Below, piece by piece: positions 1-64,000 of a stretch of DNA of 64,000 bases. The stretch is from contig JACPKG010000002.1 in assembly GCA_016187175.1 (NCBI GenBank), positions 12,922 through 76,921 of the forward strand. Reading direction: 5' to 3'. The number at the start of each line of letters is the position of its first letter. Within the stretch, counting starts at the first letter, position 1. Both the position numbers and the translations under genes were made by a program. The notes below the pieces were generated by a model. That model searched no databases. It saw only the letters and a list, made by a program, of their open reading frames with translations, and was not told the DNA's origin. Origin of the DNA: Candidatus Saccharimonadota bacterium (GTDB lineage: Bacteria > Patescibacteriota > Saccharimonadia > Saccharimonadales > UBA10212).

Positions 1-79
1 TTGCCACGAAGTTTTTGGCCAGTCCGCCGGCGTGCAGCGAAGTACGATCGGCCAACGAAACATTGTGCAAAACTTTCAT
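1..79 (-). CDS. murB: UDP-N-acetylenolpyruvoylglucosamine reductase (MurB-like), N-terminal fragment; the gene continues beyond the window start
   Basis: The reverse strand starts ATG at 79-77 and reads MKVLHNVSLADRTSLHAGGLAKNFVA, which is MurB N-terminus-like. Only 26 aa are visible. Confidence 0.35.
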   Translation of the reverse strand, partial: MKVLHNVSLADRTSLHAGGLAKNFVA

Positions 80-180
80 CCCGTTAGAGCTCCTACAGAT
101 GCAACCAAAACACCGACCCTTACTTGAGTGTTCATGTCTAACTTATACACAGGCAGTCAGTCCTTAGGAGCTCTAACGGG
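80..180. promoter_or_regulatory. 16-bp perfect inverted repeat (80-95 CCCGTTAGAGCTCCTA / 165-180 TAGGAGCTCTAACGGG) separated by 69 nt in the divergent murB / XRE-regulator intergenic region
   Basis: The repeat was read directly from the sequence. Its function is unknown (operator, small RNA or long hairpin). Confidence 0.3.
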
Positions 181-229
181 ATTCATCATAACCATTATAC
201 GGCCTTGCGCAGTGGTATAATGGAGGCAG

Positions 230-769
230 ATGGATAAACCGGCCTCTGGCACTCCGTATAAACCACTTGGGCAAAAGCTTAAAGAATTGCGCAGCCGCAC
301 CAACGAAAGTCTGGCCGAAGCGTCTGGCGCCGTAGAAATTGATGTGCGCCAGCTAGCTAGCTTTGAGTTGGGCCAATCACGGCCAACCGAAGACGTACTG
401 TTGCTTTTACTAAGCCACTTTAGCGTTAAAGACGACGAGGCTGTTAGAGTCTGGGAAATAGCGGGCTACAACTTGGCAAAAATTCCTGCAGCCTATGTCT
501 CCAACGATGCCGGAAAAGGCGACCAGTTGACCGCTTCGACCAATGACCACGTGCTGTTTACGGATATAGTTGATGTCATTGTTAACAATTACGGCGTAGT
601 CATGAATTTTATGCAAAACACCGGCTCAGCCCGCCAACCTACCATAGTAGCTAAAGTCGGCATGAGCCGCGAGCATGCCAAGAGCGTTCTGCAAATTCTG
701 CAGATGACCTTAAGCCATACCGAACATAACCGTCGCGCCATCAACGCTCCAGACAACCCGGGCGAATAA
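230..769 (+). CDS. XRE-family helix-turn-helix domain protein
   Basis: The N-terminal LGQKLKELRSRTNESLAEASGAVEIDVRQLASFELGQSRP fits an HTH_XRE pattern. The gene is 179 aa. Confidence 0.45.
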   Translation: MDKPASGTPYKPLGQKLKELRSRTNESLAEASGAVEIDVRQLASFELGQSRPTEDVLLLLLSHFSVKDDEAVRVWEIAGYNLAKIPAAYVSNDAGKGDQLTASTNDHVLFTDIVDVIVNNYGVVMNFMQNTGSARQPTIVAKVGMSREHAKSVLQILQMTLSHTEHNRRAINAPDNPGE

Positions 770-844
770 AATACTTGCGCCAGACAACTAGTCGGCGTAT
801 TATGCAGAAATAAATAACCATAAGCGATATAAAAAGGGACTTGT

Positions 845-3037
845 ATGGAGCGTTATAGTAAGACAAAACTAGCCATAAAAATGGGACTGGTTGCCTTACC
901 AATGGCCTTGGTGGGGATTTTAGTTTCTACGTTAGCAGTTTCTACTTATAAAGACTATAAGCCAGGCAGGATAGTATCGGCCGTAACTCAAAACGGCCTA
1001 ACGGCTATACTTGGCGAGTCAACCGACTATATGTCGCCTGGAATGTCTTATCCTTCGACTTGCCCGGCGCCATATACTGGCACACCGCCAAACTGCCAAG
1101 CTCCGGCTAGTTACACTTATCCGACAGATGGAACAGGTGGTAGTTCAACTACTACACAGCCACCGACCCAAACTTATACATCACCGACTTCAGGCACTTC
1201 CGGATCAACCACTCCAACTTCCGGATCAACCACCACCAACCCTCCCAGTTATTCTTATCCGTCATCGGGGTCGGGTAGCATATCCCAGCCAGCAGCCGGC
1301 AGCCCAACCACCAGTCCACCGACTACTAGTAGCGGTGAATCCGAAGCTTGTTGTCGGGCTCCAGGTGATCCAATCCAGGGATCAACAGGGTCAACGGGGT
1401 CGCAATCAAGTGGTTCAAATCAGGGTCAAAGCAGCGGCCAATACGTTCCACCACCTCCGACCTATAGTCGAAGTGACTCTGGAAGTTGCATGGAGAATAT
1501 GCTTGGCGCCGAAGCCTATGCCAAATTCCGCTCTGGTGGTTTCCAGCCCACCGCCGACCAAATCGCCAGAGCCTCTAGCTGCTTTAGCGCGCAGGTCAGT
1601 TATGGCTCTTCGTCTGGAAGTGGCCAAAGCGGTGGCGGGTCTGGCGGCCAGTCCAACAGCGGGCCTTCTGCACAATCAGGTTCCAGCCAGCAACCGGCCT
1701 ATGCTTCAATTGCCATAGCTCCCCCGCCGGCTTTCCAAGCCGATTCACCAATGGTCGCCTGCGCGAAGTCCATAGTGGGCGATCGTTACGGCAGCCAGCC
1801 ATCAGCCGAACAAATGGATCAGATTCGGTCTAAATGTTTTAACCAAGCCTCATCCGGACACCAAATTGGCTACATAGACCCTAGTGGTCAAGGTGGCAGA
1901 GACGGTTCTCTGCCGGGCGTTGCAATTAGCAGCGTAGGTCCTGGCGATAAAGCCGGCTCGCCTCCGTCCCTGCCGCCAGAAGTTAAAGCCTGTGTGATAA
2001 AAGCCGGCATGAGTGAGTCTACTATTGCCGCCATCCAGCGCGGCCAATCGCCGACCGCCGCGCAGCAGCAACAGGGCGAAAGCTGCTTTAACCAGTACGC
2101 TAAAGATAAGGGCTACACACCACCCATGCTGACGCCGCCCGATCCTACACAACCGTTTGACCCCAGCTCTAAACAGAACCAATGTGCCGATTTGGTAGCC
2201 CAAACCCACGGCATTAGGGTTAACCAGATAAACCCGGGCATTGTAGCAACTTGGAGCGCTGATGATATCAGTAAAATGCGATCGTGCTATGGCGTTTCAC
2301 CAACGACTTCGGCTGGTAATAATACAATGGCCTTTGCGCCGACTAGCCCCCAGGTTGCCGTAGCTAGCTCTAAGCTCAGCTGTATAGAACAAGCGGTCGG
2401 AGCCGATAAACTGGCTGCAGTGGTAGCCGGTACGGCGTCCATTAACGATAGCGATCGCCGAACAGTGTACGACAAGTGCATTAACCCGACCAAGATTGCC
2501 GCTAATGCCGATCCAGCCCTGCTGGGCATTCTGGCTGCCATGCCGCCATCGGATCTGGAAGGCCAGTTTATTCCTGTCGATGCACAAATCTTACCGGCGC
2601 CGACAGCCGCTGGTACTAGCCAAACTTCGGCTGACGCTGAAGTAGCTATCGGCGGTGAAGTTAATGTAGCCGCCGGTACGACTCTGCCGACAAAGATAGA
2701 CGTGTTTGTTAAATCTACCCCGCAAACCTTTACTGTTTCTCTGAAGAAAATTACTGCCACAAAAGCCACTTGGACAATCAACGTCGGCCAAAACAAACTG
2801 CCGCTTGGTAATCACAAGGCTTACGCTGTTGCGACTTTAGCCGATGCTACACAGACGCGCAGTCCAGATGCCAGCTTTGACATTACCGCCGCTAAAGCCA
2901 CAAAGAATAACGTTACGATAATTGTGGCTGCCGCCGCGGGCGCAGTAGCTCTTGTTTTGGGCGCCTGGATGGGCTGGCGTTGGCATCACAAACAACCTTT
3001 GCTGTCTTTTAGGCTTCCTTGGAGAAAACACGGCTAA
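845..3037 (+). CDS. large secreted/cell-surface protein, Ser/Thr/Pro/Gly-rich low-complexity, with N-terminal signal/TM and C-terminal TM anchor
   Basis: 730 aa. The N-terminus has a hydrophobic LVALPMALVGILVSTLAV segment, long PT/SG-rich tracts follow, and the C-terminus has IIVAAAAGAVALVLGAWMGW plus a basic tail. Confidence 0.6.
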   Translation: MERYSKTKLAIKMGLVALPMALVGILVSTLAVSTYKDYKPGRIVSAVTQNGLTAILGESTDYMSPGMSYPSTCPAPYTGTPPNCQAPASYTYPTDGTGGSSTTTQPPTQTYTSPTSGTSGSTTPTSGSTTTNPPSYSYPSSGSGSISQPAAGSPTTSPPTTSSGESEACCRAPGDPIQGSTGSTGSQSSGSNQGQSSGQYVPPPPTYSRSDSGSCMENMLGAEAYAKFRSGGFQPTADQIARASSCFSAQVSYGSSSGSGQSGGGSGGQSNSGPSAQSGSSQQPAYASIAIAPPPAFQADSPMVACAKSIVGDRYGSQPSAEQMDQIRSKCFNQASSGHQIGYIDPSGQGGRDGSLPGVAISSVGPGDKAGSPPSLPPEVKACVIKAGMSESTIAAIQRGQSPTAAQQQQGESCFNQYAKDKGYTPPMLTPPDPTQPFDPSSKQNQCADLVAQTHGIRVNQINPGIVATWSADDISKMRSCYGVSPTTSAGNNTMAFAPTSPQVAVASSKLSCIEQAVGADKLAAVVAGTASINDSDRRTVYDKCINPTKIAANADPALLGILAAMPPSDLEGQFIPVDAQILPAPTAAGTSQTSADAEVAIGGEVNVAAGTTLPTKIDVFVKSTPQTFTVSLKKITATKATWTINVGQNKLPLGNHKAYAVATLADATQTRSPDASFDITAAKATKNNVTIIVAAAAGAVALVLGAWMGWRWHHKQPLLSFRLPWRKHG

Positions 3038-3143
3038 TAGTAACGTCCAGCAACGATCATAGCACCGGACCAGGCAGTCAGCCATCCACGGTGGCCAAAG
3101 TTGGCATGAGCCGCGAACCCCCCCAAAAAACTGACCCAGTAGT

Positions 3144-3212
3144 GAGCCCGCTGGATAAAATGCCAGTCTCCGAAGCTGGAAGTTGCAGGTTCGAGTCCTG
3201 CCGGCCTCACCA
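3144..3212 (+). tRNA. atypical/pseudo tRNA-Arg(CCG)-like element
   Basis: It has a canonical anticodon arm (CCAGT-CTCCGAA-GCTGG, anticodon CCG), T-arm (GCAGG-TTCGAGT-CCTGC), 3' acceptor CGGCCTC, discriminator A and CCA. The 5' acceptor GAGCCCG has one mismatch and there is no proper D-stem. It is only 69 nt. Confidence 0.3.
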
Positions 3213-3277
3213 CTGTAATTGTATATTTTAGAACCCAGAGTATAATAGTAAGTACCAACTATTGAGGGTTTTGTTTT

Positions 3278-3946
3278 ATGAAGCTTGCTCTGAAAACTCA
3301 GGCTGTATCTTTACGAAAAAAGGGTAAGACTTATTCGGAAATTCGTACGGCGATTGATCATGTTTCAAAATCAACGCTCTCCAGGTGGTTAAAAGACGTA
3401 GCTCTTACCCCTGAGCAAGAGGCACAGATTAAAAATAAAATGATAACCCAAGGCCACGCCGGACGGCTAAAGGGCGTTTTGCGAAATAAGCAGAAAAGGA
3501 TAGAGCGTCTTGCTAAAATTAGTACACAGGCAAAAAAAGAATATCCAAAATTAATTAAAAATCCTCGATTTATGGCTGGTTTAATCCTGTACTTAGCAGA
3601 AGGTAATAAAAAACATGAAAGATTTGGGTTTATGAACTCCGATCGTTATTTGGTTGAAATAATGGTGCGTTGGGTCAAAGACTTTGGAAACATCGAAGTT
3701 GACGATATAAATTACAGATTGTACATCCATGATGTTTACGCTCATGAGAATTGCGAACAATTATGGTCAGATTTTCTGCAGCTGAACTCAGGCCAACTAT
3801 TCAAGACTGTTTACAAGCAAACACCGCATAAAATTAAAAAAAATCCACTATACAAAGGCTGTATGAGGATGGAAATCTCAGGTAGTGAGTTATATTGGAA
3901 GGTGATGACTTGGCAGCAATGTTTATACAAGTCACTAAAAATATAG
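3278..3946 (+). CDS. AT-rich gene for a protein with an N-terminal HTH (KSTLSRWLKD) and a LAGLIDADG-like homing-endonuclease-like core (GLILYLAEGNKKHERFGFMNSDRYLVEIMVRWVKDFGNIEV)
   Basis: 222 aa. The codon composition is visibly more AT-rich than its neighbours. The motif spacing resembles single-motif LAGLIDADG enzymes such as I-CreI (YLAGFVDGDGS...LVDEIGVGYV); the family assignment is tentative. Confidence 0.4.
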   Translation: MKLALKTQAVSLRKKGKTYSEIRTAIDHVSKSTLSRWLKDVALTPEQEAQIKNKMITQGHAGRLKGVLRNKQKRIERLAKISTQAKKEYPKLIKNPRFMAGLILYLAEGNKKHERFGFMNSDRYLVEIMVRWVKDFGNIEVDDINYRLYIHDVYAHENCEQLWSDFLQLNSGQLFKTVYKQTPHKIKKNPLYKGCMRMEISGSELYWKVMTWQQCLYKSLKI

Positions 3947-3950
3947 TTAA

Positions 3951-4025
3951 GCCTCCGTGGTGAAATGGATATCACGACAGTCTTCGGAACTGTTGTTGGG
4001 GGTTCGAATCCCTCCGGGGGCACCA
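3951..4025 (+). tRNA. tRNA-Arg (anticodon TCG), CCA encoded
   Basis: The cloverleaf was folded by hand: acceptor GCCTCCG/CGGGGGC (one G-U pair), D GTGA/TCAC, anticodon arm ACAGT-CTTCGGA-ACTGT, T GGGGG-TTCGAAT-CCCTC. It is 75 nt. Confidence 0.75.
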
Positions 4026-4063
4026 AGCTGCTGAGCCAGCATCGCGGACACCGGACCAAGATA

Positions 4064-4597
4064 TTAAAACCGGTAAGTTAAATTTTCGGTTATGATCATT
4101 TTAAGTGGTATGTCATGAGCTTCGCCGAATGAAGTTGTTTGCCGGCCGAATTCGTAACATAAACCGATAGTTAAGGCCCTTTTCTGGGTCTTTAGATACT
4201 CGTCATAAAAACCGCCGCCATAACCAATACGGTGTCCGTCTTTGTCAAAGCCTAAAAGCGGCACGATAATAAGATCAAACTGATAATTTTCCGGTACGGT
4301 TTTTTGGAAGCCGGCATCATCAAACCAGAAGCTTTTATAAATAGCGCTTTGTTGTTTCCAGGCGGCGGTTTTGACTTGGGGGTATCGGCGCCGGATAACA
4401 CCCAGCAGTAAGTTCGTGTCCGCCTCACGCTGCTGTTTTATCGGCAGATAGATATGCAAGCTACTTATCTTCGTCCAATCAACAATATCCAAAAGTTGAC
4501 TGGTCATATTTTGGCTAAGGCTTTTAACCTGGCTAGCACTTAACTCTAGCCGCTCTTTTTTTAACCTTTGCCGCAGATCCGCCTTGCTGTTTGCCAT
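4064..4597 (-). CDS. 5-formyltetrahydrofolate cyclo-ligase (MTHFS family)
   Basis: 177 aa. The GYGGGFYDEYL motif and the nucleotide-binding N-terminus are family-typical. Confidence 0.65.
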   Translation of the reverse strand: MANSKADLRQRLKKERLELSASQVKSLSQNMTSQLLDIVDWTKISSLHIYLPIKQQREADTNLLLGVIRRRYPQVKTAAWKQQSAIYKSFWFDDAGFQKTVPENYQFDLIIVPLLGFDKDGHRIGYGGGFYDEYLKTQKRALTIGLCYEFGRQTTSFGEAHDIPLKMIITENLTYRF

Positions 4598-4613
4598 GCT
4601 GGAATTGTAGCAT

Positions 4614-4690
4614 TGGAGGGCCCACTGGGACTCGAACCCAGGACACTCTGCTTAAGAGGCAGATGCTCTAACCAACTGAGCTATGGGCCC
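4614..4690 (-). tRNA. tRNA-Lys (anticodon CTT), CCA encoded
   Basis: The reverse complement GGGCCCATAGCTCAGTTGGTTAGAGCATCTGCCTCTTAAGCAGAGTGTCCTGGGTTCGAGTCCCAGTGGGCCCTCCA folds as a canonical cloverleaf. Confidence 0.85.
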
Positions 4691-4964
4691 GGAAAATAGC
4701 TTCCAAATATTAGCAAATTACCCCTGTTTTTGCAATTTAGTTCGTGATAAAATATAAGTAATGAATGACGGTCATCTGGAAGATTTGAAGCAGTTTATAG
4801 ACGGCCGCGTGGGCCAAGCAGAGCCCAGATTGAGGGAAGAATCGTTAGACGGTTTTCAAGGTGTCGGTGAAGCTATTGAGGCAACAAACCATCGCATTGA
4901 TCAGTTCGATACATCAAAACGCCCTGCGTAAACAAGCTGTTTTTAGTATAAAATAACCCAAGTA

Positions 4965-5765
4965 ATGAAACTACTTGACGGCAAGGAACTGGCTGGGTTT
5001 ATTAAGGAGCGGCAGGCTAAGGATGTCCGCCGGCTTAAGGCATCCAAAATTTTTCCGAAGCTGGCTATTGTCCAGGTCAAAGACGATCCGGTTATTAACA
5101 CCTACGTACGACTGAAAAAGAAATACGGGGCTGATATTGGTATTGGAGTAGAGCTGCATGCCCCAGAGCAAAAGGACGTGCCAAAATTACTTAACAGGTT
5201 AAGTAATGACAAGTCGGTGCATGGTATCATTGTCCAGCTGCCTCTGTCAGATCCTTCTCAGACTGACGAAATAGTCAACATGGTTGCGCCCGAAAAAGAC
5301 GTTGACGCCCTAGGCAAAAACGCCAGATTTGAGCCAGCAACACCAATGGCTATTCTATGGTTGTTGCACGGGTACAACATCGAACTAGCAGACAAGCACA
5401 TTTTACTCATCGGTCGCGGGAAATTAGTTGGCGCGCCACTGGAAAAAATTCTCAAAAGCTCCGGCTATAGTATTGAAGTTATTGACCGCGACGTTAAAAA
5501 TTTAGCCGAACATACCAAAAGAGCGGATATTATTATTACGGCCACCGGCAGCCCGGCCATTCTCTATCCGGCCATGATTAAGCGAGGGGCAGTGGTGGTT
5601 GACGCCGGCGTCGCTAGCGAAGAAGGTAAAACCGTTGGCGACCTGTCGCCGGAAGTGTATAAGCGTGACGATTTAACCGTGACGCCAGAAAAAGGTGGCG
5701 TCGGTCCGTTAACCGTCTGCGCCTTGTTTGAAAACGTCATCCGGGCCGCTAAAAGTGAGTGCTAA
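4965..5765 (+). CDS. folD: bifunctional methylenetetrahydrofolate dehydrogenase/cyclohydrolase
   Basis: 266 aa. The GKELAG...RLKKKYG...HGIIVQLPL...VGDLSPEV...GVGPLTV blocks are typical of FolD. Confidence 0.9.
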   Translation: MKLLDGKELAGFIKERQAKDVRRLKASKIFPKLAIVQVKDDPVINTYVRLKKKYGADIGIGVELHAPEQKDVPKLLNRLSNDKSVHGIIVQLPLSDPSQTDEIVNMVAPEKDVDALGKNARFEPATPMAILWLLHGYNIELADKHILLIGRGKLVGAPLEKILKSSGYSIEVIDRDVKNLAEHTKRADIIITATGSPAILYPAMIKRGAVVVDAGVASEEGKTVGDLSPEVYKRDDLTVTPEKGGVGPLTVCALFENVIRAAKSEC

Positions 5766-7127
5766 CACAGCTGTCTTGAACTGATCGCCGCGATCTTTGT
5801 AATCCTTGAACAACCCAAAACTGGAGCAGCCGGTAGAAAGAAGCACTACGTCGCCCGGTTTGGCCGAGGCGCGAGCGGCGCTAGCAATTTCTGGCATGGT
5901 TTTTAAGCCTAAAGTTACGTTTTTGTAGCCTTTGGCTGCTAGCATTTTAGCAATTTTTTCGCCGGTATAACCGATGGCTATTACTTGTCTGACTCGGCTT
6001 TTTACCACCTCGTCTACTAAGGGGTCAAAAGGCAGGCCCTTATCGTGGCCGCCCAGTATTATCACTTTTGGTTCAATGAAGGCCCGCATGGCCACGATGG
6101 CGGTTTGGGGGGTAGTCCCAAAGGAGTCGTCATAGTATTTGACACTGTCTAATTCCCGCACGAATTCCAGGCGGTGTTCCAGACCACTAAAGCTTGTTAA
6201 AACTTGACGGATCGCTTGGATTTTAGCCTGCAGTTGCACTTCAGGAACTGTAAACCAAACAGTGGTCACAGCGGCACAGACGTTTTCAAGGTTATGCTCG
6301 CCCAGAAGCTTTACGTCCCTGGTTTTTATAACTTCTATTTCCGGGTCGCCAACCACTATAATCCCCTCGTCTTTAGCGACGGCGCCCGGCTTGGCAAAGT
6401 AGGGGATCTTGACTCCGGGCGAGGCCCCAGCTATACGTTTGGATTGTTCGTTTTTAGCAAAATAAATGGCGATGTCATCAGTTTTTTGGTAGGCGAACAG
6501 ATTGGTTTTGGCCGCAATATACTCTTCTGTATTAGAGTGCCAATCTTGGTGTTCGTCGGTAATCATTAAGCTGACGGCAATATGGGGGCTATAGGGAAAT
6601 TTATAAAGCTGAAAGTTAGTTATCTCAAGCACCACCCAATCATCCTCCTGGACATCTCCCAGGACATCTAGAACGCTGGTGCCAATGTTGCCAGCTAGAT
6701 AGGCATTTTTACCAACGGCCTTTAACATCTCAAATATTAGGGTCGAGGTAGTACCCTTACCTTTAGTGCCGGTAATACCAACGAGGTTTTTAGTCTTTAC
6801 CCCTTGGAAGAAAATGTGCCAAACAGTTGTCGCCTTCTGCCAAAAGTCTTTATCCTGCCCAAATTTTTGCTCCAAGTTCTTTACAGAGGTGACAGAATAG
6901 ATAATCTTATCACAGTCTTCGATGCCGTTCAGATAGCTCAGGTCCGCGACGTTGCCAGTTACTCCTGGCGGCTTTTCCGCTTTCAGAAATTGGACCTTGA
7001 TTCTTTCCGATTCGGCAGGCAAGTCGTCCCTGGGGTGCTCGTTCACTATAAGATATTCGTGCTCCGGCCCAAAGTAGCGGTAGGCGCTTTGGCCCTCTAT
7101 ACCCCAACCAACAATCCCTATCCTCAT
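5709..7127 (-). CDS. murD: UDP-N-acetylmuramoylalanine--D-glutamate ligase
   Basis: 472 aa. It starts MRIGIVGWGIEGQSAY and has the Mur ligase P-loop GITGTKGKGTTS and a C-terminal Mur-ligase domain. Its 3' end overlaps the folD 3' end by about 57 nt, in convergent orientation. Confidence 0.85.
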   Translation of the reverse strand: MRIGIVGWGIEGQSAYRYFGPEHEYLIVNEHPRDDLPAESERIKVQFLKAEKPPGVTGNVADLSYLNGIEDCDKIIYSVTSVKNLEQKFGQDKDFWQKATTVWHIFFQGVKTKNLVGITGTKGKGTTSTLIFEMLKAVGKNAYLAGNIGTSVLDVLGDVQEDDWVVLEITNFQLYKFPYSPHIAVSLMITDEHQDWHSNTEEYIAAKTNLFAYQKTDDIAIYFAKNEQSKRIAGASPGVKIPYFAKPGAVAKDEGIIVVGDPEIEVIKTRDVKLLGEHNLENVCAAVTTVWFTVPEVQLQAKIQAIRQVLTSFSGLEHRLEFVRELDSVKYYDDSFGTTPQTAIVAMRAFIEPKVIILGGHDKGLPFDPLVDEVVKSRVRQVIAIGYTGEKIAKMLAAKGYKNVTLGLKTMPEIASAARASAKPGDVVLLSTGCSSFGLFKDYKDRGDQFKTAVLALTFSGPDDVFKQGADG

Positions 7128-7152
7128 CCCTTAATCATACCCCGATTTATTC

Positions 7153-7175
7153 TGTGATAGGTTAGACCTATCACA
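7153..7175. repeat. REP-like palindrome, family 1 (TGTGATAGGTTAGACCTATCACA), outer copy on the left side of the tnpA gene
   Basis: A perfect 10-bp arm hairpin was read directly from the sequence. Confidence 0.8.
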
Positions 7176-7232
7176 ACTACCACAAGCCTACCACGGGCTG
7201 TCGAGGGTTAAAGTTTTGGCCAGAAGCAACTC

Positions 7233-7255
7233 TGTGATAGGTTAGACCTATCACA
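7233..7255. repeat. REP-like palindrome, family 1, second left copy abutting/overlapping the tnpA start codon
   Basis: The sequence is identical to the 7153-7175 copy. Confidence 0.8.
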
Positions 7256-7878
7256 TGCCAAGCAGGAATATAGTTCGGGAGTTCGTTTCTGATAGCTATT
7301 ATCATATTTATAATCGTGGAGTAGAGAAACGAGTAATCTTTACTGATGAGCAAGATTACACGGTTTTCTTAGGTCTATTGAAGAAGTATCTGTCTGGTGA
7401 ACCGCCAGGCAAAGAAAACAGGCATCTTTTTAAGAGTTTTCAGGGCGAGCTCTCTCTTTTGGCTTATTGCTTAATGCCCAGCCATTTCCACCTACTTTTT
7501 TATCAATCATCAGAAAAAGCATTTGCGGAATTGATGTGTCGATTGTGCACTGGTTACGTTATGTACTTCAATAACCGGCACCATAGAATAGGCGGTCTCT
7601 TCCAGGGGCCATATCGGGCTTCTCGCATTGATGAAGATGGATATTTACATCACATATCAAGATATATACACCTGAACCCAGAAGATTATAAAAATTGGCC
7701 ATACTCAAGCCACTCAGTTTACACAGGAGTAAAAAAGACAGTGTGGGTAAACACAGAACTGATTTTGGGCTTATTTAACAATGACCCAAAAGAGTATCAG
7801 GAGTTTTTAGATGATTACGTAGACAGCAAAGCCGAGCTGGCGATTCTCAAACATCAGCTAGCTAATGACTTAGAGTGA
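7255..7878 (+). CDS. tnpA: IS200/IS605-family HUH (Y1) transposase, likely a REP-associated tyrosine transposase (RAYT-like)
   Basis: 207 aa. It has the HuH motif MPSHFHLLF and the catalytic-Tyr region YLHHISRYIHLNP. It is flanked by cognate palindromes on both sides. Confidence 0.8.
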   Translation: MPSRNIVREFVSDSYYHIYNRGVEKRVIFTDEQDYTVFLGLLKKYLSGEPPGKENRHLFKSFQGELSLLAYCLMPSHFHLLFYQSSEKAFAELMCRLCTGYVMYFNNRHHRIGGLFQGPYRASRIDEDGYLHHISRYIHLNPEDYKNWPYSSHSVYTGVKKTVWVNTELILGLFNNDPKEYQEFLDDYVDSKAELAILKHQLANDLE

Positions 7879-7885
7879 TCTTTTT

Positions 7886-7930
7886 GTGATAGTAGTTGTG
7901 ATAGGTCTAACCTATCACAACTACTATCAC
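7886..7930. repeat. compound nested palindrome (GTGATAGTAGTT-[TGTGATAGGTCTAACCTATCACA]-AACTACTATCAC) on the right side of tnpA
   Basis: The inner copy (7897-7919) is the family-1 REP in the opposite orientation to the two left copies (centre GGTCTAACC versus GGTTAGACC). Confidence 0.8.
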
Positions 7931-7977
7931 ACTCACACGGCTCTCCGTAAAAGGCTTGTGTTTATTTAAATTGAGGG

Positions 7978-8005
7978 TTGACGGGCTGGGCAAACGTAGT
8001 ATAAT
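7978..8005 (+). promoter_or_regulatory. sigma70-like promoter TTGACG-N16-TATAAT upstream of the 8029 ORF
   Basis: Both hexamers are visible in the sequence. Confidence 0.45.
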
Positions 8006-8028
8006 CTGCTTTTGGTTAAGGAAAAAAT

Positions 8029-8376
8029 ATGACTTTTGAAAAATCAGGATATCTTTCCCCGACCTCGCAGGGCCATGAAGCTCCACGGAGGGATCTACTG
8101 GATATTGAATTATTCCCAAGTGCCGTACCCATTGAAGACGTTAAGCCCGTCGGAGAGATGCATGTCAACGAAAGTTCCAGCGGGTTTAGATTTAACGAAT
8201 TAGAACAAGCTCAGGTTGATGGCAGCGAATTGCATGCAGACCACGACGCTCTAGTAAGATTGGGCGGTATGTGGGCTGTACGTGCAACTAGCGCCCAAGG
8301 TATGCCTCCTGAGGCTAGAGCCTTTTATCAAGGTATTTTCGATTTTGCTCAGCCTGGTGAAAAAAGAAAAAAGTAA
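8029..8376 (+). CDS. hypothetical protein (115 aa, acidic)
   Basis: An intact ORF follows a good promoter, with an AAGGAAAAAAT purine-rich stretch before the ATG. No family was recognised. Confidence 0.45.
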   Translation: MTFEKSGYLSPTSQGHEAPRRDLLDIELFPSAVPIEDVKPVGEMHVNESSSGFRFNELEQAQVDGSELHADHDALVRLGGMWAVRATSAQGMPPEARAFYQGIFDFAQPGEKRKK

Positions 8377-8598
8377 GCTTAAACCCGATCCTAAGCATTA
8401 GCTTGTTGATAGTATTGCCAATATTGCAACCTTGTGATAAAATATACCCACTCTCGCCATCTGGCGCGTTAGTGAGGTGGACAAGACGCAATCTTGACAA
8501 TTCAGAAGTTTGCGAACAATTTAGAAAATGGTCAAAATTAAACTAAATTGAGAGGCAAACTAGATAGTTATGGGGTTTTAATTGAAGCGATTAGCCAT

Positions 8599-8618
8599 TA
8601 GCTAATAGCTATTAGCTA
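8599..8618. promoter_or_regulatory. perfect 20-bp AT-rich palindrome TAGCTAATAGCTATTAGCTA just inside the left IR, upstream of the cargo gene
   Basis: The sequence is its own reverse complement. It could be an operator. Confidence 0.3.
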
Positions 8619-8806
8619 TCTGCTCTTAATTCCCATAACCGACTACTTAATTTGTTTTTGATCTGTCCTTTTGGGCAAGGCACCAAGGTGATACATGTCT
8701 TTGTATTGTACTGTCGCTTTGGTGTCTTGCCCAACCCTCAAGGGTAAGGGCAGACCCGGTGATTGCGCACGCTGGTCTCCTGAACCACGACCACCGGGAG
8801 GTGATC

Positions 8807-10531
8807 ATGAGTACCTTGCGCAAGACCACGACCGCCTTTCTGGTGGTCGTGGGGCTCGCCGCCGCCATCGCGCCCTCGGGCGCATCGGCGGCGAGCGACG
8901 CAGACCGCCGCCCGCGGCTCAACCGCGTTGTCGAGCACGGAGCGAACTCCGTGGCCGACATCCGCCGAGCCGCGGCGCAGTACCCGCAGTATCGAGAGAT
9001 GCTGCAGAACGAGCTGGACATGGATGGCTGGGACCCGTCCATGCTGCAGCTCGGCCCCGTCGTCAACATCGGCGACGGGGAGCAGATCGTGAACCAGGGG
9101 GTCGCCCCTGGGACACGGCAGCTTGTCGCCTACCCCGACCGCGGACGCGGTTACACGTACCGAAAGGTCGTGAACCGCGCCAACGGGAAGTTCGTGATCG
9201 TCAAGATCAGGTGTGGGAACCTGATCAAGACGTTCCGGGTTCCCGCGGAGCGGGTGAAGATCATCACCCGCTACCGTACGATCTACAAGATCAAGTACAT
9301 CAACCGGGCCGCGGAGATCGTTCCGCGCGGATCCGAGGCGCAAGCCAAGGCCACCGCCGGTGCGGTCGCCACGAATAACATCGACATCAACAACCGGCCG
9401 AAGGTCACCGTCACGGTGAAGCCGAAGATCACGGTCAAGCCGACCGTGAGCGTGACGGTGAAGGTGCCGGGGCAGAAGACCGCCCCGGCAAAGCCCAAGC
9501 CGGCGCCAACCCCGGCCGTGAAGTACGGCCGGTTGACGATCACCAAGGCCACTCCCGGTGTGGCCCGCGCCTGTTTCCGTTTCCACCTCTGGGTGGTCAA
9601 GAGCGGCAGGTGGGCGCGCTCGACCGACTTCTCGCTCTGCACCGGGCAGAGCAAGAGTTACAGCCTCCGGACGTCGACCAACGTCGGCGTGACGGAGAAC
9701 GCTGCCCGCGGGTGGAGTCCCGCAGCAGCGTGCGTTCGGAAGATCGTAGCGGCCGGGGTCCGCTGCGACTTCGTCAACCGGAAGGTCGCGGTGGCCCCGG
9801 GGGAGTTCACCGCGACCGTATCTAAGAAGGTCGTGAACTCGGCCATGACGGCCGATTTCACGACCTTCTACAATTTGTTCCGCCTGCCCGTGGCGGTGTG
9901 GATCAACGGGCAGGCGGCGTATACGGTGCTGGTTCCCATGGACGGGAACCGGTACGCGGTTTCGAAGGACGGCATCTCCCCGTTCGTGTTCAAGAAGGGG
10001 GACGCCGTGAAGTTATGCGAGGACCTCGGGTTCGCCCGAGGTCTCGTGCTCGAACCCGTCGCGCCGGTGGCGGCCGACGGGTGCCTGGTTGCGCAGAAGG
10101 GAGGGCCTGGCCTAGAGGTCTTTTCCTTCATCAACCGGGCAGTGGAGGGGGTGAGGCCCCAACCCCCGCCCCCGGCGGTTCAGCCACCGCCGGCGGCGCC
10201 TCCCACGGCGCCGCCGGTGACGCCTCCGACCCCGGCGCCGAAGACCGGGGCTCCGGGTCCCGGCACAACTACGCCGGGACAAGCAGGTGGCCCGGGAGCC
10301 GTCGGTTCGCCCGCCGCGGGCTCCGGCCCGACGTGCCGGGACGCCTCCGGGAACGTTGTTCCCGGGACCACCGGCGCCTCGGGGAACTGCCCGGGAGCGG
10401 TCCCCCCGACGACGGGGGCGCCCGGGCCGGCGGCGGGATCACCCCCCCCGCCCCCGACGGGGAACTGCCTAGACCCGGCAACGGGCCAGTCCCGGGCCGG
10501 GGCGAAAGATCAGTTCGGCTACTGCGTCTGA
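8807..10531 (+). CDS. secreted protein of unknown function with a signal peptide, Lys-rich KPKITVKPTVSVTVKVPGQK repeats, a Cys-containing central domain, and a C-terminal Pro-rich linker plus Cys-containing tail; high-GC codon usage
   Basis: The start was chosen at MSTLRK, 6 nt after GGGAGG. The signal peptide reads TTAFLVVVGLAAAIAPSGASAAS. The gene is 574 aa. Confidence 0.6.
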   Translation: MSTLRKTTTAFLVVVGLAAAIAPSGASAASDADRRPRLNRVVEHGANSVADIRRAAAQYPQYREMLQNELDMDGWDPSMLQLGPVVNIGDGEQIVNQGVAPGTRQLVAYPDRGRGYTYRKVVNRANGKFVIVKIRCGNLIKTFRVPAERVKIITRYRTIYKIKYINRAAEIVPRGSEAQAKATAGAVATNNIDINNRPKVTVTVKPKITVKPTVSVTVKVPGQKTAPAKPKPAPTPAVKYGRLTITKATPGVARACFRFHLWVVKSGRWARSTDFSLCTGQSKSYSLRTSTNVGVTENAARGWSPAAACVRKIVAAGVRCDFVNRKVAVAPGEFTATVSKKVVNSAMTADFTTFYNLFRLPVAVWINGQAAYTVLVPMDGNRYAVSKDGISPFVFKKGDAVKLCEDLGFARGLVLEPVAPVAADGCLVAQKGGPGLEVFSFINRAVEGVRPQPPPPAVQPPPAAPPTAPPVTPPTPAPKTGAPGPGTTTPGQAGGPGAVGSPAAGSGPTCRDASGNVVPGTTGASGNCPGAVPPTTGAPGPAAGSPPPPPTGNCLDPATGQSRAGAKDQFGYCV

Positions 10532-10547
10532 CGCAGTAGCCGAACTG
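10511..10547. terminator. 37-bp palindrome (16-bp arms CAGTTCGGCTACTGCG / CGCAGTAGCCGAACTG) centred on the TGA stop of the cargo gene
   Basis: The arms are a perfect inverted repeat. It may be a terminator or a recombination site; there is no U-tract. Confidence 0.4.
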
Positions 10548-10683
10548 GTAACCCGTCCGTGTGATACCGTGCGGGCGGGTGGGACTAACGGCTAACGGTA
10601 TAGGTAGTCGGGTGGGGCGAGGTTTCGTTCGATGAGATGGTCGCCTCGGCGACTGCAGAACTCTTGAGCAGAGACTCGCCCCA

Positions 10684-10719
10684 CCCCGACGCCGTAGAGC
10701 AAAAGCTCCGGCGTCGGGG
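10684..10719 (+). terminator. GC-rich stem-loop CCCCGACGCCG-N14-CGGCGTCGGGG in the 3' region of the high-GC insert
   Basis: The stem is a perfect 11 bp. Confidence 0.3.
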
Positions 10720-10931
10720 TCACATACCCTCATTTGTTACTCCTCGGGAAGAGCAGCCCGAGCGTCGGATTTACTCCGCGCCCGGCGCGATGGGAAACCC
10801 CGAAGGGGTGTCCTATAAGGCGAAGCCGTTTTAAAGCCCAATAACTATCTAGTTTGCGAAAGCCTTAACAGATTTGTTCTGGCTAATCGTTAAAATTTAA
10901 CTAAATTCGATTTTAAGAAAGGAATTAAATA

Positions 10932-11777
10932 ATGCGTATGAAACTAGCTTTAACAAGCTTGCTTAGCGCGGTCGCAATAGTGGTTATGCCCGGCATTGCG
11001 TTAGCCGGATTTGCGCCGGCTGACCGCGCGACCCTCCAGTGTATTAGCCCAACCAACTGCCCGGGTGCCAGCTACGTGACTTTTAACTCGTTTACCAACG
11101 CTCCTAACTACGGAGACGAAAGGGCCTTTTTTGACGCCAAAGACGCTTCGATTACAAGTCCAGGCGGCTTCCAAGATAAGCTGACCGTAACCCACGGTCA
11201 GAGGATCTTTATGCGCGTCTATGTGCATAACAATGCCAACGAGTCTGCCATTGGTCAGGCGGCCGCTACGGCTAAAAATACTCGCATCCAGGCACTCCTG
11301 GAAACCAATAAGAAAACCAGCCACGTGGCGTCTGCTGCCATCACCGCAGACAACGCTAATCCGGCCACAGTTAGCGACACGGTCGAGCTGACTGGCGCCA
11401 ACCCGTTCACCATGGTGTTTGATAGAAACGCGCCGGTTAATGTTACCTACCGGCCTAACGGCACCGGCGATTGGGTGACCCGACCACTGCCTGGTGCTAC
11501 CTTCGCTAATGACCAGACAATCAACGCCAATGTTGGCGATTGGAGAGGCTGCTTCGAGTTCGGAGCACTAATCACCTTCACAGCCATTGTTAGTATGGAT
11601 GTACCAAAAATAGAAGTACCGCCACAAATCCCGCCTACACCAACTCCTCCTTCCGCTGGAAAACCGGGCGCACTGCCGGTAACTGGTGGTGCTGGTAGCG
11701 TTTTGGGCGTGTTTACGGGCGTAAGTGCTGCTGCCGGCGCTGTCCACTATTTGTGGGGCCGCCGGTTCGGCCAATAA
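10932..11777 (+). CDS. LPXTG-motif cell-wall-anchored surface protein
   Basis: 281 aa with a signal peptide MRMKLALTSLLSAVAIVVMPGIALA. The C-terminus has LPVTGG, a hydrophobic segment and an RRFGQ tail, which is a sortase substrate pattern. Confidence 0.65.
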   Translation: MRMKLALTSLLSAVAIVVMPGIALAGFAPADRATLQCISPTNCPGASYVTFNSFTNAPNYGDERAFFDAKDASITSPGGFQDKLTVTHGQRIFMRVYVHNNANESAIGQAAATAKNTRIQALLETNKKTSHVASAAITADNANPATVSDTVELTGANPFTMVFDRNAPVNVTYRPNGTGDWVTRPLPGATFANDQTINANVGDWRGCFEFGALITFTAIVSMDVPKIEVPPQIPPTPTPPSAGKPGALPVTGGAGSVLGVFTGVSAAAGAVHYLWGRRFGQ

Positions 11778-11831
11778 CCCGCCGAAATTTCAAAGAAATT
11801 TTTGCGGGCGAAGACAAAAATAACTTTGCAG

Positions 11832-11847
11832 GGGAGCCTTCGGGCTC
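11832..11847 (+). terminator. GGAGCC-TTCG-GGCTCC hairpin downstream of the LPXTG gene, followed by CTTGCAAG-type palindromes
   Basis: The hairpin was read directly from the sequence. Confidence 0.3.
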
Positions 11848-12040
11848 CTCTTGCAAGTCTTGCAAGGACAGTCCTTGCAAAAATAAACACTGGTCAAAAC
11901 TGCCAAAATGTGCTAGCGTTTAAATAGAGCAATCCCACAGGGTTTCGCTCTTCCTCGCAATCTGGTTGCAGACTGCTTTGAAGGAGGAAACCCAAAGGGA
12001 CAAGTCGTGACTGACCGCTCATCGCAAATAGGTGGAGTTA

Positions 12041-12070
12041 AAAAACCTTCGGGCCGCCGAAGGTTTTTGA
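12041..12070. terminator. bidirectional rho-independent-type terminator AAAAACCTTCGG-GCCG-CCGAAGGTTTTT
   Basis: It has a 9-bp stem, a tetraloop and A/T tracts on both sides. Confidence 0.5.
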
Positions 12071-12087
12071 TTTGGCACACAACCCTT

Positions 12088-12112
12088 TGCTACAAGGATA
12101 ATCCTTGTAGCA
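12088..12112. repeat. REP-like palindrome, family 2 (TGCTACAAGGATAATCCTTGTAGCA)
   Basis: It is a perfect palindrome at the 3' side of the decayed tnpA. Confidence 0.75.
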
Positions 12113-12743
12113 TTAGCTTTCTGCCAGCCAATGTCTAAGCTGCTGAAATTCAGCTCGCATTGACTCATAGTCTTTCACAAAAGTGGCATAGTCACTCAGC
12201 TCATCGGCGTGCATCGCCAGTATTCTTTTTGGATTGATCCATTCAGCCTGCTTGCGACCTAGATAGTAGCGATAGCTGGAGTATGGGTAGGAGGTGTTTT
12301 TGATCTTATATCTTGTGGGTTAAGATGAATATAGCGGCTGATATGCCATAGATAGGCCTCGTCGTTAATCAGACTAGCTTCATAGGTTGATTCAAAAAGT
12401 CTCCCCCTGCCTTTATGAACCCTATTGAAATATAGACCATAAGCAGTCAGTATGCTACACATCAAATCCGTTATTCCAGTCTCTTTCTTGTTGTAGACCA
12501 ACAGATGAAAATGAGTAGGCATCAAGCAAAAGGCCAAAAGCTCCACCTCGTCGCGTAAATGACGTATTGGGCGTCGAGTAAGGTCTTGGCCGGGCTCTCC
12601 TAGAAAGGTAGCGTTTGAACAAGCTTAAGAAAGTCCTGTAATCTCTATCATCGATGAAGATATGGTGACGAAAAACACCTCGATTATATAGGTGGTAATA
12701 GCTTTCTGGCGCAAACTCCTTCACAACATTCCGTAGCGGCATT
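12113..12743 (-). pseudogene. decayed IS200/IS605-family tnpA (frameshifted; pieces in at least 3 frames)
   Basis: Three fragments are visible: MPLRNVVKEFAPESYYHLYNRGV..., then LLAFCLMPTHFHLLV...HISRYIHLNPQD, then ...EWINPKRILAMHADELSDYATFVKDYES. These parallel the intact TnpA at 7255 but are diverged. Confidence 0.6.
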
Positions 12744-12768
12744 TGCTACAAGGATTATCCTTGTAGCA
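12744..12768. repeat. REP-like palindrome, family 2 in the opposite orientation (centre GGATTATCC), abutting the pseudogene start
   Basis: The sequence is TGCTACAAGGATTATCCTTGTAGCA. Confidence 0.75.
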
Positions 12769-12811
12769 GACAGGTGTCAACCTGGCGTGATGTGATAGGA
12801 TAAACATCGAC

Positions 12812-12887
12812 GGCCCCATCGTCTAGTGGCCTAGGACACCAGGTTTTCATCCTGGCAACAGGGGTTCGATTCCCCTTGGGGTCACCA
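12812..12887 (+). tRNA. tRNA-Glu (anticodon TTC), CCA encoded
   Basis: The sequence GGCCCCATCGTCTAGTGGCCTAGGACACCAGGTTTTCATCCTGGCAACAGGGGTTCGATTCCCCTTGGGGTCACCA folds as a canonical cloverleaf. Confidence 0.85.
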
Positions 12888-12944
12888 CGTGTTATTGTAG
12901 CTTTATACTTGCAAAATTGTTGATAAAAGAGCTTACTAAGAAAT

Positions 12945-13196
12945 ATGGAACGCGGACAATTGCATGCACATATTGTCCTAAACCCAACAGAAAAGAACCT
13001 AGCGGTTGAAGCTCTACAAGCCAACGGCTATAGAGAATGTGCAGATGCGCTAGAAGACAATGGTTATAGAGAAATCCCACCCTTTCCAATGTCTTTGATA
13101 GTTGTCTCCTTAAAAAAAAGAGCTGGTCAAGGTGACAGCGCTGCCCAGACGTTTTTGGATTCTTACCAGCGACTACCATCATCGATAGACACCTGA
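12945..13196 (+). CDS. hypothetical small protein (83 aa) with an internal NGYRE duplication
   Basis: Only the ORF supports this call. Confidence 0.25.
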   Translation: MERGQLHAHIVLNPTEKNLAVEALQANGYRECADALEDNGYREIPPFPMSLIVVSLKKRAGQGDSAAQTFLDSYQRLPSSIDT

Positions 13197-13258
13197 ACTG
13201 GCAATTAAGAGCCGCTTTTGCCATACTCTAGATTAGGGACTAAGATTTAGAAATTAGG

Positions 13259-14566
13259 GTGGGCAATTTTAATAAAAAGACCATCAGGGATATCAACTTG
13301 GCGGGCAAAAGGGTACTGCTGCGGGCCGACTATAACGTGCCCCTAAAAGAGAACCAGATACTTAACGACTTCCGTATCCGCCAGTCTATACCGACTATTA
13401 AATATATCCTAGACCAAAAACCGGCGGCCCTTCTTATCATTTCGCATCTTGGTCGACCCGACGGTAAACCCAACCCTAATCTTAGTCTGTTGCCAGTAGC
13501 TAAACACCTAGGCCAGCTGCTCGGTAAAAAAGTAGAATTTGCTGGCGACTGCGTTAGTGATGAAGCCAAAAAAGCCGCTGGCCAACTAGGCCCAAACGGT
13601 ATTTTGTTGCTGGAAAACTTGCGCTTTCACGAGGGGGAAGAGAGAAATGACCCCGATTTTGCCAAAGCCACCGTTGAAGCCACAAGTGCCGACCTGTTTG
13701 TCCAGGACGGCTTTGGCGTAGTCCATCGGGCGCATGCTAGCACGGCTGCAATTACTAATCTCTTACCTTCTGTTGCTGGCTTGCTTTTAGAAAAAGAGGT
13801 GGATGTTATAACCAAAGCCATGCAAGCGCCCCAGCGGCCGTTTGTAGCAATTATAGGCGGTGCCAAAATAGGCGATAAAATAGAAGTCTTAAATAGGTTC
13901 ATTGAAATAACTGACGGCCTGGCCGTAGCCGGCGCACTGGCCAATAACTTTTTAGTGGCTGAAGGCATCGAAGTCGGCAGTAGTTTGGTTGAACCGGAAG
14001 CTATGCCCGAGGCCAGGCAGATTTTGCGCCGGGCCCGGTCCGAGGAAAAGCGGCGGGACTTTAACTTTTTTGTACCAGTTGACGCCGTAGTCTCTAAATC
14101 CATGAATGGCCAGCTACCAACCAGATTAGTGGACATTACTAGCTATAGCCTGGCCGACATCGAGGCTTACCCTAAAAAACCCAAACTCAGCTCCTACAGC
14201 GTCGGCCGCGAGGAAAAAATCCTGGATATTGGGCCGATAAGCGCGGCCCAGATTGCCGGAATGGTCAAGATGGCCAAAACCGTTGTTTGGGGTGGTACCT
14301 GCGGTGCAACTGAAGTAAAGGGTCTGGCCGGCGCCCAGGCGCCCTTTGCGCATGGCACGCGCCTGGTGGTGGAAGCCATGATTGGCCCTAGCAATAACCA
14401 CAAAAATAAACCCTTTAGCATTGTTAGCGGCGGCGACACCGTAGCCTATATCGAAGCCGAAGGTTTAGCCGATGACTTTAGCCATATTTCTACCGGCGGC
14501 AGCGCTAGCTTAGATCTAATGGCCGGTAAAAAACTGCCGGGTATCGAAGCCCTTGCCGATAAATGA
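13259..14566 (+). CDS. pgk: phosphoglycerate kinase
   Basis: 435 aa from a GTG start. KKTIRDINLAGKRVLLRADYNVP and the later blocks are typical of PGK. Confidence 0.9.
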   Translation: MGNFNKKTIRDINLAGKRVLLRADYNVPLKENQILNDFRIRQSIPTIKYILDQKPAALLIISHLGRPDGKPNPNLSLLPVAKHLGQLLGKKVEFAGDCVSDEAKKAAGQLGPNGILLLENLRFHEGEERNDPDFAKATVEATSADLFVQDGFGVVHRAHASTAAITNLLPSVAGLLLEKEVDVITKAMQAPQRPFVAIIGGAKIGDKIEVLNRFIEITDGLAVAGALANNFLVAEGIEVGSSLVEPEAMPEARQILRRARSEEKRRDFNFFVPVDAVVSKSMNGQLPTRLVDITSYSLADIEAYPKKPKLSSYSVGREEKILDIGPISAAQIAGMVKMAKTVVWGGTCGATEVKGLAGAQAPFAHGTRLVVEAMIGPSNNHKNKPFSIVSGGDTVAYIEAEGLADDFSHISTGGSASLDLMAGKKLPGIEALADK

Positions 14567-14679
14567 TGAGGTCTGACCCTGAAAGTAAAACTGCTGGGAG
14601 AGGACGATCCTTGGGAAAATCTCTTTGCTTTTCCCAAGGATCGTCCTCTGTAGTCGGCTTTTTCCAAGGTCAGACCTCA
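14567..14679. repeat. 113-bp nested hairpin between pgk and tpiA: outer arms TGAGGTCTGACC / GGTCAGACCTCA and inner 22-bp arms GGGAGAGGACGATCCTTGGGAAAA / TTTTCCCAAGGATCGTCCTCTG
   Basis: Both arm pairs are perfect inverted repeats read from the sequence. Confidence 0.7.
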
Positions 14680-14703
14680 TGTACAATATGTGCAAAGGGT
14701 GGT

Positions 14704-15501
14704 ATGCGAAAAATCCTGATTGTCGGAAATTGGAAGATGCATCTGAACGCCAGTCAGGCTAGTTTGCTAGTGCATCGGCTTCAGGAGCGGATAAAAATTT
14801 ATCGCGATATCGAAGTGGTGCTGGCGCCAAGTATGCTGACCCTTCAACCGTTAAGTCTCCAAATAGATAGGCGCAAATTCCGCTTGGCCGCCCAAAACGC
14901 CTACTTTCGCGATGAAGGTCCGTTTACCGGCGAAGTCAGCTTTAACATGCTGCGAGATATAGTACATTACGTAATTATCGGCCATAGCGAAAGGCGACAG
15001 CTATTTCACGACAACCTGGCTACAGTCCGGGATAAAATGGCGGCGGCCGTTAGGAACGAAATCGTCCCGATTTTATGCGTCGGCGAAACCCAACAGGAAC
15101 GTGAGGACAAAGAGACCAAGCAAGTTCTGCACGATCAGCTTATGACGGCGCTAAGCAACTTAACAGCCGCCGAGGTAGCTGATGTTGTAATTGCCTATGA
15201 GCCGATCTGGGCTATTGGCCAGGTGACAGCTAAACCGGGCCAAGTGGCTGAAGCAGTGACTTACGTTCGCGGCTATGTTAGGGATGTTTTTGGCGAAAAA
15301 GTCGCCAAAAACATTCGTATACTATATGGCGGTGACGTAGCGCCGGAAGTTGTCCATGGACTGTTAGACGTGCCGGGTGTGGATGGTTTTTTGGTGGGCC
15401 ACGGCAGTTTGAACTACGAAACATTCGCCGCTATAGTAGAGGCAACACACCGCTGGCAAAGAAACAATAATGGCGAAATGGCGCCAGTTAAGGGGGAATA
15501 G
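14704..15501 (+). CDS. tpiA: triosephosphate isomerase
   Basis: MRKILIVGNWKMHL...IIGHSERR...YEPIWAIG are TIM signatures. The start was placed at the ATG after the hairpin; the ORF track's longer 5' extension reads through the hairpin. Confidence 0.85.
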   Translation: MRKILIVGNWKMHLNASQASLLVHRLQERIKIYRDIEVVLAPSMLTLQPLSLQIDRRKFRLAAQNAYFRDEGPFTGEVSFNMLRDIVHYVIIGHSERRQLFHDNLATVRDKMAAAVRNEIVPILCVGETQQEREDKETKQVLHDQLMTALSNLTAAEVADVVIAYEPIWAIGQVTAKPGQVAEAVTYVRGYVRDVFGEKVAKNIRILYGGDVAPEVVHGLLDVPGVDGFLVGHGSLNYETFAAIVEATHRWQRNNNGEMAPVKGE

Positions 15502-15504
15502 TAT

Positions 15505-16425
15505 ATGGATCGTAAACCAGTGCCGGAAAACCAATCACCAGCAACTAAGATAAACGTTAGCTCGGATGATTTTAGCCCCCGTCCTCTTGAAGATTTATTT
15601 CCCCAAGCCGATAAGTCTCCAGCTGCTGGCAAAACAACCAGCCAAACTGCTGATGAATCATTGATACCTGCACCCACTCAGAAACCCACGCCCCCGTCAC
15701 GCCGGCATATTTGGCTTTGGCCTTTATTCGTATTGGTTATTGGGGCTGGCGTTTACGCCGCGCTTGATAGTGGGTTGATAAATAACAATCTAAACTTACC
15801 GGTACATATTTTTGGTAAGTCCAGCTCAGCGGACACTTCATCCGCAACCCAACCGTCAGTTAGCCAGACAGTAGCACCGGCCGGCTTTAGCGCCACCAAG
15901 ATAGCCGAAACCAAGACTAAGCTGGCTTACCCTACGCAGTGGGGGACACCTACCGCTACAACCGATTTGGGGTTTACTAAACGCAGCCAGACCGCTAAGC
16001 CGGACGTGAATTACGCAATACTTATAAATTTCCCTAGTAACAAAGACGTACAGCTGGCTATAACTTCGGCCAAGTATTTACCGCCGGCCCGCAACGTCCA
16101 GTATTATGACTATCTGCAGTGGTGCGTGGGCAGCGTGGACGCTAAATACTATGCCGGTGTTTTACGCTACAGTACGACGGACGGTGTTGACATGCCCGGC
16201 ACAGTTTCTTGTGACCAAGGTCCGCTAAATAACGCCACCAGACTAAGCAACGATACAATTGTCCAAACTAATATTAAAAGCAGCGACGACAGCTTGCTGG
16301 GTGATATTTACACTAAAAACCTCCAAGATCAAACTTACCCAGTTGCTCGCGTCAAAGACGGCACTATGAAAAACCGTGACTTAATTACCACCATGCTGAC
16401 TACCATAGAGTCCTATACTGAATAA
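15505..16425 (+). CDS. membrane-anchored hypothetical protein (disordered N-terminus, one TM, extracytoplasmic domain)
   Basis: 306 aa. The TM segment is HIWLWPLFVLVIGAGVYAAL. Confidence 0.45.
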   Translation: MDRKPVPENQSPATKINVSSDDFSPRPLEDLFPQADKSPAAGKTTSQTADESLIPAPTQKPTPPSRRHIWLWPLFVLVIGAGVYAALDSGLINNNLNLPVHIFGKSSSADTSSATQPSVSQTVAPAGFSATKIAETKTKLAYPTQWGTPTATTDLGFTKRSQTAKPDVNYAILINFPSNKDVQLAITSAKYLPPARNVQYYDYLQWCVGSVDAKYYAGVLRYSTTDGVDMPGTVSCDQGPLNNATRLSNDTIVQTNIKSSDDSLLGDIYTKNLQDQTYPVARVKDGTMKNRDLITTMLTTIESYTE

Positions 16426-16544
16426 ACAAAGAACAATCAGCAGTGTCCTTAGGAACGAGTTAGGAACAAGTATAAATCGAAAATACTTACAAGGGTCTTT
16501 TTTGGCCTAGATTTAAAATCCTACCCGTTTGTTACAATTAAGAG

Positions 16545-18680
16545 GTGAATAAAGGTGTTGACTTCCTACTGAAAGACTTGAATCCAGAGCAGGCCAGGGC
16601 GGTACGGACCACTGAAGGCCCGGTTTTAATTCTAGCCGGTGCCGGCAGCGGCAAAACCAAGACCCTAACCCACCGGATTGCCTACTTGTTGGCAACTGGC
16701 AAAGCCACCCCCTTTGACATATTGGCCGTCACTTTTACTAACAAAGCTGCTGGCGAAATACGCGAACGGGTAGCCAAATTGCTGGGCAGCGATTCCCAGA
16801 ACCGCAGCTTTATGCCCTTTATGGGGACGTTTCACTCGATCTGTGTTCGGTTACTACGACGTGACGGCCAGGCTGTTGGTATACCCAGCAACTTCGTAAT
16901 CTGGGATGAGGGCGATCGGCTGGCGGCTATAAAACAAGTTGCCAAAAGTTTGGCTGTTGACGAAAAAAAATATCCAGCCCGCCTACTAGTGTCACTGATT
17001 AGCGGCGCTAAAAACGAGATGGTGGGGCCTGGTGAATTTGCCGAGACTGCTTCGTCGCCGACCGGCCGGGTGGCGGCCAAAGTTTTTAGAGCCTATGAAG
17101 ACCTGCTGGCCCAAAACGGAGCCCTGGATTTTGATGATTTGATTAGCCGGACGGTTAAATTGCTATCCAGCCAAAAACTGATTCGCGGCAAATGGCAAAC
17201 TCAGTTCCGCTACATCATGATTGATGAATACCAGGACACCAACACGGCCCAGTACCAATTAGTTAAGTTACTAACCGGACCGCAGCATAACATTGCGGTT
17301 TGCGGTGACGACTGGCAATCAATCTATATGTGGCGCGGTGCTGACTTTCGTAACATCCTTAACTTTGAGAACGATTTTAACAACTGCACACTCATCAAAC
17401 TGGAACAAAATTATCGCAGCACCAAAAATATCCTAGACGCGGCCCATAATGTCATCAGCCAAAACCGCCAAAGGAGTAACAAGAAACTATGGACCGCCGC
17501 GGCTGGCGGTTCACCAGTGCAGATTCTGCAAGTTGGCAGCGAACGATTCGAAGCCGAAGCTTTGGCCAGAAGGATTAGTGCGGCCGTTGATATAAAGCTC
17601 CGCCAATTTAAAGATTTCGCAGTTTTATACAGGACCAATGCCCAAAGCCGCCCTATAGAGGAAGTTTTTGTCCGTTTTGGCATCCCTTACCGCATTGTTG
17701 GCGGTGTGCGTTTTTACGACCGTAAAGAAATTAAAGACATCCTGGCCTATTTACGCCTGATTTATCAGCCGGATGACTCCATCAGCTTTGAGCGGATCGT
17801 GAACGTGCCGACTCGCGGACTAGGCGCAAAGTCATTGCTTAGTTTTCAGCAGTGGCGGGTCAAAAATAGATATTCCCAGCTCGAGGCACTAAACAAGATT
17901 CGGCAGAACGAGGCATTGACTCCCAAAGCCCGGGCTGGCTTCGCCAACCTGGCGGGTGTCATCACTGACTTCAATGCCCAGATGGACGAACTAGCACCCG
18001 CACATCTAATAGACAGCCTAATCCGCCGGTTGGACTACCTGCATTATCTACAGGACGGGACGCCACAGGGTGAAGCCAGAATAGAAAACGTTAAGGAGCT
18101 CTTAAGCGTTGCGGCCCAGTATCAAGACGGGGGGCTGGATGGTTTTTTGGAGGAAGTCTCCTTGCTTTCGGATATTGATCAAGCTGACTTAAACTCCGAT
18201 GCCGTGATACTAATGACGCTGCATTCAGCCAAAGGCCTAGAATTTCCAGTAGTCTTCATAACGGGTCTAGAAGAAAATGTCTTACCACATAGCCGGGCGC
18301 TTTATGAGGCGGCAGAGATGGAGGAAGAACGCAGACTAATGTATGTTGGCATGACCCGGGCCAAGGAAGAGCTGTTTTTAACCTACGCTACCTCGCGCAC
18401 ACTTTACGGCGGCCGCGGCTCAAACCTGCCCAGCCGCTTTTTGGCTGATATCGAAGCTGTCACGTCCACAGCTCCAGCTCTGGAGATGGCCCAACCCGGA
18501 GCGTTCGATAAATCCGAGCCCAGGTACGTGTTAGACCTATCCGAAGGTGATGGAGTTAAGCATAGGGTCTTTGGCACTGGCACAGTGCTGGAGCTGGAAG
18601 GGGAAACCGCAACTGTCTATTTCAAGGGACAAGGTACCAAACGGCTGAATATAGCCTTCGCTCCTTTAGAAAAGTTATAA
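16545..18680 (+). CDS. pcrA: ATP-dependent DNA helicase, UvrD/PcrA family
   Basis: 711 aa from a GTG start. It has Walker A AGAGSGKTKT, the DEYQDTN motif, VTLMTLHSAKGLEFPVVF and a C-terminal Tudor-like tail. Confidence 0.85.
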   Translation: MNKGVDFLLKDLNPEQARAVRTTEGPVLILAGAGSGKTKTLTHRIAYLLATGKATPFDILAVTFTNKAAGEIRERVAKLLGSDSQNRSFMPFMGTFHSICVRLLRRDGQAVGIPSNFVIWDEGDRLAAIKQVAKSLAVDEKKYPARLLVSLISGAKNEMVGPGEFAETASSPTGRVAAKVFRAYEDLLAQNGALDFDDLISRTVKLLSSQKLIRGKWQTQFRYIMIDEYQDTNTAQYQLVKLLTGPQHNIAVCGDDWQSIYMWRGADFRNILNFENDFNNCTLIKLEQNYRSTKNILDAAHNVISQNRQRSNKKLWTAAAGGSPVQILQVGSERFEAEALARRISAAVDIKLRQFKDFAVLYRTNAQSRPIEEVFVRFGIPYRIVGGVRFYDRKEIKDILAYLRLIYQPDDSISFERIVNVPTRGLGAKSLLSFQQWRVKNRYSQLEALNKIRQNEALTPKARAGFANLAGVITDFNAQMDELAPAHLIDSLIRRLDYLHYLQDGTPQGEARIENVKELLSVAAQYQDGGLDGFLEEVSLLSDIDQADLNSDAVILMTLHSAKGLEFPVVFITGLEENVLPHSRALYEAAEMEEERRLMYVGMTRAKEELFLTYATSRTLYGGRGSNLPSRFLADIEAVTSTAPALEMAQPGAFDKSEPRYVLDLSEGDGVKHRVFGTGTVLELEGETATVYFKGQGTKRLNIAFAPLEKL

Positions 18681-18744
18681 CCATTAAAAGGGGTCCGACT
18701 TTGTTTTATCCGAGCTCGGACCCTTTATAATTAGATGAAGTTTC

Positions 18745-19971
18745 ATGAAGTTACTGCGTCACAAAATCTCCAAACGCTATAAAGCCGCTCAAGCTAGTGG
18801 CAAGCGGCAGGTCAAGCAACGTCCATACATTATCCCGATTTTGGGTCTGGTGCTTGGTTTTATCATAGTCGCCGCGGCTCTGCTGGGCGGTAACGGCAAG
18901 ACACTGCGGCCTAGTGAAGCGCACGTGGTTTTTTTGTTTGATAAGGGTGATCGCCAAGTGATTGATACTAAGGCCAAAACCGTCGGCGACATGTTAGGCA
19001 AATTGCCCCTGCACTTGATTCCCGAAGACGTGGTTGAACCAAGCCTGGACACGCCAATCCCGGAAGATAATTTTAGGGTTAACATCTACCGCGCCCGGCC
19101 GGTGACGGTTGTTGATAGCGGCCGTAAAATTGTAACCCTGACAGCCCAAAAAAGCCCGCGGGTAGTGGCTCAAAACGCCGGTCTAGATCTTAATCCGGAA
19201 GACTTGGCAACTTTTGATCAAGGTCACCTGGAAGAGAACGTTATCGGCGAAAAGGTTGTGGTTGCCCGAGCCACACCGGTTAGTCTTAATCTCTACGGTG
19301 CCCAGTTGACCACTTACACCCAGGCAACCAATGTAGAGCAATTTTTGGCCGAAAAAAGGATCGAGTTAGAGCATGGAGAAACCGTCCAGCCGGCGAAGGA
19401 TACGCCGATTACTCCCAACCTGCCGGTTTTTGTGCTGCGCAAAGACGCCAAAATCGTCACTGCCGAAGAGCCAGTAGCCCCGCCCGAGCAGATTGTCAAC
19501 GATCCGTCTTTAAGCTTCGGCACAACAGTTGTTCGTCAACAAGGCGCCCCCGGTAAAAAGGTTTTAACCTACATTTTGCAAACCGATGCGGCCGGTAAAG
19601 AAATTTCCCGGCAGGTTTTGCAAGAAGTTATTTTGCAGGACCCGGTGCCGCAAATTACTGCCAGGGGGAGTACAGTGGCTATCGCCAGCGATAAAACCGG
19701 ACTCATGGCGGCAGCCGGCATCTCGCCCGGGGACTACGCCTATGCTAACTACATCGTCAGCCGCGAATCCAACTGGCGGGTTACCGCCCAAAACGCCTCC
19801 GGGGCGTACGGCCTATGCCAGGCCTTGCCGGGCAGCAAGATGGCCAGTGCCGGTGGAGACTGGCAGGCTAACCCGGTCACGCAGCTGCGCTGGTGTAATG
19901 GATATGCTCGCGAAAGATATGGTGGCTGGGGCGGCGCCTACAATTTTTGGTTGAATAATCGCTATTGGTAG
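18745..19971 (+). CDS. secreted G5/DUF348-type protein with a C-terminal lysozyme-like (Rpf/Apf-type transglycosylase-like) domain
   Basis: 408 aa with an N-terminal TM. The C-terminus reads ANYIVSRESNWRVTAQNASGAYGLCQALPGSKMA...RYGGWGGAYNFW. Confidence 0.5.
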   Translation: MKLLRHKISKRYKAAQASGKRQVKQRPYIIPILGLVLGFIIVAAALLGGNGKTLRPSEAHVVFLFDKGDRQVIDTKAKTVGDMLGKLPLHLIPEDVVEPSLDTPIPEDNFRVNIYRARPVTVVDSGRKIVTLTAQKSPRVVAQNAGLDLNPEDLATFDQGHLEENVIGEKVVVARATPVSLNLYGAQLTTYTQATNVEQFLAEKRIELEHGETVQPAKDTPITPNLPVFVLRKDAKIVTAEEPVAPPEQIVNDPSLSFGTTVVRQQGAPGKKVLTYILQTDAAGKEISRQVLQEVILQDPVPQITARGSTVAIASDKTGLMAAAGISPGDYAYANYIVSRESNWRVTAQNASGAYGLCQALPGSKMASAGGDWQANPVTQLRWCNGYARERYGGWGGAYNFWLNNRYW

Positions 19972-20786
19972 GTATGGAATTTACCAAGAAATCCTTAGGT
20001 CAGCACTGGTTGCATGACGAAACGGCCCTCAACCACATATGTGATAGGTCTAACCTATCACAAGATGATACGGTGCTGGAAATTGGGCCAGGCACAGGCA
20101 CACTAACGGCCAAACTACTGAAAAGGGGCGCCAAAGTTGTGGCTGTAGAGAAAGATGAAACTCTCGCCGCAAAGCTTCACAACCTACGGGTACGACCCGT
20201 AGATTCTACGGGTCGTACCCGTAGAAGACAACTATCAGTGGTGGAGGGGGATATTTTGCAATTTGATCTGACTCGGTTACCGGCAGACTATAAGGTCGTT
20301 GCTAATATTCCCTATTATCTGACCAGCAATTTGCTAAGGTACCTCTCCGAGTCTATAAACCCGCCTTCGCTAATGGTGTTGCTCCTCCAGAAGGAAGTTG
20401 CGCAAAGGATTGCCGTCCAGCCGGGTCAAATGAGCTTGCTATCTGTTAGCGTCCAACTTTATTACGAACCGGAGCTAGGCAGGATTATTCCGGCCAGACT
20501 TTTTACGCCGCCGCCAAAAGTCGACTCCCAAGTTGTGATTCTTCGTCGCCTCCCCGTTACAAGGATTATCCTTGTAGCAAACGAGGTGGATGGGTTTATG
20601 AAGGTGGTCAAGGCTGGCTTTTCACAGCGCCGAAAAAAACTGCGCAGCAGCTTGTCCGGCGGGCTTGGGATTACGAAGGAACAAGCCGACGACTTACTAA
20701 AAAAGGCCGGCATCAACCCCAACACCCGCGCCCAAGAACTCTCCCTTCAGGAATGGTACAAATTATGCAAAAAGCTCATCGGGTGA
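19965..20786 (+). CDS. rsmA: 16S rRNA (adenine1518/1519-N6)-dimethyltransferase, carrying three in-frame palindromic insertions
   Basis: 273 aa. LGQHWL, the SAM motif LEIGPGTGTLT and NIPYYLTS are KsgA signatures. Confidence 0.8.
   Translation: MVGMEFTKKSLGQHWLHDETALNHICDRSNLSQDDTVLEIGPGTGTLTAKLLKRGAKVVAVEKDETLAAKLHNLRVRPVDSTGRTRRRQLSVVEGDILQFDLTRLPADYKVVANIPYYLTSNLLRYLSESINPPSLMVLLLQKEVAQRIAVQPGQMSLLSVSVQLYYEPELGRIIPARLFTPPPKVDSQVVILRRLPVTRIILVANEVDGFMKVVKAGFSQRRKKLRSSLSGGLGITKEQADDLLKKAGINPNTRAQELSLQEWYKLCKKLIG
20040..20062. repeat. REP family-1 palindrome inserted in frame in rsmA (encodes ...CDRSNLSQ...)
   Basis: TGTGATAGGTCTAACCTATCACA is identical to the tnpA right-side copy. Confidence 0.8.
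20184..20224. repeat. tandem pair of 19-bp hairpins (CTACGGGTACGACCCGTAG and CTACGGGTCGTACCCGTAG) in frame in rsmA (encodes LRVRPVDSTGRTRRR)
   Basis: This is a third palindrome type, seen only here in the window. Confidence 0.6.
20556..20579. repeat. REP family-2 palindrome inserted in frame in rsmA (encodes VTRIILVAN)
   Basis: GTTACAAGGATTATCCTTGTAGCA has one arm mismatch. Confidence 0.7.
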
Positions 20787-20804
20787 CGCGGTAGGAGGGC
20801 ACAC

Positions 20805-20871
20805 CAACAGCCCGCAGGTGAGAGCTGACACCGAGGACTGTTTTGGAGGTTGCCTGGAGCGGCAGGACCCG
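20805..20871. repeat. dispersed ~67-bp element, family C, copy 1, directly downstream of rsmA
   Basis: It is about 85% identical to 59391-59462. Confidence 0.6.
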
Positions 20872-20911
20872 ATGGGCTTGAAAAATTCTGACTTCCCTAG
20901 TCTTCTTAAAA

Positions 20912-20931
20912 ATACTTGACTAGTCAAGTAT
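20912..20931. promoter_or_regulatory. perfect 20-bp palindrome ATACTTGACTAGTCAAGTAT overlapping a TTGACT -35-like hexamer upstream of marR; candidate MarR operator
   Basis: It is its own reverse complement. A second copy lies at 55794-55817. Confidence 0.45.
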
Positions 20932-20951
20932 CTGTGCCGTATGCTTACGGC

Positions 20952-21386
20952 ATGAAAACAATAAAAAAACGGGGGACTTACACCCCTCTCACTTCCCTGC
21001 ACCGCTTGGAGTTTATTTTACAACATAAATCAGATTCGCTACTGCGCGATTCTTTAGGGGTAGGTTTTGGCCAAGTGCAAATAATGCAAGCCCTGCACCG
21101 CTCGGTCCCACTCACCCAACGCGCTGTGGCCGTTAAGCTGCATCAAACAGAGGCCAATGTCAGCCGTCAGCTCCAGCTTCTTAAGAAAAAGGGACTAGTT
21201 AATATCACCCGTAATAAAAAAGATAAGCGTCTGCGCGAAACTTCTCTAACCGCTAAAGGTCAGCAAACATTTGCAAAAGCCGAGAAAATTCTATCTGCCC
21301 AGCACAAAGAACTGCTGAAAATGGTAGATGACCGCGACGTTAAAGCCCTAGACCGCGCCGTCTCCCACCTATTAAAAGCCCTTTAG
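20952..21386 (+). CDS. MarR-family transcriptional regulator
   Basis: 144 aa from MKTIKK. The winged-HTH region reads LTQRAVAVKLHQTEANVSRQLQLLKKKGLVNITRNKKDKRLRETSLTAKG. The ORF track's upstream TTG start lies inside the palindrome and is unlikely. Confidence 0.65.
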   Translation: MKTIKKRGTYTPLTSLHRLEFILQHKSDSLLRDSLGVGFGQVQIMQALHRSVPLTQRAVAVKLHQTEANVSRQLQLLKKKGLVNITRNKKDKRLRETSLTAKGQQTFAKAEKILSAQHKELLKMVDDRDVKALDRAVSHLLKAL

Positions 21387-21415
21387 TAAGTGAGCGAAAT
21401 AAACATAATCGGGTC

Positions 21416-21444
21416 TTGTCAAGTCCAGCCAAAACTGCTATAAT
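21416..21444 (+). promoter_or_regulatory. consensus sigma70 promoter TTGTCA-N17-TATAAT about 200 nt upstream of the tmRNA
   Basis: Both hexamers were read from the sequence. Confidence 0.5.
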
Positions 21445-21646
21445 GTAACTGTACCTTAAGGTTTGAGAAATCTCTCGCCGAAAATGCACAAGGCGAACAT
21501 AGTACAAGGAAGAAACGAGTAGCGGAGCAAGCTGTATTTGACATACAGTAAGCGAGCAGCTCGAGTTTCTGACGCAGCAATGTGCCGTAAGCGTTTTGGA
21601 ATGATGGATTCATTCTGTCATCCATAAAGGCGGTTGCGCGGTTTCG

Positions 21647-22062
21647 GGGGCTGATTTTAGCTCGACGGTGTTCTTTTACAAGCTAATTCGCAGGTCGGAG
21701 TGCACTGAACGTTATCCGGTGCAAACAAATTAAATGCAATAGCATTTTTATCTGGCGGTGCATTACTTGCATTCGCCAAAAAGCGATTCGTCAACCCTTT
21801 CCGGGGTTTGGCCTTCGCACCAGCTTACGTCTAAACTCGTAAGCCGCGCTTGGTTCGACATCAGATAGAACTATCGGCGTGTCATATCATCTGGTTGCTC
21901 GAGGCTTACTTTCCATAAGACTCGTTAAGATTTCGGAATAGGGAATGCGGCTTTTTGGCCGTTTATCGGTCGCGTTTCCAAAAAATTTCAAATGGCCTAA
22001 ACCTGTAGAAGACTAGCTAAGTACAACATCGGACCCGGTTGCAATCACCGGCAGCTCCACCA
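21647..22062 (+). ncRNA. ssrA: tmRNA (ssrA)
   Basis: The 5' end GGGGCTGATTTTAGCTCGACGG matches E. coli GGGGCUGAUUCUGGAUUCGACGG. The 3' end GGACCCGGTTGCAATCACCGGCAGCTCCACCA matches GGACGCGGGUUCAACUCCCGCCAGCUCCACCA. A GCA-initiated tag ORF region lies in the interior. Confidence 0.8.
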
Positions 22063-22239
22063 CAAAAACATCAACCCAAGTGTTGGTGTTTTTTTGATGT
22101 GGGATGATAATAAAGAAATAAAATATATAATAGAGCTATCGGCAAACTTGGCGAGGGCTATTATTAAAATCCTGGCAAAAAAGTTAAGAATCCATGAGAA
22201 AATCGGTCCATAACATAGTAAAAAATTTAGGCGGGTAAA

Positions 22240-22653
22240 ATGGGTAGGACTGGCATAATCGTAACTGGTATTATTGGGGCAGCCTTAGTAGTGGCGGCCA
22301 TCATAGCCTTTGGCCAGAAAGACGAAGAGGCTACTCCACCTCCGGCGGCCAACACCAGCAGCACAGCACTACAGTCGGAAACAGCAACAACTACTATCAC
22401 CTATAACGGCAGTTCATTTAGTCCCAATCAGGCGACTGTTAAAAAAGGCGACACTGTAGTTTTTAAAAATGACTCCTCGCAAGCTATTCAGATCCAATCT
22501 AACCCTCATCCGATTCACTCCGATATGCCAGAACTAAATATAGGCTTGATTGAGGCTGGCCAGAGCCAAAGTATTACTTTAAGTAGTATTGGTTCCTGGG
22601 GCTATCATAACCACTTAAACCCTACTCAAACCGCCACCATAATCATACGTTAG
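22240..22653 (+). CDS. small secreted cupredoxin-fold-like protein (no Cys ligand)
   Basis: 137 aa with an N-terminal TM/signal. KKGDTVVFKNDSSQAIQIQSNPHPIHSD...WGYHNHLNP resembles a cupredoxin-like domain. Confidence 0.4.
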   Translation: MGRTGIIVTGIIGAALVVAAIIAFGQKDEEATPPPAANTSSTALQSETATTTITYNGSSFSPNQATVKKGDTVVFKNDSSQAIQIQSNPHPIHSDMPELNIGLIEAGQSQSITLSSIGSWGYHNHLNPTQTATIIIR

Positions 22654-22805
22654 CTTAAAAAACTCTTGCATTATTCTTCCTCAGTAGGTATAAACTTACA
22701 CATGGTTTCTGCACGCGTCTTTACAGGTCTCATTATTCTCGTCTCACGAGATAATGCTGTAATCCGAGTAAGTTAGCCACAAGTAACAATCAAGCAAACA
22801 AGAAG

Positions 22806-22832
22806 AACCGGATTAAGCAGTCCGGTTTTTTT
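22806..22832 (+). terminator. rho-independent terminator AACCGGATTAAGCAGTCCGGTTTTTTT
   Basis: It has a 7-bp stem and a U-tract. Confidence 0.55.
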
Positions 22833-22980
22833 GTTGCCCCATCCCTCACCTTTTTCACTACGGGAGGTGAGGGACGGGGCAATGAACCTGCGGTGATGAA
22901 TCGCAGGCCAAGCTCCGGAAGAAACGGGGCCCGCCAACATGAGGCGGGTTGTACCACACAACTTGAGAAGGGAGGAGCAA

Positions 22981-23184
22981 ATGGGAAAAAGGATTCACCC
23001 GCTGGCTCTCGCGGCCGCAGAGTGCTTCCTTTGTGGCGACCAGCCACAGGGGCGGCGCTTCTACCGCAGGCTTGGCTCCTGCGTCTCGGCCCGAGAGCTC
23101 AAACGTCAGATGTCTGCGGCCAAGGCCGAGGTCCGCCTGCGGATCAAGCAGCAGGCGGCAATGGAGGCCGCAACCACGTCCTAA
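22981..23184 (+). CDS. small basic hypothetical protein (67 aa, contains CxxC-like CFLCGD)
   Basis: An ATG follows GGGAGGAGCAA. Its high GC is foreign-looking. Confidence 0.4.
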   Translation: MGKRIHPLALAAAECFLCGDQPQGRRFYRRLGSCVSARELKRQMSAAKAEVRLRIKQQAAMEAATTS

Positions 23185-23218
23185 GGAGTACAACTCTTTC
23201 TAGGAGTAGGAGGCAAGC

Positions 23219-23569
23219 ATGACAAATGAAGTTGCTGTTGACTTCGACAAGGAGCTCAGCGTTATCAGCGAAACAGACGGCCCCCGGGCTGTCGCCGCCC
23301 TGATGGTAGACTACTACCGTCAACATGGTAAGGTCTACAGCGAGGCGCTTCGGCGTCTCGCAGCGGCCGTCGACGAGCACGAGATCAAGGCACTGCTTCG
23401 TGACGTCGGCCTTCCCGATGCCATGATGGCGCACGCGCTGCTCCGGGCTCAGGAGGGCTCGGATGAGTATGCGCGCCGGATCATCGCGCGCGTCAGCCGC
23501 GCCTTCGGCGAGCAGTGTCTACGCCACCTAGATGATAAGTACGGCGTGACGGCGCAGCTCAACGGCTAG
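23219..23569 (+). CDS. hypothetical acidic helical protein (116 aa)
   Basis: An ATG follows GGAGTAGGAGGCAAGC. Its high GC is foreign-looking. Confidence 0.45.
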   Translation: MTNEVAVDFDKELSVISETDGPRAVAALMVDYYRQHGKVYSEALRRLAAAVDEHEIKALLRDVGLPDAMMAHALLRAQEGSDEYARRIIARVSRAFGEQCLRHLDDKYGVTAQLNG

Positions 23570-23708
23570 CTAGGCGCGGAGTCTTCTGGGGTGGCCCGCC
23601 GCAGGCGGGCCACCCTCGCCCCACGTGGGCTCCTCCCTTCTTTTCAACCTTTTAGCCCGTAAATTATTTCACTGACAGCTAAAATAGAGTAGTCTAGAGT
23701 TTAGCGTC

Positions 23709-25001
23709 ATGGTCTTACCTAAACCAAAACTAAACCTAAGCTTTAAAAATAAAATTCCGCTGCTGCCCAAGCCGGGTTATGAGAGACTAAGCGCCGCAGA
23801 TGTTGAACCGGCGAGGCGCTACATTGCCAAATACTGGCCCCGGCTAACCCGCTTTCACCCTAAGGACAAAGACAGCCTAATAGGTTTGCCAAAACCTTAT
23901 CTTGTCCCGGCCCACGAGCTAGACCATGAATTCGATTTTAACGAGCTCTATTACTGGGATAGCTACTTTATGGCGCAGGGGCTGCTCGATGATTCCCACA
24001 AAGAACTAGTGACGGGTATTTTAGACGATTTGCTTAATTTGTTTGAGCGATTTGGGATTGTACCCAATGCTTCGCGCACCTACATGACCAGCCGTTCCAA
24101 CCCGCCGCTACTTAGCAGTTTTATTTTGGATGTTTATAAGGCCTACAAACCAGAGAAAGATTGGCTTAAGCAAGCCATTAAAGTTGCCCAGCAAGAATAT
24201 AAAACCGTTTGGATGGGCACCCAAAAACCTAACGCCCGCCAAGTTTACGAGGGCCTGAGCCGATATTATGATTTAAACTACCTTCAGGACATAGCCGAAG
24301 CCGAAAGCGGTTGGGACTATACGCCACGCTTTAGCCACAAAGCATTGGATTTTTTGCCGGTGGACCTAAACTCACTGCTTTATAAATACGAAAAAGACTT
24401 TGCCTACGTAGACAAACTGCTTGATCGGCAAAAAACTGCCCATGAATGGGATCGGGCGGCGCACCAGCGGCAAATAACCATGAACCGGCTGATGTGGAGC
24501 GATCTGCGTGGTTTATATTACGACTACAATTACGTAAAAGAAAAACGGGGCAGCGTTAGCTCGCTGGCAGCCTACTACCCGATGTGGGCTGGTCTGGCTA
24601 GTCAAAAACAAGCCGAGCGGCTGGTTAACTCGCTTAAAAAGTTTGAGAATAAAGGCGGCCTGGCTACTACTGATGCGCCGCAGGTAGAACGGCTGATACC
24701 TGGGGCCTTTCCGACGCAGTGGGCTTACCCTAATGGTTGGGCGCCGCTGCACTTTATTGTGATTAAGGGCCTGCAAAACTATGGTTATAATGACGATGCT
24801 CGACGCATTGCACTCAAATGGCTAAAGACTAACTTGGACTGGTTTAATAAACACGGCGTTTTTTTGGAAAAGTATAACGTCGTGCAGCCTGGCAAACCTC
24901 CGGCTAAAGGTGTTTATCCCAGCCAGACCGGTTTTGGCTGGACTAATTCAGTTTTCGAAGTCTTCTGCCGCGAGTTTATAGACATCCCCACACCGCACTA
25001 G
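23709..25001 (+). CDS. trehalase-like glycoside hydrolase (GH37-like)
   Basis: 430 aa. ELYYWDSYF and QWAYPNGWAPLHF resemble the two trehalase signature blocks. Confidence 0.55.
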   Translation: MVLPKPKLNLSFKNKIPLLPKPGYERLSAADVEPARRYIAKYWPRLTRFHPKDKDSLIGLPKPYLVPAHELDHEFDFNELYYWDSYFMAQGLLDDSHKELVTGILDDLLNLFERFGIVPNASRTYMTSRSNPPLLSSFILDVYKAYKPEKDWLKQAIKVAQQEYKTVWMGTQKPNARQVYEGLSRYYDLNYLQDIAEAESGWDYTPRFSHKALDFLPVDLNSLLYKYEKDFAYVDKLLDRQKTAHEWDRAAHQRQITMNRLMWSDLRGLYYDYNYVKEKRGSVSSLAAYYPMWAGLASQKQAERLVNSLKKFENKGGLATTDAPQVERLIPGAFPTQWAYPNGWAPLHFIVIKGLQNYGYNDDARRIALKWLKTNLDWFNKHGVFLEKYNVVQPGKPPAKGVYPSQTGFGWTNSVFEVFCREFIDIPTPH

Positions 25002-25055
25002 CCTGCCGTTCCGCCTGCGGCGGACCGCACCGACTAGCGCTTCTGGCGCACTGCT

Positions 25056-25325
25056 ATGTCAGAAACTGCGCTGCTCGCTCGCTGTATTGCATATACAGCT
25101 TGCTCCGTTGCTCGTTTCTTCCTTGCATTGCATCCAGGTATGGGGCTGTCTATATTTAGAGGGATGGAAGACCGAACTTTGCCCTGTGCGGATAAGTTGG
25201 CGTTTGATTCCGAGAAGGAAGCGTTGGGCCAGGCCAGAGTTATTAAATGGCGCAACGATACCAAGCTGAAAGCTTACAAATGCCGCTACTGTGGGCTGTG
25301 GCACCTTTCGACAAGCTCGAGGTAA
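25056..25325 (+). CDS. hypothetical small protein; its C-terminus runs into the family-B repeat
   Basis: Only the ORF supports this call. Confidence 0.2.
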   Translation: MSETALLARCIAYTACSVARFFLALHPGMGLSIFRGMEDRTLPCADKLAFDSEKEALGQARVIKWRNDTKLKAYKCRYCGLWHLSTSSR

Positions 25326-25415
25326 ACCTTTCGACCCATTCGACCAGCTCAGGGTCATCCTGAGCGAAGTCGAACGGACGACAAGCTCGAGGTAAACCTC
25401 TCGAGTAAATCTCGA
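25307..25415. repeat. dispersed stem-loop element, family B (core TTCGACCAGCTCAGGGTCATCCTGAGCGAAGTCGAA at 25339-25374), flanked by ACAAGCTCGAGGTAAACCT direct repeats
   Basis: It has a nested stem-loop. Similar copies occur at 59061-59096 and 62238-62350. Confidence 0.6.
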
Positions 25416-25480
25416 GATTAACCTATAATGGACTTGGTTTAATTTTTCGGGATAGTAGCTCAGTTGTGCCCGCCAAATCT

Positions 25481-25558
25481 GGGTACTTAGCTAAAACTGG
25501 CTAGAGCACCTGATTCACATTCAGGAGGTTGAGGGTTCAAGTCCCCCAGTACCCACCA
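25481..25558 (+). tRNA. tRNA-Val (anticodon CAC), CCA encoded; non-standard D-arm
   Basis: Acceptor GGGTACT/AGTACCC, anticodon arm CCTGA-TTCACAT-TCAGG and a T-arm GGTTCAAGTCC. It is preceded at 25449-25466 by an 18-nt tRNA 5'-fragment, GGGATAGTAGCTCAGTTG. Confidence 0.65.
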
Positions 25559-25647
25559 TGTTGTAAATAAAGCAGATTTTTTAGCTGCGCAATAGGTTTA
25601 CAATAAAAACAAATTAATGCGGTGAGAGAAGTAAGGGTAAATGTCCG

Positions 25648-26361
25648 ATGGCTGCCGAAAAATTTAGTTTCGACGAAGAAAAAGTGGTGGTGGGAATGTA
25701 TGACAGAGAGATTTTTGTTTTTCCGCCGGGAGGCATAAAACTAAAATCCGGTCGAATTTCACCTTATTACCACAACCAGAGAGGAATGCTGTCTCTAAGC
25801 AAAAAACTAGATGCCAACGGCGCCATGCCTTTTGCTAGACAGCTAGACTTCAGGAGAGAATCAGCACTTGGGTACGCTACAAGATTTGATGAGATACAAG
25901 CACGATATGATCATGTTTTTGGAAAAGCCCAGTCTGCTACGCCACATTTAGCAATAGCAGCTTTTGTGGCCGGTAAATCCTACCTTTGGGAGCGAGTACC
26001 CGAAGGCAAGGATTACGGAATAAAAAAACGCGTAGAGGGCGACTATGAATATGGCGATTTTGTTCACCTAGGCGACGACAATGTTACTGATGGCCAGTCA
26101 AAAATCGAAGGCGCGGCGGTGCTATATGAAGCTGGTCTACAACCTGTAAGCATTACTGTCATGTTCGATCGCCAAGAAGGCGCGCAAGCACGCTTAAGCT
26201 CTCTTGGCTTTGAGATGAATGCCGTGACAACACTCTCAAGAGCAGTACCAATTCTCCGTGCCAACAGAAAAATCACCAATGAGCATATTGAAAGCCTGCT
26301 AGCCTATCATGAAGATTTGATATCCAAAGGCGCAGCCAGCACATTTAGCTTAGCTGCATAA
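25648..26361 (+). CDS. type I phosphoribosyltransferase, orotate PRTase-like
   Basis: 237 aa. IKLKSGRISPYYHN matches the PyrE N-terminal pattern (F.LKSG..SPYY.N) and a PRPP-loop-like VHLGDDNVTDGQS is present. Confidence 0.4.
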   Translation: MAAEKFSFDEEKVVVGMYDREIFVFPPGGIKLKSGRISPYYHNQRGMLSLSKKLDANGAMPFARQLDFRRESALGYATRFDEIQARYDHVFGKAQSATPHLAIAAFVAGKSYLWERVPEGKDYGIKKRVEGDYEYGDFVHLGDDNVTDGQSKIEGAAVLYEAGLQPVSITVMFDRQEGAQARLSSLGFEMNAVTTLSRAVPILRANRKITNEHIESLLAYHEDLISKGAASTFSLAA

Positions 26362-26364
26362 ATT

Positions 26365-26877
26365 ATGAGTGTAAAACAGAGCGCGGGACTATTGGTTTAT
26401 AGATTAAAGAATAGGCGGCTGGAAGTGCTGATCGTCCATCCTGGAGGGCCTTTCTTCGCGAAGAAGGATAATGGTTTTTGGTCGATTCCTAAGGGACTAT
26501 ACGAAGGTGATGAGAACCCTCTTGATGCTGCCAAACGTGAATATGAAGAGGAAATCGGCAGACCAGCACCAGACGGCACCTATATCGAGCTAGGCGAGAT
26601 AAAAAGAAAAGATGGCAAAATCATTAAAGCTTGGGCAGTTGAGGGTACCGTTGATGAAACCAAGATCACCAGCAATACATTCAAAATAGAGTGGCCGCCT
26701 AAATCCGCTAAAATGCAGGCATTCCCGGAAGTTGACCGTGCGGGTTGGTTCACGCTGGGAGAAGCCGTCAAAAAACTAACTCCAGCCCAAGTAGAATTTT
26801 TGCAACGCCTTGCCGATAAACTCGACAGAGAATTGACAGTAGAAAAACCCCAACCCAACCAGCAAACATTCCTTTAA
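26365..26877 (+). CDS. NUDIX hydrolase
   Basis: The Nudix box reads GLYEGDENPLDAAKREYEEEIG. Confidence 0.7.
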   Translation: MSVKQSAGLLVYRLKNRRLEVLIVHPGGPFFAKKDNGFWSIPKGLYEGDENPLDAAKREYEEEIGRPAPDGTYIELGEIKRKDGKIIKAWAVEGTVDETKITSNTFKIEWPPKSAKMQAFPEVDRAGWFTLGEAVKKLTPAQVEFLQRLADKLDRELTVEKPQPNQQTFL

Positions 26878-27023
26878 CTGGCCTAGATATTACTACTTTT
26901 TTAAACGATCGTTAAATTTAGTATTACTTAACCTGTTAAGTAATTTAGCATGGTAAGTAAATCAAGTAATTTCCTCTTTACTTACTGTTTATTGTTCATT
27001 GCTTATTGTTTACAATTAAGAAG

Positions 27024-28502
27024 ATGAGTAAGTTTTATGTAGCTACGGCAATTCCCTATGTTAACGACAAGCCGCATCTAGGCCACGCCCTGCTGCATTT
27101 ATATGCCGATGTCTTGGCCCGCTACCATCGTCAGCTTGGCGATGATGTGCTGTTTAGCGCCGGTACTGACGAGCATGGCGGTAAGGTTGCTGAAGCAGCT
27201 GCTAAAGCCGGTGCAGAGCCAAAACATTTTGTTGATCAGATAAGCGTCAGTTTTCGTGAAGGCCTAAAAAAGCTGGGTGTTAGCAACGACCGTTTTATAA
27301 GAACGACCGATGCAGGCCATGAACAAAGGGCTCAGCTTATCTGGCAGGCCTTGACCAGGGATATTTATAAAAAGGCTTACGAAGGCATGTACTGCGTTGG
27401 TTGCGAGGAATTTAAGACAGAGGCTTATGTTAAAGCAACGGACGGTATCTGTCCGCTGCATAACCGCCCGTACGAAAAAGTTGCCGAAGAAAATTATTTT
27501 TTTGCACTCAGCAAATATACCGCCAAAATTAAAGCGGCGATTGAGACTGACCAGTACAGGATTATTCCAACTAGCCGCAAAAATGAAATTCTATCGGTAA
27601 TCAATGAAGGCCTGCAGGATATTTCAATCAGCCGGCCTAAAAATAAAATCCCCTGGGGGATACCAGTGCCTGGTGACGAAACTCAAACAATGTACGTCTG
27701 GTTTGAGGCGTTGATGAATTACATAACCGTGTTAGGTTATCCCGAGCACGCCGACTTCAAAAAGTACTGGCCCGCCGACGTGCAGGTTATTGGCAAAGAC
27801 ATACTGCGGTTTCATGCGGCTGTTTGGCCGGGCATGCTGCTGGCCCTTGGCCTGCCCCTACCAAAGAGTCTTTATGTGCACGGTTTTGTAACCAGCGGCG
27901 GCCAGAAAATGAGTAAGAGCCTCGGCAACGTTGTCGACCCGTTAGAAATTGTTGATAAATATGGCGTTGACGCCTTCCGCTATTTTTTTCTCAGACACAT
28001 CCCGAGCTATAGTGACGGTGACTTTACCTGGGAGTTGATTGAGGCGGCTTACAATAACGAGCTGGCCGACCAGCTAGGCAATGCCGTATCCCGCACGGCG
28101 GCCATGATAAGCAAGTACCAAAATGGAGTGATAGGCAATGTGCCTCCGCCAGAACACGATGTTGCGGCTTACGCCCAGGCGATCGGACGGTGCCGGTTTG
28201 ACAAAGCACTGTCAGTAGTCTGGGAGCAGGTGAAAGGACTCAACCAATACATTGATGAGTCTAAACCGTGGGAGATGGCCAGTCCGCCAGGTGGCGGAGT
28301 GGACGAAGACCACCTGCGTGAGGTATTGGCTAACATGGCGGCCAACCTGCTGGAAATAGCTGCCCTTTTAGTACCCTTTATGCCCGAAACCGCTCAAAAG
28401 ATAGAGGGAGTCTTTGGCACAGGGGTTTTAAAACCCTTATCCGCTCCACTATTCCCCAAAACAGTCAAAAGCCCAAAGTCAACAACTGCGCCAGGTTCTT
28501 AA
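27024..28502 (+). CDS. metG: methionyl-tRNA synthetase
   Basis: HIGH-region PHLGHA and KMSKS are present. The start was placed at MSKFYV after AAGAAG. Confidence 0.85.
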   Translation: MSKFYVATAIPYVNDKPHLGHALLHLYADVLARYHRQLGDDVLFSAGTDEHGGKVAEAAAKAGAEPKHFVDQISVSFREGLKKLGVSNDRFIRTTDAGHEQRAQLIWQALTRDIYKKAYEGMYCVGCEEFKTEAYVKATDGICPLHNRPYEKVAEENYFFALSKYTAKIKAAIETDQYRIIPTSRKNEILSVINEGLQDISISRPKNKIPWGIPVPGDETQTMYVWFEALMNYITVLGYPEHADFKKYWPADVQVIGKDILRFHAAVWPGMLLALGLPLPKSLYVHGFVTSGGQKMSKSLGNVVDPLEIVDKYGVDAFRYFFLRHIPSYSDGDFTWELIEAAYNNELADQLGNAVSRTAAMISKYQNGVIGNVPPPEHDVAAYAQAIGRCRFDKALSVVWEQVKGLNQYIDESKPWEMASPPGGGVDEDHLREVLANMAANLLEIAALLVPFMPETAQKIEGVFGTGVLKPLSAPLFPKTVKSPKSTTAPGS

Positions 28503-28507
28503 TTGTT

Positions 28508-29305
28508 ATGGCCCAAAAACACGATTACATAACTTTGGTTGATACTCACTGCCATTTGCATTTTAGTAACTATTCAAATGTTAGCCAGGTGATTGCCGAA
28601 GCCAGCAAATGCGGTGTGACCAAACTAATATGTGTTGGCACCACCTTAGCTGATAGCCGCCAGGCTGCCAAGCTGGCGGCTAAATATAAAACAGTCTGGG
28701 CTAGCGCGGGCGTCCATCCGCACGAGGCCGATCGGTTCGTGGCTGATAAACATGGCCCAAGCCAGCTTAAAAGACTACTAGGTTACACCAGGGTTGTAGC
28801 GGTGGGCGAAATAGGCCTAGATCTTTACAAAAATTATTCTGCCAAAGACGCCCAAGAGCGATCCTTGCGATTGCAAATAGAAAGCTCGGCACAGGCTGAT
28901 TTGCCCTACATTTTTCATGTCCGGGAGGCTTGGGATGATTTTTGGCGTATCTTTGACTCCTATGAATCCGCCGGCTGGCGCCCGCGCGGTGTGGTACATA
29001 GCTTTAGCGCCCACCCAAAACAGTTGGAAGAAAGCCTCAGCAGGGGCTTGTATATCGGTCTAAACGGCATCATGACTTTTACTCAAGATAGTTGGCAACT
29101 GGCAGCCGCCAAGCTAGTGCCAATTGACCGTTTGCTTTTAGAAACCGACGCCCCATTTTTAACTCCTAGTCCTTTCAGAGGTGAGCTGTGCGAACCTAAA
29201 CATATTGTTAATATCGCCGAATTTCTGGCCCAACTGCGCGGTGAGTCAGTGGAGAGGCTGGCAAGTTATACGACCAAAAATGCGGCTCAACTTTTTGGTC
29301 TTTGA
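28508..29305 (+). CDS. tatD: TatD-family metal-dependent hydrolase/DNase
   Basis: DTHCHLHF is present, along with His/Asp/Glu residues (H...H...E...H...D) at TatD-like spacing. Confidence 0.8.
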   Translation: MAQKHDYITLVDTHCHLHFSNYSNVSQVIAEASKCGVTKLICVGTTLADSRQAAKLAAKYKTVWASAGVHPHEADRFVADKHGPSQLKRLLGYTRVVAVGEIGLDLYKNYSAKDAQERSLRLQIESSAQADLPYIFHVREAWDDFWRIFDSYESAGWRPRGVVHSFSAHPKQLEESLSRGLYIGLNGIMTFTQDSWQLAAAKLVPIDRLLLETDAPFLTPSPFRGELCEPKHIVNIAEFLAQLRGESVERLASYTTKNAAQLFGL

Positions 29306-29311
29306 GTAACC

Positions 29312-30484
29312 ATGAAAAAACAAGTTTATTTAGATTACGCAGCGGCTACTCCTTTAGATCCTAGTGTCATCAAGGCTATGGCGCCGTACTTTGCCGACAA
29401 TTTTTATAACCCGTCGGCCATATATTTAGGCGGACGGACGGCCCGTCAAGCACTAGAGAAGGCGCGCGCTACCATAGCCCGGAATCTGGGTGCCAAACCG
29501 GCCGAAATAGTTTTTACGGCAGGTGCGACGGAAGCTAACAATCTAGCTATCCAAGGCGTTATGCGTAGCTATCCTGATGGCGAAATTTTAGTGAGTGCTA
29601 TCGAACATGAATCAGTATTAGGACCGGCTGGTTTGTTCAAATGCCGAGAGATCCCCGTCGACCAAAACGGCCGAGTGGTACTTAAGGAGTTGGAAAAAAT
29701 GATAAATACCAGGACTGTCCTGATATCTGTGGGATTGGTCAACAATGAAATCGGCACCACTCAATCGCTAAAGGACATATCTAATTTGCTTAAGGCCGTC
29801 AAGATCCACCGTGAGCGGATTCACGGTGCAAGCAAGCTACCCCTGTATTTGCATACAGACGCCGCCCAAGCACCAAGTTATTTTGACCTACACGTTAGCC
29901 GGCTGGGTGTCGATTTATTGACTATTAACGGTGCTAAGATATATGGTCCGAAACAAAGTGGCGCTTTGTATATAAAAGCTGGCACTAAGCTGCAGCCATT
30001 AATCTTGGGCGGCGGACAGGAAAGTAACTTACGTTCTGGCACAGAAAATGTGGCCGCCGCCATAGGTTTGGCAACTGTGCTGGATAAAGTCCAGCAAGCA
30101 AGAATTAAAGAGTTCAGACGCGTTGCCAGCTTACGCGAATTATTTTTGGACGGCTTGGCCAAAATCCCAGGCGCTAGCGTTAACGGATCACAAAAATATG
30201 TCTCTCCCCATATCGTTAGTGTTAAGCTGGCTGGCCACGACAACGAACGGCTGATGATGGAACTTGATGAGCGTGGCGTGCAAGTAGCCGTTGGTAGTGC
30301 TTGTAGTGCCCTGCGCCAGACGGCGCAGGGGAGTGCTAGTGGCGATAAGCCATCGCACGTACTTTCCGCTATTGGTCTGAGTGATGAAGAGGCTCGATCG
30401 ACCTTGCGCTTTAGTTTTGGCCGGCAGACTACTAAACCTGACATTGAGACGGCCCTAAGACTTTTAAGAGATCTGACCTCTTAA
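29312..30484 (+). CDS. cysteine desulfurase (class V aminotransferase, IscS/NifS/SufS-like)
   Basis: 390 aa. It has YLDYAAATP, a PLP-Lys region and an SACS-type active-site Cys loop VAVGSACS. Confidence 0.8.
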   Translation: MKKQVYLDYAAATPLDPSVIKAMAPYFADNFYNPSAIYLGGRTARQALEKARATIARNLGAKPAEIVFTAGATEANNLAIQGVMRSYPDGEILVSAIEHESVLGPAGLFKCREIPVDQNGRVVLKELEKMINTRTVLISVGLVNNEIGTTQSLKDISNLLKAVKIHRERIHGASKLPLYLHTDAAQAPSYFDLHVSRLGVDLLTINGAKIYGPKQSGALYIKAGTKLQPLILGGGQESNLRSGTENVAAAIGLATVLDKVQQARIKEFRRVASLRELFLDGLAKIPGASVNGSQKYVSPHIVSVKLAGHDNERLMMELDERGVQVAVGSACSALRQTAQGSASGDKPSHVLSAIGLSDEEARSTLRFSFGRQTTKPDIETALRLLRDLTS

Positions 30485-30519
30485 AAAAAGTTAACAAAAG
30501 CGCTATACTTTGAGCAAGC

Positions 30520-31293
30520 ATGAAGTGGATTATCACCGGCCTTTTGCTGTTAGCTGTTTTTAGCGCCCACGCTTCAGCCGATACCATTACCCGTAGTTTT
30601 AAAGCTAGAGGCACGGTTTCGCCGGGCTTTGTGGTAGCTATAACTAAGGATGATTTAGGGACGGTGGAAGCAGCACCGGCCTCCGATCCAAATCGTATTT
30701 ATGGTGTAGTGGTTGACAAGACGGCCGCGCCTGTGACTCTGCAAAAAAACAATGAGCAAACCTTTGTTGCTACCAGCGGCAGCTATCCAGTCCTGACAAG
30801 CACCCAAAACGGCTCGGTTAAAAGCGGCGATTACCTCACATTGTCGTCAGCCGGCGGTATTGCCGCTAAGGCCAGCAGTAAAAGCCCGTATGTTGTTGGG
30901 CAGGCCTTAGAAAGTTTTGATGGCAGCCAAGGCACAACCGACCAAGTAGCCGGCCACACAGTTGGAAAAGTCCAGGCCCGGATTAGACCGGGTAAAAATC
31001 CTCTTACTCAGATGGAGACGGGCATACCTGGTTTTCTGCGGCGCTTGGCAGAAGTAATAGCTGGCAAGCCGCTTAGCCCGGTTAGGATTTATATTGCGCT
31101 GTTGATATTTTTGCTAAGCTCTCTACTGGCTGCTAGTCTGATCTACGTGGGTGTTAGGTCCAGCTTAATTGCCATCGGCCGTAATCCGCTCAGCAAGCAC
31201 GCCATCTTACAAGGTTTAGCTCAGGTGATAATCGCTGCCATCTTAGTTTTTGCCAGCAGCTTATTTGGGATATTCTTATTATTAAAGATATAA
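30520..31293 (+). CDS. secreted ~200-aa domain fused to a C-terminal two-helix membrane hairpin; first gene of the ATP-synthase block
   Basis: It has a signal peptide MKWIITGLLLLAVFSAHASA. The C-terminal hairpin IYIALLIFLLSSLLAASLIYVGVRSSLIAIGRNPLSKHAILQGLAQVIIAAILVFASSLF is loosely reminiscent of an F-type c-subunit but lacks the ion-binding carboxylate. Confidence 0.4.
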   Translation: MKWIITGLLLLAVFSAHASADTITRSFKARGTVSPGFVVAITKDDLGTVEAAPASDPNRIYGVVVDKTAAPVTLQKNNEQTFVATSGSYPVLTSTQNGSVKSGDYLTLSSAGGIAAKASSKSPYVVGQALESFDGSQGTTDQVAGHTVGKVQARIRPGKNPLTQMETGIPGFLRRLAEVIAGKPLSPVRIYIALLIFLLSSLLAASLIYVGVRSSLIAIGRNPLSKHAILQGLAQVIIAAILVFASSLFGIFLLLKI

Positions 31294-31300
31294 AGCTATT

Positions 31301-31942
31301 ATGAATACAGGTGGGATTATTCTGGTGGTTGGGTCGCTGCTGGGTGCAACCAGTGCTTTTATCTGGCTGGCTCTTAAATTGAGTCGTGCTAGTACGGTCC
31401 CACCAAGGACCTTGTCTTCTCAACCCAAACCTACGGATACCATTGCCAGTCTAGCCAAGGAAGACGTCGAACATATTTTTAATAACGAGTTCCGCGAAGA
31501 ACTGCGCAATCGTGGTCGCCTGCACTTTGAAAAAATCATCGGCGAAAACGCCATGTTCTTGCAGCAAGATTTACGAGAAACGACCACCCAATTAAATGAA
31601 TATATGCGGGCTGAAATTACTCGCACGCTACAGGAAGAGTTTAAAAAGTACCAACAATCAATTACCGACGCTAAACAACTGGCAATTGACTCCATCGAAA
31701 AAACCATCACAACTATTGAACAACAGCGCCAACTTCTGGAGACCCAAATGCAAACCCAGGCCGAGGCTCAAAAAGCCGAACTCTTAGCCCGTTTCGAAAA
31801 AGCCATGGCCAGTATCATCAACCATTACGTTGTACAGGCTATCGGCAGCCAGATTGACATTTCTGACCAGCTGGAATTTATTTTGGCCGAGCTGGAAAAT
31901 AACAAGCAAGCCATCATAGAGGACATCCGCCGTGGCACTTAG
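31301..31942 (+). CDS. atpF: F-type ATP synthase subunit b-like
   Basis: It has an N-terminal TM followed by a long charged coiled coil, and sits in the expected operon position. Confidence 0.5.
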   Translation: MNTGGIILVVGSLLGATSAFIWLALKLSRASTVPPRTLSSQPKPTDTIASLAKEDVEHIFNNEFREELRNRGRLHFEKIIGENAMFLQQDLRETTTQLNEYMRAEITRTLQEEFKKYQQSITDAKQLAIDSIEKTITTIEQQRQLLETQMQTQAEAQKAELLARFEKAMASIINHYVVQAIGSQIDISDQLEFILAELENNKQAIIEDIRRGT

Positions 31943-32405
31943 CAAGCTGCCCCTCACACTTATAAGTCAAACTGAGGTTACTCACTTAATACGTGAGCTG
32001 GCTGGTCTAGAGGATAATGCCATTGCTGCTACCGTCTCAGCCAAAAACGTACCATCGATCACCAAGCTGTTGGCCGAAGTCGCCGTCGCCAACGGTCTTG
32101 ATATAAACGATAAAACAAACCGCCAAACCCTAAAAGCTCAGTTGACCGAGCTACAAAAAAGCGCTCCCCTAATTCATATAAGCTTTGCTTCTGAACCTTC
32201 CCAACTAGTGCTAGAGAAAATCATTGCTTGGCTGAGAACCAATATCCATGCCCAACTACTGTTGCAGGTTGGTCTAGAGCCAGGCATAGCTGCCGGCTGT
32301 GTTCTGCGAACGCCTAATCATGTTTTTGACATGAGCCTACGACCTTATTTGGAAAAACAAAAAAGCTATTTGCAGCGACTCATCCAGGGAGCCATCGGTG
32401 GATAA
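31932..32405 (+). CDS. atpH: F-type ATP synthase subunit delta (OSCP)-like
   Basis: 157 aa, located between the b and alpha genes. Confidence 0.5.
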   Translation: MALSKLPLTLISQTEVTHLIRELAGLEDNAIAATVSAKNVPSITKLLAEVAVANGLDINDKTNRQTLKAQLTELQKSAPLIHISFASEPSQLVLEKIIAWLRTNIHAQLLLQVGLEPGIAAGCVLRTPNHVFDMSLRPYLEKQKSYLQRLIQGAIGG

Positions 32406-33824
32406 AGATAAACACTTCCAGCGGTTAGTTGACGCCGGTAAACCGGTCGGCGAGATAATCGGTATAAATAGCTTTTTAGTCCAAGTTCGCGGCCTGCAGC
32501 CGGTATCAATCCACTCGCTGATTATTTTCGAAGATGGCAGTCAGGGCTTTACAACGCGTATCTTGGAAGACCGGGTCCTGGTGCTACGGCTAAGAACCAC
32601 CCCACTGCGGATTGGTATGTTGGCTGTTGTCCAGCAAGAAAATTTGACCGTCAAAGTTGGCAAGGATTTCATTGGCCGGGTAGTAACGGTGACCGGCGAG
32701 CCGCTAGACGGCAAAGGCACGATTGCGGCTGACGCTGACTGGCCGATCTTTAACGACGCCCCCCCGATCTATCAGCGCGAACTGCTCAGTACTCAACTGG
32801 AAACTGGCGTGACTTTAGTTGATACGCTTTTTCCAATCGTCCGCGGTCAGCGTCTGGCCCTGTTAGGAGATAGCAAATCCGGTAAGTCAACCCTGGCTAC
32901 TCAAATTGCCATTAACCAGCGCAACACAGACCAAATTGTAGTTTATGTATTAATTGCCAAACGCCGCAGCGACGTAGACATGTTGCTTAACCGCTTAAGC
33001 GAGGCTGGGGTATTGGATAAAACCATCATTATGGTTTCGACAATCTTTGAATCGCTAGTTACCAGCTATTTGGCACCGTATGCTGGTTGTGCGCTGGCTG
33101 AGTATCTATGGCAGACGCTTGGCCAGGATGTTCTGATAATTTACGACGACTTGACTACGCACGCTCATGCTTACCGCGAAATTAGCTTGCTCTCGGGTGT
33201 CAGCCCAGGTCGCGACAGCTACCCCGGTGATATTTTTCATGCCCACTCTAGTTTGCTGGAGAGGGCCGGTAAACTAGCTGCTAACCATAAATGTTTGACC
33301 GCTATTCCAGTCGTATTGACCGAGGGCGGTGATATATCAACCTATCTCCCGACTAATATTATGTCAATTGCTGACGGTCAATGGATTCTGGATATGGAAA
33401 TTTTCCGCTCCGGCCGGCGACCAGCTATTGACGTTGGGCTGTCAGTTACCCGTGTTGGGGGCGTCGGTCAGAATACCCGCCAGAAAGCCCAAAACGCCGC
33501 TGTCTTTAAGACGTTGACAGAATTTAGTAGAGCTCAAGAGTTTGCTCATTTTGGCGGCGAGATGTCCAGCGCTACGGCTAAGGCTACAGCATTAGGCCAG
33601 AAACTAAATCAGCTTTTTACTCAAGCACCCGGCGAGACCTATAGTTTAATGGCTCAGCAGTTGATGCTTGATGTAGTGCTTGATCCGGTACCGCTCAATT
33701 TAAACCTGACTAATTTAAGACGCTCAGTGGTCGAAGCCGCTGCTCAAATCAAAAGCGAAGATGATTACGAAGAGGCTTTGGCGTCTCTAAAAATCAAAGC
33801 TGCAGCGCCAGCGGGAGAGCCAAA

Positions 33825-33828
<4 letters not shown>
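32398..33828 (+). CDS. atpA: F-type ATP synthase subunit alpha
   Basis: 476 aa. The P-loop GDSKSGKSTLA is divergent from GDRQTGKT. Alpha-type blocks are present, including YDDLTTHAHAYREISLL. Confidence 0.75.
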
Positions 33829-35983
<2,155 letters not shown>

Positions 35984-35986
35984 ACT

Positions 35987-36241
35987 ATGGCAGAACAAAC
36001 CGTACAAGTAAAAATATACGCCCCGTTTAAAACCTATTTTGAGGGTCCGGCAGGCAGCATTTCGGCGGTTAACGATACCGGGCCATTTGATATTCTGGCG
36101 CGTCATAAAAATTTTATATGCCTTTTAAAGCCGGGTGAAATCAAGGTCCGTCAAAAAGACCGTCCGGATTTTGTCATGCCAGTTAGTCGCGGTGTTATGC
36201 ATGTCCGTAGTGACAAAGTGACCGTCTTTCTCGACGTCTAA
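35987..36241 (+). CDS. atpC: F-type ATP synthase subunit epsilon (short)
   Basis: 84 aa directly after atpD, with beta-sandwich-like N-terminal repeats. Confidence 0.55.
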   Translation: MAEQTVQVKIYAPFKTYFEGPAGSISAVNDTGPFDILARHKNFICLLKPGEIKVRQKDRPDFVMPVSRGVMHVRSDKVTVFLDV

Positions 36242-36320
36242 CCACTCACCTCACCACGAGGTCCGACCTTATTTCGCTTATCTTTTTCGAAGGTCGGACC
36301 TCTGATAGAATGGTACAGCT

Positions 36321-37439
36321 ATGAGAAGGGTGTTTGTTGGGATGAGCGGCGGAGTTGATTCTTCGGTTGCCGCTTTGCTCTTAAAGGAGCAGGGCTATGA
36401 AGTTGCGGGTATCTATATGAAGAATTGGACACAGGATCTGCCGAACCTCAAATGTCCCTGGCGGGATGATTTTAACGATGCTAAACGAGTAGCGGTCCAG
36501 TTGGGCATCGACTTTAAAGTTTATGACTTCCAAGAAGAATATAAACACAAAGTCGTTGACTACATGATTCGTGAATACCAAGCCGGACGCACGCCAAATC
36601 CAGACATCATGTGCAACCAGGAAGTCAAGTTCAAACTGTTTTTAGAGACAGCCTTGGAAGATGGTGCTGACATGATTGCTACCGGCCACTACGCCCGTGT
36701 GATAGGTCTAACCTATCACAAGCAAAAAACAGAGGTGAGTAACAAAAATACTGATGTGACAGGTCTAACCTATCACATGGCAACCGCTAAGGACGGGAAT
36801 AAGGACCAGACCTATTTCCTATACCGTATAACCCAAGCAGCCCTAAGCAAAACACTGTTCCCTTTGGGAGAACTGACCAAGCCGGAGGTTAAGGCACTGG
36901 CTCAAAAACATAAACTGATGACTGCAGATAAAAAAGAAAGCATGGGTATTTGTTTTGTTGGCAAAGTCCCAATCAAGGATTTCCTAGAGCAGTTTATAAA
37001 GACAAAACATGGCAAAATTATTAACCAATCCGCCAGCCGGCGTCGGCATGTGATTGGTGAGCATGACGGAGCTATTTTTTACACCATCGGCCAACGGCAC
37101 GGCTTAAATATCGGTGGAGGACTGCCATACTACGTTACCGGCAAAAATATGAAGAAAAACGAAGTTTATGTAACAACCGACCTTCAAGACGAAAAGTTGT
37201 GGAGCGATAAAATCAAACTGACTGATATGCATTGGATAAATGGTGAACCATCAGCTAAATACAATCTGCAAGTTCGGACAAGACATAGAGCAAAGCTAAT
37301 CACAGTGAAAAAGCTTGACCTGTTAAGTAATTCTAAAGCCACAGTCGAACTTGATGAAGAGGTGCGCGCTTTAACTCCCGGCCAATCTGCCGTCTTCTAT
37401 TCCGGCCAAGAATGCCTGGGCGGAGGAATAGTCATCTAA
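36321..37439 (+). CDS. mnmA: tRNA-specific 2-thiouridylase MnmA, with a ~25-aa in-frame insertion from two REP family-1 palindromes
   Basis: VGMSGGVDSSVAALLL PP-loop, IATGHYAR and C-terminal blocks are present. The insert VIGLTYHKQKTEVSNKNTDVTGLTYHM is encoded by the palindromes. Confidence 0.85.
   Translation: MRRVFVGMSGGVDSSVAALLLKEQGYEVAGIYMKNWTQDLPNLKCPWRDDFNDAKRVAVQLGIDFKVYDFQEEYKHKVVDYMIREYQAGRTPNPDIMCNQEVKFKLFLETALEDGADMIATGHYARVIGLTYHKQKTEVSNKNTDVTGLTYHMATAKDGNKDQTYFLYRITQAALSKTLFPLGELTKPEVKALAQKHKLMTADKKESMGICFVGKVPIKDFLEQFIKTKHGKIINQSASRRRHVIGEHDGAIFYTIGQRHGLNIGGGLPYYVTGKNMKKNEVYVTTDLQDEKLWSDKIKLTDMHWINGEPSAKYNLQVRTRHRAKLITVKKLDLLSNSKATVELDEEVRALTPGQSAVFYSGQECLGGGIVI
36698..36777. 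repeat. two REP family-1 palindromes (36698-36720 perfect; 36755-36777 with one mismatch) plus 34-bp spacer, in frame inside mnmA
   Basis: The first is TGTGATAGGTCTAACCTATCACA and the second TGTGACAGGTCTAACCTATCACA. Confidence 0.8.
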
Positions 37440-38177
37440 ACCATCAGAAGCAAACCAGCTACAGCAATAAAACTACCGATGATTTTGCGTTTTAAGTCTT
37501 CGCGTTCGTGCAGAAATATCGCGGCCGTAACGAATATCACTACAATCTTAAGAGTCGTGAAACAGCACGGTTGCTCCCCAGCTTAATCAAGTGCCTGTAG
37601 TAATACCATTTTCTTGAATTAAGGATCGCTCAGCGGTTAAAGCAAATGCCAGCGATACGCCGTTAAGCAGCATCAGCATAAAGTATTTATCAAAACGCTA
37701 CCTACCCAAACGGTGTTTTCTACTAACCAGTACTACCGAGATTAAGAGTAATATAGTACCTACGATCTGGCGTGATTTAAGACTCTCATGCAACAAAATC
37801 GCGGAGAGGAGTAGGGTAATTGGTGTGTAAACATTGCCGATTAAAGTTGTCAGACCGGTCTTAACATGTCTTTGGGCGATATACTGCGCGGCTATTGGTA
37901 TGCTTCCGGTTACACCACAGACAATCATCAATAGCACTATTGTGGTAAAACTCTGATTAAATTCAGGTTTTTTGAAAAAAATTAGAACGAAGCTTAATAC
38001 AAAAGTAATTAATGTTACCCGAAATGCAAAATCAATCTGGCCTTTGTAGGTGTCACGCCGCAGTGCCAGATGTCGCCTCTGCAAAGATGAAGCAGTAGAA
38101 GGCACAAAATAAAAAAGGTAAGCCAGTAAAATAGCCACTTCACTCCATTGTATCCCTGTCTGCTTGCCCCGCACCAA
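37436..38177 (-). pseudogene. DMT/EamA-family transporter remnant (first EamA repeat intact as a 159-aa ORF; second repeat degraded/frameshifted, C-terminal 35 aa recognisable)
   Basis: 37698-38177 encodes a TM-rich ...LLLISVVLVSRKH. The reverse strand of 37436-37545 encodes VVIFVTAAIFLHEREDLKRKIIGSFIAVAGLLLMV* in another frame. Confidence 0.35.
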
Positions 38178-38380
38178 AACCTGAGTAAAGAAGAGGGAGT
38201 CCGCCTATGGCGGATCGGAATGTCAAGTTTTTGGTGCGTGGGTTAAAATACTAAGCATGACGGCATAAAAATACCAAAAACGTATGCGCACGTTAGGCAT
38301 CTAAACACGTTAGTTCAATACTCAAATCCAAAAAAATCGGGGTCTTTCTCTGACGAAGGATTTATGCCATAATCAGTCAA

Positions 38381-39466
38381 ATGCCAAGAATAGCAGACGG
38401 AAAAATTACCAGCCCGTCTTTTTTTATTGGCCTTGATGGAAATGGAATCATTTCGTTTGGATCCGGGCAGCCAGATCTACCGCCCCCAAAAGAGATTTTT
38501 AAGCATTTGGAAAATCAACGTCTTTTTAAATACGGTCTAATCCAAGGGGACGAAAAACTTCGCCAAGCACTTGCCAACGAGTATCCAAATGCCCGGATCG
38601 AAAACTTTGTGATAACAAACGGTGCTTCAGAGGCGCTTGATTTGGTTTTTCGGGCCATCTATCAGATACACGGAAGGGTCAAAGTCCTTTTATGCCGGCC
38701 GTACTACTATTCGTACCCGTCAATCGTCCGGCTGGCGGGGTTAGAGCCAGTCTACGTAAATCTCGTAGAAGGAAGAATCGACCCTCGTGATTTCGAGAAG
38801 AAAGTTCATGACGTGAAAGCGGTGCTTATCAATTCGCCTTCCAATCCTACGGGGCGTGTCGAAATCCTCTCAACCTTACGCCTGATTGAAAAGATCACGG
38901 AAAAGCTCGGTATATATGTTATTTCGGACGAGGTCTATAAAGATCTTATTTATGAGCGTGAGAACTACCTTATCAAAGGCAAGCACGTACTGACTGTTAA
39001 TTCGTTCTCAAAGACCTATTCCATGTGTGGACTTCGGGTGGGGTACTTGTACGCCCGCAACCCGAAGATTATTAGTGCAGCCACCGATATTAAGATGGAT
39101 ACATCAATGAACACTAATATTTTGGGCCAAGAAATGGCTCTTCGCGCCATGCAGGTACCAAAAAGTTTCACCACGCGCCAGACTGCTATTTGGAAAAAGC
39201 GCCGTGATTTTATTTACAACGAACTCAAGACAATGGGGTTTGATCTTTGGAAGCCGGAAGGGGCGTTTTATGTACTGCCTAAAATAAAACACTCACAACG
39301 AGTGGTTAACGAACTATTTTTTAAACATAAAGTTATTGCCTACGACGGTGCTTGGTTCGGCGCGCCCGGTCGGATTCGTCTGTCGTACGCTCTGGAGCTT
39401 GCACAAATGAAAGAAGGGCTGGCCAGAATCAGACAATATCTTCAAGGGAAAGATAGCTGGCTCTGA
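38381..39466 (+). CDS. class I/II (aspartate/aromatic-type) PLP-dependent aminotransferase
   Basis: SFSKTYSMCGLRVGY is the PLP-Lys motif. The gene is 361 aa. Confidence 0.75.
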   Translation: MPRIADGKITSPSFFIGLDGNGIISFGSGQPDLPPPKEIFKHLENQRLFKYGLIQGDEKLRQALANEYPNARIENFVITNGASEALDLVFRAIYQIHGRVKVLLCRPYYYSYPSIVRLAGLEPVYVNLVEGRIDPRDFEKKVHDVKAVLINSPSNPTGRVEILSTLRLIEKITEKLGIYVISDEVYKDLIYERENYLIKGKHVLTVNSFSKTYSMCGLRVGYLYARNPKIISAATDIKMDTSMNTNILGQEMALRAMQVPKSFTTRQTAIWKKRRDFIYNELKTMGFDLWKPEGAFYVLPKIKHSQRVVNELFFKHKVIAYDGAWFGAPGRIRLSYALELAQMKEGLARIRQYLQGKDSWL

Positions 39467-39695
39467 AATCTATGTTACAAATTTTGGATACTATGCCTAT
39501 CCCAATCCAGGTCAAGAAGTAAGCCAAGCAAATTGAAAGTTGGCCACTAAACAGTTCGTATGACAGTTCGGTCAAATCATTACACGAAATCTACATATTG
39601 TCGGTTCTCTGTAAAAAGTCACACCTGTTTATTGAACTTGAGCGGCGCCTGGGCGGCGGCATTGTAGTTTAAGTTCTACCTCTGTTACAATAGCG

Positions 39696-41579
39696 TTGAT
39701 GAACGCGCAGGAAATACGTAAAAAGTATCTTGATTTTTTTGTCGCAAGAAAACACCAGGTTATTCCACGGGCTTCCTTAGTACCGCAGGATGATCCGACC
39801 ACATTGTTCACTGGTAGCGGTATGCAACCGTTGGTGCCGTATCTGCTTGGCGAAAAGCACCCAGCTGGTAAACGGCTGGTTGATAGCCAAACTTGTTTTA
39901 GGGCTGAAGATATGGACGAGGTGGGCGACAACCGTCATACGACGTTCTTTGAGATGCTGGGCAACTGGAGCCTGGGCGATTATTACAAGGAAGAACAACT
40001 AACTTGGTTCTGGGATTTTTTAACAAAAGCTGTCAAGTTGAACCCTGCTAAGCTCTATGTGACCTGTTTTAGTGGCGACCAACTAACTGGTGTGCCCAAA
40101 GATACTGAATCGGCTGCAATTTGGAAGAAGTTGTTTGCCAAAAAAGATATTCAAGCCAAAGAAGTTGAAATTGGCTCGAACACAACCGGCTATCAAAAAG
40201 GCCTGCAAAACGGCCGGATTTTTTACTATGACGCTTCTAAAAACTGGTGGAGCCGCGAGGGTCCGCCAAGCAACATGCGGCTGGGCGAACCCGGTGGGCC
40301 AGACAGTGAGGTCTTTTACGATTTCGGCACGCCGCATGACGAAAAGTTTGGCACCCACTGCCACCCCAATTGCGACTGCGGCCGTTTTTCGGAAATCGGT
40401 AATAGTGTATTCATGGCCTACAAAAAAACACCCAAGGGTTTTGAAAAATTACCCAAACCCAACGTCGACTTTGGCGGCGGTTTGGAGCGTATCGCCGCCG
40501 CATGTCAGGACAGTCCTGATGTCTTCCAGATCAGTTTAATAAAGCCAGTTATTGAGGGTTTGGAAACATTAAGCGGTAAAGACTATGAGCAGCATCAGGC
40601 CGCCATGAGAGTCGTTGCCGATCACCTGCGTGCCGCTACCTGGTTGGGCGTAGACGGGGTTGCGCCCAGCAATAAAGCCCAGGGTTACGTGCTGCGCCGT
40701 CTGTTACGCCGCGCTATCCGCTACGCTTTTGAATTGGGCATCGAACAGCATCTGTGCGAAAAAGTAACACCTATTATTGCCAGCCTGTATGAACCAGATT
40801 TTCCGCAGGTCAAGGAACGCAAAAATGATGTCGTCCACGCCTTTATTAAGGAAGAAACCATTTTCCGCCAGACACTCCGCTCCGGTGTCCGGGAACTCAC
40901 AAAAATTGCTAAGCGAAATAAACACTTAACTGGCGTTGATGTTTTTAGACTTTACGATACCTACGGTTTCCCAGTTGAGCTGTCTTTGGAGGAGGCTTAT
41001 TTACAAAAAGTCGGCGTTTCTGAGGATTGGCATCATGACTTTGACAGGCTGATGGAGGAACAAAAAAAGCGCAGTCAGACCGCCAGCGTCGGTATGTTTA
41101 AGGGCGGCTTGGCCGACCATTCCGAAGCGGTTGTCAGACTGCACACCACAACCCATTTGATGTACCAGGCGCTCAAAAACGTGTTGGGCGAACACGTGGT
41201 TCAGCGCGGCAGCAACATTACGGCCCAGCGGACTCGCTTTGATTTTTCTCATCCAGGAAAAGTCAGGCCAGAACAAATTAAACAAGTCCAGGATATTGTC
41301 AACGAAAAGATTAAAGAAGATTTGTCGGTGACATGGAAAGAAGAGGACACGAAAGAGGCGCTGACATCCGGCTCCTCCGGCGCCTTTGGCGATAAATATG
41401 GCGAAAAAGTAAAAGTTTATACGATTGGCGATCCTAAAAAACCCTTTAGCCGCGAAATCTGCGGCGGCCCGCACGTAGAACATACCAGTGTCATCGGTGA
41501 AGGCGGTAAAAAATTCCGCATCATTAAAGAAGAGGCCTCCAGCGCTGGAGTGAGAAGAATCAAAGCCGTTCTCGACTAA
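39696..41579 (+). CDS. alaS: alanyl-tRNA synthetase, short form (catalytic + tRNA-recognition + editing domains; no C-Ala/DHHA1 extension)
   Basis: RHTTFFEMLGNWSLGDYYK is a class-II AlaRS signature. The editing domain has the HTTTHLMYQAL zinc motif. The gene ends ...GVRRIKAVLD at 627 aa. Confidence 0.85.
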   Translation: MMNAQEIRKKYLDFFVARKHQVIPRASLVPQDDPTTLFTGSGMQPLVPYLLGEKHPAGKRLVDSQTCFRAEDMDEVGDNRHTTFFEMLGNWSLGDYYKEEQLTWFWDFLTKAVKLNPAKLYVTCFSGDQLTGVPKDTESAAIWKKLFAKKDIQAKEVEIGSNTTGYQKGLQNGRIFYYDASKNWWSREGPPSNMRLGEPGGPDSEVFYDFGTPHDEKFGTHCHPNCDCGRFSEIGNSVFMAYKKTPKGFEKLPKPNVDFGGGLERIAAACQDSPDVFQISLIKPVIEGLETLSGKDYEQHQAAMRVVADHLRAATWLGVDGVAPSNKAQGYVLRRLLRRAIRYAFELGIEQHLCEKVTPIIASLYEPDFPQVKERKNDVVHAFIKEETIFRQTLRSGVRELTKIAKRNKHLTGVDVFRLYDTYGFPVELSLEEAYLQKVGVSEDWHHDFDRLMEEQKKRSQTASVGMFKGGLADHSEAVVRLHTTTHLMYQALKNVLGEHVVQRGSNITAQRTRFDFSHPGKVRPEQIKQVQDIVNEKIKEDLSVTWKEEDTKEALTSGSSGAFGDKYGEKVKVYTIGDPKKPFSREICGGPHVEHTSVIGEGGKKFRIIKEEASSAGVRRIKAVLD

Positions 41580-41580
41580 A

Positions 41581-41850
41581 CTACTCTAAGTTTTTTAAAA
41601 ATCTTAGGACAACTTGACCACGTTTTGTTAGCCGGTGTGGTACAGAACCGGAGTGGCGACCCTCGCTGATTAATCCTGCACTTACTAGGCGGCGAATATG
41701 CTCGGCCGTCGTTTTAAAATTCCATCGCAGTCGCCCGGCAGTTTCCAGAAGGGAAAGGCCTGGATTTTGTTGTAAAAGTAGCAGAATACTGATTCGACGA
41801 TGGTTGGCCACGCCCTTCATATATCTTTCTAATTGCTTTGCGCTTAGCAC
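41581..41850 (-). CDS. ArsR/SmtB-family winged-HTH regulator
   Basis: 89 aa. HRRISILLLLQQNPGLSLLETAGRLRWNFKTTAEHIRRLVSAGLI is ArsR-like. Confidence 0.5.
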   Translation of the reverse strand: MLSAKQLERYMKGVANHRRISILLLLQQNPGLSLLETAGRLRWNFKTTAEHIRRLVSAGLISEGRHSGSVPHRLTKRGQVVLRFLKNLE

Positions 41851-41961
41851 ACTACCATACTAGCATAATAATTCTTAGTTTCTTAAGAAATACAGAATTG
41901 TTGGTGGGGGGAGAACTAAGGGTTTAGATAGGTGTTGGTATGCTATAATTCAAGCTGAATT

Positions 41962-43296
41962 ATGCCTATGCTTAACAAACTTCCTGGACTTTCTGGTACG
42001 CGGATAAAAGACCTCAAAAGTAAACTACCCAAAGCTATCGAATTGGCCAAAAAACACCGGCGGCCAGTGGAAAGCTATCTAGTTGGACTAGATATCGGTA
42101 CGGAATTTATTAAGGCGTTGATTGGACGCGTTGTTGGCAATGAAGTGGAAATCATAGGTGTTGGCCGGGCTCACCAGGAGTTAGCCGATATGCAGGCCGG
42201 TGCCATTGCTGATATTGCCGCAGTGGTGGCTAACTGTGACCAAGCCCTATCCGCCGCCGAGCAACAAGCCGGGGTCAGCGCCCGGACAGCCATAATTGGT
42301 ATTGCCGGTGAGCTTGTTAAGGGCACTACCAGCACGGTTCGCTTTACCCGAAAGAGCCCCAGCCAAGAGTTGAGCATTGAAGAAATGCAGCACATCATCG
42401 AGTTAGTGCAGCAGCGGGCCGAACAAAAAGCCCGCCAACAACTGGTTTGGGAACTAGGTGGCCAAGACGTCCAGGTACGTCTAGTTAACAGCGCGCTGGT
42501 ACGTATAGACATTGATGGCTATAAAGTTACCAACCCAGTAGGCTTCCAGGGGCGTGATGTGGTGGTAGAAATATACACGGCATTTGCGCCGATGATCCAT
42601 ATTGGGGCCTTAGAGCGCACAGCTACTGAACTGGATTTAGAGCTACTGGCTGTGGCGGCCGAACCTTTCGCCGTCGCCCGCTCGGTTGTAGGTGATGATC
42701 CCAACGCCCAAATCAGTGCGATATTAATGGATGTGGGTGGCGGGACGACAGATATTGCTGTGGTTAACGAAGGTGGGGTCGAGGGCACAAAAATGTTTGG
42801 TATCGGCGGCCGGGCCTTTACACGGGCTATTGAACGCGAGCTGGATATTGACTTCGTCAAAGCCGAAGCTCTAAAAGTCGGCCTTTCCAGCGAACAGGTG
42901 GCCGCCACGCAGAAACCGGCAATAGAAAAAGCTCTACAAAAGACACTTAACGTCTGGACCAAAGGCGTAGAGCTAGCCCTGGCCGAATTTGAAAAACCGG
43001 ATCACTTGCCTAATCGTTTGCTACTGTGTGGTGGTGGCTCGAGCCTGCAGATGTTAATGGAGCAACTCGAGGTAGGCGAGTGGTACAAAAACTTACCGTT
43101 TAGTAAAAAGCCGCAAGTCCAGCATATCCAACCAGACGAAGTTGTCGGCATTACAGACGCCACCGGCGACGTCTCTGACCATACCTTCATCACAGCCATG
43201 GGGCTTCTAAGGGTAGGTATGGATACGGTGAATTCAGGTGCTGCATCCACCAAAGTGACTATGAAAAACAAGCTCAACAAGGTGCTGCGAGTATGA
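41962..43296 (+). CDS. actin-like ATPase of the FtsA/PilM family (FtsA-like)
   Basis: 444 aa. LVGLDIGTEFIKALIG and ILMDVGGGTTDIAVV are phosphate-binding motifs. Confidence 0.55.
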   Translation: MPMLNKLPGLSGTRIKDLKSKLPKAIELAKKHRRPVESYLVGLDIGTEFIKALIGRVVGNEVEIIGVGRAHQELADMQAGAIADIAAVVANCDQALSAAEQQAGVSARTAIIGIAGELVKGTTSTVRFTRKSPSQELSIEEMQHIIELVQQRAEQKARQQLVWELGGQDVQVRLVNSALVRIDIDGYKVTNPVGFQGRDVVVEIYTAFAPMIHIGALERTATELDLELLAVAAEPFAVARSVVGDDPNAQISAILMDVGGGTTDIAVVNEGGVEGTKMFGIGGRAFTRAIERELDIDFVKAEALKVGLSSEQVAATQKPAIEKALQKTLNVWTKGVELALAEFEKPDHLPNRLLLCGGGSSLQMLMEQLEVGEWYKNLPFSKKPQVQHIQPDEVVGITDATGDVSDHTFITAMGLLRVGMDTVNSGAASTKVTMKNKLNKVLRV

Positions 43297-44954
43297 CTCG
43301 AGATGTTATTTACTTGGATCTTGATGACGAGATAACTTCAGTTATCGATAAGTTAGAAAATGCCAACAAAAAAGAGGTGGCTTTAGTATTGCCCAAACGA
43401 GCGGCGTTTTTGCAAAGCATTGTCAATATGCGACTGCTTCAGCGGGCAGCCGAGGACGCCGGCAAAAACGTTGTGCTGATCACCAATGAGTCAGCTATAT
43501 TGCCGCTTGCCGGTGCTGCTGGCCTGCAGGTTGCCAAAAACCTACAAAGCCCGCCCTATACTCCTCCATCTCCAGTGCCTGTCAAAGAGCCAGACCGCGC
43601 CCTGTCCTCAGCCGATCAGGCGGCCGAAGAAGCCGATGAGACAGCCAATGATGATGCTTCCGCCAAGATCGATTACAGCCGCTCTATCGGCGAGCTGGCT
43701 GCTGGCCATGAAGTTGAGGAGCCAGAAGAACCCATAGCTGCTAAACCTACAGCGCCAAAGGATAAGAGGTTAAGAGTGCCAAATTTTGATAAATTCCGTC
43801 TCATGCTGGGGCTGAGCGTTTTGGCAGTCATGGCTCTAACAATCTTTATGCTTTTGGCAATTACTATACTTCCCAAGGCCAAGGTGACTATTAAAACCAG
43901 CAGCTTACCGCTGTCGGCTAATTTCGCTTTGACAACCGATGGGGCCGCTAAATCGTTAAACGAAGAAAAGGCTATAATCCCAGCAGTACTGCAAACCAAG
44001 GATCAGACAGCCACCCAAACCGTCAATGCCACTGGCCAACAAAATAACGGCGAAAAAGCTTCGGGTTCAGTGACTATGTCGGCAGGCGCTTGCGGTCCTT
44101 CCGTGCCAGCCGATATCCCAGCCGGAGCTGGCCTGTCTAGCAGTAGTCTAACTTATATAACCCAGACTAAAACGTCTTTTGCGCCGGTTGTGTCGGGAGG
44201 CAAGTGCACCTTCCAGTCTACCAGCTCAACACCCATAAAAGCCCAGATTGGCGGCAGCAAATATAACGTCAACTCGGCAACATTTAGCGTCGCTGGCTAT
44301 CCTAGCGTCACTGCCAGCGGCAGCGCTAGCGGCGGCACGGATAATATTGCTACCATACTTAGTCAAGCTGATATTGACGGTGCCAAGCAAAAAATTACTA
44401 GCTCTGACACCGACAAATTTGCTGAGGAGTTTAAGAAATCCCTGACCGAAAAAGAAGATATATACCTAATCACCCCGACGCTTAAACTTAGCGAGCCAGA
44501 AGCGACTGCCACTCCGGCGGTTGGCCAACCAGCTACAACTGCTGCGGTGACAGTTAAAATTACTCATTCTGTTTTAACGGTTAAAAAGAACGATCTTAAG
44601 AAGGTGATAACCACGCAGCTAAATAAGCAAATCGACAGCCAAAAGCAAAAGCTTGTTGACGAAGACGTCGCTAGCGGTTTGAGCGTTAGTGTCCAGAGCC
44701 AAACCTCGTCTAACAATATGACCTTGCAAATATCTAAGGACACCAGCGCGGTACCGGTTATAGATGTTGAATCTCTTAAAAAGCAGATTACCGGTTTAAA
44801 AAGCGCCAAGATCCGCGAGACAATTAGCTCTATTCCTGGTGTGAAGGAAGTCGACGTCAAGATGAGTCCTTTTTGGGTGGCTAAGGCTCCCAAACCGTCT
44901 AAAATTACTGTAGTTCAGGAGCACGTTAAAGACAGTGGAAGTATTAGCCCTTGA
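43293..44954 (+). CDS. membrane protein with cytoplasmic N-domain, one TM and a Ser/Thr-rich extracytoplasmic region
   Basis: 553 aa, translationally coupled to the FtsA/PilM-like gene. The TM segment is LMLGLSVLAVMALTIFMLLAITIL. Confidence 0.4.
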   Translation: MTRDVIYLDLDDEITSVIDKLENANKKEVALVLPKRAAFLQSIVNMRLLQRAAEDAGKNVVLITNESAILPLAGAAGLQVAKNLQSPPYTPPSPVPVKEPDRALSSADQAAEEADETANDDASAKIDYSRSIGELAAGHEVEEPEEPIAAKPTAPKDKRLRVPNFDKFRLMLGLSVLAVMALTIFMLLAITILPKAKVTIKTSSLPLSANFALTTDGAAKSLNEEKAIIPAVLQTKDQTATQTVNATGQQNNGEKASGSVTMSAGACGPSVPADIPAGAGLSSSSLTYITQTKTSFAPVVSGGKCTFQSTSSTPIKAQIGGSKYNVNSATFSVAGYPSVTASGSASGGTDNIATILSQADIDGAKQKITSSDTDKFAEEFKKSLTEKEDIYLITPTLKLSEPEATATPAVGQPATTAAVTVKITHSVLTVKKNDLKKVITTQLNKQIDSQKQKLVDEDVASGLSVSVQSQTSSNNMTLQISKDTSAVPVIDVESLKKQITGLKSAKIRETISSIPGVKEVDVKMSPFWVAKAPKPSKITVVQEHVKDSGSISP

Positions 44955-45348
44955 TATCGGTGCGGTTTGGGTGGGTATGGCGCGGGCGAACAGCCAAGCT
45001 CGGTTGGCCGAGCCGCTACAGACCGTCAAGACCAACGAAGCAATTGCGGCGGTCCAGAAACTCGTCGAAAAGCAGCCGGTGGAGGCCATTGTGGTGGGTC
45101 TGCCCCGTAACCTATCGGGTGAAGACACTGACCAGACACGCTGGGTCCGAGACTGGGTGGCTAAGGCTAAGACCCAAATTAACCGACCGTTTTATTGGCA
45201 AGATGAATCATTAACAAGCCTAGAAGCAAAGCTCAAAGTTCAAAGCTCAAAGTTCAAAGATCAAGGGATAGGTGAGCATGGCTTGGCAGCAGCGATTATT
45301 TTGCAGGACTTCCTAGACGCGCCAGTGGCGAAAAGAGTTGTGTGCTAA
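44935..45348 (+). CDS. ruvX: YqgF/RuvX-family putative pre-16S rRNA nuclease / Holliday-junction resolvase-like
   Basis: LALDIG...VVGLPRNLSGEDTDQTRWVRDW is YqgF-like. A GTG start was assumed. Confidence 0.6.
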   Translation: MEVLALDIGAVWVGMARANSQARLAEPLQTVKTNEAIAAVQKLVEKQPVEAIVVGLPRNLSGEDTDQTRWVRDWVAKAKTQINRPFYWQDESLTSLEAKLKVQSSKFKDQGIGEHGLAAAIILQDFLDAPVAKRVVC

Positions 45349-46390
45349 TCTAATGAAGGTGATGAGAGGTATCAATAGGCCAAAGCTACCATTAATTATA
45401 TTAGCGGTGGCTATTTTGCTAGTCGGCGGCGGAGTTGCCGGGCTCCGTAGTTGGTATGAGCGTAATTTAAAACCAGTTTCAGCTGTGTCCCAAAGCCAAT
45501 ATTTTACTGTGACTTCCGGTTCCAGTCTTCACCAAATAGGCGTTAAGCTCAAAAATGCTGGCTTAATACGTAACACTCGGGCTTTGGAGACCTATGTACG
45601 CAGCAACGAGCTGCATGACAAACTACAAGCCGGTACGTACGAATTAAGTCCGGCGATGGGTGTAGAGCAGATTATTATGAAAATGATAAATGGTGATGTA
45701 GCCAAAAACTTGCTGACGATATTGCCGCAAAAAAGACTAGATGAAATCAAGCAAGCCTTTGTGGCCGCTGGCTATAGCAAAACTGAGGTCGAAGTGGCTT
45801 TTGAGCCCGGCAATTACCGCGGGCACCCAGCGCTGGCCAGTTTACCGCCGGGGGCCTCGCTAGAAGGTTATTTGTATCCGGACTCCTTTCAAAAACAAGC
45901 CGATACCCCTGCAGCCACAATTGTTCGTGAATCTTTGGACGAAATGCAAAAGTACTTAAATTCCGATATTGTCAATGGTTTTGCCGCCCGTTCGCTAAAT
46001 GTCTATCAAGGTATTACCCTAGCTTCGATTGTGGCCGAAGAAACTGACAACCCGGAGTATCAGCCACAAATAGCGCAGGTTTTTTATACACGCTTGGCCA
46101 AAAACATGCGTCTGGAGTCAGACCCCACGGCTTTTTATGCTTCAGCACTGGCGGGGACAGCGCCCAGTCTGCAGATTAACTCGGCCTATAACACCTATTT
46201 GAACAACGGCCTACCGCCTGGGCCGATTAGCAACATGACATATGACGCGCTTAAGGCTGTGGCCTACCCGGCCTCGACAGATTACCTGTTTTTTGTGGCT
46301 GGCGATGACGGCAAAGTGCACTTTAGCCGCACGCCGGCCGAACATGAAGAAGCGGCCAAGAGGTATTGCATTAAAAAGTGTCAGCTTTAG
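45338..46390 (+). CDS. mltG: endolytic murein transglycosylase MltG (YceG family)
   Basis: An N-terminal TM, the YceG signature ...LEGYLYPDSF... and the C-terminal blocks are present. Confidence 0.75.
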   Translation: MCANLMKVMRGINRPKLPLIILAVAILLVGGGVAGLRSWYERNLKPVSAVSQSQYFTVTSGSSLHQIGVKLKNAGLIRNTRALETYVRSNELHDKLQAGTYELSPAMGVEQIIMKMINGDVAKNLLTILPQKRLDEIKQAFVAAGYSKTEVEVAFEPGNYRGHPALASLPPGASLEGYLYPDSFQKQADTPAATIVRESLDEMQKYLNSDIVNGFAARSLNVYQGITLASIVAEETDNPEYQPQIAQVFYTRLAKNMRLESDPTAFYASALAGTAPSLQINSAYNTYLNNGLPPGPISNMTYDALKAVAYPASTDYLFFVAGDDGKVHFSRTPAEHEEAAKRYCIKKCQL

Positions 46391-46474
46391 CAACAGGTGT
46401 CAATCAGACCTGGTATTTGGTATAATAGGACTAGAAACGAAGGGTTGTTTTTAACCTTTCGTTAATTTTGCCGC

Positions 46475-47596
46475 ATGAGAATCAGCAAACCGCAACTGCC
46501 CAAACCGCAAGTCGTTCTAAATGACATTGTCAAAAGAGTCCCTAGTGCGGACTCTTGGGCAGCAATTCCCAAGCAAAAGTACGATAAGCTGAATAAAAAA
46601 TCTAAGCGCCGACTTCTGCGTTGGGGATTGGTGTCTGGCAACATTGCCCTTTTGCTGGGCGTAGGGATTTTTGTGATTGGCCACCGCTCTGTCAGCCAGA
46701 CCATCCGGACTAGCACAGTTAATAGCGCCACTACTACAACTAGTTCGCTGCAGCGCCCTTTGGACCAATTGTCTTCGGCCCAAATTGCCCTGACTGCTGC
46801 CCAGATGACGCGACTGCCGGAGATAAAAGCGGTCCGCGCTCAAGCCGACTCAGACAGTATTTTGTTGGCCATGACACCTAACGACACCACGGTCTTAGCC
46901 AAGCCGCAGATTGTACCAACCGTGCAGCGCTCCAAACAAGCTATTATCCGCTATGAAGCCAAAGCCGGTGACACCATTACTAGTATTGCTAATAAATATG
47001 GCGTGACGGCTGATAGTGTAAGCTGGTCTAACAGCTTGTCTGGTAGTAGTCTTACCGCCGGCACCAAGTTGGTTGTTCCACCTGTTAACGGGCTTGTTTA
47101 TACCGTTAAAGACGGCGATACGCCGGCTAGCCTAGCCCGGCAGTTCCGGGCCGATGAAAGTCAAATTATAACTTATAATGATGCAGAGCTTAGTGGTCTG
47201 ATACCAGGCGAGCAAATCATTATCCCTAACGGCAGCAAAAGCGCGCCCCTGACTTACGGAGTATTTGTTCCCAATTATGGCGGCAACGGCTATGATTTTG
47301 GCTACTGTACTTATTATGCAGCTGCCAGGGTCGCCGTGCCTAATAATTGGGGCAATGCTAATACTTGGGATAATTACGCCGCGGTTTCGGGCTGGACCGT
47401 CAGTAAAGTACCGCGAGCCGGAGCAATTGGTCAAACTAATGCCGGCTGGCTGGGACACGTCGGAGTTGTTGAAGAAGTTTCGGACGATGGCACAATGATT
47501 AAGTACTCAGACATGAATGGTCTGGCCGGTTGGGGACGGGTAGGTTATAGCGACTGGGCACCTGTGACCCGCTTCCAAAACTATCTCTACCAGTAA
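46475..47596 (+). CDS. membrane-anchored peptidoglycan hydrolase: 2x LysM + C-terminal CHAP domain
   Basis: The LysM motifs are DTITSIANKYGVTADSVSWSN and YTVKDGDTPASLARQF. The CHAP region reads YCTYYAA...GHVGVVEEVSDDGTMIKYSDMN. Confidence 0.7.
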   Translation: MRISKPQLPKPQVVLNDIVKRVPSADSWAAIPKQKYDKLNKKSKRRLLRWGLVSGNIALLLGVGIFVIGHRSVSQTIRTSTVNSATTTTSSLQRPLDQLSSAQIALTAAQMTRLPEIKAVRAQADSDSILLAMTPNDTTVLAKPQIVPTVQRSKQAIIRYEAKAGDTITSIANKYGVTADSVSWSNSLSGSSLTAGTKLVVPPVNGLVYTVKDGDTPASLARQFRADESQIITYNDAELSGLIPGEQIIIPNGSKSAPLTYGVFVPNYGGNGYDFGYCTYYAAARVAVPNNWGNANTWDNYAAVSGWTVSKVPRAGAIGQTNAGWLGHVGVVEEVSDDGTMIKYSDMNGLAGWGRVGYSDWAPVTRFQNYLYQ

Positions 47597-47653
47597 CCTA
47601 AAGACTCTGGTCTATCTCTGGACTCTGGACTCTTGACTCGTTACTCTTTAGGT

Positions 47654-48931
47654 ATGACTTTTGTGGATAGGGTGAACGTAACGCTAAAGGCCGGTAACGG
47701 TGGCAATGGCATAGTCAGTTTTCGGCGACGGTTTAGAACCCTAGGTGGTCCTAACGGTGGTGACGGTGGTGACGGTGGTGGCGTTATCCTACGCGCCAGT
47801 CACGACCAGAATACCCTAGCTTCTTTCCGCTACAAAAAACTTTTGGGCGCCGAAAACGGACAACCTGGTCTTAAAGAAAAACGCCACGGTAAAAGCGGCG
47901 CCGACTTAGAAATAGCAGTTCCGGTTGGTACAGTCGTTATGAACAGAGCTGGCGAAATCTTGGCGGATTTGACTGTTGATGGTCACAGACAACTAATTGC
48001 TCGTGGCGGCAAGGGTGGCTATGGCAACGCTCATTTTGTCAGCTCCACCCGTCAGGCGCCACAGGTGGCCGAAAAAGGCGATCCGGGCGAAACACTGCAG
48101 CTGACGCTTGAGCTAAAAATGATTGCCGATGTGGGTATTGTAGGCTTGCCGAATGCCGGCAAATCAACACTACTATCTGTTATTAGTAATGCCAAACCCG
48201 AGATCGCCGATTACCCGTTTACGACTTTGACTCCCAACCTCGGCGTTGTCGATATAGACGGCCAGACTAGTCTATTGTTTGCCGATATTCCTGGTTTGAT
48301 TGAAGGCGCCAGCCGGGGCAAAGGGCTGGGTGATGAATTTCTGCGCCATATCGAGCGCACTAGCGTTTTGGTTCATTTAATCGATCTGTACAGCGAAGAC
48401 ATAGCGCAGGCTTATAAAACAATCATGAGGGAATTGGCCGATTATAAGATAGATCTAAGCATGCGGCCCCAAGTAGTGGCCCTAACCAAAGCCGATGGCC
48501 TTGATAAAAAAAACCTCCAAGTAGCGCTGGCCAAAATTAAAAAAATCGTACCGCGCGGGACACTTGTAATAGCAGTTTCCAGCGTTAGCGGTCAAGGCAT
48601 TAAGGAACTGTTGCGGACTGTAGCAAAACTAGTTGCAAAAAAGAAAGTCCAGGCTGGAAAAAAGGCGGCTAAAGCGGAGCTGCCGGTAATCGGCTTAAAG
48701 GAAGGTGAAGCTATCTGGCATATTCAAAAAACAGCCGATGGTTTTTTAGTAAGCGGTAAAAAAATCGAGCGTTTTGCTACTCGGACGGACTTTAATAATT
48801 ATTACGGACTGCAGCGGCTGCGCGACATAATGCGTAAAATGGGCATAACGGCTGAGCTAGAGCGCCAAGGAATTGAACCCGGTCAAAAAATTACCATTGG
48901 TCAACCGTCTATTGGTACGGTTGAATACTAA
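47654..48931 (+). CDS. obg: GTPase Obg/CgtA
   Basis: An Obg fold GGNGGNGIVSFRRRF...GGPNGGDGGDGG is followed by G1 GLPNAGKST and G3 DIPG, with a C-terminal OCT-like domain. The ATG at 47654 was preferred over the upstream TTG. Confidence 0.85.
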   Translation: MTFVDRVNVTLKAGNGGNGIVSFRRRFRTLGGPNGGDGGDGGGVILRASHDQNTLASFRYKKLLGAENGQPGLKEKRHGKSGADLEIAVPVGTVVMNRAGEILADLTVDGHRQLIARGGKGGYGNAHFVSSTRQAPQVAEKGDPGETLQLTLELKMIADVGIVGLPNAGKSTLLSVISNAKPEIADYPFTTLTPNLGVVDIDGQTSLLFADIPGLIEGASRGKGLGDEFLRHIERTSVLVHLIDLYSEDIAQAYKTIMRELADYKIDLSMRPQVVALTKADGLDKKNLQVALAKIKKIVPRGTLVIAVSSVSGQGIKELLRTVAKLVAKKKVQAGKKAAKAELPVIGLKEGEAIWHIQKTADGFLVSGKKIERFATRTDFNNYYGLQRLRDIMRKMGITAELERQGIEPGQKITIGQPSIGTVEY

Positions 48932-48933
48932 TC

Positions 48934-50391
48934 ATGACGTTTTACTTTTACGATTTGGAGACCAGCGGGACAGACGCCCGGCGAGACCGCATCATGCAAT
49001 TTGCCGGCCAGCGGACTGACATGAATCTTAAGCCGATTGACCAGCCGGACAACGTCTTAGTCAAGCTGACAGACGATGTTTTGCCACAGCCAGACGCCAT
49101 ACTAACCCACGGTATTACGCCGCAAAAAAGCCGAGCCGAGGGAATTTCTGAGGCCGAGTTTTTAAAATTCTTTATGGCTAAAGTTTTCCAGGCTGACACT
49201 ATCATGGTCGGTTTTAACAATATCCGCTTTGACGATGAGTTTATGCGCTTTAGTATGTGGCGTAATTTTTATGATGCCTATGAGTGGCAGTGGAAAGAGG
49301 GTTGCAGCCGCTGGGACCTGCTAGACCTAGTCAGGATAACGCGGGCGCTGCGGCCCGAGGGTATCAAATGGCCGTTTGCGCCGGACGGCCAAGCCAGCGT
49401 GCGCCTGGAGCTGCTGGCGGTAGTTAATAAGCTTGTACATGACAGCGCCCATGATGCGCTTAGCGACGTCCAGGCGTCAATTGCCGTGGCGCGAATGATC
49501 CAAAACAAACAGCCTAAGCTGTTTGATTACCTTCTTCGCCTGCGCGACAAAACAAGAGTAAAAGTACTGGTCGGCAAGGGAGAACCGTTGGTTTATACCA
49601 GCGGCCGCTACCCCGGCGACTATGACAAAACAACAATGGCTGTTGCCGTGGCGCCGCACCCGGACGGGCGGGGTATGTTGATGTATGATCTGCGCATCGA
49701 TCCCAGCGACTATGTAAAATTAGATAGCTCTGAGCTGGCCGCCAGATGGATGGCTAGGGGCGAAGACGCCCCTTACTTTCCCGTAAAGTTGCTTAGCTAT
49801 AATCACTGTCCGGCAGTGGCACCGACGTCGGTTTTAGACGACCAAAGCGCCAAAAGACTGAAGCTAGATAAAGATTTAGCGAACAAAAACCTTAAAAAAC
49901 TTAAGGCGTCCAAGAATTTCAGCCAAAAACTGATCGCGGCTGCCGAAATTGTTTACCCCAAGCGCCAACCGCAACTGGTTATAGACGACCAAAAAGTTGA
50001 CGAACAATTATATGACGGTTTTGTTAATAAGGTAGACCGAGCCAAAATGAGCGTTGTGCGGGCCGCCAAACCCGAAGAATTGTCATCGCTCAAACTCGAT
50101 TTTACTGACGAGCGACTTAAACTGCTACTGCCGCTTTATAAGGCCAGAAACTATCCCCACAGCTTATCGTCTACCGAACAAGGCTGGTGGGAAGCTTTCA
50201 AAACCAAACGCCTGCTGGCCGGCGGCGAGGCCAGCCAGGCCGCCAAATACTTTAAACGTATTGCAGAGTTAAGCCAGCAGACAAGGCGCGCTCAAGAGCA
50301 AAAATACTTACTGGAGGAGCTGAACCTTTATGGCCGGTCAATTTTGCCGCTGGCGCAAAGCCCGAAAATGGTAAATATAAAAGGCAAATAG
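48934..50391 (+). CDS. sbcB: exodeoxyribonuclease I (SbcB-like DEDDh 3'-5' exonuclease)
   Basis: 485 aa. FYDLETSG and HDALSDV are exonuclease motifs. Confidence 0.7.
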   Translation: MTFYFYDLETSGTDARRDRIMQFAGQRTDMNLKPIDQPDNVLVKLTDDVLPQPDAILTHGITPQKSRAEGISEAEFLKFFMAKVFQADTIMVGFNNIRFDDEFMRFSMWRNFYDAYEWQWKEGCSRWDLLDLVRITRALRPEGIKWPFAPDGQASVRLELLAVVNKLVHDSAHDALSDVQASIAVARMIQNKQPKLFDYLLRLRDKTRVKVLVGKGEPLVYTSGRYPGDYDKTTMAVAVAPHPDGRGMLMYDLRIDPSDYVKLDSSELAARWMARGEDAPYFPVKLLSYNHCPAVAPTSVLDDQSAKRLKLDKDLANKNLKKLKASKNFSQKLIAAAEIVYPKRQPQLVIDDQKVDEQLYDGFVNKVDRAKMSVVRAAKPEELSSLKLDFTDERLKLLLPLYKARNYPHSLSSTEQGWWEAFKTKRLLAGGEASQAAKYFKRIAELSQQTRRAQEQKYLLEELNLYGRSILPLAQSPKMVNIKGK

Positions 50392-50738
50392 CTTGAACCA
50401 ATAAGCGTACTTACGGCGCAGCGCAGGCCGCCGGTATAGACGTAGGCTGAGCCAGATGCCCAACATGCCAAAGACTATCTGCCAAAACGACAGTCGGATG
50501 TTTGTGCCGGGCACTTGGCCTAAAATCAGAAGAAAATCAAGCATTTTTACACCTCGCCCGCCTGAACTCGCCGCGGCGAGTTTGCGCGGGCCCAAGAACT
50601 ACTAAAGTAAATTAGATTGTAAAACTTGGTTGTATTTATTGCAAGTATCTTATATCGCTTAAGTTTAGTTGTTTAACTTCTCTTAACTCCAGGAACACTA
50701 GAAAAAAATTGTAATTTTGTGTATAATCGTTCGCCTGC

Positions 50739-53588
50739 ATGGCTGGATTTATATCTATTCGAGGCGCTAGGGAACATAACTTAAAAAATGTTAATCTGGA
50801 GATTCCACGCGAGAAGCTGGTGGTTATAACCGGACTTTCCGGTTCGGGAAAATCTTCCTTAGCCTTTGACACAATTTACGCCGAAGGCCAACGCCGCTAC
50901 GTTGAGTCATTGAGCGCCTATGCCCGCCAGTTTCTAGGTATTATGGAAAAGCCGGATGTCGACCAGATAGATGGCCTTAGTCCGGCCATTAGCATTGATC
51001 AAAAATCCGCCAGCCGTAATCCGCGCAGCACGGTGGCGACCGTTACTGAAATTTATGATTATCTGCGCTTACTGTTTGCCCGGGTCGGCATCCCGCACTG
51101 CCCAGCCCGCCTGCCGGACGGGCGGGTCTGCAGCCAACCGGTAACCCGCCAGACTTCCAACGCTATTTTAGACCAGGTTGTTGAGGCCACCGAAAATTCT
51201 AAGATCATGGTTTTAGCGCCTGTGGTTATAGATAAAAAAGGCGCCTTTGAACATATTTCCGAGCAGTTCCAGCGAGCCGGTTTTGCCCGCACGAGGGTTG
51301 ATGGTGTAATTTACGCCCTGGATGAATTTCCAGCCCTTGATAAAAACTTCAAACACAACATAGATATCGTGGTTGATCGGTTGGTTAATAATGAAGAAAG
51401 CCGCGCCCGGCTGGCCCAAAGCGTTGAACAGGCTCTGGATTTAGCCGATGGCTTGCTAACTATCGTATCCGTCGGCGATGTACAAGGTCAGACCTATCAC
51501 AAGGAATACCATTATTCCTTGAAGTATGCCTGTGTTGACCACCCCGACATAGCCATTCCGGAACTAGAGCCGCGGACATTCAGCTTCAACTCACCGCACG
51601 GCGCCTGTCCGGTTTGCACTGGTCTAGGCAATCGGCTGGAAGTTGACCCTGAGCTAGTTATCCCGAATGGCCGGCTGACGATTGCCGAAGGCGCCATTCG
51701 GCCATTTAACCGTATTACCACTGATGCCTGGTGGATGAAAAAACTGCAGGCCGTGGCTGACAGGTATCGTTTTAGCTTGCACGTACCGACCGGAGAGTTA
51801 ACTAAGAATCAGCTGGATAAAGTTCTTTATGGCACCGGTAACGAAACTTATCGGATTAGCCTTGGAATTGGCCGTTCATTTAACACTACTTATGAAGGTG
51901 TTATCCCAAACTTAGAGCGACGGCACAAAGAAACTGAAAGTGACTTTATCCGCCGCGACATCGAAAAATATATGCAGGAGCGGCCCTGCCACGCCTGTGA
52001 CGGCCAGCGCCTAAAACCGGAAGTCTTAGCCGTTACAGTTGCCGGCCGCTCCATTATGGCTATATGTGAGCTAAGCATCGATAATGCTGTAGAACTTTTC
52101 GAAAATATTAAGCTGGATGTAACCAGCGCCCAAATCGCCAGACAGATTTTAAAGGAAATTAATGCCCGTCTAAAATTTCTTCAGGACGTCGGGCTTAACT
52201 ATTTGACTTTAGCCAGAAGCGCTGTCAGTTTAGCTGGCGGCGAAGCCCAGCGCATCCGCCTGGCGACCCAAATAGGCTCTGGCCTACAAGGTGTGCTCTA
52301 CGTTCTTGACGAACCTAGCATCGGTTTGCACCAACGCGACAATCAGCGTCTATTGGGCACACTGGAACGGCTGCGTGATCTAGGCAACACAGTTATTGTA
52401 GTTGAACATGATGAAGAAACTATACGCAGTGCTGATTTTGTGGTGGATATTGGGCCAGGTGCCGGCATCCATGGCGGCCAGATTGTGGTAACCGGTTCGC
52501 CAGCAGAAGTAGCCAAGGCCAAAAATAGTGTTACGGCCCAGTTTTTGCGTGGCGATAAAATTATCAAGACACCCAAGAAGCGTCGGGTTGGTAGTGGTAA
52601 AACACTAGTTATCAAGGGTGCACGCCACAACAATCTAAAGAACCTTAACGTAACCATTCCGTTGGGCTTGTTAGTTGTAGTCAGTGGTGTTAGCGGTTCA
52701 GGCAAGTCTAGTCTGATAAATGACATTTTGGCGCGTGAGCTTTCGGTCCGTTTGATGCATGCTCAAACTGTTGCTGGCCGGCACGATGACATCGAAGGCA
52801 TTAAGCAACTTGATAAAGCCATTGTTATCGACCAATCGCCGATTGGCCGTACGCCACGCTCTAATCCCGCGACCTACACCGGCGTTTTTACTCCAATCCG
52901 TGAACTTTTTGCGCAGACACCGGAAGCTAAAATCCGCGGTTACTCTCCAGGACGATTTAGCTTTAATGTTAAAGGCGGGCGCTGCGAAAACTGTGCCGGT
53001 GATGGCGTGATCAAAATCGAAATGCACTTTTTACCGGACGTTTATGTGACTTGTGAAGTTTGCCATGGCCAGCGCTACAACCGCGAAGCGTTGGAAATCC
53101 ACTATAAAGGAAAGACTATCAGCAACGTGCTGGAAATGACCTGTGAACAAGCCTTAGATTTTTTTGCCAACATTCCGGCCATTGCCCGCAGGCTGCAAAC
53201 CTTGGTTAGCGTTGGTCTGGGCTATATCACCCTTGGCCAGCCGGCCACAACTCTGTCTGGTGGCGAAGCCCAGCGTGTTAAGTTGGCCACCGAACTCTCC
53301 CGCCGGCCTACCGGACGCACGTTATATATTTTGGACGAACCGACTACCGGCCTGCATATGGCCGACGTTGATAAACTGTTGCATGTCCTGCACGCCCTGG
53401 TTGACGCTGGCAATAGCATGATAGTTATCGAACACAACCTTGACGTTATCAAGTCAGCCGATCATATTATTGATATGGGTCCGGAAGGCGGAGATGCCGG
53501 CGGCCAGGTTATTGCCGAAGGTACACCGGAAAAAGTCATCAAAATCAAAACTAGCTACACCGGCCAATTTTTAAAACAAATTTTATAA
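50739..53588 (+). CDS. uvrA: excinuclease ABC subunit A
   Basis: 949 aa. It has two ABC modules ([24 protein letters not shown]), Zn-finger Cys pairs and an LSGGEAQR signature. Confidence 0.95.
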
Positions 53589-53592
53589 AGAT

Positions 53593-53910
53593 ATGAAGGA
53601 ACAAGTACCCCCAATCCAAACAAGTCGGGCTACGAAGGCTGACAGGGTAGCAGAAAATTTAGCAAGACTGCGCGAAGCCCAGTCTAACTTAGCCGACCAA
53701 GGCTTAATAGCTGAACGCATAGCAGAGCGCCAAGAGACACTACAAGCACAAATAGATCGGGCACAGCATGTAGTTGAACGGCTTAAAGCAGATTGGCATG
53801 ATGAAACTGCCCACAGAAAACTTGTCGAAGGTGTTTTACGAGAAAAGTTGAGGCTGGCTCGATTACCTTTTGAAATACCAGTTTCTCAAGATAAGCAAAT
53901 AGGGTCGTAG
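53593..53910 (+). CDS. hypothetical coiled-coil protein (105 aa)
   Basis: Only the ORF supports this call. Confidence 0.3.
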   Translation: MKEQVPPIQTSRATKADRVAENLARLREAQSNLADQGLIAERIAERQETLQAQIDRAQHVVERLKADWHDETAHRKLVEGVLREKLRLARLPFEIPVSQDKQIGS

Positions 53911-53932
53911 CCCAAAGATTAGTATCCAGTCT

Positions 53933-54583
53933 TTATTTTTTACGGGCGAAGAAGTGCTGCCAGTCTTCTTTGAGGGCTTTTTTGAGGCGTCGCCTCACAT
54001 CCGGGCTTTTAAGAACCTGGTAGATCATAAGCAACAAGAAAACGTGCGCCGCAATAATTATGCCCCAGAAAAAATATTGATCTACGTCAGGGGCAGCATT
54101 GCCTATTAAATAACCAAGCATGGTTACCGTCACGCCCCAAAGCAGTCCGCCGATAACATTATAGGCTGCGAAGTACGGCCAGCTCATTTTGCCTACGCCG
54201 GCAACGATCGGTGCAAAAGTACGTACAGCCGGGAAGAAGCGGGCTAGAATTATGGTTTTCCCGCCATGTTTTTTGTAGAATTTATCGGCTTTCTCGATGT
54301 ACTCATGCCTAAATAGCAGGCCGTCGTGGCGCTTAAATACAGATGGGCCAAAACGCCTGCCAGTTTGATAACCAACATTATCACCGATAATCGCTGCCAG
54401 CACTATGATAATAATTAAGGGTATGATCGGCAGGCTGCCCTGGGCAGCAAAAAATCCGGCTGTCAGCAGCAGTGTATCGCCGGGGAAGATAAAGCCGAAT
54501 AACAACCCGCTTTCGGCAAAAACGATAAAGGCTATCGCCAGCAAACCGCCGGCTTGGATTATAGACTCGGCGTTTAAAAACAT
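53933..54583 (-). CDS. DedA/TVP38-family membrane protein
   Basis: 216 aa. GFIFPGDTLLLTAGFFAAQG is the DedA signature. Confidence 0.7.
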   Translation of the reverse strand: MFLNAESIIQAGGLLAIAFIVFAESGLLFGFIFPGDTLLLTAGFFAAQGSLPIIPLIIIIVLAAIIGDNVGYQTGRRFGPSVFKRHDGLLFRHEYIEKADKFYKKHGGKTIILARFFPAVRTFAPIVAGVGKMSWPYFAAYNVIGGLLWGVTVTMLGYLIGNAAPDVDQYFFWGIIIAAHVFLLLMIYQVLKSPDVRRRLKKALKEDWQHFFARKK

Positions 54584-54680
54584 ATGTCTATTGTACAGGC
54601 AGGCGACTGTATGACTCTAGGTTGGACGCGCCCTATCTGTTATACTGGTGCGGAACAATGATTTTGGAGATCATATTGAA

Positions 54681-55382
54681 ATGACAGACTTAGATAAACC
54701 TATTGCTTTGCAAAAGCGTACGGTTGTGCGTAAAAGACTGGCTGGCCTGCGCCGCCAAGGTTTAGTGCCGGCTGTGATTCATAACCACGGCCAAGAGTCG
54801 ATTTATGTTACGGCGCCGGAGCTAGAGCTCGGCAGAATCTACCATGAGGCTGGCAAGCACCACCCCCTGCAGCTCAGTGTCGGCGATCAAAACTTTCTGG
54901 TTTTGATTAAAGACGTACATTTTCATCCGGCCAAGCGAAGAATGGACCATGTTGTCTTTCAGGCCATCCGCCGCGACGAAAAAGTCGAAGCCGAAGTACC
55001 AATTCACTTGGAAGGCGAAATTCCGGCCGAGAAAATTGGCTTGATGATTCTGCACCAACTAGACCATGTTGAGGTCGAAGCCCTGCCGCGTAATTTACCG
55101 GACGAACTGAAAGTTGACGCCACTAAATTGGCCGAATTGGGAGATCAAATTATAGTCGCTGACCTTCAGGTACCGGCGGGTGTTGAGGTTATAACCGATG
55201 CCGAGCACCCGATTGCCAGAGTCGTGGAAACTAAAGCCATGGTCGCCGAAGAGGAAGAAGCCGCCGCTGAAGAAGCTGAAGTTGTGGAAGGTGAAGTCCC
55301 TGCCGAAGAAGGAGCGGCTGAAGGCCCAGCCCCCGAAACCAGAGGAGACGAAAGCTCTAGCCAAGAAACACCCCGAGGTTAG
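54681..55382 (+). CDS. rplY: 50S ribosomal protein L25 / general stress protein Ctc form with acidic C-terminal tail
   Basis: RLAGLRRQGLVPAVIHNHGQESIYV is L25-like. The ATG at 54681 follows GGAGA; the ORF track's upstream GTG start is less likely. Confidence 0.65.
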   Translation: MTDLDKPIALQKRTVVRKRLAGLRRQGLVPAVIHNHGQESIYVTAPELELGRIYHEAGKHHPLQLSVGDQNFLVLIKDVHFHPAKRRMDHVVFQAIRRDEKVEAEVPIHLEGEIPAEKIGLMILHQLDHVEVEALPRNLPDELKVDATKLAELGDQIIVADLQVPAGVEVITDAEHPIARVVETKAMVAEEEEAAAEEAEVVEGEVPAEEGAAEGPAPETRGDESSSQETPRG

Positions 55383-55516
55383 TTATACATTAAGAACAAT
55401 CCTATCTTTATGGAAAGACTACCAGTAGCTCAAAATATTCCTCGAAAACTAGCCAGAGGCCAGGAGATCATCGTCCGCTTTCTTAGGGAGGATAGGATGT
55501 ATCCTTTGACATAAAA

Positions 55517-55783
55517 ATGCTAGTCGCAGAAGACAGAGGATACACACTAGAGGCAAATACAATAGTCGACGATGAACATGGTGAAGTTCTGTCTGGCGGT
55601 GGGACAATCTCGAGAGATCAAACCGTTAGCGTAAACGACCGCTGGAGTTTAGACCGAGCTGTTGATGCTTATTCAAAGAGTTTTATAAGTGGTGTTACAG
55701 ACGAAAGTCTGCGGGAGGCTCTGCAGGAGCTTCGGCAGCGGTGGGAGAGCGCCATAGAAACCGAACAGACGTCTACTGAGTAA
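55517..55783 (+). CDS. hypothetical acidic protein (88 aa)
   Basis: Only the ORF supports this call. Confidence 0.25.
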   Translation: MLVAEDRGYTLEANTIVDDEHGEVLSGGGTISRDQTVSVNDRWSLDRAVDAYSKSFISGVTDESLREALQELRQRWESAIETEQTSTE

Positions 55784-55793
55784 CCTCAAACTT

Positions 55794-55817
55794 AAATACT
55801 TGACTAGTCAAGTATTT
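55794..55817. promoter_or_regulatory. perfect 24-bp palindrome AAATACTTGACTAGTCAAGTATTT, a second copy of the marR-upstream palindrome, lying between convergent gene ends
   Basis: The core 20 bp is identical to 20912-20931. Confidence 0.4.
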
Positions 55818-57588
55818 ACTCTTCCAAAAAGCCGCCGGATTGGTGGGCCCACAGCTTGGCGTAAGTGCCTTCGGTCTCCAGTAGTTCTTTATGTGTACCT
55901 TGCTCGGCAATTTTTCCCTCATCTAAAACAATAATCCTGTCCATCCTTTGGATAGTGCTAAGCCGGTGGGCGATAACAATGGCTGTCCGTCCTTCCATCA
56001 GCTTCCAAAGCGCATCTTGAATCAGTTTTTCACTTTCTGAATCAAGGGCACTGGTTGCTTCATCTAAAACTAGTATTGGTGCATTCTTGAGCATGGCCCG
56101 GGCAATGGCTACTCGCTGACGTTGGCCGCCGGAGAGCTTAACACCGCGCTCACCAACGAGTGTGTCGTAGCCGCTGGGCAAGTCTTTTATGAATTCGTGG
56201 GCATGGGCTAATTTGGCCGCCCGCTCAACTTCAGGTTTTTTCGAACAGGGCTTGCCATAAGCGATGTTTTCGGCAATGCTGCGGTGAAACAACAATGGTT
56301 CCTGCGGGACATAAGCCACGTGTGAGCGCAGGTCTGTCTGGGCTACATCCCGGATATCGACACCGTCAATACTCAGTGAGCCGTCTTGAATATCTAGTAA
56401 ACGTAGAATAAGTTTAGTGATAGTTGTTTTACCACCACCACTATGGCCAACCAGACCAACTCGCTGGCCACCTGGGATATCTAGTGAAAAATTAGATAAG
56501 ATTGCACCATTTTTAGCGTTGTCATAGCCGAATCTAACCTGGTCGAATTTAATCGACCCATCCGTTATTTTAAGTTCTTTGGGCTGCTTGGGATCTTTAA
56601 TCTCAGCTTCCAGCTGCAGAATTTCGGTCATGTCGGCAGCATCACCCAAAGCCTTGTTGATATTTCTAATGACCCTACCGAACTGCCATAGCCGGCCGGT
56701 AATGGCCTGCGTATAAGCAACAGCTAGCACCAAAACACCAACCGGTGCATTGAAGGTTGTAATAGCCAAAACACCAGAGACCACAGCCACAATATTAATT
56801 GTAGCCGTCATGCTGTGGCTCATGATTTCAGTCTTCATGCCGTAGCGCATCAGGTTGCGGCTAGCTTCGTACTTACGCTGCGAAGCTTGGGCGAAGCGCC
56901 TGAACTCGTATTTTTCGGCAGCAAAAGTTGAGATGGCATTGATGTTGGTTATGGCGTCAGCCAGGGCGGCTGTCTGCTCGCTTTGACGGGAAGCCTCTTT
57001 ACGGTTATAGGGTATTTGGCCACGGGCCCGCCGATAGATAATTAGCAGGTACGTAGCCGTAATGAATAGGAGAATAAAAGCGTAGGCTTTGGATACGAAT
57101 AACAGAAAAATAACCGAAGAAACTACGGCTGTAATACCAGTCACAATACTCCAGATAAAATCGTCCATTAAGTCCTCATAAGAATTGATGAAACGGTTGG
57201 TCTGAGTCACTAGCGCTCCACCAAAACGGTTGCTGTGGAACCGATAACCTTGGTGCTGCAGAAAATTAAAGACGCGGTTAGCAATATCACGCAAAACCTT
57301 GATCTCAAAAAGCCAAACACAGATAACTTGAACCCGCCACAAAACTACCCCAGCCAACATAAAGGCCACAAAGGCGACTATATAGCCCGAAAGATCTGAA
57401 AATGCCAAATGGTCACCACTGCTATAGGTATTTTGCAGAACATTAAAAACCTTAGCTACTATAAAAGGTGGAACAATGTCTTGGATAATTACAGCCAGGA
57501 CCGCACCAATAGTGCCGGCCAAGAACAGCAGCTTATGAGCTTTGGTATGCTGCCAATAAAGTCGAATTGTCTGGCGGGTCGTGGACAT
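55816..57588 (-). CDS. ABC transporter, fused permease/ATP-binding (MsbA/exporter type)
   Basis: 590 aa with 6 TM helices. Walker A GHSGGGKTT, the LSGGQRQR signature and Walker B ILVLDEATSALD are present. Confidence 0.8.
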   Translation of the reverse strand: MSTTRQTIRLYWQHTKAHKLLFLAGTIGAVLAVIIQDIVPPFIVAKVFNVLQNTYSSGDHLAFSDLSGYIVAFVAFMLAGVVLWRVQVICVWLFEIKVLRDIANRVFNFLQHQGYRFHSNRFGGALVTQTNRFINSYEDLMDDFIWSIVTGITAVVSSVIFLLFVSKAYAFILLFITATYLLIIYRRARGQIPYNRKEASRQSEQTAALADAITNINAISTFAAEKYEFRRFAQASQRKYEASRNLMRYGMKTEIMSHSMTATINIVAVVSGVLAITTFNAPVGVLVLAVAYTQAITGRLWQFGRVIRNINKALGDAADMTEILQLEAEIKDPKQPKELKITDGSIKFDQVRFGYDNAKNGAILSNFSLDIPGGQRVGLVGHSGGGKTTITKLILRLLDIQDGSLSIDGVDIRDVAQTDLRSHVAYVPQEPLLFHRSIAENIAYGKPCSKKPEVERAAKLAHAHEFIKDLPSGYDTLVGERGVKLSGGQRQRVAIARAMLKNAPILVLDEATSALDSESEKLIQDALWKLMEGRTAIVIAHRLSTIQRMDRIIVLDEGKIAEQGTHKELLETEGTYAKLWAHQSGGFLEE

Positions 57589-57796
57589 AGCAGCAGCCTC
57601 CTGACTGCGCCGCTTATTTACTAATTATTTCTTCAGTTTTTATTAAAAGATTTTAGGGTCCGAAAGTAGCGACTCCATGATCTGACCCTTTGTAACTATT
57701 TTCATTTTTGGCCGCTCCTTTCTCCCTGTTAATCCGTAATGTTAAGCAGTTTAACACTTTAAGTTCACCTTAGCAAACTTTTTATGGCGGGGCTGC

Positions 57797-57832
57797 TCCT
57801 ACAAAAATCAGCGATCGCTGATTTTTGTAGGA
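57797..57832. promoter_or_regulatory. perfect 34-36-bp palindrome (T)CCTACAAAAATCAGCGA|TCGCTGATTTTTGTAGG(A) in the divergent region upstream of uvrC
   Basis: Read directly from the sequence. It is a candidate operator. Confidence 0.4.
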
Positions 57833-57869
57833 CTTCTGGCCTGGAGCGTTGAAGGGTTAGAATAGGAAT

Positions 57870-59390
57870 ATGAGCGATAAGTTAAAAAAGAAGTTAGCTA
57901 AGCTACCGGTCGTGCCAGGAGTTTACTTTTTTAAGAATGCGGGCGGCGAAATCATTTATATTGGCAAAGCGGCGAATTTGCGTAACCGCGTGCGGCAATA
58001 CTTCCACGCCAGGCCCTCCGCTTCGCGCAGGGTTGCTGACGCCAAAACAGCCGCCTTGGTCAAAGAAATTGCCGATATTGACTGGATTGAAGTTGAGACC
58101 GAGGTTGACGCCTTGTTTATCGAAGCCGAGATGGTCCGGCGCTATATGCCTTCTTACAACATTCTATTGCGCGATGATAAAAGCCTGCTTTATATACGCA
58201 TTGACTACAAAAGCGATTACCCGACTGTAAGCTTTACTCGCCGGCCGCTGGATGACGGCGCCCAATATTTTGGCCCCTATGTTAGCAGCTGGGAAGTCAA
58301 AAAGGCTCTGCGCTATCTGCGCCGGGCCTTTCCGTACGCTACTGCCAGACCCCTCAGCCAAGCCGCCAACCGGCGGAGGGTTAGCTTGCATTATCACTTA
58401 GGCCTTGATCCTGGCTTGGAAGAAGGCCGCACCTCGCTTGCCGCTTATCGGGCCAACCTTAGGAGGCTGATGAAGTACCTGCGCGGTCAGCGTACGGCAC
58501 TGACGTGCGAGATCGAACGTGATATGAAACACGCAGCCAAAACTAGAGACTTTGAACAAGCCGCCAAATTGCGCAATCAGTTGTTTACGTTGCAATCCCT
58601 GAACCGCCAGGTGATATTTTCGGATCGTGAAATGCTGGACGCCAGCAAGGATCAGGCGCTGATTGAAATCACCAAATTACTTGGGCTCGATAAGCCGCCT
58701 AAAAGGGTGGAAGGTTTCGATATTAGTCATATCCAAGGTACCCACAATGTCGCCAGCATGGTTGTTTTTATAAATGGCGTACCTTGTAAGACGGACTACC
58801 GCAAATTCAAGATGCGTCTAGCCGGCAATGACGATTTTGCCCATATGCAAGAGGTCGTTACTCGCCGCTTGCGTGATCCGAATCGTAAAAAGTGGGGGCT
58901 GCCGGATTTAATCTTAATCGATGGCGGCAAAGGCCAGTTAAGCGCCGCTATGACCGCTCGCGATCAGGCTGGCTTTCCACAAATACCGATGATCGGCTTG
59001 GCCAAAAGGGAAGAAGAAATCATCATCCGCCAGCCGGCGGACGAAATCGAAAGTCGAAAGTCGCCCATTCGACAAGCTCAGGGTAAAAAAGTCGAAAGGT
59101 TTGAGGTCATTAGTCTGCCAGAAAATTCGCATTTGGTTAAATTGTTGCAACGAATTCGCGATGAAGCCCATCGTTTTGCCGTTAGCTACCATACGACTTT
59201 GCGCCAAAAACGCCAAACCGCCAGCTTGTTGGAAAATATTCCAGGTGTTGGGCCAGCGACCCGCCAGAAACTTATCCGTCAATTTGGCTCCGCGCGGGCC
59301 GTAGTCAATGCTAGTGCAGATCAGCTGCAAAGAGTGTTAGGCGTCAAGACCGCTACAACAATCGCCAAGTTTTTGTCCCAACTAAAATGA
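57870..59390 (+). CDS. uvrC: excinuclease ABC subunit C (short form) with an in-frame family-B repeat insertion
   Basis: GIY-YIG GVYFFKNAGGEIIYIGKAANLRNR, a UvrBC-interaction region, an RNaseH-like domain and a C-terminal HhH IPGVGPATRQKLIRQFGS are present. Confidence 0.85.
   Translation: MSDKLKKKLAKLPVVPGVYFFKNAGGEIIYIGKAANLRNRVRQYFHARPSASRRVADAKTAALVKEIADIDWIEVETEVDALFIEAEMVRRYMPSYNILLRDDKSLLYIRIDYKSDYPTVSFTRRPLDDGAQYFGPYVSSWEVKKALRYLRRAFPYATARPLSQAANRRRVSLHYHLGLDPGLEEGRTSLAAYRANLRRLMKYLRGQRTALTCEIERDMKHAAKTRDFEQAAKLRNQLFTLQSLNRQVIFSDREMLDASKDQALIEITKLLGLDKPPKRVEGFDISHIQGTHNVASMVVFINGVPCKTDYRKFKMRLAGNDDFAHMQEVVTRRLRDPNRKKWGLPDLILIDGGKGQLSAAMTARDQAGFPQIPMIGLAKREEEIIIRQPADEIESRKSPIRQAQGKKVERFEVISLPENSHLVKLLQRIRDEAHRFAVSYHTTLRQKRQTASLLENIPGVGPATRQKLIRQFGSARAVVNASADQLQRVLGVKTATTIAKFLSQLK
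59061..59096. repeat. family-B repeat core copy inside uvrC (TCGCCCATTCGACAAGCTCAGGGTAAAAAAGTCGAA; encodes SPIRQAQGKKVE), preceded by GAAAGTC direct repeats
   Basis: It resembles the 25339-25374 and 62238-62283 cores. Confidence 0.5.
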
Positions 59391-59462
59391 CAACCTGCCA
59401 ACGGCCCGCAGGTTTGAGCTGATACCGAGGACTGTTGGAGGTGCCTGGAACGGCAGGACCCG
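59391..59462. repeat. family-C element copy 2, immediately after the uvrC stop codon
   Basis: It is about 85% identical to 20805-20871. Confidence 0.6.
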
Positions 59463-59487
59463 CCAGATTTGGTACAATTACTATTAA

Positions 59488-59829
59488 ATGCAGTATTTTC
59501 TAACTCATTTTGCTGTCCGCTGGTTGGTTTCGGCTTTAGGTCTTTGGGTCGCTGCTTCATTACTGGGACCTGATCGGTTGAGCGTTGGCGAGGGCTTGGG
59601 CACGGTAGTTGGCGCCGGCTTCTTTTTAGCGTTGGTTAATATGGCTCTTAAACCAATCTTGGTTATATTATCTTTTCCGGCCATTATCTTCAGCCTAGGC
59701 TTGTTTATGCTAGCTCTTAACGGCTTTTTGATACTAATTGCTAGCTGGCTATATAGCCCGCTTTATGTCAAGAATTTCGGTATGGCAGTAGTGCTGGTAT
59801 CATCGTGGGGCTGGTTAACTTTTTGGTAA
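59488..59829 (+). CDS. small integral membrane protein (4 TM; holin/GtrA-like superfamily guess)
   Basis: 113 aa and hydrophobic. Confidence 0.35.
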   Translation: MQYFLTHFAVRWLVSALGLWVAASLLGPDRLSVGEGLGTVVGAGFFLALVNMALKPILVILSFPAIIFSLGLFMLALNGFLILIASWLYSPLYVKNFGMAVVLVSSWGWLTFW

Positions 59830-59946
59830 CTAAAGTTTTGGAGGAAACCTAAAAATGCAAAGCATTTTTAAGCAACAAACAACAAGCAACAAACAACAAG
59901 CTTTGTCCCTTGTTACTAGTTACTTGTTACTGCGAGCGGAGTTTGC

Positions 59947-60162
59947 ATGAACATTTGGAATTACATAACGATTGTTTCAGTTGTGCTACTGATTTTTCTG
60001 ATTTTAATTCAGACGCGTGGAGCTAGCCTGGGCGCTGGGCTAGGCGGCAGCGGCGAAGTCAACACCATCCGCCGCGGTTCAGATAAAACAATTCATCAGT
60101 TGACGATTATTTTGGTTATTATTTTTGCGGCCAGTATTTTGATGACTGTCGTGGCCAGCTAG
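59947..60162 (+). CDS. secG: preprotein translocase subunit SecG
   Basis: 71 aa with two TM helices and a Gly-rich loop LIQTRGASLGAGLGGSG. Confidence 0.6.
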   Translation: MNIWNYITIVSVVLLIFLILIQTRGASLGAGLGGSGEVNTIRRGSDKTIHQLTIILVIIFAASILMTVVAS

Positions 60163-60175
60163 CTCCCCTGCAAGT

Positions 60176-61972
60176 ATGAAACGACTGCCAATGGTGGATA
60201 ACGCGACCAAAAGGCGCTGGCGTCGCGGTTTCCGGCGCGGCCGCCAGGGAGCCGCCGAACTTAGCCAGCAAGCCGACCAACAGATCGAAAAATTGCTCCT
60301 GCGCCGTTTTGACCGACTGTTGTCAGTCCGGCGCTTTGTATTCTTGTGGATGCTGCTTTTTGTGGCCTTAATGCTTATCACAATTTTTCAGTACCGGGCT
60401 CTGTCACCTTATTATCAAAGCTTGCAGCCGCTGCCCGGCGGAATTTATAGCGAAGGCACCGTCGGGACATTTACCAACGCCAATCCGCTTTATGCTTCCA
60501 GTGCGCCGGATAGAGCTCTTAGCCGTTTGGTCTTTTCAAGCCTGCTGAAGTACGATACAGGCAATAATTTGGTTGGCGATCTGGCGCAAAGTTATGCTTT
60601 GGGACCCGCGCCAACGCACTACACCGTAAATTTAAAAAAGAATCTTACCTGGCATGACGGCCAAACGTTTACCTCAGCCGACGTTATCTTCACTTATAAA
60701 ACTATCCAGAATATCGAAGCCCAATCCTCACTCTATAACGCCTGGAAGGATATCACAGTGTCTGCGCCCGATGATTACACGGTCACATTTGACCTGCCCA
60801 ATCCTTTGGCGTCATTTCCGCATTCTTTGACCGACGGTATCATACCGGCGCATCTGTTAAAGGCCATTGCGGCTCCAGCTTTACGAAGTGCTCAGTTTAA
60901 TACAGCGCCTGTTGGCACTGGCCCGTTTGTTTGGAAATTTGTGGAAGTTTTAGGGTCGCCCACTACTGAGTGGCAACAGCGGATTAGCCTAGGGGCTTTT
61001 GACAAATATTCTGCTGGTAAACCAAAGCTGGACGGCTTTAATATTATTGCTTTTAACAGCGAAAAGCAGCTAATTAAGGCCTTCAAAAAAAAGCAGATTA
61101 ATGCCATGAGCGGGCTTGAATCATTACCCGAAGAGCTGGCCGGTGATGGCGGTTTACAAATTTACGTTACGCCGCAGACCAGCCTAGTCGCAGCCTTTTT
61201 TAACAACTCCCGTCCGGCTCTTTCTGATGTCAATGTCAGGCGCGGCTTGACTGCCGGTGTTGACAGGAGTCAGTTAATTAACCTAACCGGCAACCCTGTA
61301 GAACTGGCAGACGGACCACTGCTGCGCGGACAGCTTGGCTATAATGCCGGTCTTGTCCAACCTGGCTACAACCTGGAAGAAGCTAATAAATCCTTGGACA
61401 AGGCTGGCTGGACAGTGGGCGAAAAGGGTCTGCGATATAAAAACGGCCAAGTTTTGGAGATTTCACTGCGCTCTCAAGATACCCAGCAATACTCGCTACT
61501 GTCTCAGTTTTTACAGCAACAGTGGACTAAACTGGGGGTTCAGGTTAATGTCACTTACTATACTAGTGACGATTTGCAAAGCCAGATTGTGTCAACTCAC
61601 GATTACGATGTCTTAGTTTACGGCATTAGTATAGGCGCAGACCCCGACGTCTTTGCTTACTGGAACAGTTCACAGGCCAGCCTTACCTCTCAAGGCCGCT
61701 TAAACTTGAGCGAGTACAAATCCGGCACGGCCGATGAGGCTCTGGAAGCCGGACGTACTAGGACAGACACCAATCTACGGGTAGTTAAATATAAATCTTT
61801 CTTACAAGCGTGGATCAACGATGTTCCGGCGCTGGCGCTTTACCAGCCCAACTATATTTACATAATGCGCGGCCAGCTTTATGGCTATACTCGTAAAGCC
61901 AGCAACTCCGCCGCCGACCGTTTTTACAATGTCGATAATTGGATGATCCGCCAAAAACGCCAAACTAACTAA
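60176..61972 (+). CDS. membrane-anchored solute-binding protein, family 5 (oligopeptide/nickel ABC SBP-like)
   Basis: 598 aa with an N-terminal TM and SBP_bac_5-like blocks. Confidence 0.65.
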   Translation: MKRLPMVDNATKRRWRRGFRRGRQGAAELSQQADQQIEKLLLRRFDRLLSVRRFVFLWMLLFVALMLITIFQYRALSPYYQSLQPLPGGIYSEGTVGTFTNANPLYASSAPDRALSRLVFSSLLKYDTGNNLVGDLAQSYALGPAPTHYTVNLKKNLTWHDGQTFTSADVIFTYKTIQNIEAQSSLYNAWKDITVSAPDDYTVTFDLPNPLASFPHSLTDGIIPAHLLKAIAAPALRSAQFNTAPVGTGPFVWKFVEVLGSPTTEWQQRISLGAFDKYSAGKPKLDGFNIIAFNSEKQLIKAFKKKQINAMSGLESLPEELAGDGGLQIYVTPQTSLVAAFFNNSRPALSDVNVRRGLTAGVDRSQLINLTGNPVELADGPLLRGQLGYNAGLVQPGYNLEEANKSLDKAGWTVGEKGLRYKNGQVLEISLRSQDTQQYSLLSQFLQQQWTKLGVQVNVTYYTSDDLQSQIVSTHDYDVLVYGISIGADPDVFAYWNSSQASLTSQGRLNLSEYKSGTADEALEAGRTRTDTNLRVVKYKSFLQAWINDVPALALYQPNYIYIMRGQLYGYTRKASNSAADRFYNVDNWMIRQKRQTN

Positions 61973-62012
61973 GAAACATACCCCTGTATTGATATAATTA
62001 ATCTGTCCGCGT

Positions 62013-62086
62013 GGCGCGTTGGCCGAGAAGTTAGGCATGGGTCTGCAAAACCCAGAAGACGGGAGCATTACCCGTACGCGCCTCCA
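62013..62086 (+). tRNA. tRNA-Cys (anticodon GCA) with unusual T-loop AGCATTA; CCA encoded
   Basis: Acceptor GGCGCGT/ACGCGCC, D GCC/GGC, anticodon arm TGGGT-CTGCAAA-ACCCA, T ACGGG/CCCGT and discriminator U (Cys-typical). The TATAAT at 61993 is a likely -10. Confidence 0.5.
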
Positions 62087-62089
62087 CCC

Positions 62090-62175
62090 GGGCGGGTGGC
62101 GGAATTGGTATACGCGCAGCACTTAAAATGCTGTGCCCAAAAGGCTTGAGGGTTCAAGTCCCTCCCCGCCCACCA
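62090..62175 (+). tRNA. tRNA-Leu (anticodon TAA), class II with long variable arm, CCA encoded
   Basis: Acceptor GGGCGGG/CCCGCCC, D GCGGAATTGGTATACGC, anticodon arm CAGCA-CTTAAAA-TGCTG and T GAGGG-TTCAAGT-CCCTC. It starts 3 nt after tRNA-Cys. Confidence 0.8.
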
Positions 62176-62237
62176 AACTATTGCGCGATTTTCAAATAAG
62201 CGTTATTGTAAAACTACAAAATAAACTGATGTGGTCC

Positions 62238-62350
62238 TTCGACCCATTCGACCAAGCTCAGGATCGTCCTGAGTACATCGAATGGACGACTTCGCTCAGG
62301 ATCCTTCGACGGTTCACCCTGAGCAAGGTCGCCAAGGCGATCGCGTCGAA
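62238..62350. repeat. family-B stem-loop element, tandem/compound copy downstream of the tRNA pair
   Basis: TTCGACCCATTCGACCAAGCTCAGGATCGTCCTGAGTACATCGAA is about 85% identical to 25329-25374. A second related unit follows. Confidence 0.6.
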
Positions 62351-62372
62351 GGGTGGGTAGAGGGGAAACAAG

Positions 62373-62522
62373 ATGGAGTGGACCTGGGATTCACCCATAG
62401 CGCTTGGTCTGTTCTTGTTGATGGTTGGCACAACACTAGTTTTAGTGGGTGTAGCCATCGCCGTCGTATCCGGTAAGGCGAAGGTTTCTGACCTACCAGC
62501 ACTATTTTTGTGGCGCCGCTAA
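62373..62522 (+). CDS. small membrane protein (49 aa), not in ORF track (<60 aa)
   Basis: GAGGGGAAACAAG precedes the ATG. One TM segment reads IALGLFLLMVGTTLVLVGVAIAVV. A hairpin plus U-tract follows at 62538-62575. Confidence 0.3.
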   Translation: MEWTWDSPIALGLFLLMVGTTLVLVGVAIAVVSGKAKVSDLPALFLWRR

Positions 62523-62588
62523 TCTCTTCTCGAGAATAAAAAATCCTCCCTGGCTGACGGCGGGGATTTTTTATTGGTTTGGAAGTAA

Positions 62589-63851
62589 CTATAGGCTTGA
62601 TCTGTTAAGCGATCTGCCTGCAAGCATTAACGGTAGTATTATAAGACCTAACAGACCTCCCATTAGCGCTAAAGTCGCATAACTACTGCCAACAACGACA
62701 AAACCGCTTCCCATCCCCCCGGCCGCACCAGCTAAGGAAACAGTCATATCAACCGAGCCTTGAATACGGGCACGTTTATTAATAGGGGCGGCTTGGGTGA
62801 CAGCCGCTGTTCCGGCAATTAGTCCAAAATTCCAGCCCAATCCGAGTAGTCCTAGCGCGACACCTAGTAGAGTGATAGAATTGACCGGCGCGGAGGCGGC
62901 CAATACTCCAGCAGCCAGCAAGGTTAGTCCGCCCGCAACCAGTACCCGGCGATAGCCTAAACGGTCAACTGCTAACCCAGTTAGCGGTGACGGCAGATAC
63001 ATGGCTGCAATATGGATTGAAATTACCAATCCGGCCGCCGCCAGGCTCTGCCCGTGAAGCACCATATGTATTGGCGTCATTGTCATTATCGCTATCATAA
63101 TCATTTGTGTGACCAGCATGGCTGTAGCCGCTAACCAGATTGTGCGTCTTGGATCGTTGCCGGCCGCCTGTTTCTGATCGTCCGGCTGTTGGGAAGAACG
63201 CAAAGCCAGGGCGCGAGCTGTCAATAGCGGATCAGGCCGCATCGAGGTAAAAACCACAATAGCAGCCAACCCATATGCAAGCGTGGCTAACATAAAAGGT
63301 CCAGCCAAGCCTCTTACGCCTATTGACTGAGCAACCCTACCTGTTAACTCGACAAGGTTTGGGCCAAGCACTGCGCCTGCGGTAGTGGCAACTAGCACCG
63401 TACTGATTGCCCGTCCTCTTTTAGACGGCTCAGCCAGATCTGCTCCAGCATATCTGGCTTGAAGACTAGTCGCTGTGCCTGAGCCATATAGAAAAAGCGC
63501 AATAAAAAGAAGGGGTAGAGAATTAATAATTGCAGCTAAGACTATGCCTGCGGCACCGATGGCTCCAACCGAATATCCCATACTAAGTCCGGTTCGACGG
63601 CCGTATTTTTGGGATAGGTTGCCTACAAGCTTGGCTGCCACTGCCGAACCTAAAGTAAAAAGTGCCGCCGGTAGACCGGATATTCCGGTTGAGCCAGTCA
63701 TGTCTTCGACAAGCAGGGCACCGACGGCTATTCCCGCCGCTAATCCGGCACCGGCCATCAGCTGAGAACCTAGTAGGACGCCGATCGTCCTTCGGTATAC
63801 TGTTTCTCTATTCGTTCCTGTTGCTGACACGCGAAGATCAATATCCATCAT
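62589..63851 (-). CDS. MFS-family transporter
   Basis: 420 aa with about 12 TM helices and a GxxxDRxGRR-like motif, LAVDRLGYRRVL. Confidence 0.75.
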   Translation of the reverse strand: MMDIDLRVSATGTNRETVYRRTIGVLLGSQLMAGAGLAAGIAVGALLVEDMTGSTGISGLPAALFTLGSAVAAKLVGNLSQKYGRRTGLSMGYSVGAIGAAGIVLAAIINSLPLLFIALFLYGSGTATSLQARYAGADLAEPSKRGRAISTVLVATTAGAVLGPNLVELTGRVAQSIGVRGLAGPFMLATLAYGLAAIVVFTSMRPDPLLTARALALRSSQQPDDQKQAAGNDPRRTIWLAATAMLVTQMIMIAIMTMTPIHMVLHGQSLAAAGLVISIHIAAMYLPSPLTGLAVDRLGYRRVLVAGGLTLLAAGVLAASAPVNSITLLGVALGLLGLGWNFGLIAGTAAVTQAAPINKRARIQGSVDMTVSLAGAAGGMGSGFVVVGSSYATLALMGGLLGLIILPLMLAGRSLNRSSL

Positions 63852-64000
63852 TAAAGATAAAAGTAATACAGCCCTGCCTAAACTTCAACAAAAGTGTCGT
63901 AAACGGTCCCAATTTTTTGAAAGCATTACGAAAAACTTATATCTGCTAAGAGATAAAATCTCTCGCTGGAGAATTATACTAGAAGTCCCGTATCAGGAGT

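What the first reader, a model, noticed from the sequence alone, without database searches (positions are those of the whole stretch)
19965..20786. REP-like palindromes inserted in frame inside essential genes (rsmA x3, mnmA x2, uvrA half-site)
rsmA/ksgA carries three separate palindromic inserts without breaking the reading frame. These are family 1 (20040-20062), a unique tandem hairpin pair (20184-20224) and family 2 (20556-20579). They add short peptides (CDRSNLSQ, LRVRPVDSTGRTRRR, VTRIILVAN) between recognisable KsgA motifs. mnmA carries two family-1 copies 34 nt apart (36698-36777), giving a ~25-aa insert VIGLTYHKQKTEVSNKNTDVTGLTYHM between conserved blocks. uvrA has a 16-nt half-site (51486-51501). 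In-frame colonisation of protein-coding genes by palindromic mobile elements is classically known from Rickettsia palindromic elements. Finding it here, linked to a RAYT-type transposase, suggests the same process in an unrelated small genome and predicts surface-loop insertions in these enzymes.
Basis: partly seen in the sequence, partly recalled or inferred. Interest (0 to 1): 0.75.

Follow-up and report, generated by a model that had tools for sequence, protein, structure and literature searches.

The report
REP hairpins inside Saccharibacteria housekeeping genes
Short DNA hairpin repeats that belong to a tyrosine-transposase (RAYT-like) system sit in frame inside conserved housekeeping genes of a Candidatus Saccharibacteria genome; this behaviour is already documented in other bacteria, but here it appears in a new phylum, at recurrent hot spots, and in one case overwrites native codons without changing the protein's length.

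Summary
All the palindromes are at the stated coordinates, and none is expected by chance. Families 1 and 2 are the same hairpins that flank, in inverted orientation, two Y1/HUH transposase genes in the window: RAYT1 (7255-7878, intact) and RAYT2 (12113-12742, frameshifted). The "unique" twin hairpin belongs to a third family, which flanks its own RAYT in a related metagenome contig.

Alignment with 120 orthologues each gives a split result:
- rsmA site 2, the mnmA doublet and the uvrA remnant are lineage-specific insertions. They lie at loops or beta-turns that are hot spots for many hairpin families across Saccharibacteria; 48 of 120 MnmA orthologues carry an insert at the same turn.
- rsmA site 1 is not an insertion. 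All 120 orthologues have the same length there. The identical 24 nt recur in a distant orthologue (gene-wide nucleotide identity 0.58) while sister lineages lack them.
- rsmA site 3 is a near length-neutral replacement (+2 aa).

Intragenic RAYT-associated REPs, including copies in uvrA, DNA ligase and tRNA synthetases, were described in 2013. I therefore file this as a new member of a known kind in a CPR phylum. The recurrent, length-neutral overwriting at rsmA site 1 is unexplained.

The parts
7153..7175 (.). Family-1 REP (loop TAG), intergenic, followed by ACTAC (GTAG on the other strand)
7233..7255 (.). Family-1 REP (loop TAG) abutting the RAYT1 start codon; its last base is the A of the ATG
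7255..7878 (+). RAYT1, a 207-aa Y1/HUH transposase. It has an HFH motif and a Tyr in RYIHLNP.
   Evidence: Pfam Y1_Tnp 28 bits. NCBIfam REP_Tyr_transpos 34 bits against a cut-off of 80. A family profile aligns the HUH motif and the Tyr with ISDra2 TnpA 2xm3, E=0.009. 201 clusters at 50% identity match at E<=1e-30.
7885..7931 (.). 47-nt perfect hairpin: the family-1 core (loop CTA, inverted relative to 7233) with an outer stem that carries GTAG/CTAC
   Evidence: (dG -22.8, z -11.5)
12088..12112 (.). Family-2 REP (TGCTACAAGGAT-A-ATCCTTGTAGCA), downstream flank of RAYT2
12113..12742 (-). RAYT2, a Y1 transposase pseudogene with two frameshifts. Its orthologue in JACPKF01 is intact and syntenic.
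12744..12768 (.). Family-2 REP (loop T, inverted relative to 12088), upstream flank of RAYT2
19965..20786 (+). rsmA/ksgA. The likely true start is the ATG at 19974, as in the 270-aa NCBI protein P0001.
20040..20062 (+). rsmA site 1: the family-1 core read as CDRSNLSQ. It is a length-neutral replacement of native codons.
20184..20224 (+). rsmA site 2: twin hairpin (family T, CTACGGGT-ACG/CGT-ACCCGTAG) read as LRVRPVDSTGRTR. It is a true insertion at a hot-spot loop.
20555..20579 (+). rsmA site 3: family-2 REP (perfect core 20558-20576, one outer mismatch) read as VTRIILVA. It replaces the inter-domain linker with a net gain of 2 aa.
36321..37439 (+). mnmA, 372 aa against a lineage baseline of about 347 aa
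36698..36777 (+). mnmA insert: two family-1 cores (36698-36720 exact; 36755-36777 with 1 mismatch) in direct orientation, 34 nt apart, at the beta-hairpin turn
50739..53588 (+). uvrA, 949 aa against a lineage baseline of 936 aa
51479..51501 (+). uvrA: decayed family-1-type copy (right arm intact) read as VQGQTYHK, with a net gain of 6 aa at a beta-turn hot spot
51500..51521 (+). uvrA: adjacent 9-bp hairpin CAAGGAATA-CCAT-TATTCCTTG that overlaps the remnant

Best explanation
The palindromes are REP/REPIN-type non-autonomous hairpin elements, cognate to Y1 (RAYT-like) transposases, in a Candidatus Saccharibacteria genome.

Shown:
- Each family flanks its own transposase gene in inverted orientation, which is the REPtron architecture.
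- Copies of the same 23-41-nt units lie in unrelated genes, in either orientation.
- Copies are present or absent among orthologues, and their boundaries are sharp at the DNA level.

Inferred:
- The transposase, acting on single-stranded hairpin DNA, or replication-linked copying of the hairpins, seeds new copies.
- The genome is about 86% or more coding, so many copies land in genes.
- Only copies that keep the frame, contain no stop codon and fall at tolerant positions survive. The tolerant positions seen are beta-hairpin turns (MnmA, UvrA), an alpha-to-beta loop on the far side of the Rossmann fold (RsmA site 2) and an inter-domain linker (RsmA site 3).
- Surviving copies are translated as 8-aa units (single copy, 24 nt) or 25-30-aa units (doublet).
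- Genic copies are bare cores without an outer stem or GTAG tag, so they are probably immobile fossils. They decay (the uvrA remnant) or are replaced by whichever family is active in that lineage. This would produce hot spots that hold different families in different lineages.

rsmA site 1 needs an extra step: copying a REP over similar native codons (TGTGAT..AAyCTA) without any change in length.
For: - REPtron architecture: family 1 around RAYT1 and family 2 around RAYT2, with inverted loops. The same holds in JACPKF01 (L013, L155). Family T flanks a RAYT that is 52% identical in L042.
- Transposase identity: Pfam Y1_Tnp and NCBIfam REP_Tyr_transpos are the best hits, and the HUH motif and Tyr align with ISDra2 TnpA.
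- Insertions against an empty baseline:
  - MnmA: 72 of 120 orthologues have the tight 'TK-DG-KLL' turn and 48 of 120 have inserts of +4 to +55 aa from many families.
  - RsmA site 2 spans 12 to 30 residues among orthologues.
  - UvrA baseline is 936 aa; inserts occur at the same turn in P0241, P0242, P0243 and P0245.
  - In JACPKF01, Tgt gains 11 aa and TsaD gains 8 aa relative to PDB homologues.
- Inserts are palindromic DNA: the P0145 insert is a true REPIN with about a 25-bp stem and dG -55.6.
- Sharp element-level identity:
  - The 41-nt twin hairpin is identical in the window and in P0005/L106, while the flanks are 56-76% identical.
  - Site 1 is 24/24 nt identical to P0117, against 0.58 gene-wide.
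- The same element occurs in different genes and in both orientations:
  - In JACPKF01, family 1 lies inside tgt, mnmA, ligA, a methyltransferase gene, tsaD and argS; that is 6 of 13 exact copies.
  - A subfamily with the tail CTAATGCTTAY lies in tgt and tsaD in opposite orientations.
  - Family T lies in frame in LepA, ValS (twice, same site), TsaD and a PrmC-like protein.
- Compensatory stem variants occupy the same ligA codon in two genomes: TGTGATAGG/CCTATCACA and TGTGAAAGG/CCTTTCACA.
- Structure models place site 2 and the mnmA insert in low-confidence protrusions.
- Precedent: intragenic RAYT-associated REPs in other phyla (PMC3733652).
Against: - No direct evidence of transposition or of RAYT activity was obtained.
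- RAYT1 scores far below the NCBIfam cut-off (34 against 80 bits). It has no phmmer match in the PDB, and E. coli TnpA-REP is not recovered even with a family profile.
- Genic copies lack the GTAG tag that RAYTs need for cleavage (PMC8266576).
- RAYT2 is a pseudogene here.
- Copy number is low: at least 13 exact family-1 cores in JACPKF01, against the hundreds typical of REPs.
- rsmA site 1 cannot be a simple insertion. Around site 3 the window and JACPKF01 share a tract of about 150 nt at 90% identity or more, which could instead reflect allele exchange.
- Hot spots could reflect a selection filter, a target preference or replacement of older copies; these cannot be separated here.
- Only 64 kb of this genome was seen.
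Confidence: 0.75

Rival explanations
1. The length-neutral palindromes (rsmA site 1, and also folD 5186-5207 and tpiA 15284-15314) were not inserted. They were written in place by template switching during replication. Either an imperfect hairpin was 'perfected' using its own other arm as template, or, at rsmA site 1, the nascent strand copied a dispersed REP through microhomology and then switched back.
For: - Site 1 has the same length in all 120 orthologues.
- The unconverted alleles already share TGTGAT and AAyCTA with the REP (JACPKF01: TGT GAT GCA GCA AAT CTA).
- The tpiA 13-bp-stem palindrome aligns gap-free with TIM homologues, and orthologues in L024, L025 and L155 carry only a quasi-palindrome there.
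- The folD palindrome aligns gap-free with PDB 3p2o.
- Quasi-palindrome template-switch mutagenesis is an established mechanism (my own knowledge).
Against: - Intramolecular correction alone cannot explain why site 1 equals the RAYT-flanking family-1 sequence base for base in several lineages.
- Microhomologies of 6 and 5 nt are short.
- No intermediate alleles were seen.
- It does not apply to the net insertions (site 2, mnmA, uvrA).
Confidence: 0.3
2. The intragenic hairpins are maintained by selection as functional DNA or RNA structures, for example mRNA stability or translation-pausing elements, or protein-binding sites. They are not selfish passengers.
For: - DNA-level conservation exceeds synonymous expectation at site 1. 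Third-position identity is 42/48 there, against 0.49 in the rest of the gene.
- A compensatory stem change is seen at the ligA site.
- The same positions are occupied repeatedly.
Against: - Most orthologues lack any element at the same positions (72/120 for MnmA; 32/120 RsmA at the 12-14-residue minimum length at site 2).
- Unrelated families occupy the same site.
- Decayed copies exist (uvrA, P0017).
- The sequences are identical to transposase-flanking repeats.
- Host genes are functionally unrelated.
Confidence: 0.1
3. Palindrome-bearing gene segments spread between Saccharibacteria lineages by homologous recombination of alleles, not by transposition into each gene.
For: Around site 3 the window and JACPKF01 rsmA share about 150 nt at 83-100% identity against a background of about 65%. 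The site-1 distribution on the tree is patchy.
Against: - At sites 1 and 2 the high identity stops exactly at the element ends. For window versus P0117, the upstream 30 nt are only 15/30 identical.
- It does not explain the same element in non-homologous genes.
Confidence: 0.15
4. The extra segments are ancestral protein features, or the palindrome matches are chance.
For: Some orthologues share the same peptides (P0005, P0002, P0117).
Against: - Shuffle controls give 0 expected matches.
- Baseline orthologues lack the segments.
- The shared peptides are shared as identical DNA in genes whose synonymous sites are otherwise saturated.
Confidence: 0.02

Closest known systems
Intragenic GTAG/CGTC REPs (Di Nocera, De Gregorio and Rocco 2013, BMC Genomics 14:522; PMC3733652)
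   Same: Short perfect hairpin repeats associated with RAYT genes lie entirely inside ORFs, in frame, as singles or dimers encoding about 8-30 aa. Host genes overlap strikingly: uvrA, DNA ligase, tRNA synthetases and tRNA-modification enzymes. REPs in recB of two Xanthomonas species lie at about the same site.
   Different: - The phylum is different (CPR/Saccharibacteria, genome about 1 Mb).
- The share of copies inside genes is much higher (6 of 13 in JACPKF01).
- Multi-family hot spots are shared across many lineages.
- One site is overwritten without any change in length.
- Family-1 genic copies lack a GTAG tag.
REPtron / RAYT-REPIN systems (Nunvar 2010; Bertels and Rainey 2011; Ton-Hoang 2012; Corneloup 2021, PMC8266576)
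   Same: A Y1 HUH transposase gene is flanked by its cognate hairpins in inverted orientation. The palindromes are perfect, about 19-23 nt with 3-nt loops, as in group 3 REPs. Doublets can form long hairpins (P0145). The RAYT is syntenic in a related genome, as expected for vertical inheritance.
   Different: - The transposase is about 205 aa and scores well below the NCBIfam RAYT cut-off.
- GTAG/CTAC lies inside the stem (families 2 and T) or only in the outer stem (family 1).
- Copy number is low.
- Copies are largely intragenic rather than extragenic.
Rickettsia palindromic elements (RPE; Ogata et al. 2000)
   Same: Palindromic repeats are inserted in frame in conserved genes of a small genome and are tolerated at surface positions.
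   Different: RPE-1 is about 100-150 bp and has no known transposase (own knowledge). The elements here are 23-80 nt and are tied to Y1 transposases. Sequence relatedness was not tested.
Quasi-palindrome template-switch mutagenesis (Ripley model)
   Same: It produces perfect palindromes in place through multiple simultaneous substitutions and no length change. This matches tpiA, folD and possibly rsmA site 1.
   Different: The classical process uses the local partner arm as template. It does not explain identity to a dispersed repeat family.

Membership tests
REPtron (RAYT + REP) | Y1 HUH transposase with an HUH motif and a single catalytic Tyr | tested here: met
   The HFH motif and the Tyr in RYIHLNP can be read in the sequence. 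Pfam Y1_Tnp scores 28 bits against a cut-off of 23. A family profile aligns both motifs with ISDra2 TnpA 2xm3.
REPtron (RAYT + REP) | The protein belongs to the curated RAYT family (NCBIfam NF047646 equivalog) | tested here: not met
   This is the best hit, but at 34-36 bits against a cut-off of 80. E. coli TnpA-REP is not recovered from the PDB. The protein is a divergent ~205-aa subfamily with 201 clusters at E<=1e-30.
REPtron (RAYT + REP) | The transposase gene is flanked by its cognate hairpins in inverted orientation | tested here: met
   Family 1 lies at 7233 (loop TAG) and 7897 (loop CTA). Family 2 lies at 12091 (loop A) and 12747 (loop T). The same arrangement is seen in JACPKF01 and L042.
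REPtron (RAYT + REP) | A conserved GTAG tetranucleotide at the foot of the hairpin | tested here: inconclusive
   Families 2 and T have CTAC...GTAG as the base of the stem. Family 1 has GTAG/CTAC only in the outer stem at 7885-7931 and next to 7153. All genic copies lack it.
REPtron (RAYT + REP) | Dispersed copies at high number (typically more than 100 per genome), mostly extragenic | tested here: not met
   There are 7 family-1 copies in 64 kb here and 13 exact cores in the JACPKF01 MAG. Roughly half of these are inside genes. The complete genome of the window's organism was not available.
REPtron (RAYT + REP) | The transposase cleaves and joins single-stranded REP DNA | not testable with these tools
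   This needs a biochemical cleavage/strand-transfer assay as in PMC8266576.
Intragenic REPs (Di Nocera 2013) | A REP unit or dimer lies wholly inside a conserved ORF, in frame, and is absent from shorter homologues | tested here: met
   This holds for rsmA site 2, mnmA and uvrA and for Tgt and TsaD of JACPKF01. It does not hold for rsmA site 1, which shows no length difference.
Rickettsia palindromic elements | A repeat unit of about 100-150 bp with no associated transposase | tested here: not met
   The units here are 23-47 nt (80 nt for the doublet) and flank Y1 transposase genes. The RPE length is from my own knowledge.
Rickettsia palindromic elements | Sequence similarity to the RPE consensus | not tested
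   No RPE sequence was compared.

The most novel reading that the evidence does not exclude
REP hairpins in these reduced genomes spread by a second route besides insertion. In this route the REP sequence is copied over pre-existing, partly similar coding sequence at a defined position without changing its length. The process could be microhomology-guided or transposase-guided conversion, a kind of 'homing' to proto-sites. The event recurs independently in separate lineages (rsmA site 1 in at least two, probably four or more, lineages). A related in-place palindrome-perfecting process acts on folD and tpiA.
Probability: 0.25. Interest if true: 0.75.

Novelty: new member of a known kind. Interest (0 to 1): 0.5.

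Why it matters
- It extends RAYT/REP biology to the Candidate Phyla Radiation. I found no report of this in the searched literature.
- In a genome with little intergenic space, these elements live largely inside conserved genes. They lengthen beta-hairpins and loops of tRNA-modification, translation and repair enzymes.
- Practically, it explains much of the odd length variation and many of the "insertions" in Saccharibacteria housekeeping proteins. It also warns that such segments are mobile-element scars rather than lineage-specific functional domains.
- The hot spots (the MnmA turn, RsmA site 2, the UvrA turn, ValS) give natural filled/empty allele series. These can be used to study how REPs are gained, replaced and lost.
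- The length-neutral, recurrent overwrite at rsmA site 1, if confirmed, would make the long-open question of how REPs actually disseminate directly testable.

Tried and rejected
- Ancestral protein feature: rejected by alignments of 120 orthologues each for RsmA, MnmA and UvrA.
- Chance palindromes: rejected by shuffle controls.
- Assembly artefact: rejected, because the same elements at the same codons occur in independent assemblies.
- The twin hairpin as a one-off local duplication: rejected. The metagenome scan found it flanking a RAYT and inside other genes. Most of the 120 matches in that scan, those with loops other than ACG/CGT, belong to unrelated repeat families and were set aside.
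- A direct PDB sequence match for RAYT1: none found. Only a weak profile hit to ISDra2 TnpA.
- A conserved target motif at insertion junctions: I compared flanks of all family-1 copies and found none. The only result was a subfamily tail, CTAATGCTTAY.
- A first attempt to align LigA of L010 with L019 failed because of a translation error. It was redone with tblastn.
- The MnmA structure model is only moderately confident (pLDDT 68.7), so the beta-hairpin extension is tentative.
- An in-frame-rate test was judged uninformative. Only open-frame copies can survive in conserved genes, and 3 of the 6 frames of family 1 and 4 of the 6 frames of family T contain stop codons.
Full report
**Observation**

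The window comes from a Candidatus Saccharibacteria MAG. RsmA and UvrA are 100% identical to NCBI proteins on a 93-kb contig.

- Family 1 (TGTGATAGGT-NNN-ACCTATCACA) has five exact copies, one copy with 1 mismatch and one with 3 mismatches. None is expected by chance.
- Family 2 has three exact copies.
- The element at 20184-20224 is a perfect 41-nt palindrome built from two 19-nt hairpins.
- As single-stranded DNA the elements fold far better than shuffles, with z-scores of -4.5 to -11.5.
- The window as a whole holds 21 perfect hairpins with a stem of at least 10 bp. Simulations give 0.6.

**What the palindromes belong to**

Family 1 brackets a 207-aa ORF (7255-7878). One copy ends on its start codon, and a 47-nt extended hairpin lies 7 nt after its stop codon. 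The two copies have inverted loops (TAG and CTA).

Family 2 brackets a second, related ORF on the other strand (12113-12742). That ORF carries two frameshifts.

Both ORFs are Y1/HUH transposases:
- Pfam Y1_Tnp passes its cut-off.
- The best NCBIfam model is "REP-associated tyrosine transposase", but at 34-36 bits against a cut-off of 80.
- A profile of the family aligns the HUH motif (HFH) and the catalytic Tyr (RYIHLNP) with ISDra2 TnpA.
- The family is large, with 201 clusters at 50% identity matching at E<=1e-30.

The related MAG JACPKF01 has both REPtrons intact. Its family-2 REPtron sits at the syntenic position beside tRNA-Glu and pgk.

The "unique" twin hairpin is a third family. A metagenome scan found CTACGGGT(ACG/CGT)ACCCGTAG flanking a RAYT that is 52% identical to RAYT1 (L042). 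The scan also found it in frame inside LepA, ValS (two contigs, same site), TsaD, a PrmC-like methyltransferase and another RsmA.

**Are the genic copies insertions?**

*MnmA.* Of 120 Saccharibacteria orthologues, 72 have a tight turn (ATGHYARTK-DG-KLLMAKD). The other 48 carry 4 to 55 extra residues exactly at that turn, drawn from many sequence families.
- The window's 27-residue segment is one of these.
- JACPKF01 has a single family-1 copy at the same place.
- DNA from three other orthologues shows that the inserts are hairpin DNA. One is a true REPIN, made of two inverted REPs with about a 25-bp stem and dG -55.6.

*UvrA.* The baseline is 936 aa with the turn GLLTV-HNADT-KSDLHYSL.
- The window has +6 aa there ([15 protein letters not shown]).
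- JACPKF01 has VIGLTSHK.
- Two orthologues have doublets, VKGPSFH...VKGRTFH.
- The uvrA "half-site" is therefore a decayed family-1-type insert.

*RsmA site 2.* This segment varies from 12 to 30 residues among 120 orthologues.
- P0005 and L106 carry the identical 41 nt, while their flanks are only 56-76% identical to the window.
- P0017 has a family-1-like copy at this site.
- P0002 has TTCCAAGGT-CGA-ACCTTGGAA, and JACPKF01 has a TTGCAAGGC-type doublet.

*Other genes in JACPKF01.* Six of 13 exact family-1 cores lie inside long conserved ORFs: tgt, mnmA, ligA, a methyltransferase gene, tsaD and argS. Tgt shows a gain of 11 aa and TsaD a gain of 8 aa relative to solved homologues. A subfamily with the tail CTAATGCTTAY is inserted in tgt and tsaD in opposite orientations.

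These results show discrete elements that enter different genes.

*rsmA site 1 adds nothing.* All 120 orthologues have the same length there. In the model the segment covers the end of helix 19-28 and the ordered loop leading to strand 1, with pLDDT 92-95.

The DNA at site 1 nevertheless behaves like an element:
- P0117 sits in a distant clade of a rough NJ tree and is 0.58 identical to the window at the nucleotide level gene-wide. It has the identical 24 nt at the same codons.
- P0002, P0004 and P0020 differ from the window by one base at this site.
- Sister sequences lack the palindrome. P0027 reads GCC GAT GCT GCA GAT ATT TCG CTA, and JACPKF01 reads TGT GAT GCA GCA AAT CTA AAG CCG.
- Third-position identity at conserved residues is 42/48 inside the element and 0.49 elsewhere in the gene.

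This is a recurrent, length-neutral replacement, and I cannot explain it with a simple insertion.

*rsmA site 3 is a net +2 aa replacement of the inter-domain linker.* The window and JACPKF01 share a tract of about 150 nt around it at 83-100% identity. Allele exchange may therefore contribute at this site.

**Two further in-frame palindromes in the window show the same length-neutral pattern**

- folD 5186-5207 has a 10-bp stem. A second copy lies in intergenic DNA at 26923.
- tpiA 15284-15314 has a 13-bp stem.
- Both align without gaps to solved homologues.
- tpiA orthologues carry only a quasi-palindrome at that position.

This suggests that palindromes are also written or perfected in place in these genomes, for example by template switching.

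**Mechanism**

*Best supported.* These are REP/REPIN-type elements tied to RAYT-like Y1 transposases.

*Shown.*
- The REPtron architecture, for three families in three genomes.
- Presence/absence of copies among orthologues.
- Sharp DNA boundaries.
- The same unit in unrelated genes in both orientations.
- Palindromic inserts from several families at the same codon.
- Compensatory stem variants at the ligA site: TGTGATAGG/CCTATCACA and TGTGAAAGG/CCTTTCACA.

*Inferred.*
- The transposase, or replication-linked copying, generates new copies.
- Only in-frame, stop-free copies at tolerant positions survive. Three of the six frames of family 1 and four of the six frames of family T contain stops.
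- The copies are translated.
- Genic copies are dead cores. Their flank complementarity is 2-4 of 14, which is the random level, and they lack GTAG. Some intergenic copies carry an outer stem and GTAG/CTAC.

*Hot spots.* They may reflect a selection filter, a target preference or replacement of an older hairpin by a newer one. The data do not separate these possibilities.

**Comparison with what is known**

Di Nocera et al. 2013 (PMC3733652) described GTAG and CGTC REPs located entirely within ORFs. The hosts included uvrA, DNA ligase, tRNA synthetases and tRNA pseudouridine synthases. That paper noted RAYT association and identified Rickettsia RPE-4 and RPE-6 as CGTC REPs.

Corneloup et al. 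2021 (PMC8266576) showed that group 3 REPs are perfect palindromes of about 23 nt. Their cleavage depends on GTAG.

The finding is therefore the same kind of thing, not a new category. The differences are:
- the phylum (I found no CPR report);
- a divergent ~205-aa transposase subfamily;
- low copy number with about half the copies inside genes;
- multi-family hot spots shared across many lineages;
- the length-neutral overwrite.

**Verdict**

- Novelty: a new member of a known kind.
- One genuinely puzzling feature (rsmA site 1, and the folD and tpiA palindromes) deserves follow-up.

Noticed in passing
window 8000-12000: A high-GC island (57-59% GC against about 48% elsewhere) lies between RAYT1 and the RAYT2 pseudogene, next to tRNA-Glu (12812-12887). 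Its ORFs 8759-10531 (590 aa, Pro-rich C-terminus) and 10932-11777 (281 aa, LPVTGG near the C-terminus) have no Pfam or NCBIfam match. A 37-nt perfect hairpin lies at 10511-10547. The island may be horizontally acquired or may be a chimeric assembly.
   Followed up: partly
window 5186-5207 and 26923-26944: A third palindrome family, ATTACTTAAC-NN-GTTAAGTAAT. One copy is in frame inside folD, encodes LLNRLSN and aligns gap-free with PDB FolD 3p2o, so it is length-neutral. The other copy is intergenic and has the inverted loop.
   Followed up: partly
window 15284-15314: A 31-nt perfect palindrome (13-bp stem) lies inside tpiA, encodes DVFGEKVAKNI and causes no length change. Orthologues in L024, L025 and L155 have only a quasi-palindrome at this position. 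It looks like in-place perfecting of a hairpin.
   Followed up: partly
window 51105-51125: uvrA carries a second small insert, ARLPDGR (a GC-rich imperfect hairpin), between the P and the V of an H-C-P-V-C motif. Only P0245 (JACPKF01) and P0251 share an insert at this position (ARLPDEQ and TRLPDGQ).
   Followed up: partly
window 12113-12742; L155 354-983: RAYT2 has two frameshifts in the window. In JACPKF01 it is intact (209 aa), flanked by family-2 REPs and syntenic, lying upstream of tRNA-Glu and pgk. This is consistent with vertical inheritance followed by decay.
   Followed up: yes
window 20912-20931 and 55793-55818: The palindrome ATACTTGACTAGTCAAGTAT occurs twice. The first copy overlaps the start of the MarR-family gene at 20916-21386, so it is probably an operator.
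   Followed up: no
window 57797-57832: An intergenic 36-nt perfect palindrome, TCCTACAAAAATCAGCGATCGCTGATTTTTGTAGGA, with CTAC...GTAG near its ends.
   Followed up: no
L001, L004, L006, L007, L017, L020 (Nealsonbacteria MAG PUNQ01): The exact family-1 core also occurs in a MAG of another CPR lineage. There every copy appears to be intergenic, and the adjacent Y1 transposase (L006 5315-5932) is only 31% identical to RAYT1. This could be shared ancestry, transfer or mis-binning.
   Followed up: partly
P0122 and relatives (MnmA); L110 TsaD ORF: An AT-rich inverted-repeat insert family (NSNQEIENS...LISNSQLLIP) appears in frame in MnmA of several orthologues. It also appears in TsaD of another contig (NRNQKLENSKRSKLITNSKLLIP), so it is a further mobile family.
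   Followed up: partly
L010 (JACPKF01) and L019 (JACOWW01) ligA: At the same ligA codon the two genomes carry different stem variants with a compensatory T-A to A-T change (VIGLTYH and VKGPSFH). The V-x-G-x-T-x-H peptides (I/Y, K/F, R/S pairs) mark a REP superfamily.
   Followed up: partly
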